Source: Schmidtea nova (Eukaryota). Taken from it: a DNA stretch of 64,000 bases. The stretch is from positions 284,146,001 through 284,210,000 of the forward strand of contig CM097883.1 of NCBI GenBank assembly GCA_044892505.1. The letters are read 5' to 3'. Below are positions 1-64,000 of the stretch, in pieces (positions within the stretch are counted from its first letter, which is position 1; each line of letters begins with the position of its first letter). A model generated the notes under the pieces. That model did no database searches and was not told where the DNA came from. It was given only the letters and a program-made list of their open reading frames with translations. Position numbers and translations under genes: made by a program.

Positions 1-1000
1 ATAGACCGAACACTGAAATCAAGCACATATTTTCTATCGATGGCTCGCGAACCCTTAGAAATTACTCGAGTAATTATAATTCTGGTAGCAGCGCTCACCT
101 TTTGCGAGTATTTTCGCCCATTAGTTACAATACCAATGTTGCTTGCAATGGTTAACTGTTGTTTAAATCAATAATTATTGTGGTCACCATAAAATAAAAC
201 CCTGCTATGGTACCAACACCATAATAACATCCAATTTTTAGTATTAGGAAATATTAAAAACGAACAAACGACGTATTGTTTTTGATTTAGAAAGAAAAAT
301 ATATGTGAGTAATTAAGTCTAAAATGAATATAGGGTTGATTTAAATATTCATGATCAGAACCGGCTTTAGCTAGAAGTAGTGGATGCATAGCATTGGGCG
401 CCTCTTGTAAAGGACGCTTTAAAAACAGAATTTTAGTCTTGTTGGTTGTTATGACATGCGTCTAGATTTTAGTCTAATTTCAATTTAATATCAAGAAAAT
501 TAATCCGTCATTATTCTAGACAACGACGTTGGTGATGTGTACAACGGCATTTGTAATTAGAAGGCAGGTGATCCGTATTTCTACGACTACACCTTTCTAA
601 TTTACATCATTCGAGTTCACACATGCTGATAGAAGGCATTTAACTACTATTTAACTACCTCTGGGTGTTCGATCAGGAATCAACATTCTCCCGATCGTCA
701 TCAAGTCCTCTCTTGATAAATTTCCGTCGGCTCTGATTATTCAGAGTCCACTCACTCGACAAGATACCGACATGATGGCTTCTGTTTTAGACCGTGTCGA
801 TATGTTGTTCCTCAAACTTCGATATAAATACTAAACCGGCCTGAGAACTTTCCAGTTAGCGTAGCTTGATTTAAGTCGTCATTTCGGAAAGGTTATCCCT
901 TGGTTTCAGAGCCTGAGGTTCTACAATTGGGATCTCGCCCACGATGTTCCAGATTTTCTGCATAAGTTCGTGATCTACAATGTCTTTAGGTGATAACAAA
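1..1000 (-). pseudogene. Highly degenerate Ty3/gypsy pol remnant (RT-RNase H)
   Basis: Manual minus-strand translation gives broken motifs in the expected order: LQMPLYTSPTSLSRIMTD (cf. MPFG..NAP..F.R.M), WYHSRVL..NNY (cf. AYASRKL...NY), R*ALL/QNYNY (cf. RWAL.LQ.Y). Many stops and frameshifts. Confidence 0.4.
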
Positions 1001-2460
1001 ACCCTTTTTGATTAATAAATTATCATTTATTCCCTATCATTGATCTGACTTCAGTGCCAACCACCGATTAACTCTAGTAAACTGGGGTTTTCCACATTGT
1101 TGATGAGGCGAGAGATAAAAACTAATTCCCCGAGGTTTTACCCGAATTAAATATATTAATACAGAACAAAAATCAAAATTTCTGTGTTGATTCCAAAGTA
1201 AAAGCTGATGCGATAATAATGACAGCGCAATTAGATGATTGTTATAAACCAGATTACTGCTAACTTAGAGTAAGTTAAAAGTTAGAATAATGCTATCATT
1301 TAATGATTTCCTTTCTTTTAATTTATTTCTCTTTTGGTGTATTTTCAATTTTTCTTTGCTCTTTATTAACAGTAATTTATTAGATTATTCTAAATTCCTT
1401 TTACTTTTCTCTTATGTACTTATTCCTTAATTCTTTTATTATCTATTATTTTATTTTATTCTTTTACATTATTTCATATTATTGAGCTGATTTTATGTAG
1501 GTAATTTTTTGGATTTTGATTCTATTAGCTGAACAGTCTCTATTTAATATGTCAAGAAAAACTATTATGTTGGGCTGGTGAAATCGAAAAATGAATTTAA
1601 TTAGATTTTATTAAAAATTAAATACATACAAAGAGAAACAAAGAGAAACGCACGACAAGACATTAAGCAGTAAAATAACGCAAGGGAAAATAAAAACAGT
1701 TAAGTACAATAGTAGTCATAGGAACCGCATCTTATAAGTCGGTCAAGATAGGGTTGAAGCGATAAAAAAGAGGCATCTCAAAGGAGAGCACATAATTTGT
1801 GTGCAGGTCGGATTTACACACGAAGGACTGCACGAGAGTTGAATGGGGAAGATCAGTGCTTGTAAAGTGATTATGAAAAGCATGATCAAAGAATTAAATT
1901 GGTATCAGAATAAAAAAAAATAATTTAATAAAAATTATAGAATAAATCCCTATTGAAATATCGCAAAATTAACAGAGATAAGAATGAAAATAGATTTAAA
2001 ATTAAATTGTTTTAATCAATAAATGCACAATAAAACAATAGATACACACCTAATTTAATAGAATTAAAAACAAATATTTTCGAAAATAAATAAATCAAAT
2101 TATAAAGTTAAATTTATGAAAGATAAATAAATGCTCACTTATTAAAACTAATAAGTAAGTTTAAATTGTTAATAAATTATGTAAATAACAAAATATGTAA
2201 GCGTCAGTAAAATTAGTATAAATAGACGCTGAAAAATCACAATCTAAACTTACTTGGCATTAATTTACTGAGAGCAAAAATTTTGTTTTGATTTCGCCAG
2301 TCGTGTGGATCGATTCTGAACGGGTATTTTGTGTTATTTTAGTGAGATATTTTGGGTAAATTGTTATTCAATGGTCATAGTAAAGTTTTGAGACTAAATT
2401 TTCCGATAATAAATATTTGATAATGCGTATTATTGTGGTCATTATATAAAATTGTTATAC

Positions 2461-2537
2461 AGATATGCTTCCTATGCTGCTAACGCGGAGAAGGAGCCAT
2501 AGTCAACGTCGTGGAGCCTCGTAGATTCACACGGCGG
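2461..2537 (+). repeat. Structured repeat module A1 (homologue at 38703-38777)
   Basis: Shared AGATATGCTTCCT start; GCTTCCT/AAGGAGC-type stem followed by a GTGG(G)A/TT(C)CAC stem in both copies. Confidence 0.5.
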
Positions 2538-3006
2538 TTGTACCTTTTTATAATTTATGTATTTTGGGATTTTTCAGATAATTTTGAGGTTGCACATAAT
2601 GAATCGTTACACATAGAGAATAGTTTTTGGTAATTGCGATAGTTTTTGAGGGTTTCGTATAGTGATAGGATTTTTGAGTGTTGAACGATAGGTTTTGAGG
2701 TTTGCGCATTTTTCAGCGATAATTTTAGAGCAATTTTACATCTCATGTAGCGATTTAATTTCAGAATTAAAATGTTAGCAAGGCGAACTTGATCAATAGA
2801 TTTTTTTTGCACAGCGATGCAACGACATAGCGGTGATTTTGAGTTTTGAATAGTTATACTTAGGAAAGGAGATTTTTGAGAGTTTTTATAAATCAATATA
2901 ATTTTAAGGTGCAGCGCATTATTTTTGGTTTTATATAGCGTAAGGAGTTTGTAGCTAAATCAAATCTCTATTGAAAAGACGTTTCGCTATTTTTTTAAGG
3001 AAGTTG

Positions 3007-3202
3007 AGCGTAAGACCTTCTAGCGGCAGCGGGAACCCGTGAAAATAAATGGTGAGTAGTTCCAGCGATCGAGCTCACATGCCCATCATTTTTCAACCAC
3101 CACGCGCAGTTCCAACCTAACTAGATAGGGAACAGTTAGGGGCGCGCGAGTGAGACAATTTGTTTTTATGTATGGTTATGGGTGAGGCATCCCTAGCATA
3201 CT
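3007..3202 (+). ncRNA. Candidate structured RNA, module A2 (GNRA hairpin plus possible pseudoknot); homologue at 46108-46302
   Basis: The two copies align over ~195 nt. Stem CCTAACT/AGTTAGG vs CTTGGTT/AATCAAG covaries; GCGA vs GCAA tetraloop; loop TAGGGA complementary to downstream TCCCTA in both. Confidence 0.55.
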
Positions 3203-3315
3203 TATTTATGATTATTTGGTTAATTATTTATTTATTTTTTTATTTATTTATTATTAACTATTTAAAACCCATCCATAAACCCAGTAATTAAGACAAAATT
3301 ATATGCATTGTATTG

Positions 3316-4630
3316 TTGGGCAAAAACTGAAAATTGTTTTAATAAAGCAATAACCCCATAAGTAGAGAGCGCGCAAGATTCAATTTAAACCCGAACATCC
3401 ATTAAGAATCCAAGCAATAAAGTGGAAAACACCAAAAAGGTGAAATGGACTCAAGCACATCAACCAGTAGAGAACGCGCTAGCTGTGAATTTGCAAGTCC
3501 TTACACTGAAATCTCGAGAAAAATAAAAAGTCGTCAAAATAGAACGTTTGAAAGTTAGAATAGGCGGAAAACCCATTGAAAATGCCTATAAAGAACAGAA
3601 TTGTGTTATAAAACTTCAGTGCAGAAAAAATTAACAAAATTTTAGAAGAAAATTGTGATTTTTTCATAAAATTTCACATTAAAGATAAAAAGAACTAATT
3701 TTGATCGAAATATAGCAAATTAAATCAAATTGAATAAATTTTGATACAAAAATAAAAATTTTGGATTAAAAATAAATTATTTATGGTTTATAAAAATTAT
3801 TACGTAAAAATATTGATTTAAATCGGCGGAAAATTATTAGAATTAATTTAGAAAAATTAAAAAGAACATTCTAGAACAATTTGTTTTACTGCATTAGTGA
3901 AGGTAACACACAAGCGATGGTATATATACCGCCATCAAAATGGCAATAGGCAGAATTTGTGTGAATTTTTCGTTAAAAATTTTAATTTTATTTTGAACAG
4001 AAGATTTTGCTGAAGATTTTATTTGAACTCGCGTCAGATAATTTTGAACAGAAGATTTTGCCGAAGATTTTATTTGGTGTCAGATAATTTGGAACCAGAA
4101 GTTTGCGGAAGAATTTGTCTGAAAATTTTCATCAAAAATTTAAATCTTAGTCTGAACCAGGAATTTCGGAAGAATTGATAGGATGTAAGTGTCATTTTCT
4201 TGTTCGGTGCGGTGTCATTGAACATCATGCCCCTTCAATTACCCCGTACCGGTAGTATTTTATTTTGTATATTATTGTTACTATTTTTATATTTTATTTA
4301 TTAAACAAAATATTGAATGAATATTATTTTTTTTTACTTGAATTTCGAAATGTCATAAATTCCCAGATTTAACCAAAATTTACTTTGAATAATATTTATT
4401 GTATAGAGATAAAAATAATAATTCTTTTTTCTTCCATACACCCTGAAACCTGTTTCTGGCCTTGTGCCAAGCGGGTGGAAGTAGCCTGAGCGGATCGCTG
4501 GTTCGATTCGTAATCGATCAGCCCATATTTCCGAGTACAGGTTATACGCCCAAACATCCATGATCACTTCATCCCAACTGGGGAACAGTGGCTTGGCCAA
4601 GGGCAAGGTGTTATATTAATGATCTATAAT
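3316..4630. repeat. Dispersed ~1.3 kb repeat, copy 1 (diverged inverted copy at 7972-9400)
   Basis: 3316-3960 aligns to the reverse complement of ~8770-9400 and 4330-4630 to the reverse complement of ~7972-8270; the middles differ. Confidence 0.8.
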
Positions 4631-4857
4631 TTATAATAGTGTATTTTATTGGAATTATAATTTTTTAACATAATGAGCACTTAAAACCTAATACTACATA
4701 AAAGCGTAAATGTCAATTCATCCAGCAATGTCTTTTCCATTATATAATAACTGTGCAAGAATATTCTACTCGTCATGCGCCTTCACTCTCACAACAATTA
4801 CCATCTTATCCGAAAAACTCAAGTAGAATAAAAAACTAATATTGAAAAGAGAATCGT

Positions 4858-5080
4858 GGTGGGTTGTTGACCGTCAATATGACCTTGACGTTTCTATGGC
4901 TCTCATCAACACATAAAACATTGAAATTACCACCTTGTTACCCGTCACTATGTAACGTTGGTACTGTAACAAGTGGGTGGGTATTCGCAATCAGTGAGCG
5001 TCGTCAATACGAAACTATGATTGACCGAATATCTCCTGGGTCCAAGGGCTACCGATGGAAGGTTTCTTGCCCATTTTTTG
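4858..5080 (-). ncRNA. Candidate structured RNA repeat, copy E (inverted copy at 10721-10950)
   Basis: ~225 nt homologous to the reverse complement of 10721-10950, with three compensatory stem changes. Confidence 0.55.
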
Positions 5081-5503
5081 TCCCCTTAATTTATCTGCTC
5101 TATCACTGTAGATGTTTTATACGAGATTTTCATTTGAATATTTTCGCTAGACTGTGATTTATTTATTAATTAATCAATTTATTTGAGTGTTTTTGTTTTT
5201 ATCTTTATCCCCTATACCCAATATCTATCTGGCTGTTCTCCTATAAAATTTTCATAAACTGTAATTTTAGAGATATATTTCAACAAATTGACATTTAATT
5301 TCCCATCGAGACAAAATTCAACCACTAATTACTTCATTTATTATTTAGTTTATATAAAAATGAGATTTTTAGAAACCTTACAAAGGCAGAAACAAAATAT
5401 TAGATTTAGCAATCTTTAACCTTTTAAAATTCTTTCAAATTATCAAATGTAAAATAATAAAAAAAATATTTTCTTTTCTTGTTTGTTTTATCGAGCTAAT
5501 TAG

Positions 5504-6149
5504 GTTCGCCTGACCCTCAGAGATTTAAACTTTTTATGGAGAATTATTTTCAATTATTATAACAGGTAAATTGACCTAAATTAAATCAGTTACATTTTCA
5601 TTTTAGGCACCTAACTCATTTCAGCCTCAAAGACCGTAACTTTACGGTGTCCGGACCCCGATTGAATCAAACGCAATTCAAGTAAATAGTGAATTAACTA
5701 CTCTAAGTGAATCTGTTTTTATAATCATTTTACAGGTAATTCGAATTAAGAAAGTGGTAGCCGAATTAGATGCGGATTCTTACGGGATGGATGGGAATAT
5801 ATGGTAAGATCTCTTTTAATGTCCCTCAATTTTAATTATTGTGGGTAAAGAATTTACAGGATTCAATGTATTCGACCTCGAAGAGAATTGTTGAGAAACT
5901 TTATCCAAGATTTTGTTATCCAGAACATTTCTCAGGGCATCTCTGTGCCTTACCTTGAGTGGATCACAAATTTCTACCTATTGGATTTTCAATTTTTTAA
6001 TGATGATATTACACTTCCATCTCTCATGTGAGTCAAATTGATCGGCTGAAAAACAGATATTTAATAAATTTGTGACTCTGTTTTTATGATCGTCTAGACT
6101 TTGTGTTCATACATTTATCTCCTATTTTATCTTATTTCATAAAAAGTGA
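5504..6149 (+). CDS. Multi-exon gene fragment, unknown product with hydrophobic C-terminus
   Basis: Four short GT-AG introns; exons read VRLTLRDLNFLWRIIFNYYNRHLTHFSLKDRNF / VIRIKKVVAELDADSYGMDGNIWIQCIRPRRELLRNF...LPSL / ILCVHTFISYFILFHKK*. One junction only stays in frame with a weak donor. Confidence 0.35.
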
Positions 6150-7971
6150 ACTAAACCTTTAATAACACAAAAGTTCTTTTAGGTGATTTACGTAGTTGAA
6201 TCACGGAGGAGTTTGACGTAATAAACAAAAAAAAACTTTTCATCTAGTATTGTGTCAGCTCTACAAATTTTTATGATAGGCAAATATCCGACTCTGGGTG
6301 TGTTGCTTACTAAGTATAGATTATTATTGTTTTTACTGCTAATTATAAGTAAATTACCAAATGTTATGCACTGTAAGTAACTGGCGAGATCGGGGTTCTA
6401 GGTAGGAATGAAATTTCACATAGGATATTGCAAGGTGGACGTATCCCGGGAAGTAGTCACCGTTGTTAATTGTCACTTGCTGTAAGCAAATTTCATATAG
6501 GATATTGTAGCTGCAATTTTAGTGATTTCAGGCATCTTCTAAGTGAAATGATAGTCTCCAAGGTGATAATTTGATTGTAGATGGCATTGTTGAATGAGAT
6601 GGATCGTTTGATGATGGGTGTGAAGGTGTGTGATGTTGTTATCGTTTTGACTGATTGTATTGTTATCGTGTTTGCGTGTGATTCTATGATGAGTGATTTA
6701 AAACAATTGAGTGCTTGTGAGTGTGGTTGGACGTACAATTCTAACTAGCATGTCTGTGTGGAATTTTTGGTATGGTTGGTTGGTGTGTATGTGATTGTTG
6801 ACTGTTATTGAATGATACTGTGCATGTGTGTATATTGTATTTTATATGTATGTTGCTTGTGTTATCAGTATGGGTGATGTTATTAGATGAAATGGATGTA
6901 ATTTTTTGCAATGAGGGATGTATTATTAATTTGGGATATCGCGGGGGTAGTTATAATATAAATTATATAAAATATTTTTAAAATTAAAATAATAATAATA
7001 ATTTTTAAATCAAAATAATAATAATAATTCTTACAACACTTTTATGGATTTCTAATTTATAATTTTATGAAAAATTAAATAATGATAAAATTTATAATTT
7101 TTATAATATAGGTTTTTGAATTTAAATTTTTATATTTTAAGAATAACTATATTCATCGTAAATTTTTTCTATAACATTTCGAATTCAGGTTTTTATAAAA
7201 ATATAAAATTATCAATATAATAATAAAATTTCAATCTACAATTTTTATGGGGTTCAATACAACTTTTGACTTGCAAATTCTCTGGAATTTTATGAAATGA
7301 TGAAATCTTTTATACATTAACAATATTAGGAAAGTTTTTGGTTTACTATTTTTTCACTTAAAAAAAATTTTTTGCAGTATAATAAAAAGCAAATTTTTAT
7401 CCTTGATCAAAATGAAATAATAATAAATTTTTATCCGTAAATTCCGAAATCCAAATAGACATTCAACCTAAAAAGTTTTATATACTGAATAAAAAATAAA
7501 ATAACATAAGTTATAAATTTTTCAACGAATATTTTTCGATATCGAGCAAGATGAATTTCGGTTTTGTTGAGCATGAATTTCCCAATCAAAGTGCACGCGA
7601 ATTTTTTGGGACACTTCACTTACGAATTTCAGGCTCTCGAAAACGAGGTTCATAGGAAAACTTATTTAGACAAAAATGAGTGTAATTCAGATCAAATCAA
7701 TACTTGTTTCACAATCCGTTTCATTTTGTGAGCATTATTCTAGTCTTGAGCATTATTTCGAACAATTTTCTTTTCATCATAACTTCCATTTTTCTTGCGT
7801 TTTTTGCACGAGATGATCGTTGTTGAGAGTGTGAAGGTGAAGGTGAGTACGAGTCGATTTTTTAATCAGTAATATTTCCTATTTTAGATTTCAAGACATG
7901 AATTAGAAAATTTTATGTTGTATTACGAAATTGCTTATGTAGATAATAAAAATATACTACTCTATTATAAT

Positions 7972-9400
7972 AACGATCATTAGTATAACAAATCCTTGCT
8001 CTTGGCCATACCACGATTCCCCAGTTGGGATGACGTGATTATGGATGTATGAGCCTCACCTTAAAGTGGAAATATGGGCTGGCCGATTACCAATCAGACA
8101 ACGATCCACCCAGGCTACTAACAGATCCGCACAACCAAGGCTGGACGGATCGTCAGAAGATATGGGAGAAAAAAAAGAATTTTTATTTTTCGTATTTAGA
8201 TAAATGCTTATATGAAATTTTAATTAATTTGGGAATTTGTGATGATAGTAATAACAACAAGAAAAAATTTAAAACTAAATCGAATAAAATATGAATCAAA
8301 TATTTTATTTTAATAATATCATAATAATGTGTTAGCATTAAATTAAAATTAACAAATAACAAATACCATATCAATTAATAAAGTGCGAGGAATGGGATGA
8401 TCGTCAGGCATGATGATCGACGATCCCAAACCCCTCAAAAACAAGTCAAAAAAAACAAAACAATTAATCCTTACATTTCTTTCAGTGATTCGCAAACTCC
8501 GGAAAATCTTCAAACTCACACGAAAATTTCTTTTATAAAATGTTCGTTTTTATCTTGGTCTTCCGGGAATTAGTGTCTTCTTCCTCTTTCACAGAAATTC
8601 AAAAATTCTGATAATCTCTCTAAAGAATTTTATCCACGAAATCTTCACAAAAATTCTGCCAAAAACTCTGTAAAATTTTCAGAAACAATTAAGAAATTTT
8701 TCTTCCACAAATTTTGTTGAAAATGGAATAAATTCTTAACAGCAAAATTTTTTCACAAATTCTCCACAAATTCTGAATTCTGCCATTTTGATGGCGGTAT
8801 ATATACCGTCGATTTTACCCTATCTTCACTAGTGCAATAAAACAAATTGTTCTAGAATTTTCTCTTAATTTTTTCTAAATTAATTCTAATGATTTTCCGA
8901 AAATTAATTCCATATTTTTGTATAATAATTTTTTATAAACTATAAATAATTTATTTTAATTCAAAATTTTTAATTTTGACTTGAAATTTGTTCGATTTGA
9001 TTTAATTTATGATATTTCGATCCATAATTATTCTTTCTATTGTTAAATGTGAAATTTTGTGATAAATTCACAATTTTCGTCTAAAATTTTGTTAATTTCT
9101 CTGTACTGAAGGTTTATGAAAAAATCCTGTTCTTTATGGGCATTTTCAATGGGTTTTACGCCTATTCTAACTTCCAAACGTTCTGCTTTTAATTTTTTCT
9201 CGAGATTTCGGTGAAAAACTTTCAAATTCGCAGTTAGCGCGTACTCTACCGGTTGATGTGTTTTGATTCCACTTCACCTTTTGGTGTTTTCCACTTAATT
9301 GTTAGATTTTTAATGGCAGCTAAAGTTAAAATGGAATCTTGCGCGTTTTCTACCTATGGGGTTATCGCTTTATTAAAACAAATTGCGTTTTGGCCCAACA
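7972..9400. repeat. Dispersed ~1.4 kb repeat, copy 2 (inverted relative to 3316-4630)
   Basis: Reverse-complement homology to 3316-4630, including a covarying hairpin module at 7994-8156. Confidence 0.8.
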
Positions 9401-10720
9401 ATCGTTTGAAATAATGCTTAAAGCTGAGATAATGATCACGAAATGAAACGTATTATGAAGACAAGTGTTGGTTGATCTGAATTAAACCTCAGTCATTATC
9501 TAAATAATTTTCTCTAGTGAACCTTGTTTTCGGGAGCCTGAAGTTCCTGCACAGCTAGGTTAGTTAGCATCATACATCCAGTAAAACTCACAAGCACTCA
9601 ATTATTTTCAGTCACCCATCATGAAATCAAACGCAAACACGACAACAATAAAATCATCCAAACCAATAACAATAGCACACCCAATCACCTAAAACCTTAA
9701 TAATAAAACATTCGTCTCACACTCACAATAGTACATATATACATATAAACACACCCGATATCCCATTCGGAATTCCATCATGTATACTCATCAAAAGTTT
9801 CCTAATCCCATTCTCAAATATTTTGCATCTAGTATTTTATCACCAGACCAAACTCTATGTGAAAAATTAAAAGTCCGAAAATCAATTGTACCAAACTCTG
9901 CATAAATCAAGAATCGTACTATTAACAATTAAGAGTTTTGTTAATGATATGATATCAATGATTAATAGAAAAGACTTAAATGTTACTTAATGCGTAATAG
10001 TAAAAACAAAAGAAAAACCAAGTTGCACATATTTTATTAAAGTAAAAAACATAACAGGATAAAAATCACCTTTCAGCTATTAAGTTTAAATGAACATTGT
10101 TTAATGGACAAATTGCTTCATCAGCCAAAAATAGGAAAAATTTGGTAAGAGTATATCTTTGTGATGTTCGGCTTGAAAACAAGAGGACACATTAAAATTT
10201 TCCACGATTTTTGAGTTTTTCGTCAATTTTCCACATTTGCTGAATTTGTATTGATTGATCCATTTTCGATCTTACTGAACTGTAAAACCGATAATCTAGC
10301 AGTCGAACGATATATTAACAAAATTATAATAAAAGTAAATTACCCTTAGGAAAGATATTTGATAGATTTTGCTCATGTAGAAGATTTTGACATCATTATT
10401 TAAAATATATTCTGTTTGAATATATTTATTAGCAAATTTAAACAATGAATTTGCTGTTTGCTAATTTTATAATAAAATTTGCCAAATGAAAATTTAAGTT
10501 CAAATTTTTAAATACAGGATTGAAAATTATTCTTAGAAAATGTTTTATTTATTATTTATCATAAATTGTAATATTGGCAAATTGAATGTTTTATTAGTGT
10601 TTCGAATGTTCGGAATAATTTATTGGGATGTAGTAATGAATTTATAGTTATGTAAAACTTCTATGTTGAATTACCGATAAAATTTTATTGAATACTTAAA
10701 GTTAAATCATGTGAGAAGTC

Positions 10721-10950
10721 ACAAAATGGGCATTTAACCTTCTACCGGTAGCCCTTGGACCCAGGAGATATTCGGTTAATCATAGTTTCGTATTGACGAC
10801 GCTCACTGATTACGAATACCCACCCATTTGTTGCATTACCAACGTTACATTGTGACGGGCAAGAAGATGGTTATTTCAATGTTTTGTATGTTGAGTTGTT
10901 GATGAGAGCCATAGCAACGTCAAGGTCATATTGACGATCAACAACCCACC
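10721..10950 (+). ncRNA. Candidate structured RNA repeat, copy F
   Basis: Homologous to 4858-5080 in the opposite orientation; same stems with compensatory changes. Confidence 0.55.
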
Positions 10951-11535
10951 AGTATGTTATAGTACAGAATAATGTTGTTTCAAATAAAATAACAAAATAT
11001 ATAAACAAAATAAAATATGTATTTCAGTTGATAATGAATTATTAATTTTTTAATGTTTTTATTACAAATTTAACACTACCAATTCAATTACGGTAAGTAC
11101 AATAAAACCATTAAAATAATACTCCTAGAAAATCAGCGTCAAATTAAGTTTCGCATTGGGACACTACTAATGATAGAACCAGCCCTGTTCATGATTATGG
11201 ATAATTTTAATATTATATTAAATTACAAAATTAAAGCCCACAAATTCAAAAGAATTTTAGAGAAGAATTAAAAAAATCTTCGTTTTTCTATAAAATATTT
11301 TTACTGAAATTCTATGCGATAATCATATAAAAACTTAAAAATAAGCTACATTCATAAATCTTTATTGTCGAAAATATTTTATTTTGCGACAAGAAATTTA
11401 GAAAATTCTTGTAATAATAGTAAAAATTACAAGATTTAAATTTAATCAGTAATAAAATTAATATTCCCAAAACTCAATAAGGAAAATCCATAATCATCAA
11501 ATAAAACATTTCATAAAATTTTTATTTAAAATATC

Positions 11536-11754
11536 TGTTATATGTGAATTAATAATATTAAAAATTCGTTTTAATATTATAAATTATAAAAATTGTTTGA
11601 ATATTGTTTTGTATAATATGGATTTTTGAATTGTGTAATTTACTGATTTATTATTATTATTTCCGAATTGTGTAATTGGCTTATTTAGTATTATTATTTC
11701 CGAATTGTGGTAATTTATTTATATAAATTGGTTAATTCATTTAGAGATATAACA
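11536..11754 (+). repeat. 5' LTR (219 bp)
   Basis: 8-bp terminal inverted repeat TGTTATAT/ATATAACA; direct repeat of 15316-15508 with 2 mismatches seen. Confidence 0.9.
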
Positions 11755-12761
11755 TGGCGTCACGAGCTGTTACGTTTGACAATTCTTTTGTAAAAAATTT
11801 ATTGGCACAAGAGATAGAGGGATCCCTATATCTATACACAAGGAAGTGTAAAAGGGATGTGAGGACACATCTCGAGAATATAACATCCTTTTTGGCGATG
11901 TTTGAGATGGAAGAGGCATACAAAGTTCGATTATTAAGAAGATATTTCGATCCAGAAATTTTATTCGAGGTGGAATCAAAAAGTACGTATGGAGAAGAAA
12001 ACAACACAGTAGAGTGGTACACAAAAACATTAACAGAAATGTTCCCAATAAAGGAGTCAAGAGCCAAGAAGGTTAAAATTTTCCTATCAACCAAACAGGA
12101 CGAAGGAGAGACGATAGTAGATTTCAGTAGACGTGGAAAAAGAACGACGAAAGACACAAAAGAAGATCGAAACAGAATAGAATTAATGATCTTTAGAGAA
12201 GGTTTAAAAAGTGAAATCATGAGAAAGACATTGAAAATATTGCGGCCCAAAACCATAGAAGAAGCTTTCGAACTAATAAAGGAAGAAAATGACCAGAAAG
12301 AAATAATTACAGATTACAGATTATCACAACTACGAGAAGACAGCTATAATGCATGGAGAGACGGGAAAGGAATTATTCAAGCGAAAGGAAACAACAACGG
12401 TAGACAAATGCGGGTAGATAAAAATGCCACATTGGAGTTACAAGAATTAAGAGAAGAGATTAAGAGACTTCAGGAAATAATAAAATATTTAAAAGAACCG
12501 AATAACCAAGATAGAAGTAGAAAAGAATTCCACAATGGACAACAAGTGGAATGTTACAATTGCAGCAAAACCGGCCATATTGCACGTTTCTGCGAAGAAA
12601 AGAAGAACGAAAGATGTTTCCGATGCAAGAAAACAGGACATATATCGAGCAATTGCCGAGAGTATCGAGGAAAAGTAACATCTTTTAATTGTAATAAAAA
12701 AGGACATATAAGTAGAGAATGCCCAAACAAGAGGGACGATTATAGAAGAGTACGACAATAA
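11754..12761 (+). CDS. gag: Gag with CCHC zinc knuckles
   Basis: CYNCSKTGHIARFC, CFRCKKTGHISSNC and a degenerate third knuckle SFNCNKKGHISREC. Confidence 0.9.
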   Translation: MASRAVTFDNSFVKNLLAQEIEGSLYLYTRKCKRDVRTHLENITSFLAMFEMEEAYKVRLLRRYFDPEILFEVESKSTYGEENNTVEWYTKTLTEMFPIKESRAKKVKIFLSTKQDEGETIVDFSRRGKRTTKDTKEDRNRIELMIFREGLKSEIMRKTLKILRPKTIEEAFELIKEENDQKEIITDYRLSQLREDSYNAWRDGKGIIQAKGNNNGRQMRVDKNATLELQELREEIKRLQEIIKYLKEPNNQDRSRKEFHNGQQVECYNCSKTGHIARFCEEKKNERCFRCKKTGHISSNCREYRGKVTSFNCNKKGHISRECPNKRDDYRRVRQ

Positions 12762-12999
12762 GTAGAAGTATTCGTACAAAGGACAAGTTCAGATAGCGAA
12801 TAGGAAGAAGACAACCAATCAGAACGAATTATGAAAGCGATTTCACGAAAAGAAAAGAAGACAAAGAAAAGTAAGCTAACAATGGAAGAGAAGTGGGCAC
12901 AGTTTATCGGAGGTAATGTCAACAAACCAAAGAAAAAAAATATTAAAAAAAGCCACAATAGTAATATCGCAAAGACGATCGGAAAGAGCAACCAACAAG

Positions 13000-15315
13000 C
13001 CAATCATTAGTTGCAAAATCCAAGGAGAAGAATATAAGCACTATTCGATATAGGAGCAGATCTGAATGTCATGAGCGAGGAACTGGCAGAGAAAATAAAA
13101 CAACGAGATTTGACAATAGAAGTCAGGGATTCAAACGTTAGTGTAGCGTACGCAGATGGAAGTAAAGGAAAAAGCCGAGGACAATTAGTATTATCACTGA
13201 GTTTGGGTCCAAGGACGACCAAACACAAATTCGAAATAATGAATGGGGTATTCCCACATGCGTATATCGGACTCAGATGCATGAAAGAACTGGGAGTAAT
13301 AATGAAACCGGCAGAAGACTGTATCGAGGTAAAGGGTATTCAAATTCCATTTCTTTCCAAGACATCAATTTCATCGTTTTTAAACTTTTAAAGACCACAC
13401 CCAGGCGTCCAGGAGTGGGAAGACTAGTTAAAGGGACGGAAGAAGAAACGAGAAAAGTAGTGGTAGCAGAAAATGTGACATTGAAAGGAGAAGGAGAGTA
13501 TTGGATGATAGTAGATAAGGAGAACGAAAGGATAAAGGAAGACGTAACTAATTGTTTATTTACAGGAAACAAGAACAAGATGGAGGAAAGAGGTATACTG
13601 GTAGCAGACGGACTAGCTACATGTTCCGAGGGATTGATTTGGTCCGAATTAATATGCAGGAAGAAGGAGTGAAAAGTCTACATACAGGAACAACACTGGG
13701 AGAAGCGGAAGAATGGACGGACAAAAAGGGAAAAAATGACACATTGATGAAATTGTCAACAATCGACCAAAACAAAGAAAAGAGAAGTATAGACAAAATT
13801 GTGAAAGGGTTGATAAACAAGCTAGACGATAGATTAACATTAACAGAAAAACAAAAGATTTCACAAATTTTATGGCGGAACAAAGATGTATTCAGTAGTT
13901 ACAAAATGGATATTGGGAAGACAAATGTGGAACAACACACTAAAGAAACGTGGAAAACAACACCGATAGCATTCAAACATAGAAGGATACCAAGGGGATT
14001 GGAGGAAGATGTGAGAAGATACATTACAGAATTGGAAGAAGCGGGAATTATTAGAGAAAGCAATTCACCATGGAACTTTCCCATAGTGGTAACAAAAAAA
14101 AGAATATAGACATGAGAATGTGCATCGACTACAGAGCTTTAAATGCAAAATCAGAAAGAGCAATATTTCCAATACCATCAGCAAACGAAGTCTTTGATAC
14201 GATCGGAAACGCGAAATTCTTTTCCACATTAGATATGTCCAGTGGATACTATCAAATTCCAATCGCAGAAGAGGATATAAGGAAAACAGCATTCAGCACG
14301 AGATTCGGCCAATACGAGTTCACAAGAATGCCATTCGGATTGTGTGCCACACTAGCAACATTTCAAAGAATAGTGAACGTAGTCTTAAGAGGAGAGAACT
14401 GGACTAACTGTGTGGTATATTTGGACGATATTCTGGTAATCGGGAAAACAATTGAAGAACACAACGAAAGATTAGATAGAGCACTGCAGAAGATGAGAGA
14501 AGTGGGACTAAAATTATCACCAGAGAAATGCCACTAGCTAAAAAACGAGGTAAGATATTTGGGACACATTATAAACGAAGAAGGAGTACAGACGGACCCA
14601 GACAAAACCAAAGCGATAAGAGAATATAAGAAGCCAATGCGTCAGAAAGAGCTAAGGACATTTCTAGGGATGACGGGATATTACAGAAACTTTATTAAAG
14701 GCTACGCTAAGACGACAGAACCTTTAAAGGAAATGCTTCGAACAGAAAACAAATTTGAAGGGACGGAGGAAAGACAAGGATCGTTCGAGAGATTAAGACA
14801 GGCTTTACTATCACCGCCAATATTAGCATTACCAACTACAGATGGATACTACGTTTTAGACACAGACCCGTCTAACGATTCAAAAGAGGCCGACCTGTCT
14901 CAAATCAAAGATTGGAAGGAGAGAGTTATTGCGTATGGATCGAAGACTATGACGAAAGCGCAGAGGTAATACTGTATCACACGCAAGGAACTTTTGGCAA
15001 TTTACACATTTGTATTAAAATAAAAGTATTATTTAGTAGGTAAAAAGTTCACAGTAAGAACAGATCATCAAGCACTTAAATGGTTATTAGATTGGAGTAG
15101 TCCAAACACCTCTCAATATTGTGTATGGAAAGCAGAACTAGAAATATATGACATGAAAGTGGAATTTAGAAAAGGGAAAGACCATTGCAATAAAGACGCA
15201 TTGTCAAGAATTACACCATGCGAACAATGCCGACTGAAACACGCGGACCCAAGAAAGAAACGAAATGTAAAAGTTTACGAGGAAGAAAACAATTATTCAG
15301 AAGAGAACAAGTCAG
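13000..15315 (+). pseudogene. pol: Pol (aspartic protease, RT, RNase H) with stops and frameshifts; no integrase
   Basis: LFDIGADL protease motif; RMCIDYRALN, LDMSSGYYQ, MPFGLC, VYLDDIL RT motifs; LDTD, YCITRKELLAI, TDHQAL, DALSR RNase H motifs. Confidence 0.92.
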
Positions 15316-15508
15316 AAATTCGTTTTAATATTATAAATTATAAAAATTGTATGAATATTGTTTTGTATAATATAGATTTTTGAATTGTGTAATTTACTGA
15401 TTTATTATTATTATTTCCGAATTGTGTAATTGGCTTATTTAGTATTATTATTTCCGAATTGTGGTAATTTATTTATATAAATTGGTTAATTCATTTAGAG
15501 ATATAACA
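15316..15508 (+). repeat. 3' LTR lacking its first ~27 nt
   Basis: Matches the 5' LTR from AAATTCGTTTT to ATATAACA; joined directly to the post-RNase H sequence. Confidence 0.88.
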
Positions 15509-15935
15509 ATACCTTTAAAATGAAATTTACTTTATATCAAAAACAAATTCAATAAAAATTTATCTTTTTGTCTTAGTTTAAATCAACAGAATTTAGTGAA
15601 CTTAAAACCAATTGTAAAGTTAAATTTAAATTTATAAAAATTTACTTTTTAAAATCTTCAATCCAAATTACTTTTTTTTTAACATGATGTAAACTATAAT
15701 GTTTTTCTAAACATAAATTTTAATTTTACTTAAGAGATTTTGATTATTTTATGAATAAAGTTAAATTGGGAATAATTGTCGAAGTGAAAACCAGTTTTAT
15801 TCCGGAATATTTGGATAAAATTGATGTAAAATAAAATTTTTTGTTAAAATATATTTTCTTTGTTATTCGGTTTTTATTTTGGTATCATTTAAAAATTTTT
15901 TTGCTTTAAATAATATTCTGTTTTCTCCAAATCAG

Positions 15936-18900
15936 ATCAATTTCGATGAACCAATTCACGTGGCCTGCGAAAATGGTCACGAAGAGGTTGCTAAGTTTCT
16001 CATTGACAAAGGCGCTAATATTGAATCACATAGAAAAGTGAAATTAATTCTTGAATTTTCTCGGAATGATTTTTTCTTTAGTTTGGTTGGCGGCCAATAT
16101 TTTTTGCTTGTTTTAATTGCCATATTGGCGTGATAGAGCTGTTGATTAAAAACGGATGCGACATAAATGTACATGATCAGGTTTATTTTGAAATAGGAAA
16201 AAGAGTTAATAACGCATTTTCCCCCAGAATAAATGGCAGCCGATCCATTGGGCGTGCCGGTATGGATATTTGGATATTGTGAAATTGTTCATCAAAAACC
16301 GATGCAACATTGAAGCATGTGGACATGTAGTGAATTTCAATTTATAAAATTGCATAATTAACTTGCTGAAACATATTTTATTGTTAATTATTAATTTTAT
16401 TAGGATAACCTTCGGCCGATACACATCAGTTGCCGATACGGATTTACTGATATTGTGAAATTGTTGATTGAGAGCAAATGCAACACTGAAGTCCGCGATT
16501 CTGTAATTTACGGTTAACTATAAAGTAATGTTAACAAAAAAAATTAAATCTAGAATAAATGGCGGCCATTACACTGGGCGTGCTATAATGGCAATATTGA
16601 GGTGATTGAGTTACTTATATTAAGGAAGTGCACTTTGGACATGCTAAGTAAAGTAAAATTATTATTNNNNNNNNNNNNNNNNNNNNNNNNNNNNNNNNNN
16701 NNNNNNNNNNNNNNNNNNNNNNNNNNNNNNNNNNNNNNNNNNNNNNNNNNNNNNNNNNNNNNNNNNNNNNNNNNNNNNNNNNNNNNNNNNNNNNNNNNNN
16801 NNNNNNNNNNNNNNNNNNNNNNNNNNNNNNNNNNNNNNNNNNNNNNNNNNNNNNNNNNNNNNNNNNNNNNNNNNNNNNNNNNNNNNNNNNNNNNNNNNNN
16901 NNNNNNNNNNNNNNNNNNNNNNNNNNNNNNNNNNNNNNNNNNNNNNNNNNNNNNNNNNNNNNNNNNNNNNNNNNNNNNNNNNNNNNNNNNNNNNNNNNNN
17001 NNNNNNNNNNNNNNNNNNNNNNNNNNNNNNNNNNNNNNNNNNNNNNNNNNNAATTATTTTNNNNNNNNNNNNNNNNNNNNNNNNNNNNNNNNNNNNNNNN
17101 NNNNNNNNNNNNNNNNNNNNNNNNNNNNNNNNNNNNNNNNNNNNNNNNNNNNNNNNNNNNNNNNNNNNNNNNNNNNNNNNNNNNNNNNNNNNNNNNNNNN
17201 NNNNNNNACCTTTGATCTTTTTTTATTATTATTATCAATAATTCTCATAATGACTATAGATCAAATTTTTTTTTATAAACAAGTACACAATATTTCGGCA
17301 CAGCCTTTATCAAGTGTGTATTTCTATCGTTATATTTACTTAATCCTAAATAGTAGCCTTAATTATTTTTTTAATATTTTATAATGATTTTATTGGATGA
17401 AAAAATTTATTTTATTTTAATTTTTTTTGTGCGAATTGAATGTTGATGGACGGTTTGTATTTTTTTATGAAAAAAGTCTCGGAAGCTAATCTTTGTAATG
17501 AATTTTTGAATCCCTCTTGTAGAATCTGGCATTTTGTTTCTTCTATAGTTGGAGTTGTTTTATGTACTTTCTCCCAGTGTTCGTAATAATTACTGGTTTT
17601 GATTTTAGTATGTTCATTAAGTCGGGTGCGAAAAGTTCTATGTGTTTCTCCTATGTAAGTAGCGTCACATTTTTGACAAGAAAGTTTATATACTATATTT
17701 TTGGAAAAGCAAAAGCATCGGGTTGTGGAACGACAAAGACATTTATGTTTGGAGATGTTGGAAATTGGTGGCTTTCGGAGTTGTGATTTTAACGGTGCGG
17801 AGGTTATGAACGTTGGACGGATGTGGATAGGCAAATCTGTTTGATTAAAAATGTTGGTGATTTTGTTGGCTGTAGTGTCATTTAGGAAAGGTAATCTTAG
17901 ATATGTTGTGTGTTTGTTATTGTTATTGTGTTTCTGGCGTTTTCTATTGTTGCGTTTATTGTGGTATGGTTCGTTAAGGAAGTGTTTCTTTACAAAGTCT
18001 TCAGGGTATCCATTTTGGAGGAATCGTATTTTGAAGTTTTCTAATGTTTCTTGTATTTTGTTTGCGTCTGAACAGTTTCTTATGGCTCTTTTTCTTTCTC
18101 CTATTAGTAATGCGATTTTGCGTTGAAGTGGAACCTGGCTTTTCCATGGGAGGATATGACCGCTATGTAAACCTTTAGAATATAGCTCGGTGTTTGCATT
18201 TAGTGTATCTTGGCCTTTTGTGAAACTTACCATGGTATCTAAAAACGATATTTTACCTTCTGTGTTCGGTGTTTCAAAAGTAAATTGTATGTTGGTGTTA
18301 GTAGAATTTGCGTGTGATAGGATTTGATTGAGAGGGATTGTGGAGACTATGAAGATGTCGTCGATGTATCGTTTCCAGAAAAGTATTTTGTCCCCAAAAA
18401 AAGATATGATCTTAGATTCTATAAAGTTCATGTAGAAGATGGCTAAGATGGGAGAAAGGTTATTACCCATGGCTAATCCATGAATTTGTTTGAATGGTTT
18501 TTCTTTAATTATGACAGTATCTGAATTTATTGCTAATTTTAGAAGTTCTATAAAGTCTTGTTTAGTTAAGTCTGCGAGGTCAGTATTGGCTTTATGAGTT
18601 TCAAAGAAAGAAGCTGCGATATCGAAAATGTTATTCTCTCCGTGAAGAGGAATAGATCCGTAAAGATTGGAAACGTCAAGAGATCCCCAGAAGTACTGTT
18701 GTCCTGAGTTTAACGGAAGAGACGTATTTGTAATTTCGGAGACGAATTCAGTTGTGTTTTTAAGATGAGAAGGAACCAAAGGCAAAAGTGTTTTTAGAAT
18801 TTCTGAAAGAACTTTAGAAAGTGTTGTGGAAGGAGTGTCAACTGCAGATACAAGAGGTCTACCTTTTAAAGGACTTTTGTGATCTTTAGGTAACATAGTC

Positions 18901-20867
18901 ATATTACTAGGTAAAGGCTCACTGCAGTTGCATTTTAAAAGTAAATCTTTGATTTGAAGGTTAATTTGTTTATTTGCAAGTGTTGAAAGTTTCTTATTGT
19001 ATAAAATCTGAGTCGATGCAGGTAAGATTATTTTGTTTATCGGTTCATAGTTCGAGAGATGTTCTTCAAATAGAGTATTGTATTGTTCTGTGTCAAGAGC
19101 AATTAGTCGATTTGTTTTATCTGATGGAAGAATTGTGAAGTCTTTGGAATTCTTAATTTTCTTTATGTTTGAAGTGAAAGAATTTTGTGTTGAGCAATGT
19201 TTTTCAAGAAAGATAATTTGTTCTCTGACTAAAGTTTTGACTTTAGTTTCTAAACAGCTGAGTTTTTCTTCAAGTTCAGTCGAAAAGAGAGGCATATTTG
19301 GATATGTTCTACGATTTGGATCCAGAAGATGATTGTGCTTTTCAGCTAAACTTGAAGATTTGGTGGATGAAATTGGTTTTAGATGGTATCCTATTTGTCT
19401 TCTTAGGCTTACAACTCCGAAAGCCACCAATTTCCAACATCTCCAAACATAAATGTCTTTGTCGTTCCACAACCCGATGCTTTTGCTTTTCCAAAAATAT
19501 AGTATATAAACTTTCTTGTCAAAAATGTGACGCTACTTACATAGGAGAAACACATAGAACTTTTCGCACCCGACTTAATGAACATACTAAAATCAAAACC
19601 AGTAATTATTACGAACACTGGGAAAAAGTACATAAAACAACTCCATCTATAGAAGAAACAAAATGCCAGATCCTACAAGAGGGATTCAAAAATTCATTAC
19701 AAAGATTAGCTTCCGAGACTTTTTTCATAAAAAAATACAAACCGTCCATCAACATTCAATTCGCACAAAAAAAATTAAAATAAAATAAATTTTTTCATCC
19801 AATAAAATCATTATAAAATATTAAAAAAATAATTAAGGCTACTATTTAGGATTAAGTAAATATAACGATAGAAATACACACTTGATAAAGGCTGTGCCGA
19901 AATATTGTGTTATTGTTTATAAAAAAAAATTTTGATCTATAGTCNNNNNNNNNNNNNNNNNNNNNNNNNNNNNNNNNNNNNNNNNNNNNNNNNNNNNNNN
20001 NNNNNNNNNNNNNNNNNNNNNNNNNNNNNNNNNNNNNNNNNNNNNNNNNNNNNNNNNNNNNNNNNNNNNNNNNNNNNNNNNNNNNNNNNNNNNNNNNNNN
20101 NNNNNNNNNNNNNNNNNNNNNNNNNNNNNNNNNNNNNNNNNNNNNNNNNNNNNNNNNNNNNNNNNNNNNNNNNNNNNNNNNNNNNNNNNNNNNNNNNNNN
20201 NNNNNNNNNNNNNNNNNNNNNNNNNNNNNNNNNNNNNNNNNNNNNNNNNNNNNNNNNNNNNNNNNNNNNNNNNNNNNNNNNNNNNNNNNNNNNNNNNNNN
20301 NNNNNNNNNNNNNNNACTATAGATCAAATTTATTTTTATAAACAATAACACAATATTTCGGCACAGCCTTTATCAAGTGTGTATTTCTATCGTTATATTT
20401 ACTTAATCCTAAATAGTAGCCTTAATTATTATTATTATTATTTTTTTTTTTAAAAAAAAAAATAAATAATAATAATTAAGGCTACTATTTAGGATTAAGT
20501 AAATATAACGATAGAAATACACACTTGATAAAGGCTGTGCCGAAATATTGTGTTATTGTTTATAAAAATAAATTTGATCTATAGTCATTATGAGAATTAT
20601 TGATAATAATAAAAAAAGATCNNNNNNNNNNNNNNNNNNNNNNNNNNNNNNNNNNNNNNNNNNNNNNNNNNNNNNNNNNNNNNNNNNNNNNNNNNNNNNN
20701 NNNNNNNNNNNNNNNNNNNNNNNNNNNNNNNNNNNNNNNNNNNNNNNNNNNNNNNNNNNNNNNNNNNNNNNNNNNNNNNNNNNNNNNNNNNNNNNATAAA
20801 TATTGCAGAAAAGTACGGACATGTCAATGTTATGAAACTTGTTCAAAATGAATTGAAAAGTCAACTG
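15936..20867 (+). CDS. Ankyrin-repeat gene (one repeat per ~99-nt exon); Penelope element lies in an intron
   Basis: Exons: INFDEPIHVACENGHEEVAKFLIDKGANIESHRK; FGWRPIFFACFNCHIGVIELLIKNGCDINVHDQ; NKWQPIHWACRYGYLDIVKLFIKNRCNIEACGH; DNLRPIHISCRYGFTDIVKLLIESKCNTEVRDS; NKWRPLHWACYNGNIEVIELLILRKCTLDMLSK (ends 16652); later exon NIAEKYGHVNVMKLVQNELKSQL (~20797-20867). Phase-0 GT-AG introns of ~50 nt. Confidence 0.85.
17281..17322 (-). ncRNA. Minimal type I hammerhead-like ribozyme in the Penelope 3' UTR
   Basis: ACAC-TTGATAA-A-GGC TGT GCC-GAAA-TAT-T-GTGT: stem I ACAC/GTGT, U3:A8 core variant, 3-bp stem II, palindromic ATAT stem III. Confidence 0.65.
17412..19410 (-). CDS. Penelope RT-GIY-YIG polyprotein (open frame; residues of the track ORF from 19411-19472 derive from the inverted arm)
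   Basis: GRPLVS, SLDVSNLYGSIP, QIHGLAMGNNLSPILA, WKRYIDDIF, ISFLD; endonuclease IVYKLSCQKCDATYIGETHRTFRTRLNEH. Confidence 0.95.
19873..19914 (+). ncRNA. Hammerhead-like motif, copy in the inverted pseudo-LTR
   Basis: AATACACAC TTGATAA AGGCTGTGCC GAAA TATT GTGTTATT; stem I 8 bp with one bulge. Confidence 0.65.
20344..20385 (-). ncRNA. Hammerhead-like motif, left arm of palindrome
   Basis: Reverse complement of the 19873-19914 motif. Confidence 0.6.
20516..20557 (+). ncRNA. Hammerhead-like motif, right arm of palindrome
   Basis: Identical to 19873-19914. Confidence 0.6.
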
Positions 20868-22024
20868 GTAATATTTTTTTGTCAACAATAACCAAGATAT
20901 GTCTGCCGTTTTTCTATAAGTACGTATAAGTACGTATGTGTAACGATATTTTTTACGCATTTAAGATTATTTAACTATTGTTTTGAAGGTAGCGCTAGGT
21001 AAAAACAAGAATGTGAGGTTATTTATAGTTTGTCAGTAAAGAATTTTTACACGTTTCCAACTTTCAATTTTTAATTTATTTTAATAAATTTCATTAATAT
21101 TAAAATGAAATTATCTAGATTATGAATATAAAAATTTATATGGTTTTTAAAAAAACAAAAAATGTCTTAAAACTTGTAAAGAATCTTTAAAATAAACGAA
21201 AACGTCAAATAATTGAGTTCTTTTTAAATAAATATTTCTCTTCGTCAGCGGAAACCAATAATGATTCAATAGCTATTATTTAATCAAATTATCAAATAAT
21301 ACCAATAAATTCGTCGCTGGTTGAATATTGCTTGTAAGGGTTCATCAATCCGTCACAATGTCCTTTCAGAGTTTTTATGCGCATTTTAAAAACTTTTATT
21401 TCTTTAAAAACTATTTCAATGAACAATAATGTTGTCCAAAAATTCAACCGGATGTATTACTAATCCGTTTACAGAGATGATATGTGTTACATTGCAACTA
21501 TTACATGTCAACTTATATAATATAAATCATAAACTAAACCTATTTGGATATGTGACTTAAACCAATCGTTTACAATATTTCTTTATCCGCTATTTGAGTT
21601 ATCCGTATGAGTAACCTATTATTAATCTCATTTGTTCATAATAACTTGATGAAAATACTATCATATCTGCAAATAATATAATTGACCATTGAACTCTGTA
21701 AACAGGATTTTACTGATTCTGTTGACGTATATGACGCAAATAGTGAAAGGCAATACCAATACCATTGTTGGAGAGATTCGTTATCAATTCGGTTTAGAAT
21801 TTTTCTTTTGCCTTTCAGCCCTACTATAAAAGTCATTAATTACTTTCAAAACGTTAATGATACAGAAATTATTTTCAATAGAGAAAAAAAGGAAGCTTTA
21901 TACTTACTTTTGACGTATGCTTTAATTAAATTTAAATAAGAGAATTTTTTTTCGGTAGTCGCACAAGAAAAATACTGAATCCCTTGATCCATATGTCGAT
22001 CTCTGGGATGTGTTGTAGTCGAAT

Positions 22025-22552
22025 CCAGGTGAAAAAAAGCCACGGGGGAAAAAGCCATGGAAAGAAAAGCCAAAAATAATTTAGATAATGTCACAATTAA
22101 AAAATTCATTTAATGAATATTTAAGTTAAGCAAAACCATAAAAAAGTATATAAAAATGTTAAATAATATTTCAAAAAAAAATTTAAATTAAGTAGACAAA
22201 TTTTCATAACTATTTCTTTTATTACTATTGTTTACACAAATGGTTGACCAAATCTGATGTTATGACTGACACCAATAATTTTATATGCTTAATATAATGC
22301 CAGAATTTTATAATAATATATTTATTTATTTTATTCTATTATTTAAAATATTAAAAATTAGGATTGAATGAATTAAATTTGAGCACACTTCAAACAAACC
22401 TATTTTGAGTATAGATTTAGCATAGTAAATGCATACAAATTAAATACAGAGCTTTTAATTACGCATTTGTGACTTCTGTAGCTTTTTCTTCCTTAGCTTT
22501 TTTCCGTAGCTTTTTCTTCATTGAATTTTTTTGCCGGCAACCGTTGTTATCA
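22025..22552. mobile_element. Possible old MITE with inward-facing AAAAGC(C/T)A subterminal repeats
   Basis: Left: GAAAAAAAGCCACGGGGGAAAAAGCCATGGAAAGAAAAGCCA; right: TAGCTTTTTCTTCCTTAGCTTTTTTCCGTAGCTTTTT. No TSD found. Confidence 0.35.
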
Positions 22553-23479
22553 GCAAACAACATAAGTTTCTCTATTATTATTAGAAAATGCAGCAGTCAA
22601 TTTACAGCATTTCTTTTGTAAGTGTAGATTTTCTATCTCTATTTGAAATTGAATACGGACATAAAACTGTTAAAAGTTTCATATCGTTGATTGCGACATT
22701 GGATTTGCAACATAATTAATTCAATTGAAAAAGTTGAATTTAGTTTTTGGATGTAGAATTTTTTTTCCAAAATAAAACAAAATGCATTTTTAGCAGTCGG
22801 ATTAGTATATTCATTCTAGCCACGTACAAAACGTCTTCATATAAGTGATATGGAAAAAATACGAAATGCTCTCAATAATATTTTCTTTTTTACTTGAGTC
22901 ATCTCTTTTTTCTCGTTGCCACTGAGCTATTTTATATATATGATATGCATAGATCTTGAATGGCATTAATTTTCTAACTGCAGAAACTTTCCGGTCAAAC
23001 CTGTATTTTGACTACCGAAAAAAGTAAACAAAAGGATATATATATATGTGTGTGTGTGAATGTCGGATGAGGACCCTTAGAGTCTCTAAGTTAAAAATAT
23101 TAAAAATTATCTTAAATGAAATTTATTTATACATTTTTTAGTATGATCGGATTTCAAGAGCATTTCATGTTCCAAATAACTTTGATCGTGATCAAGATAT
23201 TTACTCAAAATGTAAGATAAAATTTACAATTTCTAAATATTGTGCGAATAAAATTAAAAAATAACTATTTTTAAGGATTTGAAATGATTTAATTGGTATA
23301 AGTGTACGAGAGGGGGTCCAATATATATATATATATACAAATTATAAATAAATTAGTATATGAAAATTATAATACTCTCGTACACTTATACCATTTAATT
23401 CATATAAATTCTTTAATAAATTCGAACATAATTTCTATATTTTTTGGATTCTCTATTTTCAAATCGAAATGCACATTTT

Positions 23480-24900
23480 TTACACATCTTCAATTTACCA
23501 CAAATTTTAACAAATAAATCTAATAAAATTCGCGGTAAGAAGAGAGAGAAACAAAAGAGTTCGTACTGCTGCCACCAAAAGGTACGATATGGAAATGGAT
23601 CACTCATTCGACATCACAACACCTTCAAAAAAACTAAGAAAAACTAGTGATAATTGCGAAAGAATCAATGAAAAAGCCAACTACCTCAAACAACAAAGAG
23701 CAAAACCTTGGCTCACAAAAGATAACTTCAATAAAGCCACAAGTGAAGCATTAACTTCAAATGAATTCAACATGAACAAATTTTACTTGCACTAAATTGA
23801 TATAAACGAACAACTAAAATGGTTCGACTACGAATACAACAGCACCCAATAAACTACAAAGAAACTTCAGAAACAAAAACAAGAAAACAACACAATGCTC
23901 TTACCAGATCCAAAGAATGTACACCATCAACTGCAGAAAAGCAATAAAAGAAATATCCAGGGATTCAGAGAATATAGAAGACCTTAAATCCCACGTTATT
24001 GACTCACAGTTTGAAAGAGAAGTACCAATAATACACAACGAACAAATCCAAATAAGAAAATCCACACCAGAATGGGAAATCAAAAACAAAATGAGACTAG
24101 AAGAAATAATGAAAGCCATATCTGATAGCCAAGACTCCGCATCAGGAGACGACAACATTTCTATACGGAAATGGAAAAAATGGATGAATGAAGACGTACT
24201 AGTCTCAATATTCAACTGCATATTGGAAACTAAAAACATCGCAGAAACATGTAATAAATATAAAACAACACTAATCCTAAAACCCGAGAAAACAAACGAT
24301 TGTCAGAACTCAGCAAACTGGAGATCCATCGTAATAATGCCAACAACTTATAGAATATTCTTGAAAGTTCTCAACTTTAGAGAAAAAACAGAAAAAACAG
24401 ACTAATCTCAGAATGGCATAAGGCATTGTAAAAAGACAATGTCTGTGACAAACATAATTACATCATACAAGCAATCAGAGAAAAATCAAACCGAGAAATA
24501 TACGAGAACGAAGAATACCACGAAGAATACCGACGCATTTGGCAGCATCCCATACCAAATCATATGGCATACACTAGAAAAGATGAGAATGAACAAAGTA
24601 ACAATCCAACTACTCAAAGAATGTTACAAAGATTGTTTCACAACCTACAAAAGCGGGAAAAATTATCCAGTGAAATAAAATAAGTTAAATGAGTCAAGCA
24701 TGGATGCCCACTCTCAATGACCCTGTTCAGCCTTTGCATTGAATACCTAATACAGGAAGGAATGGCTGGAGAAAGAATCACAATAATGGCATATACAGAT
24801 GATTTAGTCCTTATTACTAAAGATATGTATATATATGGCAACGATTTAATCCATGATAAATACGATTTAATTTGTATATTTCGACTACCCAAAATACCCC
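23480..24900 (+). mobile_element. Degenerate RLE-type (R2/NeSL-like) non-LTR retrotransposon, RT part
   Basis: SASGDDNI, NWRSIVIMPTTYRIFLKVL, TDAFGSIP, VKHGCPLS, IMAYTDDLVL; multiple stops and frameshifts. Confidence 0.85.
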
Positions 24901-24936
24901 GTACATATATATTTTAATTAATTAAACCCTCTAGGG

Positions 24937-27319
24937 CAGTGGTTCCCAAACTGTGTGCCGCGAGAGATTCTCAGGTGTCCCGTGAAAAAAAAATTCAATT
25001 TTTTTTGGGCGAAAAAATACGTTTTTTAGATGGTTTTATATTTTTTAAATTTTGCTGAAGCTTCTTTTTTAAGATTTCGCTGAAGTTTTTTTTAAACTTT
25101 TGCTGAATTTCTGAATATAAAGTTTTTCTAGTTTATTTTATTATTCTGTAAAATTTAATTTTGCAAAAAATATTGTGGAAATAATTTATAAGTAAGCAAT
25201 AAATTAATAATATCAACATATTTAAAGTTTAAATTGTGAAAATTTTGTATATTTAAGTAATTTATTATCTTAATAGCAATGGATAAATATTTGCATAAAC
25301 TTCCACCACAAAAGGAAAAAGGCTTTACAGAAAAGCAGATCACCAAGAGAAAGTACAAAGAGGAATACATTCAATATGGTTTTACAGCTCATGAACCAGA
25401 TGATTCTCAGCAGCCGCTTTGTTTCATATGTAATACAATGTTGTCCAACGAAGCTTTAGTTCCCAGTAAGTTGAAACGTCATCTAGAAACGAATCATCCA
25501 TCTCTGAAGGATAAGCCAAGAGAATATTTCGAGGCACTTGCAGTTCAGCAAAGTAAGCAAGCAAAAAAACTTTCTGGCTTTATGCAAATTCCCAAAAAAG
25601 GTTTGATGGCGAGCTTCAAAGTTGCTCATTTATTAGCGAAACGAAAAAAAGCGCACACAGAAGCTGAAACGGTAATTGCTCCTGCTTTAGCAATAATCGT
25701 TGAAACTATGCTAGGTCCTGAAGCAGCAGAGAAAGTTAAGAAAATTCCACTCTCGAATAATACAATTTGCCGTCGAATTGAAGAAATTTCAACAGATCTG
25801 GAAGATCAAATTAAAGATCAATTCAATGCCTGTGAAGCCGATGAACTTTCATTGTTATGGAGTCTTCAAGTCGATGAATCAACCGATATAAGCGGAAAGG
25901 CACATCTCTTGTCATTTATTCGATTTATCAGAGATTCACAATTCGTGAATGAATTTATTTACAAGGAGTTAAAATCGACAACAAAAGGAGAAGACATTTA
26001 TGAGCTGGTAAATGAAAATGTATTATCTTTCAACCTTAGCGTTTGCACAGATTAGCGTTGCACAGATTAGCGTTGCACAGTTAGCGTTTCCACAGACGGA
26101 TGCCCATCGATGCTGGGAACAAATAAAGGATTTGCTGCTTTCGTTCAAAAACAAAACTCAAGTGTGATTATCACTCACTGTATGATCCATAAAGAGGCAC
26201 TTGTATCAAAATCGCTACCCGATGATATGAAAACAGTTTTGGAGCAAGTTCTAAAAGTTGTGAATTTTATCAAAGTTCATCCTCTCCACACTCGACTTTT
26301 TGCACAACTTTGTGAAGCAATGGATTCGGATCACAAATGTTTACTTTTTCAAACAGAAGTTAGATGGCTCTCGAAAGGTAAAGTGCTAGCACGAATTATC
26401 TGTCTTAAAACCGAAGTTATTGCATTTTTGGATGAGTTGCGAGCCAAATTTCCATTCTCGTATCAGGATGAGATGCGGTGGCTTAAACTTCAGTTTATTG
26501 GTGATCTATTTGAAAAGTTAAATTCGCTCAATACCAGCCTTCAAGGACCTTCAGAAAATATAATCACATCGACGTCAAAATTAAAATCATTTGAGGAGAA
26601 ACTCATTTTATGGCAAAACAAAATATCCAAAGGAATTTATGAGTGCTTTAAAACAGTAAATCAGTCAAAATATAAGAAGAAAATCAAGAACGATGTCATG
26701 AATTATTTGAAGGAACTTCAATTAGCATTACAACAATATTTTCCATCTCTCTCTCTCTCTCGATGAATATGGTTGGATAATGAATCCTTTTGGAAATTTT
26801 TCTACAACAAATCTAAGTACTGAAGAGGAGGAGTAACTGATAGATTTTAAAAACGATGCATTCAGTAAGTCGACTTTCGCCGAAAACAAACTTGACGTTT
26901 TTTGGATCTCTATTAAAGCGACGTATCCTTTGATTTCTACAAAAGCAGTGAAAATTATTCTTCCATTTGCCTCTTCATGGTGTTGCGAATTTGGTTTTTG
27001 GCTTTGACCGAAATAAAGTCAAAGAAACGAGAGCGATTAATCAACATTGACAGTGAAATGAGAGCATGTTTATCAGTTTTGGAGCCACGTTTTGATGCAC
27101 TATGATTGAAAAAGCAAGCACATCATTGTCATTAAAGAAAGCTCATGTTCCTTTTTGTTAAATAAAATGAATTAATTTGCAATCTAATTTAGAAAAATTT
27201 TCCATTTAATTACCTAATATATGATTTTAAGGATAAAAAAATATAAAAACTATACTGTGCCGCGAGATTTTTTGAATTTTCAAAGTGTGCCGTGAGCCAA
27301 AAAAGTTTGGGAACCACTG
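24937..27319 (+). mobile_element. hAT transposon (Buster/Charlie group), both ends present
   Basis: TIR CAGTGGTTCCCAAAC / GTTTGGGAACCACTG; perfect 8-bp TSD CTCTAGGG (24929-24936, 27320-27327). Confidence 0.97.
25279..27135 (+). pseudogene. hAT transposase, disrupted
   Basis: BED-type finger PLCFICNTMLSNEALVPSKLKRHLETNHP; VDESTD, CTDG, HCMIH, EVRWLSKG, SWCCEFGF; broken by a 4x ~15-bp repeat at 26036-26096 and a (CT)n slip at ~26750. Confidence 0.93.
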
Positions 27320-28349
27320 CTCTAGGGGCTAATTAATTATTAAAATCATTATTATTTTCATTATTTTTATTATTATTTATTATTTAAGTATTGCTAATTT
27401 GTGAATGGAAAACTCAATATGTATTATATTTGCGTTTTGATATTACACTTAACACTGTTAGAAACAAAATTTACACATTAAAAATTTAAAATATTTATTC
27501 AGTATTTGCCAAAGTGAATTTATCTTATTGATTTATGTGCTTATTACGAATACAATTAATTTTTNNNNNNNNNNNNNNNNNNNNNNNNNNNNNNNNNNNN
27601 NNNNNNNNNNNNNNNNNNNNNNNNNNNNNNNNNNNNNNNNNNNNNNNNNNNNNNNNNNNNNNNNNNNNNNNNNNNNNNNNNNNNNNNNNNNNNNNNNNNN
27701 NNNNNNNNNNNNNNNNNNNNNNNNNNNNNNNNNNNNNNNNNNNNNNNNNNNNNNNTATTATAATTATAAAATTTTTTTTTATTTAAACGAGCACTTAAAG
27801 CTCGTTGTTGGACTTAGTGCCAGAAAAGAAAAGCACCAGGTGCTCAATAATAAACACTGTACATTTTGTGTAAACGATTAAAAAAATATTAAATCAAAGT
27901 GTATTGACACTCGATATGGAGTTTCAACAAATATTTGTTATATAAGAAAACTGATTTCTCAGTCAAACCACCGATAAAATCTTGTATTCTAAAAAGAATT
28001 ACAAATTCGATAGACGATATTTGTAACCAAAATTAGAATATATAGAATTTACCCATCCGAGCTCAGGAATCTGCACTCNNNNNNNNNNNNNNNNNNNNNN
28101 NNNNNNNNNNNNNNNNNNNNNNNNNNNNNNNNNNNNNNNNNNNNNNNNNNNNNNNNNNNNNNNNNNNNNNNNNNNNNNNNNNNNNNNNNNNNNNNNNNNN
28201 NNNNNNNNNNNNNTTATGATAGATAAATAAAACTTAATAATCAGACTTTGTGTTTTTATTTATATACGAACCATCAAGTTGAGATTCTTTGAACCTCAAC
28301 AATAGAAAATACAAAAAGAAGTAATATGTCAGAACTATTCACAGAAATC

Positions 28350-29530
28350 AAACAAAAGACAACAACCGTTTTCGAGTTACAGTTAAAAGCACATCAAAAA
28401 ATTCTGTCATTCAAAAATAATTTTCCGATTTCATGCTGAGAGTGCAACAAAAACTCATCTGCAGACATTCGACAATGAGATAAGAATGATGATCAAGTCA
28501 AGAAATGATTTAGACCTACCAAATAAAAGCCCATTAAATGATGCAATCATGTACGCACTAAGAGAAAAAGGAGGGATTGGCATCACAAAAATATTCGACG
28601 AACAAAACATTCAAACAATAAATAGATTCCTCAAGTTGATCAACAGCAACCACGGGGCTATTCACAATGTTCTAAAGGAAGAACTCATAGATCTATCAGC
28701 AATTCGAAGTGACACCCAAATCACAGGCATAAAAACGGCTTGCAAACTATACCACACAAACCAAACAAAAGTACCAAACCTAGATGGCTAAACAGAGTCA
28801 AAGATTCAATCAGTTCAATACTCTAAGACCACAAAATTAAACTGAATTTCCTCGTTAATGGAGAAAAAATAGGATGCACAATTAAATGCGAGACAGAACC
28901 TGAACCAACTATATTTACAGATAAAGTCGATAGTGTCCCAAACATTGCACTGGATAATAAAAACTGCATATCTCGAGAATTGGAAGGAAGCCACAAGTCA
29001 TGGTTATATACTGAGACTACCTACATCAGAATTCATGGAATTTAAAATACCCAGAGTGGCGTTTCCTAATAAAGGAATGAAGTATTCTAACCAAGGGGGC
29101 AGACATGGATTCCTCAAATGCAGAAGATGTGAGTATGGCAAAGAGTCAAGTGCTGTAGACACGGAGACAGACTGAGAACCAGCAAAAACGATGAAATACA
29201 AAAGATACTAGTAGAAATGCTCAGAAAAACAAAGATTAACTCCGAGACTGAAACCAGACCAAAAAAGCCAGCAAAATGTTAAAACCAGACATTGTGATTA
29301 GAGCAAAAAAAAATGCCCATTTGATGATAACTCTGCAAGAAAAGTACCGTGAAAAGTACTCATGAAAAGTACCGTGAACTTGCAAGAAAAAAAAATCAAG
29401 TTGAGAGTAACAACATTATGGGATACACATGGGATACTAGAAATAATGAGGTATTGAGGTATCAAATATGATGAATATCACAAGGGTGATCGAAAAAGTC
29501 ATAAAAGGATCCAGGAAAACACATGATCGT
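28350..29530 (+). mobile_element. 3' part of the RLE-type non-LTR element (post-RT, zinc knuckle, restriction-like endonuclease), degenerate
   Basis: EKGGIGI, CRRCEYGKES, HDEIQKILVEML, LKPDIVIR, KYREL in the expected order; likely continuation of 23480-24900. Confidence 0.7.
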
Positions 29531-29825
29531 TAAAACGGTACACTTGAAAAATTTATGCCCAAACCTGCATCTTTTATTTATACAATTTTTTGTATTTTGT
29601 TATAATTTTTAATAAATGTATTTGACCTTTAATCTAATTTATTATTTTTAATATTAAATTAAATAATTTAAAAAACAATTCTAAAAAGGCATAAAAATTT
29701 TAAAAATTTTTAATTATTATTATGTTATACAAAGTTATGTTATCTAAAAAAGTTTAAAATTTGTTTAAAGAGAAAGCAATATTATAATTACAAAATAATT
29801 TTTTTTATTATTTCACTGATATTAT

Positions 29826-30794
29826 TTATTTAATCCTAAAACGTTTGCCGCCAATTGTTACTGTATTTTGACTCTTGATCTTTTTTGTTTGTTTTACTTT
29901 CGTATCACTATTGTTGGCGCTTGCACTGCCTAAAGGCACTTTGCACAATTTTGCCCATTGGTTGAGCAGTCTTATAGCAATTGTTTTATTTTCCGACGTT
30001 TCATCTGGATGCTTACAAAGGTGATAAACCGCTTCATAGATATTGCTATCCTTAATATCGACCGATGAAATAATATTGAACTCTAGGAGACCTTGCAACA
30101 AAATCGTCCTTATATCTATTGCGGGCAGCCGGTTACCTTTCAATGGTTTTAACCATCCGGCCATTGCTGATAGAAATTCGCATTCAATTAATAAGCTTTT
30201 CACGTTTTTCTCACTAGATTTCCTAAGCATATCTTCTACTTGTTGCAAAACTTCTAGTTGTTCCTCGCATGGCTCGGTTTTTAAATTTAATTTTTCGTCA
30301 GTTTCACGTGCTAATTGCATTTTGTTTATCAATTGAAAAATTGGGATTTTTTTCCGGTCTTTGTCAATAATTTTGTTTGCGTCCGAGTGGATTCTTTTTT
30401 TGGATTTTTTTGCTATTTTATTTCTGACATTCTCAAAGGCGGTTAAAATATTATTGTTTTTATTGTCGTTATCGGGACCGGATTTTGTTGTTTTATTTCG
30501 ATTGGGTTTCAATATTACTTTGGCATTGTTTTCATTTTGCTTTATTGATGATTTTCTAGCAATTGTTTTAATTGGGGATTTTTTTATACTTTCTAAACTG
30601 CTTTCCTCGTCAGAATCACCAAAAAGGTCTTTGCAAATCTGCCGCGATGAATCGTTTTTGGAGCTGGAATTTGTCGGTTTTGATGGCAAGTTTACAGTGA
30701 AATCAATTTCATAATCAGAATCAGAATCACCTAGCAAGTCTTTGACTAGTTTCTTGGAAGCTTTTTTATTGTTTAAATTGTTTGTTGTTTTCAT
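29826..30794 (-). CDS. IWS1: IWS1/Spn1-like elongation factor (TFIIS N-terminal-like domain), intronless, copy 1
   Basis: 322 aa open; FLSAMAGWLKPLKGNRLPAIDIRTILLQGL...IKDSNIYEAVYHLCKHPDETSENKTIAIRLLNQW resembles the IWS1 domain (LS.M.EWL.PLPD.SLP...IR..LL...SGIG.AV..L.KHP.E...NK..A.KL..EW). Confidence 0.8.
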   Translation of the reverse strand: MKTTNNLNNKKASKKLVKDLLGDSDSDYEIDFTVNLPSKPTNSSSKNDSSRQICKDLFGDSDEESSLESIKKSPIKTIARKSSIKQNENNAKVILKPNRNKTTKSGPDNDNKNNNILTAFENVRNKIAKKSKKRIHSDANKIIDKDRKKIPIFQLINKMQLARETDEKLNLKTEPCEEQLEVLQQVEDMLRKSSEKNVKSLLIECEFLSAMAGWLKPLKGNRLPAIDIRTILLQGLLEFNIISSVDIKDSNIYEAVYHLCKHPDETSENKTIAIRLLNQWAKLCKVPLGSASANNSDTKVKQTKKIKSQNTVTIGGKRFRIK

Positions 30795-31779
30795 TTTTAT
30801 TATTTTATTATTGAAACTTTTAAATAGAAATGAAATATATATTTATATAATTTAATTAAATTTTGATTGGTCAAAATAATAATTTTAATTAATTTAAAAT
30901 GTTTAAAATCTAAAATGATATCAAATAATAATATCAATTATTGGTAGTCACATTATTCTTATTTATTTTTACGTATAATTATGGCTGACATCTTGGTTCA
31001 AACATATTCCATTTTTTTCGTTTCAAGGTTTGTTAGTAAATACTAAAAAACAATTTTTAGAAGAAAATTTACAGATAAATGTTTATGGTTAGAATAATTT
31101 TATTGAAGCTTTCTCCTAAAAATATCCTCAATGACCCCCACAGCTGGCCTTCTATTTGTGAAAGTGACATTTTGAAATGCTTGTGAACACATACGATTTA
31201 CTCAAATATAATTTCATTACTCTTTTCTCCTTTTCTCCTTTTTATTTTTGATTTTCTTTTTAAGATTTCGTTTATTAATTTTAATTTATTAATAATAAAT
31301 AACTCTATTTTAACAGTAGATTAAAAATGATAATCACATGGCATAGTCGAATTGTTTATATACAAAATTGTAGATTCTCTAAAAATTATAGATAGAAAGT
31401 AGCATTTTTCAATTTTCCGTGGTTTTGGAAAAACTTGCAGTTTTAGAGTTAAACCTGGTGGGGTAGTAAAAATATTAATGAAATAATGATTTTACTAACT
31501 TCTTGATTGGTTTAAGGGAGAATCTATAAATTAAGATTATTCTAAACAAAAAAAATAATAAAATTATATGCCTCAAACCCTTTAAACCTAAAAAACAAAA
31601 GATTTAAAGTCAATAGTGATCCAGTGAATAAAAAATACTCGGGAGCTAATAAATAAGAAGTAAAAGAATTGAAATGAAAAAATCATTTCTTGATGTCAAT
31701 TCCTTTCGTCAAAATGCTCGAGAAATGTTTTTAAAATATCTATTTTTCGTTGTATAACCATGCATAGATTGGAGACCAC

Positions 31780-32300
31780 ATAATTCCTCGTGTATTTCAG
31801 TATCACTGTGTCTAGTTACAATTGCCAAACGTGGTATTCCGTTTATGTCAACACTCTCATTAAGTGCCACACTCAGGACGTTAGCACTCCCTAACGCATC
31901 AGTTTGCTGTTCTTATATTTTGAACCAATTTTGTAATGCGTTTCTCAACCGTCCTAGCATAAGTAGACATTTCTTTTATCCTTCAAATAATGATGTTTTT
32001 ATTTTGAAGATCATCGAACGGCATTTCAGAGCACTTGAGGAAAATATTTTTTTTATAATCACCGTTTGTAAATGGTTTTCCAAAATTTGCAATACACTGT
32101 ACAATTTTGTAGCTAGCTTCAGGTGCTTGATCTTTTCTTTTAATCATGCTTGCAAAAGCGTTTGTTTGCTTCTCGTAGCAATTCACATCATTTTTAATTG
32201 ATTTATGTTTGTCTGCATCACACTTGAAAGATCCCTTGTGTTTTGTTTCAAAAGTGACGCTGGTAACAAAAAGTGTTTCTGGTAACAACAGTTTTCAAAC
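31780..32300 (-). pseudogene. hAT transposase remnant (SPIN/GTF2IRD2-like)
   Basis: EASYKIVQCIANFGKPFTNGDYKKNIFLKC and ARTVEKRI resemble AS..V...IAK..KPF.DGE..K and ..TV.RRI; stops present. Confidence 0.7.
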
Positions 32301-33176
32301 ATAAGGCACACACACATAGTACTATTATTTTTATAAATAAACCGTGTTGGTGTGTTGTTGCTTAAATTTACAAAAATTTCTATCGCTTCGCTCCTGGATC
32401 TTACTGCTCTAGGGTCACAACACACACATAAAAAGCTTACTGCCCAGGCACCCGTAAATACCCTATTTATTTAAGTTGGTACTGTGCCTGACAGGCGAAT
32501 GCGAACCAACAGGTGAACTCCTTTACAAGAACTACTCTTGATTCGACAATCTCTCGGGTTCCTTAAGACAGATAGAAGGTCATGCTTTATTCCCGTTCTC
32601 ACCCTTGCGCAGGTCTCTCATTTCGGGTGTTATCTCTTAAACGTACGTTGAAATTCTCTCTCCTTTGTTCGTCGGAACAATAAATTCAATTTCACTTTTA
32701 AGTCTGATAAAAATAAAATTAAGTTAAAACAAAAAACGGGTAGATTGATTAAATACATATAATTAATGACTATTACAAATAAAACAGATTTTAGATTAGT
32801 TTTTAAATATTTCCGTCAGTTACCTCGCTGAGATCGGTCAAAAGTCTGGTTTTCTCTTTCTCTAGTCGCTGCTTCGTTCGCCTTCGACGCTGAGTATGAG
32901 TACGTCTCCGCTTTTTCGTCGGTTTGATCATATCCTCTTAAAATATCCACTTAAAATTTCACTAAAATCTTAAATTTTCTTCATCTTTGATTTGCTATTT
33001 ACGATTATTTCCATTAATGTTAAAACTGAAATTTTATGTCATAAATTTATAATCACAAATTATAATCAAAGTTGCGATAACTTAGAAACCTTTTATTTTT
33101 TTAAAAATCATATTTATTAGTTATTTTGTTTAGAAATATATTTTAAAATTAACATTTTAGAACAATTTATTTTAAT

Positions 33177-33178
33177 AC

Positions 33179-33243
<65 letters not shown>

Positions 33244-33368
33244 ATCAATAATTCTCATAATGACTATAGATCAAATTTTGTTTATAAAAAAAATTTGATC
33301 TATAGTCATTATGAGAATTATTGATAATAATAATAAAAAAAGATCAAAGGTGAAAAAAGATAATTATG

Positions 33369-33430
<62 letters not shown>
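33177..33430. repeat. (TA)n microsatellite containing a 92-bp fold-back of the Penelope 3' terminus
   Basis: 40-bp perfect arms 33239-33278 / 33291-33330 matching the terminal sequence at 17209-17270 and 20570-20601; (TA)n on both sides. Confidence 0.88.
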
Positions 33431-33435
<5 letters not shown>

Positions 33436-33766
33436 AAATAGAAATATTAGAAAATAAATGTATATTTATTTAACAAAGATTAAGAAGCACTGATATCAAA
33501 AAATCATGTTCAATTAAAAAAATAATTTATTTATTAAATACATATTTCGTAAAAACAAACCCCAATCCAAAATTATATTCTGCTCAAGTATTTCGAGAAA
33601 TTACTTCTCATCATCAAGTGCTATTCAGTCAACCATTCCAATATAAATCAAATAAATCAAGTTGAAAACAAATTATTCATAATTTAAAAAAATGTAATAC
33701 AAAATTCCAAAATAATCAAAATTTTTGAAACGATAAAATTATTTTTCAATTTAAATAAATTAATCT

Positions 33767-34213
33767 TTAACACTTTAGGGACGGGTCACATCAATTAGCG
33801 TTTTTGCGTAACTTCCGCGACAGCCGGGTAGCATCATTAAAGCGCTCTGATGAATTTACTTGTTTTTATAGCCGAATAACGCTTACTGCAGCTGCAACTA
33901 TGGGTTAGAGTTCGTATCACATCTACTTCGAACTTAGACTTATGGAAGTTCTAAACTATGATTTTATGGATAAACAAAAAAAACATTTTTATTATAAAAA
34001 CATTTTATTAACCTCGTCGCTTCATTGATTTCATTCTGAATTCTATATTTTTGGAAGTCAGTTGTTACTGTTATTTTTATACTATGGATACGCCGTCAAC
34101 TTATTGTAATTTTCCCGCATCAAAACATCCGCGCTATGACGATTCAGGCAGTGACGCTGATGAGGAAGAATTGTTGAGCGAAATAGAGAGTAGTGATAGT
34201 AGTGATAGTGACA
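33767..34213 (+). mobile_element. Probable piggyBac 5' end, interrupted by a gypsy element
   Basis: TTAA followed by CACTTTAGGGACGGG; ATG at 34084 opens MDTPSTYCNFPASKHPRYDDSGSDADEEELLSEIESSDSSDSDS, an acidic N-terminus like piggyBac transposases. No catalytic domain or right end seen. Confidence 0.4.
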
Positions 34214-34228
34214 GTAACACATAAACCA

Positions 34229-34423
34229 ACCTATATCCTTATACGATTCAACAATAAAATACGCCAAATCATTGTCACCTCTGACTTATACTCAGACATC
34301 GCCACATCGCTCTCCATTGATAAGAGTTCCTTCTACCTATCGCGCAACGGTTGTTTAATCTCGACTTCCACCATATTCCAAGCTAATTCAATATTAGACG
34401 TTAACTTCCGAATTCACGGAGGT
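34229..34423 (+). CDS. Diverged ubiquitin-like domain at the Gag N-terminus (ends RIHGG)
   Basis: TYILIRFNNKIRQIIV...DIATSLSIDKSSFYLSRNGCLI...QANSILDVNFRIHGG parallels ubiquitin secondary-structure spacing and the [15 protein letters not shown] tail; no in-frame ATG found upstream. Confidence 0.7.
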
Positions 34424-36090
34424 GTCCGACCTCCTACAGAATCGATTTCTTCAGCCGTCTCACGTCCCATACTGTTTTTCCTAAATCAAGACGGTACACC
34501 TTCCTCGTGGTTTCGCATTTTGGAAGCCCGCACGTCCTCTTTCCAGAAATCACGAGCCGATTACTTCGTTGACAGTTTACCGCTGAGTTGATAGCTTAGC
34601 TTGCTCAGAAAATAGCAGATGCCCTTGATTCTGATAGCCCATACGAGAACTTAAAAGAACTCATAGTAGCCAAATACACCGCATCGCAAACCCAAGCCCT
34701 ACAAAAATTATTAGCCCCACAACGCTACTCAGGCCAACAACCGAGCCTCTGTTTGGCTGAGATCATTCGCTCGAACGATTCGGCCTTACCTGGACTCTCC
34801 AAAAATTTACACCTGTTGACACACCAATTCCTTTCTGCACTGCCCTACCACCTACAAACCTCGCTTGTATTGGTCGACTCCAAATACCCATATCATCTAG
34901 CAAAAATAGCCGACCGCATTTACGCACTTCAACCCCATAAACCGCGCGCTGATAATTACAAACCATCACCACCATCTCCCATTGTCAACGCAACACATAC
35001 ACCTGAAAACCACTACGCTCGCAACGTCGAAAGATATCCATACACCGCCATTACATCTAGTACAACATCCGAATCGTCTACCGGCAGCACGCACTCAAAA
35101 CGTACAACCCAGTAACAACACATCACTAATTTGCTATTTCCACAGCCGATTTAGAAAACATGCACAGAAATGCTGCATTGGTTGGACTTCCGAATTCCAC
35201 AATTCTCATAACCCCGTCATTACAATCTGCATCCACCACCACCTGTTCAAGAACGAAGCCAAATTGTGCATCGAAGGATGTACATGGCACACCAGCAATC
35301 ACTACCATGCAAAAAACTAATCGAGTCATCGGATATTTCTGGACGCTCCGATGACTTCCTACCAGTGAACACTCTTCAGCACAGCAAACCACGTCCAACG
35401 CACACAATATCAACTCAACCAGCAAGCACCATCTCAGAAACAACCGCTACCCTCTCCACAGTACTATTCTCTCACACAACACCATCACCAATACCAATAC
35501 AAGCATCAAAACTAGAACAAGAACCAACCAGCACACCTTGCACAACATTAGCAACAACACCAACAACGACATCACCCACCACACCACACAGAGCACCAAC
35601 CGCATCACGACCAGTAGCAACATTCACAACATCATTAGAAACCCCACTAACAATACCAGAAGCCCTGCTCACCTTTCCCGACAACGAAACCCGCACAGAC
35701 TACACACACATTCTACCACAGCCACCACAAACCACATCTCCGTCTCCACTGTCACCAACTACACCACCTTTAAACAGAATCCCCGGAAATTTCACCATCA
35801 ACGTCCAACTGTTCGAAGAATACGGTCAACCCAAACAATGCACAAAAACATTCCTCGCAGATACAGACTCGTCATATTTAATTTTACCCACCACGTTCAC
35901 CACAGACACACCCTGCTCATCCTCTTCCACAGCCGCGAACGGTACACACATAATGCTATCCGGTCCAAAAACAATCGAATTTCGCCTCCCAGGTTTTTTT
36001 ACTCCGATCCTTGAATCCTGTTTTCGCATTTCCCATACGCTCCGCGTACTTCGGCGGGGGCTATTGTAGTGCCTCCGTCATATTCATATT
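34229..36090 (+). mobile_element. Mag-type gypsy copy 1: Ubl-Gag-protease, RT/RH/INT deleted, PPT and start of 3' LTR
   Basis: SSWFRILEA...DSLP...YENLKELIV...QPSL Gag core; CYFH..F..HAQKC fingers; FLADTDSS protease; GGCGGGGG then TGTAGTG at 36065. Confidence 0.8.
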
Positions 36091-36460
36091 ATAAATATTT
36101 ATATATAAATTAAATTAAATATATATCAAAAGATATATATATATAAGATAAAATCATATATAAAGAATTATAAAAAGTTTTTGTTTAAATCACGAAAAAC
36201 GGCTCTCTTTTTGGAAACTGAATATCAAGCAAGAAAAGAAAATCCAGTAAACGCAACATCAATTTCTGAAGAACGATAATTCAAGCAACGACTTCCAACA
36301 AACACCACATCAATTTCTGAAGCACAATTATTCAAAGAAGCAACAACTATTGAATCGAATAAATGTTCAATTATTTTCTAGTTTTATTTTGTTTTGTTTC
36401 TGTAGTTAATTATTATTGGTTTATTTTTTGTATTTGTTACTGAAAATTATTTTTATTTAG

Positions 36461-37999
36461 GTTCTAAAGATTTCAAAAAAGTTGATTATATCGGTGGTGG
36501 ATCATACGGAAAGGTTGATAAGTACAAGTTATTACAAACTGGCCATGAATTCGTAGTGAAAACTACGTACATCGAGACAAATGACTCGCGAATGATTGAA
36601 AATAACATAAATATTTATAGAGATCTTTTAACTCATGAAAGAATTATAACATATTATGGAGCTGTGCAAAATGCAAAAAAGTTATATATATTCATGGAAT
36701 ACATGCCACAGGTTAGATATTTATTTATTTAAATTTTTGAACATTCTTTCATTTTATATTACGTCTTATTGTACAAGTTGCATAATAATGCCAAAAGCAC
36801 GGAAATTCATTTTTTAATTTAATTTATATAAGCATGGAAATTATGCACATTGTTTGACACGTTAATGGAATGCAGTCAGAAAAATTTGAGAATGAAGTGA
36901 AAATAAATATAATTATATATATAATTATATATATATATATATAATTATATTTATTTTCACTTCATTCTCAAATTTTTCTGAATGAAGNNNNNNNNNNNNN
37001 NNNNNNNNNNNNNNNNNNNNNNNNNNNNNNNNNNNNNNNNNNNNNNNNNNNNNNNNNNNNNNNNNNNNNNNNNNNNNNNNNNNNNNNNNNNNNNNNNNNN
37101 NNNNNNNNNNNNNNNNNNNNNNNNNNNNAGGTTTAGTTGTCAAAATAATTTCCATTTGCATCGACACATCTTTTTCAGCGTGTAACCAGGTTTTGGAAGG
37201 CAAATTTGCAGAAATTCTGAAACGCTGCGTTTAAACCACCGGATAATTAAGAAATATATTTAGATTTATCCAAGTTTCTCAATATTAGAAATGAGCCGAC
37301 AATTTTCTGTTAATTGCTCCTTTGTATTTCCTATCAAACCATGAAAATGTCACTTGAGTGTGACCCGTATATGTTTTACTTATAGTAGATTCAATTTGGA
37401 AATAGTGTATTTTTGACTACTTACTCATAATTGCCTACTTATCATTTTCATTTATGATATATTTTCTAGTTTTTTTTTTGGATAAGCAAAACGTTCTAAA
37501 AACTAAATATTGTTAATTATGAATAAGAAATAAATTTTAACAAAAATAAAATGAATAACAAAATATTTATTATATTTTTCAATTTCTACATATTTAGGGT
37601 TCCTTACTGAAATATATTGAATCAAACAAAAAAATACCTCATGAACAAATTATTAAGTTCAGCAATCAAATAATTGAAGGAGTTGCTTTTCTTCACGGAA
37701 AGAAAATTATTCATCGAGATATCACACGTATTTATTTATAATTTATTTGAATATAATTTATAAATATTTACGGTTAGCTTCCAACATTCTACTGCACGGG
37801 GATTTTAATATTAAGTTAACAGATTTTGGTTTAAGTCGTGTAATGAAAGTGACTGTGACTGATCACAAAACACTCAATTGCGCGAAAACATTTTGTGGAA
37901 CAATAAATTATTTAGCCCCAGAAATAATAAAGGGATTTCGCTATAACTATTCCGTCGACATTTGGTCCATAGGCGCAACGATAGCTCACATGTTGTCAG
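36461..37999 (+). CDS. Ser/Thr kinase (STE/MAP3K2-3-like), three exons, C-terminus not found
   Basis: IGGGSYGKV, VVK, THERIITYYG, IFMEYMPQ|GSL, IIHRDITPSNILL, KLTDFG, GTINYLAPE, DIWSIG; GT-AG introns. Confidence 0.85.
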
Positions 38000-38104
38000 G
38001 TAGGTTTGTTTGAAATTGAACAAATTCATATTCAATAAATACATTCCATTATTACACTTTATTTCAGAATTTCAGAACTCATAATTAAGAAAAAATTTAT
38101 ATAA

Positions 38105-38343
38105 TATATTTTGACTTGTAATGATGGTTTTAGTCACTATGCACGTGCAGTTCCAACAAAACCTAAATCTGCAAATGAAATTGCTGAAGCTATAAAAACT
38201 TTATTTCCTGATGGACAGCCTCAAAGTTTATAAACTGATTTGGGTAAGAAATTAATTAAATTTAAATTTAAAATTAGGTAAAGAATTTTATAATAATAAA
38301 GTTAAAGAAATCATCAGGGGAATCAATCATTACTCGATATTAG
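38105..38343 (+). pseudogene. Polinton/Maverick-type integrase fragment with a 34-nt intron
   Basis: YILTCNDGFSHYARAVPTKPKSANEIAEAIKTLFPDGQPQSL*TDLG|KEFYNNKVKEIIRGINHYS; removing GT-AG 38244-38277 restores TDLGKEFYN. Confidence 0.7.
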
Positions 38344-38702
38344 TAGGGGATAGTGAGAGGTCTAGAACAAGCCATTTCTTCCTAAACTGTATATATTAAG
38401 TAATAATTATACAGATAACTCCCCACGGCCTAAAAATTGCTAAACACTTTTTGTATTATGTGCTCATTACGTAGTACTTTATATGTTACATAGAAATTAC
38501 GAAACACTTACTGAATGTACGTATTACTGAATGGGTTATATAATATGCATATAAACATTACGTAAAACTGTATGTCACGCAATGCTTATGTAACACTTTG
38601 TATAGTATGTAATAATTACGTATTACTTTATGTGTTACAAAATAGCCACATAATACTTTATATATTACGTAATATTATTATTATTATTATTGATATATTG
38701 AT

Positions 38703-38777
38703 AGATATGCTTCCTTCTTAGCTCATGCGGCAAGGGAGCAAGCCGTTATTGTGGGACTTCACAATTCCACAGAATGG
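38703..38777 (+). repeat. Structured repeat module B1 (homologue of 2461-2537)
   Basis: TGCTTCCTT/AAGGGAGCA 9-bp stem, then TGTGGGA/TTCCACA stem. Confidence 0.5.
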
Positions 38778-39459
38778 TGAGTGAGTAGTCATATGATTTT
38801 ATGGGCATGAATTGGAGGTTAGATTTGATTCGAGATTACACCCAAGGTGTGGTGCAGAAAGCTATTTATGATAATGATTATGTAATTTTTATGGACGATA
38901 AATTCGTAACTGGATTTAATTCAGGATTGCACTTAGGATGGGGTCACATAAGTTTATAATTTTTCACAGTGAAATTTTAGGAAGCAGTCATGAGGTATTC
39001 GATAAATCTATTTTTAATTACAATTTTAGCACATTCCATTATCAGTAAATCGATTGAAAATTTTTCATCACAATTGTACACACAGATTCTGAAATGAGCA
39101 CAATAGGTCAGACAGACACATGTCATACAGGATAAGTAATACATCCTGACACACCATATGGGCACAAAGTAGCCAGGGGTAGACCGTCACCTATGTCACG
39201 ATATAGAAGATGAATCTCACATATGTGTCACCAAATAAATTTTTCGTTGAATTGGTCATGTTGACATGAAGAATGATTTTAGTCGAGACAAATAAATTGA
39301 ACTAAACTTGACCACATATCAACAAACCGAATCGATTAGACGATGAATAGACTCTAACCACCTTTTTCGATAGCATTATAAACCTGATCGCTGTAAATAG
39401 CGCAGGTAAATAGTAATTTCTAATTTTAATTATTCTGATCGCTGTATATAGCGACAGTG

Positions 39460-39495
<36 letters not shown>

Positions 39496-40246
39496 TTATT
39501 TATTAAGGGGATGCCAAAATAAAATTTTCTTTTCTAATCTGGCGGAATGCCAATAGTCTTATCAACTTCTACTTTAAAAAATGATTAATTCCGGACGTAT
39601 AACTTTTTCTGGTTTCCTCAAATTTGAAATATCCATCATTACTATTACAATTGAATTATAAATGCTTAACCGAATCATACAGATGGAACAATGAGCCGTG
39701 GAACAATTTATATCAATCCAACGTAACTCAGCGATGGCAGCCAGCACTACAGCGTCTAACAAGGAGCGAGAGCTAAAAGACTTGCCCCACCAAATCATGC
39801 GAACAGTTAACATATTGATGTACAAATGGAGGCGAGAATTAGGGAAAAAGTGCCCATTCTCCATTTGGAATACCGGTCGAGACCGAGTACTATACCGAGA
39901 GGGCCCATGATGGCCAATTTCCGACAAAGGATATTCTACAACTTTTGGCTCGCTCGTAATAGACATTAATGGCCCCGATCAAAATCCCACGACGGCGATC
40001 CATTGGGGATAGATCCCTCCACACGAATTACTCAAACTGGGGCTAAAGTTATGCACCTTACCACGACCTGTCCGAAGAAGCCCCAGGTTCAATTTTTCGC
40101 TAGTTCATATTCGTCAAGCTCCAATAAACCAAGGCCTACATATTGTTCCCGTACATAGAAACAAAATTTAACATTTTATCCGAATGATTTTATAAAGTCA
40201 TTCACAATAGAAATATTCACTAATCCAAATTCATTTACTTTGTAGT

Positions 40247-40846
40247 ATGAATCCAGAGACAAGTCAACACCAAAAGTTGGACAAAGTGTGGAGGATTCGT
40301 CGAACTCTAGAAAAGGAGTTGGCACAGGTGAAAGCCCAACTGACAAAAGCCGAAGCCCAAACACAGTATTTGAGAAAGAGTTGGTTCGCCCCTGCTCGTA
40401 TGAAGGAGCAGATGAATTGGACGGAGCGAGCACAGAAACCTGCTGACGATTACCGTGCCGAATGGGAAGCGACGAAGATAGAATTGCGCCAATGTCTCCA
40501 TTCTGTGACGGCATCCTTCATCGACTCAGAATTGCGATCGGAGATTCGACCGATTACCTACCAGAAATGGGTGGGGGAACAGAAGGTGGCTTGTTCAGTC
40601 GGTACAGATACAGAAAGCCTAAGTTCAGTAACAGCCTCAAGTTTGATAGAGCCCACAGTCGTAAGAAGCTCCGCCGAGGGAGTAAAGAAACGGAAAAGGA
40701 TCGGCTCTAAGCGCCGACGACAAAGAAAACTGTTCGCCCAACAGTTGCAGGCTCAGGTAGACAACATGACGGAGATGTCGGAAGCGGAGTTATTGGCAGA
40801 GATATTTCCTCTCGGCGGAAATTTCTTAAATTTTTGTGAAAAATAA
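40247..40846 (+). CDS. Orphan 199-aa ORF (coiled-coil-like N-terminus, basic NLS-like KKRKRIGSKRRRQRK)
   Basis: Open frame, GC-richer than its flanks, begins just after a TTTGTAG acceptor-like site; no family recognised. Confidence 0.5.
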   Translation: MNPETSQHQKLDKVWRIRRTLEKELAQVKAQLTKAEAQTQYLRKSWFAPARMKEQMNWTERAQKPADDYRAEWEATKIELRQCLHSVTASFIDSELRSEIRPITYQKWVGEQKVACSVGTDTESLSSVTASSLIEPTVVRSSAEGVKKRKRIGSKRRRQRKLFAQQLQAQVDNMTEMSEAELLAEIFPLGGNFLNFCEK

Positions 40847-40920
40847 AAGAGTTTGATGTTGACAAAATTTTCGTTTTCTCTTTGTTTTTCGTTTCCTTTT
40901 ATTTAATTAATAATAACTAA

Positions 40921-41651
40921 TGTTTCAGCCAAAGTTTGCCTGAGCAAACTTTGGCTATTTTTGTGTGTGTATGTTAAAAATGTCTTATAGGCCTGTGTGC
41001 GCATTTTTACCGCTTGGTGTTCATAATTTATGTTGTTCACGCGTCTGTGTGCGCGATTAATTGGTAATTTTTGGATTATTGAGAATTAGATAGGTAATTG
41101 ATTTTTAGATTTAATATTTTAGAATTTTAGGGTTTTCTGTGAATTATTTTGTGTTGTTTAAATACTCCAATTGAGTATTTTAGATTTTGGATTTTTCAGT
41201 TTCGAATTAGAATTTTGATTAATGTGGAATTTCGATTATGTTGGAATCAATTTGGAATTTTTGTAATTATGGTTTCGAAAATGGAATTCTCCTCGTGTAA
41301 TGTTCAGAATTGATGCTCAATGCTTAATGTCAGAAGATTTACCATGCTTCGTAGCACAAAGCAGTTCTCATACTACTGTACGAAGAGATAATTTGCTAGA
41401 TGATACCATTAGCCAGTCGCAGCGTTATGGTCTCTTCGATTATGGTCTCTTTGAAATGTATCCTGAATCAAGACTCTGCTGGTTTAACAAAATGATATTT
41501 GATGACGATTTAACCCAGTTTACTGTGATCGGTAGATTGTTTGGTCTGGCAATTTACAATAACTTTATGATTGATCCTCAATCTCCTCTTGTAATGTTCA
41601 AAACATTGGCCAATAAAATCATTGAAAGGGCGTTACGTTTTATCACAAACA
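40921..41651 (+). repeat. 5' LTR (731 bp) containing a HECT fragment and AATAAA at 41612
   Basis: Direct repeat of 45303-46033; starts TGTTTCAG, ends ACAAACA. Confidence 0.95.
41300..41610 (+). pseudogene. HECT E3 ligase (HERC3/4-like) N-lobe fragment inside the LTR
   Basis: VRRDNLLDD, YGLFEMYPESRLCWFN, FTVIGRLFGLAIYNNFMIDPQSPLVMFKTL vs HERC-type VRR..IV.D, YGMF.Y..DSRLIWF, F.LIG..CGLAIYN...VD..FPLALYKKL; internal deletion, no catalytic C-lobe. Confidence 0.8.
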
Positions 41652-41655
41652 TTTC

Positions 41656-41673
41656 TGGTAGCAGAGCGTGGTT
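41656..41673 (+). promoter_or_regulatory. Primer-binding site complementary to initiator tRNA-Met
   Basis: TGGTAGCAGAGCGTGGTT 4 nt after the LTR; animal tRNAi-Met ends ...CTCTGCTACCA. Confidence 0.85.
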
Positions 41674-42004
41674 CCCATCGGGGGACCACGTGTTCTCTGG
41701 ATCATTCGGAATATGGTTCTGGCTATCCAGCCAGAACAAGGTATTTAAATGCAATATTTTTGAATTTTTATTTGAAGTTTTTTGTATATATGAATGTAGA
41801 ATTTTTTATGGTTTATTTGAATTTTTTTGGGTTGAAGCATTTCCCCCTCTGCCCTTTGCCATCTCTTGCGGTGGGTTGGGTCCATTAGGGGACCAGAAAA
41901 GATGCTGCTATGGGCCCCAGCATTCTTTTCAATTGGGGGACGAAATAGCCAGGAGAACAGATGGATTTAGGAGATCTGTTCCTTTAATTTGAAAAAATAA
42001 AACG

Positions 42005-46033
<4,029 letters not shown>

Positions 46034-46107
46034 ACTAAACTTAAATCAGATTTGAAAAAACATAGTAATGGAAATCGAGGAATCAGGCATTCTAGTAATA
46101 AATAAAT

Positions 46108-46302
46108 AGCGTAAGTCCTTATACGGCAGCATGAACCCGTGAACATAAATGAGGAGTAGTTCTAGCAATAGAGCTCACCTGCCCATTATTGTTCAATCAC
46201 CTTGCACATCACCAACTTGGTTATATAGGGAAATAATCAAGGGCGCTCGAGTGAGAAAAGAAATATTTATACATGATCATGGATGGGTAATCCCTAGCTA
46301 CT
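46108..46302 (+). ncRNA. Candidate structured RNA, module B2 (homologue of 3007-3202)
   Basis: AGTTCTA-GCAA-TAGAGCT hairpin; CTTGGTT/AATCAAG stem with TAGGGA loop; 3' TCCCTA. Confidence 0.55.
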
Positions 46303-46344
46303 ATTAGAAATTTTTGATCTAAACCCTCCATGAACCCCACACAC

Positions 46345-46530
46345 GTAAAAAGGATCGACTCGGAGATATTCCAAAAAATCAAAAATGCTCAGATTTCAAT
46401 AATTTTTATACCAATCTAGTGAGAATTATACGGCGAATAAAAAGGGTCAAAAAGTCGAAACATGAAAATTTTGTCTCATCTGACCAAATTTTACATGTAA
46501 AAAAAGTAGATTCGGGAAATTTCCAAAATT
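46345..46530 (+). repeat. Diverged dispersed copy of the 152-bp satellite monomer
   Basis: ACGTAAAA..GATCGACTCGG..ATTCCAAAAAATCAAAAATGCTCAGATTTCAATAATTTTTATACCAATCTA matches the 55.8-56.6 kb monomer. Confidence 0.8.
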
Positions 46531-47113
46531 TTGTAAATGGTCAGAATTCAATAATAGAACCTTTGGTATCAGAACCCTAGTATCAAAACCTTGGTATGAA
46601 AAGAGTGAATTAATGAAAGAACTAGTTATTGAATGATTGATTTCATCAAGAAAGTTGATTATTTTCACTGATTAAATTAGTCTGCGTGTGAATATATTGG
46701 AGATATTTGATTGGTTAATTCTTATAAAACTGAGTGAATTGAAAAGTTTCTTAACATTGTGATAATATTTTATATCATTGAATTCAAAGTGAAAGAATTC
46801 TAAATTGAAAATGACTAAAAGTAATATTTTATTGATTAAATCGATAAAATTGATTTGAAAATATTAAATGGAACATCAAAATTCAATTTAAATGTCATTG
46901 AAAACTTATTCATAAAGAGGAGTAATACGATGAAGTGAGTTAATGTGAAAGAATGCTTATCTTGAAGGATTCAATTATTTAATTCTTTAAAGATAAAAAT
47001 CTGTTCATAAACGAGAAATTTACTAAGAAACTGATTCAACAAAGAGGATTAATTCTTTAAAGAAAGTTCAATCAAATACAAATAAGTAGTCTGTTTAAAT
47101 TTGTGAATCATCA

Positions 47114-47163
<50 letters not shown>

Positions 47164-47666
47164 TTTAAATGGGGGCTAAAATGAAAGAAATCGAATCAAA
47201 GGAGCAATCTATTAGAAAAGAGTTAATTTACATCAGGAAATATCATGAAAATTCAGATTTTCATTGAATTGTTTGTGATAACTTTGAATAGATATCATTT
47301 AAATTAAGAGTGAATATTTACTAGAATCAATTTGAACATTTAATAAGAAGTATCAAGTATTTTAATTAGAAATCAATAAGTTTAACTAATTACTAGGATT
47401 TTTATAATTATTTTTAATAATTATAAATAGTANNNNNNNNNNNNNNNNNNNNNNNNNNNNNNNNNNNNNNNNNNNNNNNNNNNNNNNNNNNNNNNNNNNN
47501 NNNNNNNNNNNNNNNNNNNNNNNNNNNNNNNNNNNNNNNNNNNNNNNNNNNNNNNNNNNNNNNNNNNNNNNNNNNNNNNNTATTCATAGATATAAAAAGA
47601 GTTGTTTAAATAAACACGAAGAGAGAAGCAGTTTAAAAAAAGCACAAGAAGAAACCATTTAAATAA

Positions 47667-47939
47667 ATGTTGTATTTTATCGTATTGACTTTTGTTTTAG
47701 GGGTATCGGCAACGAAAGTTGCAACCCCTATAATTGGTGTCAGAAACGACAATTTTTTACGCGATCCTATTCTCAGTTCAGTATGTCACGAACATAATAT
47801 GGTCAATCTTATTCATCCACAGCCGCAACAAGTCGTTTACAGCAGCATTATTCACAATCTCGTAGTGTCCTTGCCTCAACATCATTCTACTCAACCACAA
47901 TTTACTCACATTTCATCGGACAATCAGAATCATTCTTAA
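47667..47939 (+). CDS. Possible secreted protein (signal-peptide-like start), perhaps pseudogenised
   Basis: MLYFIVLTFVLGVSA; H/Q/P-rich; similar composition continues in frame past the stop. Confidence 0.3.
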   Translation: MLYFIVLTFVLGVSATKVATPIIGVRNDNFLRDPILSSVCHEHNMVNLIHPQPQQVVYSSIIHNLVVSLPQHHSTQPQFTHISSDNQNHS

Positions 47940-48442
47940 TTATTATCGGCTCCATTTCCCGTTGGCAGAAGTAACACTTCAGCCCATATCATAAACCCAG
48001 TTGACGTGGCACATCCCAATCATAATCAGAACCAACAATACACAATTAGTCGACAACTTACCGTAGCAATGTCGATATTCGCTGTTGCTACTCCGTGCTC
48101 ATTGCTATCAGCTTCTCCAACAACTGCCGACGCTTTGCACTCATTCCACCAACAACATTAAATATCTCAACCAAATGACAATAGGTTCACCAATCCAAAT
48201 GATATAGCAATAAGTATCTTTATTATATTTCTATAAATAAAATTTTATTCATATTTATAATAATATTATATATAATATTTAATAAATATTGTTTGATAAA
48301 TATTATATTATTTAAAATTACCCTTCACGAATTCTCTATCCCGCCTCTCTTCCGCCCTTTAATTACAAACAGCACCCATAATCCTAACCTAGATCCAACA
48401 CACGATAACGATTCTTTCGCCAAAACCACACCGATACTACCA

Positions 48443-50830
48443 GCCTATATCCTCACGCGTTTTAATAACAGAATACGGGAAATCGCCGTTACTTCCGATC
48501 TACGCACAGACATTGCCACATCGCTTCGCATTGACAAGACCTCATTCTACGTGTCGTGCAATGGTTTTTTAGTCTCCTCTTCTACCCAGCTGCAGTCAAA
48601 TTCAATCTTCGACATCAACTGTCGCATCCTAGGAGACGGTAGAATCACAACAGCGCCATCTTCCTCATCCGGATTCCGCTCCATTCTGTTTTTTCTGGAC
48701 CCGGACGGTACACCTTCTTCGCGGTTTCGGATCTTTGAAGCGCGTACGTCTTTCTCTCCACGGTCACGAGCAGATTACCTCCTCGACAGTTTACCTGCCG
48801 AATTGATAGCTGAACTAGCCCCAAAAATTGCTGATGCTCTTGACGCAGGAAATCAATACGAAAGGCTAAATATTCTAATTGCAACCAAATACATTTCTTC
48901 ACAGGCCCAAGCTCTGAAAAAACTTTTGGCGGCACAGATTTACTCAGGTCAACAACCTAGTCTCTTTTTGGGAGAGATAGTTCATTTAAACGATGCGGCA
49001 GTACCCGTCTTTCTAAAAACGCACCTCTATTCGATACTAAAATCATCTCAACCAAATGCACGCCCCAAAAGAAACAACAAGTCGAATTCTTTTCCCCTTC
49101 TGACTTGTTTTTTTCACAATAAATTCTCTTCCGAAGCAAGAACATGTCATATCGGATGTTCATGAGCAAACTCTCCTTCCACTTTGAGAATCATTCCTAT
49201 TTTCATCTATCACAACATTTTCGGTTTACACGCACACAATTACCTTACAGGTTGCACTTTTGTAAACCGTCCCTCAAATAAATTACACGACAAAAATTAT
49301 TCAAATTGTCCACAAAAAGCTAACTTCGCTGTTTGTCCACCCTGGATTTTCAGGTGGCGTCCTTGCGATCAACAATATCTTCACTGTTGAAGCAAACGTG
49401 GATTCCAGCTCATCTATTCATTTTCTCGTCGATTCCGGCTCGTCATTTTCAATCCTTTCGACAACTTTCACACCAGATTTCAAATCTCTGTTCACTGTTT
49501 TAGCCGCCAACAGCACACCGATTCAATTTTTGGGAACAAAAATATTTTCCATTCACAATACCAACATTTGACTCAACTTTTACTCACATTTTCCACATAG
49601 CGGACACGATCCACCGAATACTAGGCTCCGATTTCTTATGCAAACAATCCATCATGGTAGATTGCAAAAACCGCAAGTTGTTCACTCTAAAGCAAGACAT
49701 CAACTATACATCAAAAAATTTCATCGTTGAATGTAGCATCAGTCTCGACCCAGGCATCTCCAATGACACAACTAAACACGATTCAACAGATTTCCACGAT
49801 AGAAAGCGCTCAACCCACATTGGACATCGGCCAATCAGCCAAACCAGATACAATGCATGACATGATCAAATTAATTACTAACAAATATCCAAATCTCATC
49901 ACTAAATCAGCTACCATACCATCCTTTACCCTGTCGACTCACTATATTCACACATTACCATGCATACGACAACACAATCTAGCTAGACCTCTCTTTTCCA
50001 CCAAACTCGACGCAGTCAAAGCTGATTTCGTTATTCTAGAAAACGCAGGCATTATACGTCGTTCATCTTCACCATGTGCTTCACCAATACACGTATTCAA
50101 GAAGAAGATGGATCATTTAGACCTTGCGGAGATTATCGACAACTCAATCAAGTAACAGTACCCGACGCATACCCAATTCCACTCATCAAAGATGTAATAA
50201 CACGCTTTTATCAATCTACCGTGTTTTCAACTATAGACCTCTCGAAAGCATAACACCAATTTCCCATCCATATCGACGACGTCCCAAAACAGCCGTCACT
50301 ACACAATTCGGAAATTTTGAATACATGTTCATGTCTTTTGATATCAGAAATGCAGCTCAGTCCTTACAACGTTTCACGGATACAATTTTTCGAGACGTTC
50401 CTCACACTTTCGCATACCTCGATGATATCATCATTGCGTCACCTGATTGAGGCAGCCACGCGGACGATTTATACACGGTCCTTAACATATGGAAATGCCT
50501 TAATTTACAGATAAACGTGAATAAATGTATTTTTTTCAAGAATGTGTCAGATTTCTCGGTCATATACTTTCATCTACTGGTTGTGAACGTCTACCCCAAA
50601 AGACTCGACGTAATCGACAGTTTTCCTCTGCCAACCACCTTGACACAACTACGTAGCTTTTTAGGCATCGACAATTTCTGCCACATATTCATTAAAAACG
50701 CATCTCACATAACGGTACCCCTTTCAACACTGAACACAGGATAAAAGAATTCTGTTATCAATTGGTCCGACACAACACGTGACTCATTCAACAAAGTCAA
50801 AGACACTCTAGCCAAGATCAACACTCTTCA
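48443..50830 (+). mobile_element. Mag-type gypsy copy 2: Ubl-Gag-protease-RT-start of RNase H, degenerate and 3'-truncated
   Basis: Ubl 48443-48637 (ends RILGD-G); Gag core; CFFHNKF..EARTC..GC; FLVDSGSS; GIIRRSSSPCASPIH, CGDYRQLN, FAYLDDIII, LRSFLGI. Confidence 0.88.
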
Positions 50831-52339
50831 CCCAATGCAAAACCCCAATAGCAGACTAGTTTCGAGCGTTTGGCTCTAATCAGCGCTCTGCAGGAGACGC
50901 GAAAATTGTTCTTCGCGCTAGGTAAGAATAAAAAAAGTCGAAACAACTTTGTTAAATACCATTCCTGATACACTGGATATCACATCACATGAAAATGCAA
51001 TGTCTTGCAGATACTCTGTAACTTGCAAACATGGTGTATGAAATTCATATTCGCTTCCGCGCACTAAATGTTCAACAGAAACTGTTTACAAGCGCACCCG
51101 ACTGAAATGAAGAATCCAATGTATTTTCCTATTTTAAAATTAACAATGAACAACATTGAAATCAATATTCGTGACGATATCCGAAAATTAATTAAATTTT
51201 CAAAAGATATCAAAAACGATTAAATTTTTTTTATTGATTTACCAAGTTTCCTGTTGACACATCCAAATAATGAAGGTGGAAAATTTAATTTGGAATATCA
51301 AAATTTGATTTATTTGGATGGTAGTTTGAAAGTAGACAATCCAAAAATTAAATTGTTTAGTTTTTTGTGATCAACATTAAGGTTAGTTAAATCAATTTAA
51401 ATATTTTTAAAAAATCAATTTTTCGATTGTCAAATAATAATAATAATAATGTTGGGTTATTAATGAATAGTCGGTTGGTATCTGACTACTGTGTTCTTTC
51501 TTTCACAACAATAAATTAGAACCAACACAATAAATTTTTATTTTCCTCTGTTTCAATCACAAGATATCAGTCACAGAAAGTTATACTATTATCTGCACTC
51601 TGCGTTAGGGTAGAAGACCCAATGGGAGATCCCCCTTTCTGGTACGCAGGAAAATTCATAAATCGATACTATAACTTTCAATTACCCTTTCAGCTTCTTT
51701 TTCGACTTTCAAGTCCTCGCTCAATTCTTTAAATATTTCTTCGACACACTGGCAATATCGGCAAATTGTCCTCAGTTTATATACTGCCTTTTTCCTTTCA
51801 TTCTGTCGTCTGCCAAGACCAAATAATTCAATTGTTTTTGTCGCTAAATAATTTGATTTGAACAAATTGATTTTGTGGCTCTTCCCGGGGCATCCTTTAC
51901 TCTTTCAATTTATTTGGATAATTGAATTTTTTGATGCCCGGTTTTCCCGCATCACTCGGGTTTCTCATTAGCTCAGGTTTTCCATTAGGTGAATAATTAT
52001 TTTAATTAATTTGTATTTCCTTAATATTTCTTTCTGGTGGTCCCTTTTCAATTTTATATACCATATTTAAATTCGTTTCAACATTTGGCATAGTCCCATA
52101 CCAGTCTCCCCCGTTGAATCTTTTTATTGAATTTTATAAATTTTTAATAAATGTTTGCACTTTAATTATTATTTTTCCAATTTCGTATTTTTATCGATTT
52201 ACACATAGTTTTTGTGCTTTTTAATTTTTTATTTCAAGTTGTTCAGGCAACCGCAATTATAATAATAATAATAATAAAAATAATAAAAATAAAAATAAAA
52301 ATACCTGCCAGTGATCCGTTCCTATCTAAAAGTATATAG

Positions 52340-53999
52340 TTAAATAATATTTATGATGATATAGTTACTTTGTCTGACTCTGATAATGATATAATTATTA
52401 TTTCTGATGACGATACCCCATAAATGTTCAAAATGGTAGGTNNNNNNNNNNNNNNNNNNNNNNNNNNNNNNNNNNNNNNNNNNNNNNNNNNNNNNNNNNN
52501 NNNNNNNNNNNNNNNNNNNNNNNNNNNNNNNNNNNNNNNNNNNNNNNNNNNNNNNNNNNNNNNNNNNNNNNNNNNNNNNNNNNNCATCAAATGAAAGGTC
52601 AAATAATAATTTTTATTCGTTTCCGTAACTAAATAAACAACATTCAAATGGACTTTCGAGAGGATTTCGGGAGAATCGTCAAATCGAACTATGACATCGA
52701 ACTATAACATCGCTTGGATTTTATCATTAGATTGTTGTTTGTAATGAACACTACGTAAAAGAATAGAGAAAGGCTCTCCGTGATTTGTTCGGCTAATGAT
52801 TTGAGACCAAGAAAACCAGCGCGCTTCAGGGATTTGTATATCGTTGTTGAGTTGTTAATTTGCATCATGAATAAATGTGATCACACAAGGCACAGTGAAA
52901 CATTTTGCGCAATCATAATCTCCTTTTATCGCTTTTTCGGTGCACATCTTTGTGATTGTGATCAATGATTCAGCTGAATCCGTCCTCAAAGACACCTCTG
53001 AATCGTTGAAAATTAATATCAGAGCATTCAATAATGCTGATGAAATGTTGCTGCTGTTTTCTGAATATTGTCGGCTCTGAATATACATCATGGCTTTTTG
53101 AAACACTTGTTTACGATAGAAATAATCTTCACATTTAAATTTCGTTATCAATTGACTTTCAAAATTATTATCAGGTCCAGGTGATTCTGTATAATCGGGA
53201 AAAGGCCATTCATCAAATTCCAGATAATGCATCCTCAATTAAAATACAAATCATTAATAATTCATAATAATTCCAAAATCCATTAATCCGATCATACATT
53301 TTGAAAAAACCAAATCCCAAAAACTCCAAAATGACACGATAAAACAAAAACTCCAAATCTAATAAAAAATAATAAATCAATTTCACCAAATAACAACCAA
53401 ATTACCCACGCGAACACAGACGCGATAAACAAACATACAACCACGCACACAGACGCAGTACAAAATCTTTAAGCTACGCGCACACAGACGCGATAACAAA
53501 AATTATCATACAGACAATGCGCTTACCCAAAATGATAATGATATAATTATTATTTCTGATGACGATACTCCATAAATGTTCAAAATGGTAGGTCNNNNNN
53601 NNNNNNNNNNNNNNNNNNNNNNNNNNNNNNNNNNNNNNNNNNNNNNNNNNNNNNNNNNNNNNNNNNNNNNNNNNNNNNNNNNNNNNNNNNNNNNNNNNNN
53701 NNNNNNNNNNNNNNNNNNNNNNNNNNNNNNNNNNNNNNNNNNNNNNNNNNNNNNNNNNNNNNNNNNNNNNNNNNNNNNNNNNNNNNNNNNNNNNNNNNNN
53801 NNNNNNNNNNNNNNNNNNNNNNNNNNNNNNNNNNNNNNNNNNNNNNNNNNNNNNNNNNNNNNNNNNNNNNNNNNNNNNNNNNNNNNNNNNNNNNNNCCCA
53901 TCTAAAAATATATAGTTAAATAATATTTATGATGATATAGTTACTTTGTCTGACTCTGATAATGATATAATTATTATTTCTGATGACGATACCCCATAA
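52340..53999 (+). repeat. Three copies of a ~100-bp unit (52340-52441, 53531-53594, 53916-54018), each followed by N or (AAT)n
   Basis: ...GATAATGATATAATTATTATTTCTGATGACGATAC(C/T)CCATAAATGTTCAAAATGGTAGGT repeated. Confidence 0.85.
52770..53238 (-). pseudogene. PPP4R1: PP4 regulatory subunit 1 (HEAT) N-terminal fragment, intronless
   Basis: ITKFKCEDYFYRKQV / LLNALILIFNDSEVSLRTDSAESLITITKMCTE / KCFTVPCVITFIHDANN parallel PP4R1 LDKYAASENIFNRQMV / VLERISRLADDSEPTVRAELMEQVPHIALFCQE / SKFLLPIVVRYLADQNN (recalled from memory). Confidence 0.65.
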
Positions 54000-54049
54000 A
54001 TGTTCAAAATGGTAGGTCCGTTCTTCCAAAAGTTTAATAATAATAATAA

Positions 54050-54091
<42 letters not shown>

Positions 54092-54092
54092 T

Positions 54093-54250
54093 AGTAGAGT
54101 AGGGGGAGCGCCCAAGAACAGGAACAGACCCCCCTCCCCCCTAAAATTTTTTTTTACCCCCCCGAAAAAAAAATTTTTTTTGTTTAAATGAAGTGAATTT
54201 TTAAATTTAAATTTTTTGTTTAAATGAAGTCAATTTAATTTTATTATTTT
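54093..54250. mobile_element. Unclassified element terminus (second copy 63350-63543)
   Basis: AGTAGAGTAGGG(G/A)GAGCGCCCAAGAACAGGAACAGACCCCCCTCCCCC shared; the second copy abruptly interrupts a satellite. Confidence 0.5.
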
Positions 54251-54779
54251 NNNNNNNNNNNNNNNNNNNNNNNNNNNNNNNNNNNNNNNNNNNNNNNNNN
54301 NNNNNNNNNNNNNNNNNNNNNNNNNNNNNNNNNNNNNNNNNNNNNNNNNNNNNNNNNNNNNNNNNNNNNNNNNNNNNNNNNNNNNNNNNNNNNNNNNNNN
54401 NNNNNNTTAATTATTAATTTTAATTTATTTTTAATTTATTTTTAATAATTTATTTTTAATAATTTATTTTTAATAATTTATTTTTATTAATTTATTTTTA
54501 TTAATTTTTATTAATTTTTATTAATTATTTTTAATTTATTTTAATTTATTTTTAATAATTTATTTTTAATAATTTATTTTAATAATTTATTTTTATTAAT
54601 TTATTTTTATTAATTTTTATTAATTTATATTAATTATTAATTTTAATTAATTTTTATTTATTTTTAATAATTTATTTTTAATAATTTATTTTTATTAATT
54701 TATTTTTATTAATTTTTATTAATTTATATTAATTATTAATTTTAATTTATTTATTTTAATTTATTTTTATTAATTTTTG

Positions 54780-55690
54780 TAAAGGATTGGTTATTTTGTA
54801 TATGATTTTCTACTCCGTGATTTTCTAGGGCAAAAAGGGACTCTGGGTTTTTTGTACATGAAATTTTTGATCTGGATTTTTGAATACATTATTTTGATCT
54901 GGTTATTTTTGTAAAGGAATTTTACTCTGGTTATTTTGAATAGGATTTTCAACTCCGAGATTTTCTCGGGCAAAAAGGGACTCTGGGTTTTTTTTACATG
55001 GAATTTTTATACATGAATTTTTGGTCTGGTATTTTTTGTATAGGATTTTTAGTCCTATTATTTTGAATAAGATTTTCAACTCCCATATTTTTCTCAGGCA
55101 AAAAGGGATTCTGATAATTTTGAACTGAAAATTTAATGGTAAATAAAAAACACGTGTAAATTTTTTAAACAAGTAAATTATCATTAAAGTATTTTGTATA
55201 GGATTTTCTACTCCGAGATTTTTCTCGGGCAAAAATAGACTCTGGTAATTTTTAACTGAAATTTTAATGCTAAATAAAAAACACGTGTAAATTTTAAAAC
55301 TAGTAAATTAGTTAGAAATTATTTTGAATAGGATTTTCAACTCCCATATTTTCTATGGCAAAAATAGACTCTGATAATTTTGAACTGAAATTTTAATGGT
55401 TAATAAAAAACACGTGTAAATTTTTTAAACAAGTAAATTATCATTAAAGTATTTTGAATAGGATTTTCTACTCCGAGATTTTTATCGGTCAAAAAGGGAC
55501 TCTGGGTTTTTTGTACATGAATTTTTGATCTAGATTTTTGAATACAATATTTTGATCTGATATTTTGTAGTGTTTTTACTCTGGTTATTTTGTATAGGAT
55601 TTTCAACTCCCAGATATTTTCTAGGGCAAAAAGGGACTCTGGTAATTTTGAATATGATTTTTGATCTTGATTTTGATTTTGAAATAATAT
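54780..55690. repeat. Satellite A: complex tandem array with a CCGAGA-TTT-TCTCGG hairpin motif (also ~58941-59700, 62832-63349)
   Basis: Recurrent CTCCGAGATTTTCTCGGGCAAAAAGGGACTCTGG subunits of variable length. Confidence 0.85.
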
Positions 55691-55789
55691 TTTGGTCGGG
55701 GAAAATTAAAAAGTGGTCAGAATCAAAAAATTTTTATATCAATCTACTGAGAATTGAAAGACAAAAAATAATGGCCAAAAATTTAAAAA

Positions 55790-56580
55790 AATGAAAAATT
55801 GATTTTTTCCGACCCAATTTTTACACGTAAAAATGGTCAACTCGGGGAAATTCCAAAAATCAAAAATGCTCAGAATTCAATAATTTTTATACCATTCTAC
55901 TGAGAATCGAATGGCGAACAAAAAGGTTCAAAAAGTAAAAACATGAAAATTTGACTTTTCCGACTCAATTTTTACACGTAAAAATGGTCAACTCGGGGAA
56001 ATTCGAAAAATAAAAAATGCTCAGAATTCAATAATTTTTATACCATTCTACTGAGAATCGAATGGCGAACAAAAAAGGTTCAAAAAGTAAAAACATGAAA
56101 ATTTGACTTTTCCGACTCAATTTTTACACGTAAAAATGGTCAACTCGGGGAAATTCGAAAAATCAAAAATGCTCAGAATTCAATAATTTTTATACCATTC
56201 TACTGAGAATCGAATGGCGAACAAAAAAGGTTCAAAAAGTAAAAACATGAAAATTTGACTTTTCCGACTCAATTTTTACACGTAAAAATGGTCAACTCGG
56301 GGAAATTCCAAAAATCAAAAATGCTCAGAATCAAATAATTTTTATACCAATCTACTGAGAATTGAATGGGGAACAAAAAAGGGTCAAAAAGTAAAAACAT
56401 GAAAATTTTGACTTTTCCGACTCAATTTTTACATGTAAAAATGATCGACTCGGGGAAATTCCAAAAATTAAAATGTTGTCAGAATTCAATAATTTTTATA
56501 CCAATCTACTGAGAATTGAAAGGCAAACAATAATGGTCAAAAAATTAAAATCATGAAAAAATCAAAATTTAATACGTAAA
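55790..56580. repeat. Satellite B: ~152-bp monomer, 5 copies (4 copies at ~59830-60470)
   Basis: ACGTAAAA anchor at 55825, 55976, 56128, 56280, 56433; second array 59867, 60019, 60171, 60324. Confidence 0.92.
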
Positions 56581-57607
56581 AATACAGTCTCAGTAAAAAA
56601 GGGTAAAATACATAAAAACGTGGAAATATTTAAAATAAAAATTTTTAAACTAAATAATTAAATCTAAATAAATTTATGATAATTAAATAAAAAAGTAAAT
56701 AAATTCTATACGAATTTCAAAACTCTATAAATAATTCACTCATTATTTTGTATTGAATTTATCAAGTAAAATGATACATTAAATAAAAGCATGGAAATAA
56801 TAAGTAAATTAAACTTAGAATTCAAATTCAAGAAAATTTATTTTAATTACAAAACCTTAAAAGAAAAAAAAATTTGTATTTGAAAAAGTTATTAGTTTTT
56901 AGTAAATTCTTTAATTTTTTTTATTTTTTATTGTTTGGATTCCGGCGCAAAATATAGAATTTTAGAGTTTCATTGATAAAAAAAGTTTGGTAAAAAAATT
57001 GTAACAATTGCTCATAAAAAAAGTCAAAATATTTAAACACATCAACAATACCACCTAAAAATGGATAAAGCATTTTTTCAAAGAAGTGCTTAAAATGATT
57101 CACAAGTTTTAATTTAGGGCTCGTAAAATTAAATCTTACCAGATCTTACAGAATTTTCATTAAAAAAATTTTAATAAGAAAATTTTATATTAGAAAATTT
57201 TTAATTAGAAAAATTTATAAAAAATTATTTATTATATCGTCATTGTGTAGAAATAAGTTTTGAAACAAATTTTAGATATTATGAATGTTAATTTTAAAAT
57301 TTTATTTGTTTTAATATTAAAATATTAATATTAATAATATTAAATTTTAATATTAAAATATTAAAACAGTTAAATAATAATTTTATTTTATTAATAATAA
57401 TTTTATTATTTAATTATAATTTATTAAAGAGAAAATTATTTAATTATATACGACATTTAATATTAAAATTAATATTAAAATATTAATATATTGAAACAGT
57501 TAAATAATAATTTTATTTTATTAATAATAATTTTATTATTTAATAATAATTTATTAAAGAGAAAATTATTTAATTATATATGACATTTAATATTTCACTG
57601 ATATTAT

Positions 57608-58579
57608 TTATTTTATCTTAAAACGTTTGCCACCAATTGTTACTGTATTTTGATTTTTGCTCTTTTTTGTCTGTTTTACCCTAGGACTATCACTATTGTT
57701 GGCGCTTGCACTGCCTAAAGGCACTTTGCACAATTTTGCCCATTGGTTGAGCAGTCTTATAGCAATTGTTTTATTTTCCGACGTTTCATCTGGATGCTTA
57801 CAAAGGTGATAAACCGCTTCATATATATTGCTATCCTTAATGTCGACCGATGAAATAATATTGAATTCTAGGAGACCTTGCAACAAAATCGTCCTTATAT
57901 CTATTGCGGGCAGCCGGTTACCTTTCAATGGTTTTAACCATCCGGCCATTGCTGATAGAAATTCGCATTCAATTAATAAGCTTTTCACGTTTTTCTCACT
58001 AGATTTCCTAAGCATATCTTCTACTTGTTGCAAAACTTCTAGTTGTTCCTCGCAAGGCTCGGTTTTTAAATTTAATTTTTCGTCAGTTTCGCGCGCTGAT
58101 TGCATTTTGTTTATCAACTGAAAAATTGGGATTTTTTTCCGGTCTTTGTCAATATTTTTGTTTGCGTCCGATTGGATTCTTTTTTTCGATTTTTTTGCTA
58201 TTTTATTTCTGACATTCTCAAAGGCGGTTAAAATATTTTTGTTTTCATTGTCATTATCGGGACCGGATTTTGTTGTTTTATTTCGATTGGGTTTTAATAT
58301 TACTTTGGCATTGTTTTCATTTTGCTTTATTGATGATTTTCTAGCAACTGTTTTAATTGGGGATTTTTTTATACTTTCTAAACTGCTTTCCTCGTCAGAA
58401 TCACCAAAAAGGTCTTTGCAAATCTGCCGTGATGAATCGTTTTTGGAGCTGGAATTTGTCAGTTTTGATGGCAAGTTTACAGTGAAATCAATTTCATAAT
58501 CAGAATCAGAATCACCTAGCAAGTCTTTGACTAGTTTCTTGGAAGCTTTTTTATTGTTTAAATTGTTTGTTGTTTTCAT
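57608..58579 (-). CDS. IWS1: IWS1-like protein, intronless, copy 2 (323 aa)
   Basis: Same domain as copy 1; open frame. Confidence 0.8.
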   Translation of the reverse strand: MKTTNNLNNKKASKKLVKDLLGDSDSDYEIDFTVNLPSKLTNSSSKNDSSRQICKDLFGDSDEESSLESIKKSPIKTVARKSSIKQNENNAKVILKPNRNKTTKSGPDNDNENKNILTAFENVRNKIAKKSKKRIQSDANKNIDKDRKKIPIFQLINKMQSARETDEKLNLKTEPCEEQLEVLQQVEDMLRKSSEKNVKSLLIECEFLSAMAGWLKPLKGNRLPAIDIRTILLQGLLEFNIISSVDIKDSNIYEAVYHLCKHPDETSENKTIAIRLLNQWAKLCKVPLGSASANNSDSPRVKQTKKSKNQNTVTIGGKRFKIK

Positions 58580-61498
58580 TTTTATTATTTTATTATTGAA
58601 ACTTTTAAATAGAAATGAAATATATATTTATATAATTTAATTAAATTTTGATTGGTCAAAATAATAATTTTAATTAATTTAAAATGTTTAAAATCTAAAA
58701 TGATATCAAATAATAATATCAATTATTGGTAATCACATTATTCTTATTTATTTTTACGTATAATTATGGCTGACATCTTGGTTCAAACATATTCCATTTT
58801 TTTCGTTTCAAGGTTTGTTAGTAAATACTAAAAAACAATTTCTAGAAGAAAATTAATTTTTTATTAATTTATTAATTTTTATTAATTTATATTAATTATT
58901 AATTTTAATTTATTTATTTTAATTTATTTTTATTAATTTTTGTAAAGGATTTTTACTCTGGTTATTTTGTATATGATTTTCTACTCCGTGATTTTCTAGG
59001 GCAAAAAGGGACTCTGGGTTTTTTGTACATGAAATTTTTGATCTGGATTTTTGAATACATTATTTTGATCTGGTTATTTTTGTAAAGGAATTTTACTCTG
59101 GTTATTTTGAATAGGATTTTCAACTCCGAGATTTTCTCGGGCAAAAAGGGACTCTGGGTTTTTTGTACATGGAATTTTTATACATGAATTTTTGGTCTGG
59201 TATTTTTTGTATAGGATTTTTAGTCCTATTATTTTGAATAAGATTTTCAACTCCCATATTTTTCTCAGGCAAAAAGGGATTCTGATAATTTTGAACTGAA
59301 AATTTAATGGTAAATAAAAAACACGTGTAAATTTTTTAAACAAGTAAATTATCATTAAAGTATTTTGTATAGGATTTTCTACTCCGAGATTTTTCTCGGG
59401 CAAAAATAGACTCTGATAATTTTGAACTGAAATTTTAATGGTTAATAAAAAACACGTGTAAATTTTTTAAACAAGTAAATTATCATTAAAGTATTTTGAA
59501 TAGGATTTTCTACTCCGAGATTTTTATCGGTCAAAAAGGGACTCTGGGTTTTTTGTACATGAATTTTTGATCTAGATTTTTGAATACAATATTTTGATCT
59601 GATATTTTGTAGTGTTTTTACTCTGGTTATTTTGTATAGGATTTTCAACTCCCAGATATTTTCTAGGGCAAAAAGGGACTCTGGTAATTTTGAATATGAT
59701 TTTTGATCTTGATTTTGATTTTGAAATAATATTTTGGTCGGGGAAAATTAAAAAGTGGTCAGAATCAAAAAATTTTTATATCAATCTACTGAGAATTGAA
59801 AGACAAAAAATAATGGCCAAAAATTTAAAAAAATGAAAAATTGATTTTTTCCGACCCAATTTTTACACGTAAAAATGGTCAACTCGGGGAAATTCCAAAA
59901 ATCAAAAATGCTCAGAATTCAATAATTTTTATACCATTCTACTGAGAATCGAATGGCGAACAAAAAAGGTTCAAAAAGTAAAAACATGAAAATTTGACTT
60001 TTCCGACTCAATTTTTACACGTAAAAATGGTCAACTCGGGGAAATTCGAAAAATCAAAAATGCTCAGAATTCAATAATTTTTATACCATTCTACTGAGAA
60101 TCGAATGGCGAACAAAAAAGGTTCAAAAAGTAAAAACATGAAAATTTGACTTTTCCGACTCAATTTTTACACGTAAAAATGGTCAACTCGGGGAAATTCC
60201 AAAAATCAAAAATGCTCAGAATCAAATAATTTTTATACCAATCTACTGAGAATTGAATGGGGAACAAAAAAGGGTCAAAAAGTAAAAACATGAAAATTTT
60301 GACTTTTCCGACTCAATTTTTACATGTAAAAATGATCGACTCGGGGAAATTCCAAAAATTAAAATGTTGTCAGAATTCAATAATTTTTATACCAATCTAC
60401 TGAGAATTGAAAGGCAAACAATAATGGTCAAAAAATTAAAATCATGAAAAAATCAAAATTTTATACGTAAAAATACAGTCTCAGTAAAAAAGGGTAAAAT
60501 ACATAAAAACGTGGAAATATTTAAAATAAAAATTTTTAAACTAAATAATTAAATCTAAATAAATTTATGATAATTAAATAAAAAAGTAAATAAATTCTAT
60601 ACGAATTTCAAAACTCTATAAATAATTCACTCATTATTTTGTATTGAATTTATCAAGTAAAATGATACATTAAATAAAAGCATGGAAATAATAAGTAAAT
60701 TAAACTTAGAATTCAAATTCAAGAAAATTTATTTTAATTACAAAACCTTAAAAGAAAAAAAAATTTGTATTTGAAAAAGTTATTAGTTTTTAGTAAATTC
60801 TTTAATTTTTTTTATTTTTTATTGTTTGGATTCCGGCGCAAAATATAGAATTTTAGAGTTTCATTGATAAAAAAAGTTTGGTAAAAAAATTGTAACAATT
60901 GCTCATAAAAAAAGTCAAAATATTTAAACACATCAACAATACCACCTAAAAATGGATAAAGCATTTTTTCAAAGAAGTGCTTAAAATGATTCACAAGTTT
61001 TAATTTAGGGCTCGTAAAATTAAATCTTACCAGATCTTACAGAATTTTCATTAAAAAAATTTTAATAAGAAAATTTTTCATTAGAAAATTTTTAATTAGA
61101 AAAATTTATAAAAAATTATTTATTATATCGTCATTGTGTAGAAATAAGTTTTGAAACAAATTTTAGATATTATGAATGTTAATTTTAAAATTTTATTTGT
61201 TTTAATATTAAAATATTAATATTAATAATATTAAATTTTAATATTAAAATATTAAAACAGTTAAATAATAATTTTATTTTATTAATAATAATTTTATTAT
61301 TTAATAATAATTTATTAAAGAGAAAATTATTTAATTATATACGACATTTAATATTAAAATTAATATTAAAATATTAATATATTGAAACAGTTAAATAATA
61401 ATTTTATTTTATTAATAATAATTTTATTATTTAATAATAATTTATTAAAGAGAAAATTATTTAATTATATATGACATTTAATATTTCACTGATATTAT

Positions 61499-62470
61499 TT
61501 ATTTTATCTTAAAACGTTTGCCACCAATTGTTACTGTATTTTGATTTTTGCTCTTTTTTGTCTGTTTTACCCTAGGACTATCACTATTGTTGGCGCTTGC
61601 ACTGCCTAAAGGCACTTTGCACAATTTTGCCCATTGGTTGAGCAGTCTTATAGCAATTGTTTTATTTTCCGACGTTTCATCTGGATGCTTACAAAGGTGA
61701 TAAACCGCTTCATATATATTGCTATCCTTAATGTCGACCGATGAAATAATATTGAATTCTAGGAGACCTTGCAACAAAATCGTCCTTATATCTATTGCGG
61801 GCAGCCGGTTACCTTTCAATGGTTTTAACCATCCGGCCATTGCTGATAGAAATTCGCATTCAATTAATAAGCTTTTCACGTTTTTCTCACTAGATTTCCT
61901 AAGCATATCTTCTACTTGTTGCAAAACTTCTAGTTGTTCCTCGCAAGGCTCGGTTTTTAAATTTAATTTTTCGTCAGTTTCGCGCGCTGATTGCATTTTG
62001 TTTATCAACTGAAAAATTGGGATTTTTTTCCGGTCTTTGTCAATATTTTTGTTTGCGTCCGATTGGATTCTTTTTTTCGATTTTTTTGCTATTTTATTTC
62101 TGACATTCTCAAAGGCGGTTAAAATATTTTTGTTTTCATTGTCATTATCGGGACCGGATTTTGTTGTTTTATTTCGATTGGGTTTTAATATTACTTTGGC
62201 ATTGTTTTCATTTTGCTTTATTGATGATTTTCTAGCAACTGTTTTAATTGGGGATTTTTTTATACTTTCTAAACTGCTTTCCTCGTCAGAATCACCAAAA
62301 AGGTCTTTGCAAATCTGCCGTGATGAATCGTTTTTGGAGCTGGAATTTGTCAGTTTTGATGGCAAGTTTACAGTGAAATCAATTTCATAATCAGAATCAG
62401 AATCACCTAGCAAGTCTTTGACTAGTTTCTTGGAAGCTTTTTTATTGTTTAAATTGTTTGTTGTTTTCAT
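61499..62470 (-). CDS. IWS1: IWS1-like protein, intronless, copy 3 (323 aa, same protein as copy 2)
   Basis: Track translation identical to copy 2. Confidence 0.8.
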   Translation of the reverse strand: MKTTNNLNNKKASKKLVKDLLGDSDSDYEIDFTVNLPSKLTNSSSKNDSSRQICKDLFGDSDEESSLESIKKSPIKTVARKSSIKQNENNAKVILKPNRNKTTKSGPDNDNENKNILTAFENVRNKIAKKSKKRIQSDANKNIDKDRKKIPIFQLINKMQSARETDEKLNLKTEPCEEQLEVLQQVEDMLRKSSEKNVKSLLIECEFLSAMAGWLKPLKGNRLPAIDIRTILLQGLLEFNIISSVDIKDSNIYEAVYHLCKHPDETSENKTIAIRLLNQWAKLCKVPLGSASANNSDSPRVKQTKKSKNQNTVTIGGKRFKIK

Positions 62471-63956
62471 TTTTATTATTTTATTATTGAAACTTTTAAA
62501 TAGAAATGAAATATATATTTATATAATTTAATTAAATTTTGATTGGTCAAAATAATAATTTTAATTAATTTAAAATGTTTAAAATCTAAAATGATATCAA
62601 ATAATAATATCAATTATTGGTAATCACATTATTCTTATTTATTTTTACGTATAATTATGGCTGACATCTTGGTTCAAACATATTCCATTTTTTTCGTTTC
62701 AAGGTTTGTTAGTAAATACTAAAAAACAATTTCTAGAAGAAAATTAATTTTTTATTAATTTATTAATTTTTATTAATTTATATTAATTATTAATTTTAAT
62801 TTATTTATTTTAATTTATTTTTATTAATTTTTGTAAAGGAATTTTACTCTGGTTATTTTGTATATGATTTTCTACTCCGTGATTTTCTAGGGCAAAAAGG
62901 GACTCTGGGTTTTTTGTACATGAAATTTTTGATCTGGATTTTTGAATACATTATTTTGATCTGGTTATTTTTGTAAAGGAATTTTACTCTGGTTATTTTG
63001 AATAGGATTTTCAACTCCGAGATTTTCTCGGGCAAAAAGGGACTCTGGGTTTTTTGTACATGGAATTTTTATACATGAATTTTTGGTCTGGTATTTTTTG
63101 TATAGGATTTTTAGTCCTATTATTTTGAATAAGATTTTCAACTCCCATATTTTTCTCAGGCAAAAAGGGATTCTGATAATTTTGAACTGAAAATTTAATG
63201 GTAAATAAAAAACACGTGTAAATTTTTTAAACAAGTAAATTATCATTAAAGTATTTTGTATAGGATTTTCTACTCCGAGATTTTTCTCGGGCAAAAATAG
63301 ACTCTGGTAATTTTTAACTGAAATTTTAATGCTAAATAAAAAACACGTGAGTAGAGTAGGGAGAGCGCCCAAGAACAGGAACAGACCCCCCTCCCCCCCT
63401 AAAAAAAAATTTTTTTACCCCCCCCCAAAAAAAAATTTTTGTTTAAACGAAGTGAATTTTTAAAATTTTTTATTTTGTTTAAATGAAGTGAATTTTTAAT
63501 TTTAATTTTTTGTTTAAATGAAGTCAATTTAATTTCTTATTTTNNNNNNNNNNNNNNNNNNNNNNNNNNNNNNNNNNNNNNNNNNNNNNNNNNNNNNNNN
63601 NNNNNNNNNNNNNNNNNNNNNNNNNNNNNNNNNNNNNNNNNNNNNNNNNNNNNNNNNNNNNNNNNNNNNNNNNNNNNNNNNNNNNNNNNNNNNNNNNNNN
63701 NNNNNNNNNNNNNNNNNNNNNNNNNNNNNNNNNNNNNNNNNNNNNNNNNNNNNNNNNNNNNNNNNNNNNNNNNNNNAAATAATTTATTTTTAATTAATTA
63801 ATTTTTATTTATTTTTATTTATTTATTTTAATTAATATTTATTTTAATTAATTTATATTTATTTATTTTAATTTATATTTATTTAAATTAATTTTTATTT
63901 TTATATTTTCGGTTCAGTTTGAATAATAATAATAAAAACTTAGAAAAAATTTTTAA

Positions 63957-64000
<44 letters not shown>

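Follow-up and report, generated by a model that had tools for sequence, protein, structure and literature searches.

An abundant dispersed repeat, probably a SINE-like retroposon, keeps a covarying two-domain RNA fold

Introduction

The described systems closest to the repeat reported here are the stringent-type LINE/SINE pairs, which were reportedly treated by Kajikawa and Okada in 2002. Other short structured repeats, such as Sm-alpha of schistosomes and the animal retrozymes, bear hammerheads and are found in animal genomes together with Penelope-like elements. According to section 4.3 of PMC3747384, the 3' stem-loops of stringent-type LINEs and SINEs undergo compensatory changes in the stem, with conserved letters in the loop and its flanks. 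In the part of PMC11194090 used here, R2-type non-LTR elements are described as having a structured 3' UTR, to which their own protein binds in target-primed reverse transcription.

We analysed a 64-kb stretch of an AT-rich animal genome, hereafter the window, in which a sequence-only reading had singled out positions 3007-3202 of the plus strand as a candidate pseudoknotted RNA with covariation and GNRA loops. This segment is copy A of a repeat, and the position of its 3' edge can be given to within about 20 nt (3196-3220). Like the eel UnaL2/UnaSINE1 and monocot L1/SINE pairs, as they appear in the part of PMC3747384 that treats them, the copy-A family is a short dispersed repeat that combines a variable, compensated stem with conserved loop and flanks, carries this hairpin in its 3' part and has a body that is apparently common to other elements. 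It differs from the pairs, as presented in the same part, by a fold of about 150 nt with two domains and a possible loop-3' pairing, in place of a single hairpin of about 50 nt, and by the absence of a simple-repeat or poly(A) tail; moreover, covariance-model searches found no partner LINE sharing its 3' part within the window. With the R2-type 3' UTR, as far as this part of PMC11194090 describes it, the family would share a multi-helix 3' RNA acting as a specific template handle. Unlike R2 in the same account, however, the unit is non-coding, far shorter and dispersed rather than site-specific, and the two have no sequence similarity.

Results

The repeat family in the window

All coordinates and letters given by the sequence-only reading for copy A and for its counterpart, copy B, agreed with the sequence. 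These direct repeats share 76% identity over 196-197 nt, and their flanks are unrelated. We performed a profile search of the window using nhmmer, which revealed two diverged copies, C and D, and the four copies were aligned with MAFFT without structural input. A covariance model built from A-D and run unfiltered on the window revealed three distant relatives, E, F and G. The family in the window thus comprises seven members, four close and three distant, located on both strands.

3007..3202, plus strand: copy A
46108..46302, plus strand: copy B, second subfamily, 76% identical to A
32405..32588, minus strand: copy C, diverged, nhmmer E 3e-12
464..645, minus strand: copy D, diverged, 3' part different, nhmmer E 2e-5
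4889..5071, minus strand: distant relative E, covariance-model E 4e-5, same two-domain layout, 3-nt hairpin-2 loop, 3' CCATAG
10729..10919, plus strand: distant relative F, covariance-model E 2e-4, 89% identical to E
22..197, plus strand: distant relative G, covariance-model E 0.008

All seven members begin at the same place, and each is surrounded by unrelated flanking DNA. The copies within the window differ by 24-40%, fall into subfamilies and sit among other repeats. Two identical 733-bp LTRs are found near copy B, but the copy is located 75 bp beyond them and does not belong to the LTR element. A second covariance model, built from all seven members, found no additional member in the window.

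One further region, 4396-4550 on the minus strand, gave a model E of 0.88 and was not accepted as a member of the family. Its head, GGCGTATAACCTGTACTCGG, resembles the heads of E and F, and a close match to the Pol III B-box consensus, GGTTCGATTCG, is present on the other strand at 4500-4510. This region may represent another short retroposon family.

The regions around E and F (4857-5080, minus strand, and 10720-10951, plus strand) extend about 35 nt past the shared CCATAG. The extension contains a hammerhead-like UGAUGAG...GAAAC with a 5-7 bp stem, followed by GUC; helix II is missing from it, and the Rfam hammerheads do not match it.

Genomic abundance and edges

The abundance of the family was examined in contigs from four public runs of a single study and a single organism, with a library type that is not on record, compared at 80% likeness. 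These contigs contain hundreds of variants, and in each run 39-79 distinct contigs cover single positions. At position 3007 each run has 21-47 loose ends, upstream of which no common sequence is found, and the 5' edge is sharp; pieces stop at 3196-3201. The unit is short (about 190-215 bp), non-coding, high-copy and dispersed, with discrete ends, as is a SINE. Stem letters of the copy-B type are absent among the copy-A-like contigs, and A and B therefore represent two subfamilies. Many contigs match 3040-3196 only and continue upstream into 80-250 nt of unlike sequence, which suggests that the body 3040-3196 is common to another element; a diverged head could look identical.

The 30 nt that precede the 5' end (2977-3006 in copy A) are A-rich in other genomic copies, with a consensus ...AAAAAAAATAAT and an agreement of about 0.48, which points to a target preference or to a variable A-rich leader. 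Among family variants between 2800 and 3400, C>T changes (4-7 places per run) outnumber G>A (1-2), and A>G changes (6-8) outnumber T>C (2-4). This asymmetry would fit a filter acting at the RNA level on the plus strand, or a mutation bias of RNA or cDNA. A different repeat, which starts at about 3312 (seen in 3304-3400, with an inverted copy at 9402-8745), has a summed contig depth about fourfold that of the copy-A family.

Fold of the plus-strand RNA

The plus-strand RNA is predicted to comprise a 5' head followed by two hairpin domains. The features of copy A are as follows.

3007..3040, plus strand: 5' head of 34 nt, conserved in sequence (CCTTCTATCGG, also given as CCUUCUAUCGG, and GAACCC); no supported helix, no pair placed here by RNAalifold
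3041..3093, plus strand: domain 1, a long irregular hairpin of about 21 pairs (RNAalifold), 13 of 21 pairs changed on both sides (helices 1-3)
3058..3075, plus strand: tip of domain 1, a 7-bp stem (3058-3064/3069-3075) with a GNRA loop (3065-3068, GCGA)
3098..3152, plus strand: domain 2, a lower helix (3098-3106/3143-3152), an internal loop and an apical hairpin (per-copy folds, duplexes)
3107..3115, plus strand: conserved asymmetric internal loop of domain 2, CAGTTCCAA, facing GG at 3141-3142
3116..3140, plus strand: hairpin 2, stem 3116-3122/3134-3140, loop AGATAGGGAAC; helix 4, 96% of cells paired, 4 of 8 pairs changed on both sides
3190..3195, plus strand: TCCCTA, candidate partner of the loop TAGGGA (3126-3131), 6-7 nt of complementarity in A-D

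A stem reading GCGG/CCGT in copy A and ACGG/CCGT in copy B had been proposed within the head (3023-3026/3037-3040). Its letters are present, but it would count four base pairs, with a central mismatch in C and D, and we regard it as a weak, unsupported candidate.

The tip of domain 1 corresponds to an upstream hairpin of the sequence-only reading, AGTTCCA-GCGA-TCGAGCT (3058-3075) in copy A and AGTTCTA-GCAA-TAGAGCT in copy B. In copy A this stem has one C-C mismatch, 3063/3070, that was absent from the earlier description. The two GNRA loops are as described, and the close copies C and D add GUAA and GAAA, such that the tip loop of A-D always reads G-N-R-A while N and R vary. The corresponding loops of E, F and G are not GNRA (AUUG, AUUG and GUAG, respectively). 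The wobble pair U3060.G3073 is present in all seven members.

The stem of hairpin 2 reads CCTAACT/AGTTAGG in copy A and CTTGGTT/AATCAAG in copy B (46216-46222/46235-46241). All seven pairs are retained between the two copies: three have undergone double transitions and a fourth has changed from A-U to G-U. Although half of the letters in the stem differ, which is twice the mean divergence, zero pairs are lost. One in 3,000 column shuffles of the A/B alignment yields a 7-bp hairpin that is retained in both copies with three compensated pairs, and the covariation claimed for this stem thus holds. Across the four close copies, pair 2 is C-G, U-A, G-C or, once, a mismatch, pair 4 is A-U, G-C or C-G, and pair 6 is C-G, U-A or A-U; copies C and D contribute double changes of the transversion type (RNAalifold on the MAFFT alignment). 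Hairpin 2 keeps its stem by compensatory change with conserved letters in the loop and flanks: the loop AUAGGG is kept in A-C, and the flanking ACCAAC and GG are nearly invariant.

The lower helix of domain 2 occupies the same register with unrelated letters, namely CGCG/CGCG in A, UCAGGCA/UGCCUGG in C, CUUGUUA/UAACAAG in E and UAGUUA/UAACUG in G. When domain 2 is folded alone for each copy, this helix closes directly outside hairpin 2 and the internal loop, whose pattern is CAnnACCAA opposite GG. A duplex-shuffle test that ignores the register gave P values of about 0.03-0.05. For three unrelated lineages to have six to seven pairs in a row at one fixed register would be much less likely than these values suggest. 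Domain 2 is followed by a U-rich tract, single-stranded in most copies, and then by a conserved CC[C/A]UAG near the end of the unit.

The majority form of the family differs from copy A at six places. In domain 1 it shows a compensated change, G3053-C3079 in place of the U-A of copy A. Its G at 3070 repairs the sole tip-stem mismatch of copy A, and its T at 3133 repairs the 3123/3133 mismatch, resulting in an eighth pair in hairpin 2. The frequent polymorphisms located in stems (3103 C>T, 3120 A>G and 3145 C>T) each retain a wobble pair, and the remaining frequent ones (3095, 3097, 3158 and 3164) fall in unpaired stretches. This pattern is as expected from selection on a few source copies, with inserted copies decaying.

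Covariation and strand

In the seven-member alignment, which was fitted to the covariance model and is therefore biased towards structure, 87.6% of cells pair, and sliding the partners by 1-3 columns lowers this to 36-48%; 17 of 29 pairs are changed on both sides as compared to 4-7 in the slid controls, and none of 500 shuffles reaches any observed measure. The MAFFT-only alignment of the four close copies, folded by RNAalifold, gives the same two hairpins. None of 1,000 column shuffles of the four copies yields any compensated pair in a 7-bp hairpin paired to 90% or more, whereas the real alignment gives two hairpins with three such pairs each. Since this alignment is blind to structure, these results show that the covariation signal is independent of the model-fitted alignment. 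The structured RNA with covariation and GNRA tetraloops put forward by the sequence-only reading is thus supported, and the seven-member alignment, with its shuffle and slide controls, extends it. The folding energy of the whole element was no better than that of shuffles on either strand (z 0.2-0.7); the signal therefore resides in covariation and not in stability.

G.U cells outnumber A.C cells by 24 to 11 in the seven members; for the close copies A-D alone, the counts are 14 and 3. The tetraloops read GNRA on the plus strand only. Together with the invariant U.G pair, these features argue for an RNA product of the plus strand, rather than a DNA cruciform or a template-switch artefact.

Complementarity between the hairpin-2 loop and the 3' end

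The loop of hairpin 2 had been proposed to form a pseudoknot with a 3' segment. In all of A-D, a 6-7 nt complement of this loop is located 38-50 nt downstream of the stem. The P values obtained by shuffling are given per copy, and those of A and B are not independent: 0.03 for TAGGGA (3126-3131) and TCCCTA (3190-3195) of copy A, 0.06 for TAGGGA (46226-46231) and TCCCTA (46291-46296) of copy B, 0.02 for TAGGGT and ACCCTA of copy C, and 0.013 for GTCTAGA and TCTAGAC of copy D. The site in copy C is possibly shifted, as an alternative alignment matches TCCCTAG of B to ATCCAGG of C. The complementarity is thus present in the four close copies, but changed letters add little to it. The hairpin-2 loops of E, F and G, with 2-3 nt, cannot form this pairing, yet these members retain CCAUAG. 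A loop-3' pairing within the A-D branch is plausible, with no more than moderate support.

Comparison with known RNA classes

We compared the whole window with Rfam 15 at the gathering score, and no family matched. In searches of three sub-regions at E up to 10, the best scores were 9-17 bits, against thresholds of 31-112 bits, and all belonged to unrelated families. At this same E value no match to tRNA, 7SL or 5S RNA was found in Rfam, and ARAGORN found no tRNA. Inspection by eye recognised no Pol III A or B box in the unit, and a B box on the minus strand was rejected as it would be at the wrong end. Runs of T4-T5 are found within most copies (3166-3170 in A); Pol III would terminate at them and fail to reach the 3' pseudoknot partner. 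No poly(A) tail is seen at the 3' ends of the copies; copy A is followed by (ATTT)n-like DNA, and B and C share TAGAAATTTTTG after the unit. A search for target-site duplications gave nothing beyond a low-complexity 10-mer. The family therefore resembles SINEs derived from tRNA, 7SL or 5S RNA in its size, copy number, discrete 5' end and subfamilies with source-gene evolution, and differs from them in having no such similarity, no recognised A or B box and internal T runs.

Several other layouts were considered and rejected. An H/ACA snoRNA should have ACA three nt before its end. The unit does not, the majority form reading ACG at 3155-3157, and hairpin 2 has no pocket and is followed by about 55 nt; an H-box-like (ANANNA-like) ACAGUA or ACAUCA is present between the hairpins in five of the seven members. 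A spliced-leader RNA would call for a GU donor, which C and D do not have. A hammerhead in A-D was dismissed by eye, having no core, and a solo LTR on account of missing TG..CA ends and paired copies. Finally, a pattern scan of metagenomes gave one chance match, an unrelated GC-rich brine contig, and a search of full-text literature for four conserved motifs gave chance primer matches only, two 11-mers never occurring.

Other features of the window

The 733-bp direct repeats at 40919-41651 and 45301-46033 are 100% identical and are the LTRs of a very recent LTR-element insertion. The interior contains an Hsp70-ubiquitin-DUF1759 (Gag-like) ORF. A tandem repeat of about 152 bp (46341-46555, 55702-56559 and 59744-60450) forms two arrays, and a piece of 1.4 units is found directly after copy B. 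At 33165-33439, 275 bp match their own reverse complement at 75%, with short 94-99% matches to the Penelope-like element ends at 17208-17282 and 20556-20621. A nearby reverse transcriptase ORF is Penelope-like and of animal type, as defined by comparison with a protein atlas. Three ORFs of 322-323 aa, all on the minus strand (57608-58579, 61499-62470 and 29826-30794), encode a TFIIS/Med26-type helical domain and have a single relative, 58% identical, in a word search.

Discussion

The copy-A family is probably a SINE-like non-autonomous retroposon that preserves its RNA fold for recognition by a partner element's reverse transcriptase. Although the covariation is genuine, its carrier is most likely a transposon and not a unique cellular RNA or a ribozyme. 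The sequence-only reading had offered a ribozyme, an IRES-like element or a replication signal as possible functions. The last of these, taken as a signal for retrotransposition, comes close to the reading that we favour. The first two find no support: Rfam yielded no match at E values as high as 10, a catalytic core motif is missing, and the sequence downstream offers no coding context. The same reading had held that a match to a transposable-element family would speak against its proposal. The segment does belong to a very abundant dispersed repeat with seven members in the window; this changes the presumed purpose of the RNA and does not remove its structure.

If the family is such a retroposon, only source copies that keep the fold would be copied through an RNA intermediate. 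Subfamilies would then differ by compensatory changes, while single genomic copies would decay randomly. The fold, chiefly the 3' end together with domain 2 and the invariant loops in it, would provide a handle for the reverse transcriptase of a partner autonomous element. Domain 2 is the probable binding site, through the invariant ACCAA/GG internal loop and the apical loop. Such 'stringent' 3' recognition would set the 3' end for target-primed reverse transcription, which would begin at the 3' CCCUAG region; the candidate pseudoknot may contribute to this step. The A-rich sequence upstream of the 5' end runs against this reading, and the proposed mechanism does not account for it. Also weighing against it are the internal T runs, the lack of a recognised A or B box and of a tRNA, 7SL or 5S origin, the missing poly(A) tail and target-site duplications, and the absence of a partner LINE from the window.

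The 190-nt unit could alternatively be a module of a longer autonomous element (a LINE, a Penelope-like or an LTR element), such as its leader or the end of its 3' UTR, scattered as truncated or recombined pieces, with the fold serving the element's own reverse transcription or packaging. We consider this unlikely. The many contigs that match 3040-3196 only, with unlike sequence upstream, would be accommodated by such a module, and both Penelope-like and LTR elements are present in the window. However, the seven copies share their start point, the DNA on either side of them is unrelated, between 21 and 47 contigs in each run break precisely at 3007, and the covariance model matches nothing in or beside the reverse transcriptase-bearing elements of the window.

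It is more doubtful that the family derives from host genes for a small non-coding RNA, such as a lineage-specific Pol III or snRNA-like transcript with a cellular role, accompanied by many retro-pseudogenes. Divergence of 24-40%, the presence of subfamilies, a location among repeats on both strands and the very high abundance all speak against a host gene family, as do the lack of an Rfam match and the failure of the H/ACA and spliced-leader layouts; the discrete 5' end, the two-domain fold with its strong covariation and the U-rich single-stranded tract after domain 2 in most copies are what such a family would also display.

Similarly doubtful is a bolder proposal, in which the family would represent an undescribed superfamily of structured retroposon RNAs, with a two-domain fold and a 3' pseudoknot in one branch, that act beyond a passive handle, for instance as a mimic of a cellular RNA, recruiting host factors, or as a catalytic or conformational switch at the 3' end, or that have a functional host RNA at their root.

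A self-cleaving ribozyme or retrozyme-like unit is very improbable. As with Sm-alpha and the retrozymes, we are dealing with short structured repeats in an animal genome with Penelope-like elements, some of them nearby, and the 3' extension of E and F carries the hammerhead-like UGAUGAG...GAAAC...GUC. In contrast to those repeats, copies A-D have no hammerhead core, being devoid of CUGAUGA and GAAA, the units are not in tandem, the E/F motif has no helix II, and neither Rfam hammerheads nor any other family matched, even at E up to 10.

Hairpins selected or generated at the DNA level (a MITE or Helitron end, or template-switch mutation) or by chance are hardly credible, for although hairpin arms are inverted repeats and the three double changes between A and B are all transitions, chance is ruled out by the shuffle and slide controls, strand specificity is seen in the invariant U.G, the remaining G.U pairs and the GNRA loops, C and D show transversion-type double changes, and there are no terminal inverted repeats.

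As a SINE-like retroposon with a recognition fold, the family is a further case of a known kind of thing, a structured retroposon RNA. It calls for caution in annotation, since covariation and GNRA loops here mark repeat families and not unique regulatory RNAs. It also offers a clean natural example of an RNA structure kept by selection on the source copies of a transposon. If the partner reverse transcriptase is found, the subfamilies would provide natural compensatory mutants for studies of template choice by non-LTR or Penelope-like elements.

Follow-up and report, generated by a model that had tools for sequence, protein, structure and literature searches.

The locus described here raises the question of why the Gag of a Gypsy retrotransposon should carry a ubiquitin-like (Ubl) domain ending in a diglycine. 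Retroelement Gags usually start at their own Met and are processed by the protease of the element. The window, i.e., the whole stretch of 64,000 nucleotides analysed, comes from an AT-rich eukaryote assembly of 1.25 Gb. It contains two 65-codon stretches, at 34229-34423 (copy A) and 48443-48637 (copy B), both in frame with a Gag capsid core, exactly as the initial annotation had placed them. Its residue counts are also correct: 43 of the 65 residues are identical between the copies, and 22 of these 43 use different codons. At the DNA level, 136 of 195 nucleotides are identical and the identity is concentrated at codon positions 1 and 2 (50, 54, and 32 of 65 for positions 1, 2, and 3), giving a pairwise dN/dS of 0.149. 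We propose that this 65-residue predicted Ubl, terminated by R-x-x-G-G, is a site cut by a host deubiquitinase (DUB) that frees Gag with a clean N-terminus, a reading to which we give a probability of roughly 0.6.

Table 1. Features of copies A and B and of the BEL/Pao element in the window, with the loci of the further Ubl-bearing Gypsy families
Feature	Position or loci	Strand	Basis or remark
Copy A: Ubl domain, subfamily A, end RIHGG, next residue Val	34229..34423	+	sequence; predicted fold from family alignment
Copy A: Gag linker and capsid core (DUF7041), frameshift near 34590	34424..35115	+	capsid fold matches dArc1, PEG10
Copy A: two tandem CX2HX9CX3C-type zinc knuckles, first one damaged	35132..35281	+	sequence
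Copy A: degenerate protease remnant	35790..36010	+	sequence
Copy A: polypurine tract (PPT) and 3' LTR (LTR 36064-36409)	36052..36409	+	5' LTR and leader lost
BEL/Pao: 5' LTR, 733 nt, 100% identical to 3' LTR, HECT-ligase fragment inside	40919..41651	+	
BEL/Pao: captured Hsp70 fragment, in frame ahead of ubiquitin	42181..42813	+	
BEL/Pao: near-canonical ubiquitin, end LRLRGG, next residue Asn	42841..43068	+	PF00240 E 6e-28
BEL/Pao: Gag domain DUF1759	43450..43875	+	E 3e-11
BEL/Pao: 3' LTR	45301..46033	+	LTR pair
Copy B: 5' LTR end (beside N run) and primer-binding site (PBS) TGGTGTCAG at 47735	47581..47745	+	
Copy B: leader, variable insert and AT-rich hydrophobic stretch	47735..48442	+	stops and frameshift here
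Copy B: Ubl domain, subfamily B, end RILGD (family: RILGG), next residue Gly	48443..48637	+	Sde2_N_Ubi_vert E 0.0028
Copy B: Gag capsid core, truncated	48638..49031	+	
Decayed protease/RT/RNase H remnant downstream of copy B	49390..50800	+	
Family C, SUMO-like Ubl, end LLKGG	L102, L112, L182-L196		
Family D, Ubl end RLRGG	L116, L162-L181		
Family E, Ubl end RLRGG	L197-L201		
Family G, Ubl end RARGG	L264, L268-L270, L280		Met directly before Ubl; full-length gag-pol

Both window copies are damaged (Table 1). Copy A lacks RT, RH, and IN and is an internally deleted element; the nearest relatives of the remnant downstream of copy B (86-91% DNA identity) are, wherever their start of Gag is preserved, family G elements. 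Neither Ubl is preceded by an in-frame ATG, as had been observed, because copy A has lost its 5' end (similarity to its own family starts at 34225, 4 nt ahead of the Ubl) and the leader of copy B contains stops and a frameshift; in less damaged subfamily B copies, this leader is open and in frame. The LTRs, PBS, PPT, and pol order PR-RT-RH-IN of the wider family are those of a Ty3/Gypsy LTR retrotransposon. The label “Mag-type” given to the copies is unconfirmed and doubtful, the knuckle being CX2HX9CX3C and not CCHC. This knuckle may be the CHCC motif of the CsRN1 clade. With other Ty3/Gypsy elements bearing a DUF7041 Gag, possibly a CsRN1/Kabuki/Boudicca clade by this motif, the elements share the capsid, PR-RT-RH-IN, LTRs, PBS, and PPT. 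The link of the knuckle to CsRN1 finds no confirmation in PMC8220671 or PMC2238898.

Several other features populate the window. A 706-codon RT-like ORF (17412-19532, minus strand) is flanked by 522-nt inverted repeats (region 17263-20774) and adjoined by a 416-nt near-perfect palindrome (19922-20337), with more nested inverted repeats. Three 99%-identical ORFs of 338-339 codons (29826-30842, 57608-58627, and 61499-62518; minus strand) encode a TFIIS/Med26-like domain (E 4e-6); two of them lie within a 3.9-kb tandem repeat with satellite-like units, and this ORF is possibly the cargo of a mobile element. Inverted repeats surround (TA)n runs (33179-33440 and 17208-17273), 66 nt matching 17208-17273 at 100% in reverse orientation. 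A CCHC-knuckle ORF (11745-12761, plus strand; E 3e-14) and a BED/C2H2 zinc-finger ORF pair (25261-26766, plus strand) probably represent other transposons.

The domain is predicted to adopt the β-grasp fold of ubiquitin. The AF2 model from a 19-row alignment exhibits pLDDT values of 74-88 across the domain and the order strand-strand-helix-strand-strand; this alignment (A4) includes seven relatives from outside the genome. A first model from 18 close copies only, with a pLDDT of 52.7, no helix, and no meaningful Foldseek match, was superseded by this deeper alignment. In the PDB, every row listed by Foldseek is a ubiquitin, ISG15, or Ubl-containing chain, the best with a probability of 1.00 and an E-value of 1.3e-3 that misses 0.001; in the viral library, the matches are ubiquitin-family proteins and BVDV polyproteins. 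The top VIA match is the Dsk2 UBL (Z 8.0, within the “common” range of the tool; rmsd 1.8 over 63 residues), BAT3 is also among the top rows, and the capsid part of the model matches dArc1 and PEG10. These scores are modest and agree with each other.

In terms of sequence, the A/B domain appears closest to the Ubl of Sde2, the match being limited to the C-terminal 35-38 residues. Human SDE2 (PDB) matches the domain profile with an E-value of 0.0013 over 35 residues, and hhalign gives a probability of 95.9 over 38 columns with the SDE2 Ubl tail of this genome, as compared to 8.7% with ubiquitin, to which the Gypsy Ubl is ~20% identical. The Pfam matches of the Gypsy domains to Ubl families all stay below the cut-off: PF22781 (Sde2 N-terminal Ubl) is found in 8 of 18 members (best E 0.0007, ~19 bits against a cut-off of 27), and A2 members have no Pfam match. 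Sde2 is absent from the VIA list, which is not counted against this affinity. In the ESM Atlas, which provides leads only, the nearest clusters are ThiS/SAMP2 (0.88-0.90) for the A/B domain and ubiquitin (0.91, 152 shared features) for the family D domain. A protein search for the Ubl alone versus longer proteins, a weak test, gave 0 of 57 candidates. Descent from Sde2 is a lead and no result, because the match covers the C-terminal half only and other Ubl members lean toward SUMO or ubiquitin. The KGG and the SDE2 domain do not follow the Gypsy Ubl; a Gag linker and DUF7041 stand there instead, and the host SDE2 gene is a separate locus. To note, the host SDE2 ORF (L101:937-1926, minus strand) harbors only the C-terminal half of its Ubl (~35 residues, from Met to GG-KGG); no upstream exon for the N-terminal half was found within 10 kb, and the Ubl of the host is possibly truncated, unless an intron that escaped recognition divides it.

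Used as queries, copies A and B each yielded 150 matches of 150 scored, hence at least 150 (from 3951 and 3717 candidates), and both therefore come from large dispersed families; a further query uncovered a third subfamily, A2. Selection was analyzed on the 81 distinct copies of subfamilies A and B that remained after duplicates among 100 loci had been removed, and on 29 of 30 A2 loci, L234 being left out for an indel inside the domain. The purifying selection on the protein that the initial annotation had suspected is borne out: column-wise dN/dS is 0.143 (A-B), 0.173 (A-A2), and 0.062 (B-A2, where dS nears saturation), at dS values above 1.2, with Fisher p-values of 2e-9 to 2e-12 and 1e-7. 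Variants found in a single copy are near neutral (pN/pS 0.65 in A, 1.04 in B). Taken together, the low dN/dS between subfamilies and the neutral singletons indicate that selection acts on the replicating lineages, and that inserted copies, including both window ones, decay.

The diglycine follows the same pattern. It is kept in 93 of 110 copies (36/39 in A, 34/42 in B, 23/29 in A2), with synonymous differences between codons; the changes in copies without it are scattered and roughly as frequent as those in the other columns, and in dead copies the GG codons decay like all others. The GD of copy B is a private change, found in 1 subfamily B copy of 42. GG is also present in 12 of 15 family C loci (L184 is out of register) and 17 of 20 in family D. 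Outside the genome, 7 of 7 relatives have GG, 13-23 residues ahead of the capsid motif and followed by A, T, or S, never by Pro; JGI loci L283 and L284 add two more cases. The residue following GG in these lineages is V, G, A, T, or S, with a Y in the decayed locus L202 as one exception. GG and an Arg four residues before the domain end are kept, while the remainder has diverged to ~31-37% identity.

The Ubl-Gag fusion extends well beyond subfamilies A and B: the first reading overlooked further Ubl-bearing Gypsy families (Table 1) as well as a BEL/Pao element with a true ubiquitin 8 kb away. Among the best 30 DUF7041 loci of the genome, 13 belong to families C and D. The other 17, like the external protein P0007, differ in being ordinary Gags that start at a Met ~10-20 residues before the capsid, without Ubl. 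A single-sequence search outside the genome returned three Ubl-bearing relatives and one ordinary Gag; a profile search returned seven relatives, all with GG before the capsid, one of them called from inside the domain. Their capsid identities of 28-56% suggest other hosts, and the taxonomic range given here is a minimum. Scanning JGI data with P0011 produced five loci, three of which (L282-L284) cover gag; in these three, the frame is already open ahead of the PBS and continues into Ubl-GG-Gag, and protease and RT are also present. In a capsid tree of 30 rows, all 20 Ubl rows lie on one side of a branch (support 62/80, one change), and A, B, and A2 group with six outside proteins at 98/96. 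A single origin of the Gypsy Ubl is the simplest explanation of this tree, and several independent captures within Gypsy are the less simple one, given this weakly supported (62/80) grouping. The position of the Ubl and its GG are fixed across lineages whose capsids are 23-57% identical. In family G, a GTAAGT occurs just after the PBS and the LTRs exhibit open Q-rich or S/T-rich frames.

The anatomy of the Gypsy elements was drawn from forty 10-kb stretches, in which LTR pairs, the PBS TGGTGTCAG, and a purine tract were found. Many elements are 3-3.5 kb long and lack pol, and others possess RT-RH-IN in Gypsy order: downstream of Ubl-Gag, these follow in order in L065, L067, L078, and L085, and PR/RT with RH or IN in L093 and L100. 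No clear target-site duplication was seen, element ends being resolved in 2 of 12 elements. L086 contains, 2.9 kb downstream of the Ubl, a nested Gypsy element that itself lacks a Ubl and whose gag-pol frame is open over 1370 codons.

The Ubl is indeed fused to the Gypsy Gag, as initially proposed, but in subfamilies A and B it is internal and not N-terminal. PBS and Ubl are spaced by 0.5-0.95 kb, and a leader of 150-340 codons, beginning in the LTR, precedes the domain. A PBS lies within 1.5 kb of the Ubl in 90 of 111 copies examined; among these 90, the leader is interrupted by stops in 77 and free of them all the way from PBS to Ubl in 13, of which 11 share a register, with at least four different inserts represented. 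The PBS-to-Ubl distance modulo 3 displays a weak bias (38/30/22). The least damaged copies have an open frame that extends from within the LTR across the PBS and past host fragments into Ubl-GG-Gag. The inserts include a Sin3 PAH fragment (E 1.8e-10), an Ig V-set piece (E 0.001), and Q/N-rich sequence, together with a SAPS-gene fragment in family C (E 1.6e-6). They are followed by an AT-rich stretch with a hydrophobic translation, stop-free solely in the Ubl frame (stop-shuffle P 0.003-0.03 per copy, for copies that had been picked as open). This stretch could be an intron instead of coding: by eye, its first two letters are GT in each of A, A2, B, and G, the candidate AG is not kept in B or A2, and splicing would break the frame in B.

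The BEL/Pao element of the window (40919-46033) is young and has no pol; its ORF runs from the Hsp70 fragment through ubiquitin, preceded by the tail of another ubiquitin unit, to the DUF1759 Gag. DUF1759 and the LTR pair assign it to BEL/Pao, and knuckles, protease, RT, and RNase H are recognizable by eye in L243, L245, and L246. The family provides at least 150 matches at 98-100% identity (loci including L132-L161 and L243-L256). In longer copies, a single frame passes from the LTR and PBS through calmodulin, HECT ligase, glutathione reductase, and Hsp70 pieces into ubiquitin and Gag, and in some it continues into pol. LRLRGG is kept in 30 of 30 copies. Over 25-30 loci, pN/pS is 1.03 for Hsp70, 0.17-0.23 for Gag, and 0.02 for ubiquitin (18 synonymous variants, 1 non-synonymous), the last value being biased because loci were ranked by similarity to the ubiquitin region. 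The pattern in Hsp70 is that of passenger cargo whose frame is merely kept open, in contrast to that of the ubiquitin. A search of sequencing runs for the BEL element listed no RNA run containing it. This family appears to have reached the Ubl-Gag design independently of Gypsy. Its LTR itself holds coding fragments, and in L246-L248 a BEL-ubiquitin copy follows ~10 kb of pure trinucleotide repeat in frame, creating a spurious 4916-codon ORF.

From this layout we infer the following course of events. Translation would begin in the LTR or just after. The leader, made of LTR-encoded peptide, captured host mRNA pieces, and the hydrophobic stretch, would be a passenger that need only stay in frame. 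A host USP/UCH protease would cut after GG, as USP5 does with Sde2, and the freed Gag would assemble normally. Under the N-end rule, V, G, A, T, and S fall in the stabilizing class, and the small residue exposed by the cut would thus be stable. A cassette cut before Gag would explain the tolerance of host-sequence capture ahead of gag. A Met stands immediately ahead of the Ubl only in sister family G (5 loci), and removal of a leader is therefore not needed everywhere. Among the uses put forward at first, the cleavable leader is the likeliest; a late-domain/ESCRT role and a conjugatable modifier lack specific support.

Four other explanations have been weighed, here in falling order of probability. 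The Ubl might be cut off and its gain lie in co-translational chaperoning or higher Gag expression, as in ubiquitin-ribosomal protein fusions, leader and cargo being incidental. The diglycine and fold evidence fit this equally, and the Met of the five family G loci and P0004, called from a Met within the first strand of the Ubl, speak for it. However, the Ubl stands behind long in-frame leaders in A, B, C, D, the JGI loci, and the BEL family, L284 has no Met from PBS to GG, and an internal Ubl could hardly chaperone a nascent N-terminus in the usual way; we regard this explanation as unlikely. Somewhat less probable still is a Ubl that stays on Gag as an interaction module, docking to ESCRT or the proteasome or substituting for a late domain. 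Artificial Ub-Gag fusions rescue late domains, which counts in its favor. Internal uncleaved Ubls are common, such domains (Dsk2, BAT3) are among the top VIA rows, and Burro polyproteins contain an internal SUMO-like domain (PMC6431247). A docking surface does not account for GG and the Arg being kept while the remainder diverges, nor for a following residue that varies and is never Pro, and no envelope ORF was noticed on inspection of LTR-to-LTR copies of 3-6 kb.

The freed Ubl, with its leader, might instead be the functional product, as a conjugatable modifier or as a decoy that distracts host DUBs or ubiquitin receptors, and it could bring along host fragments (Sin3 PAH, HECT) with a dominant-negative effect. 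The near-canonical BEL ubiquitin, with its low pN/pS on loci ranked by that region, and the origin of several cargo pieces in chromatin or ubiquitin genes (Sin3, HECT E3) fit this idea, to which we give a slightly lower chance than to docking: the cargo is fragmentary, differs between sub-lineages, and includes unrelated housekeeping genes (calmodulin, glutathione reductase, Hsp70), the sole piece tested, Hsp70, is neutral, and at ~20% identity to ubiquitin, E1 recognition of the Gypsy Ubl is unlikely. Finally, the domain could be an unselected captured host fragment, from SDE2 for example, hitchhiking like other cargo. Capture of host pieces by these elements is clear, variants confined to one copy are neutral, and the domain resembles host SDE2; yet the dN/dS of 0.06-0.17 at dS above 1.2, and a position and GG fixed across lineages and in other samples, largely refute this and leave it very improbable. 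The DUB-cut processing site remains the preferred reading.

Known systems offer partial parallels. In cytopathic pestiviruses (BVDV CP1, CP Rit), host ubiquitin is inserted in the viral polyprotein with extra host residues before it; such insertions are processing signals for NS3, at which host hydrolases cut and thereby create a separate N-terminus for the protein that follows (PMC8310069), a cleavage that is here proposed. The pestivirus insertions are sporadic, recent, and placed before NS3 of an RNA virus, whereas the present domain is fixed, diverged, and under purifying selection before Gag across a retrotransposon clade. The SDE2 precursor, which like Ub-eL40, Ub-eS31, and FUBI-eS30 carries a Ubl ending in GG, is the best sequence match for A/B and is cut at GG by a DUB (PMC5131917), namely USP5 (PMC13572447). 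These are cellular genes with an N-terminal Ubl, and the residue exposed by the cut is Lys in SDE2 but would be V, G, A, T, or S in these Gags. Burro/GYPSM1, the giant gypsy of planarians, possesses a Ubi2/SUMO-like domain (PF11976) inside its polyprotein; it differs in lying downstream of Gag, between MATH and BCL-2 domains of a 4,873-aa ORF, and the relevant text of PMC6431247 mentions neither a diglycine nor a cleavage role. In LTR-mediated retrocopies (Tan et al. 2016; maize Bs1), template switching brings host mRNA fragments to lie between the LTRs, in many cases in frame (PMC5131818). Internal ORFs are replaced by those captures, whereas the present ones accumulate upstream of an intact gag that is itself preceded by a ubiquitin-type cassette. 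The initial annotation was aware of no description of such a domain for this group, and this agrees with the literature searched, although prior annotation in Repbase, Dfam, or subscription journals is possible: no natural Ubl-Gag fusion was found, and the word “ubiquitin” is absent from the main text of PMC6338049, PMC5408684, PMC13524379, PMC2774666, PMC8220671, PMC2238898, and PMC5131818. Nor did this literature yield a description of a host-DUB step in Gag maturation for retrotransposons.

In its widest form, the proposal is that LTR retrotransposons of two superfamilies independently took up a ubiquitin-type, host-DUB-cut cassette as a Gag N-terminal processing site, which would relieve the LTR and 5' region of coding constraint and let the elements gather host mRNA fragments in frame, and which in Gypsy would define an old clade present in several host species; we hold this at even odds. 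If true, Gag maturation in these elements would depend on a host deubiquitinase, and a mechanism would be at hand for the acquisition of in-frame host cargo ahead of gag without harm to capsid assembly. Ubiquitin fusion, familiar from cellular precursors and from chance events in pestiviruses, would here exist in a natural and lasting form, and its diverged domains (Sde2-like, SUMO-like, ubiquitin-like, and near-canonical) would constitute a natural panel for DUB specificity.
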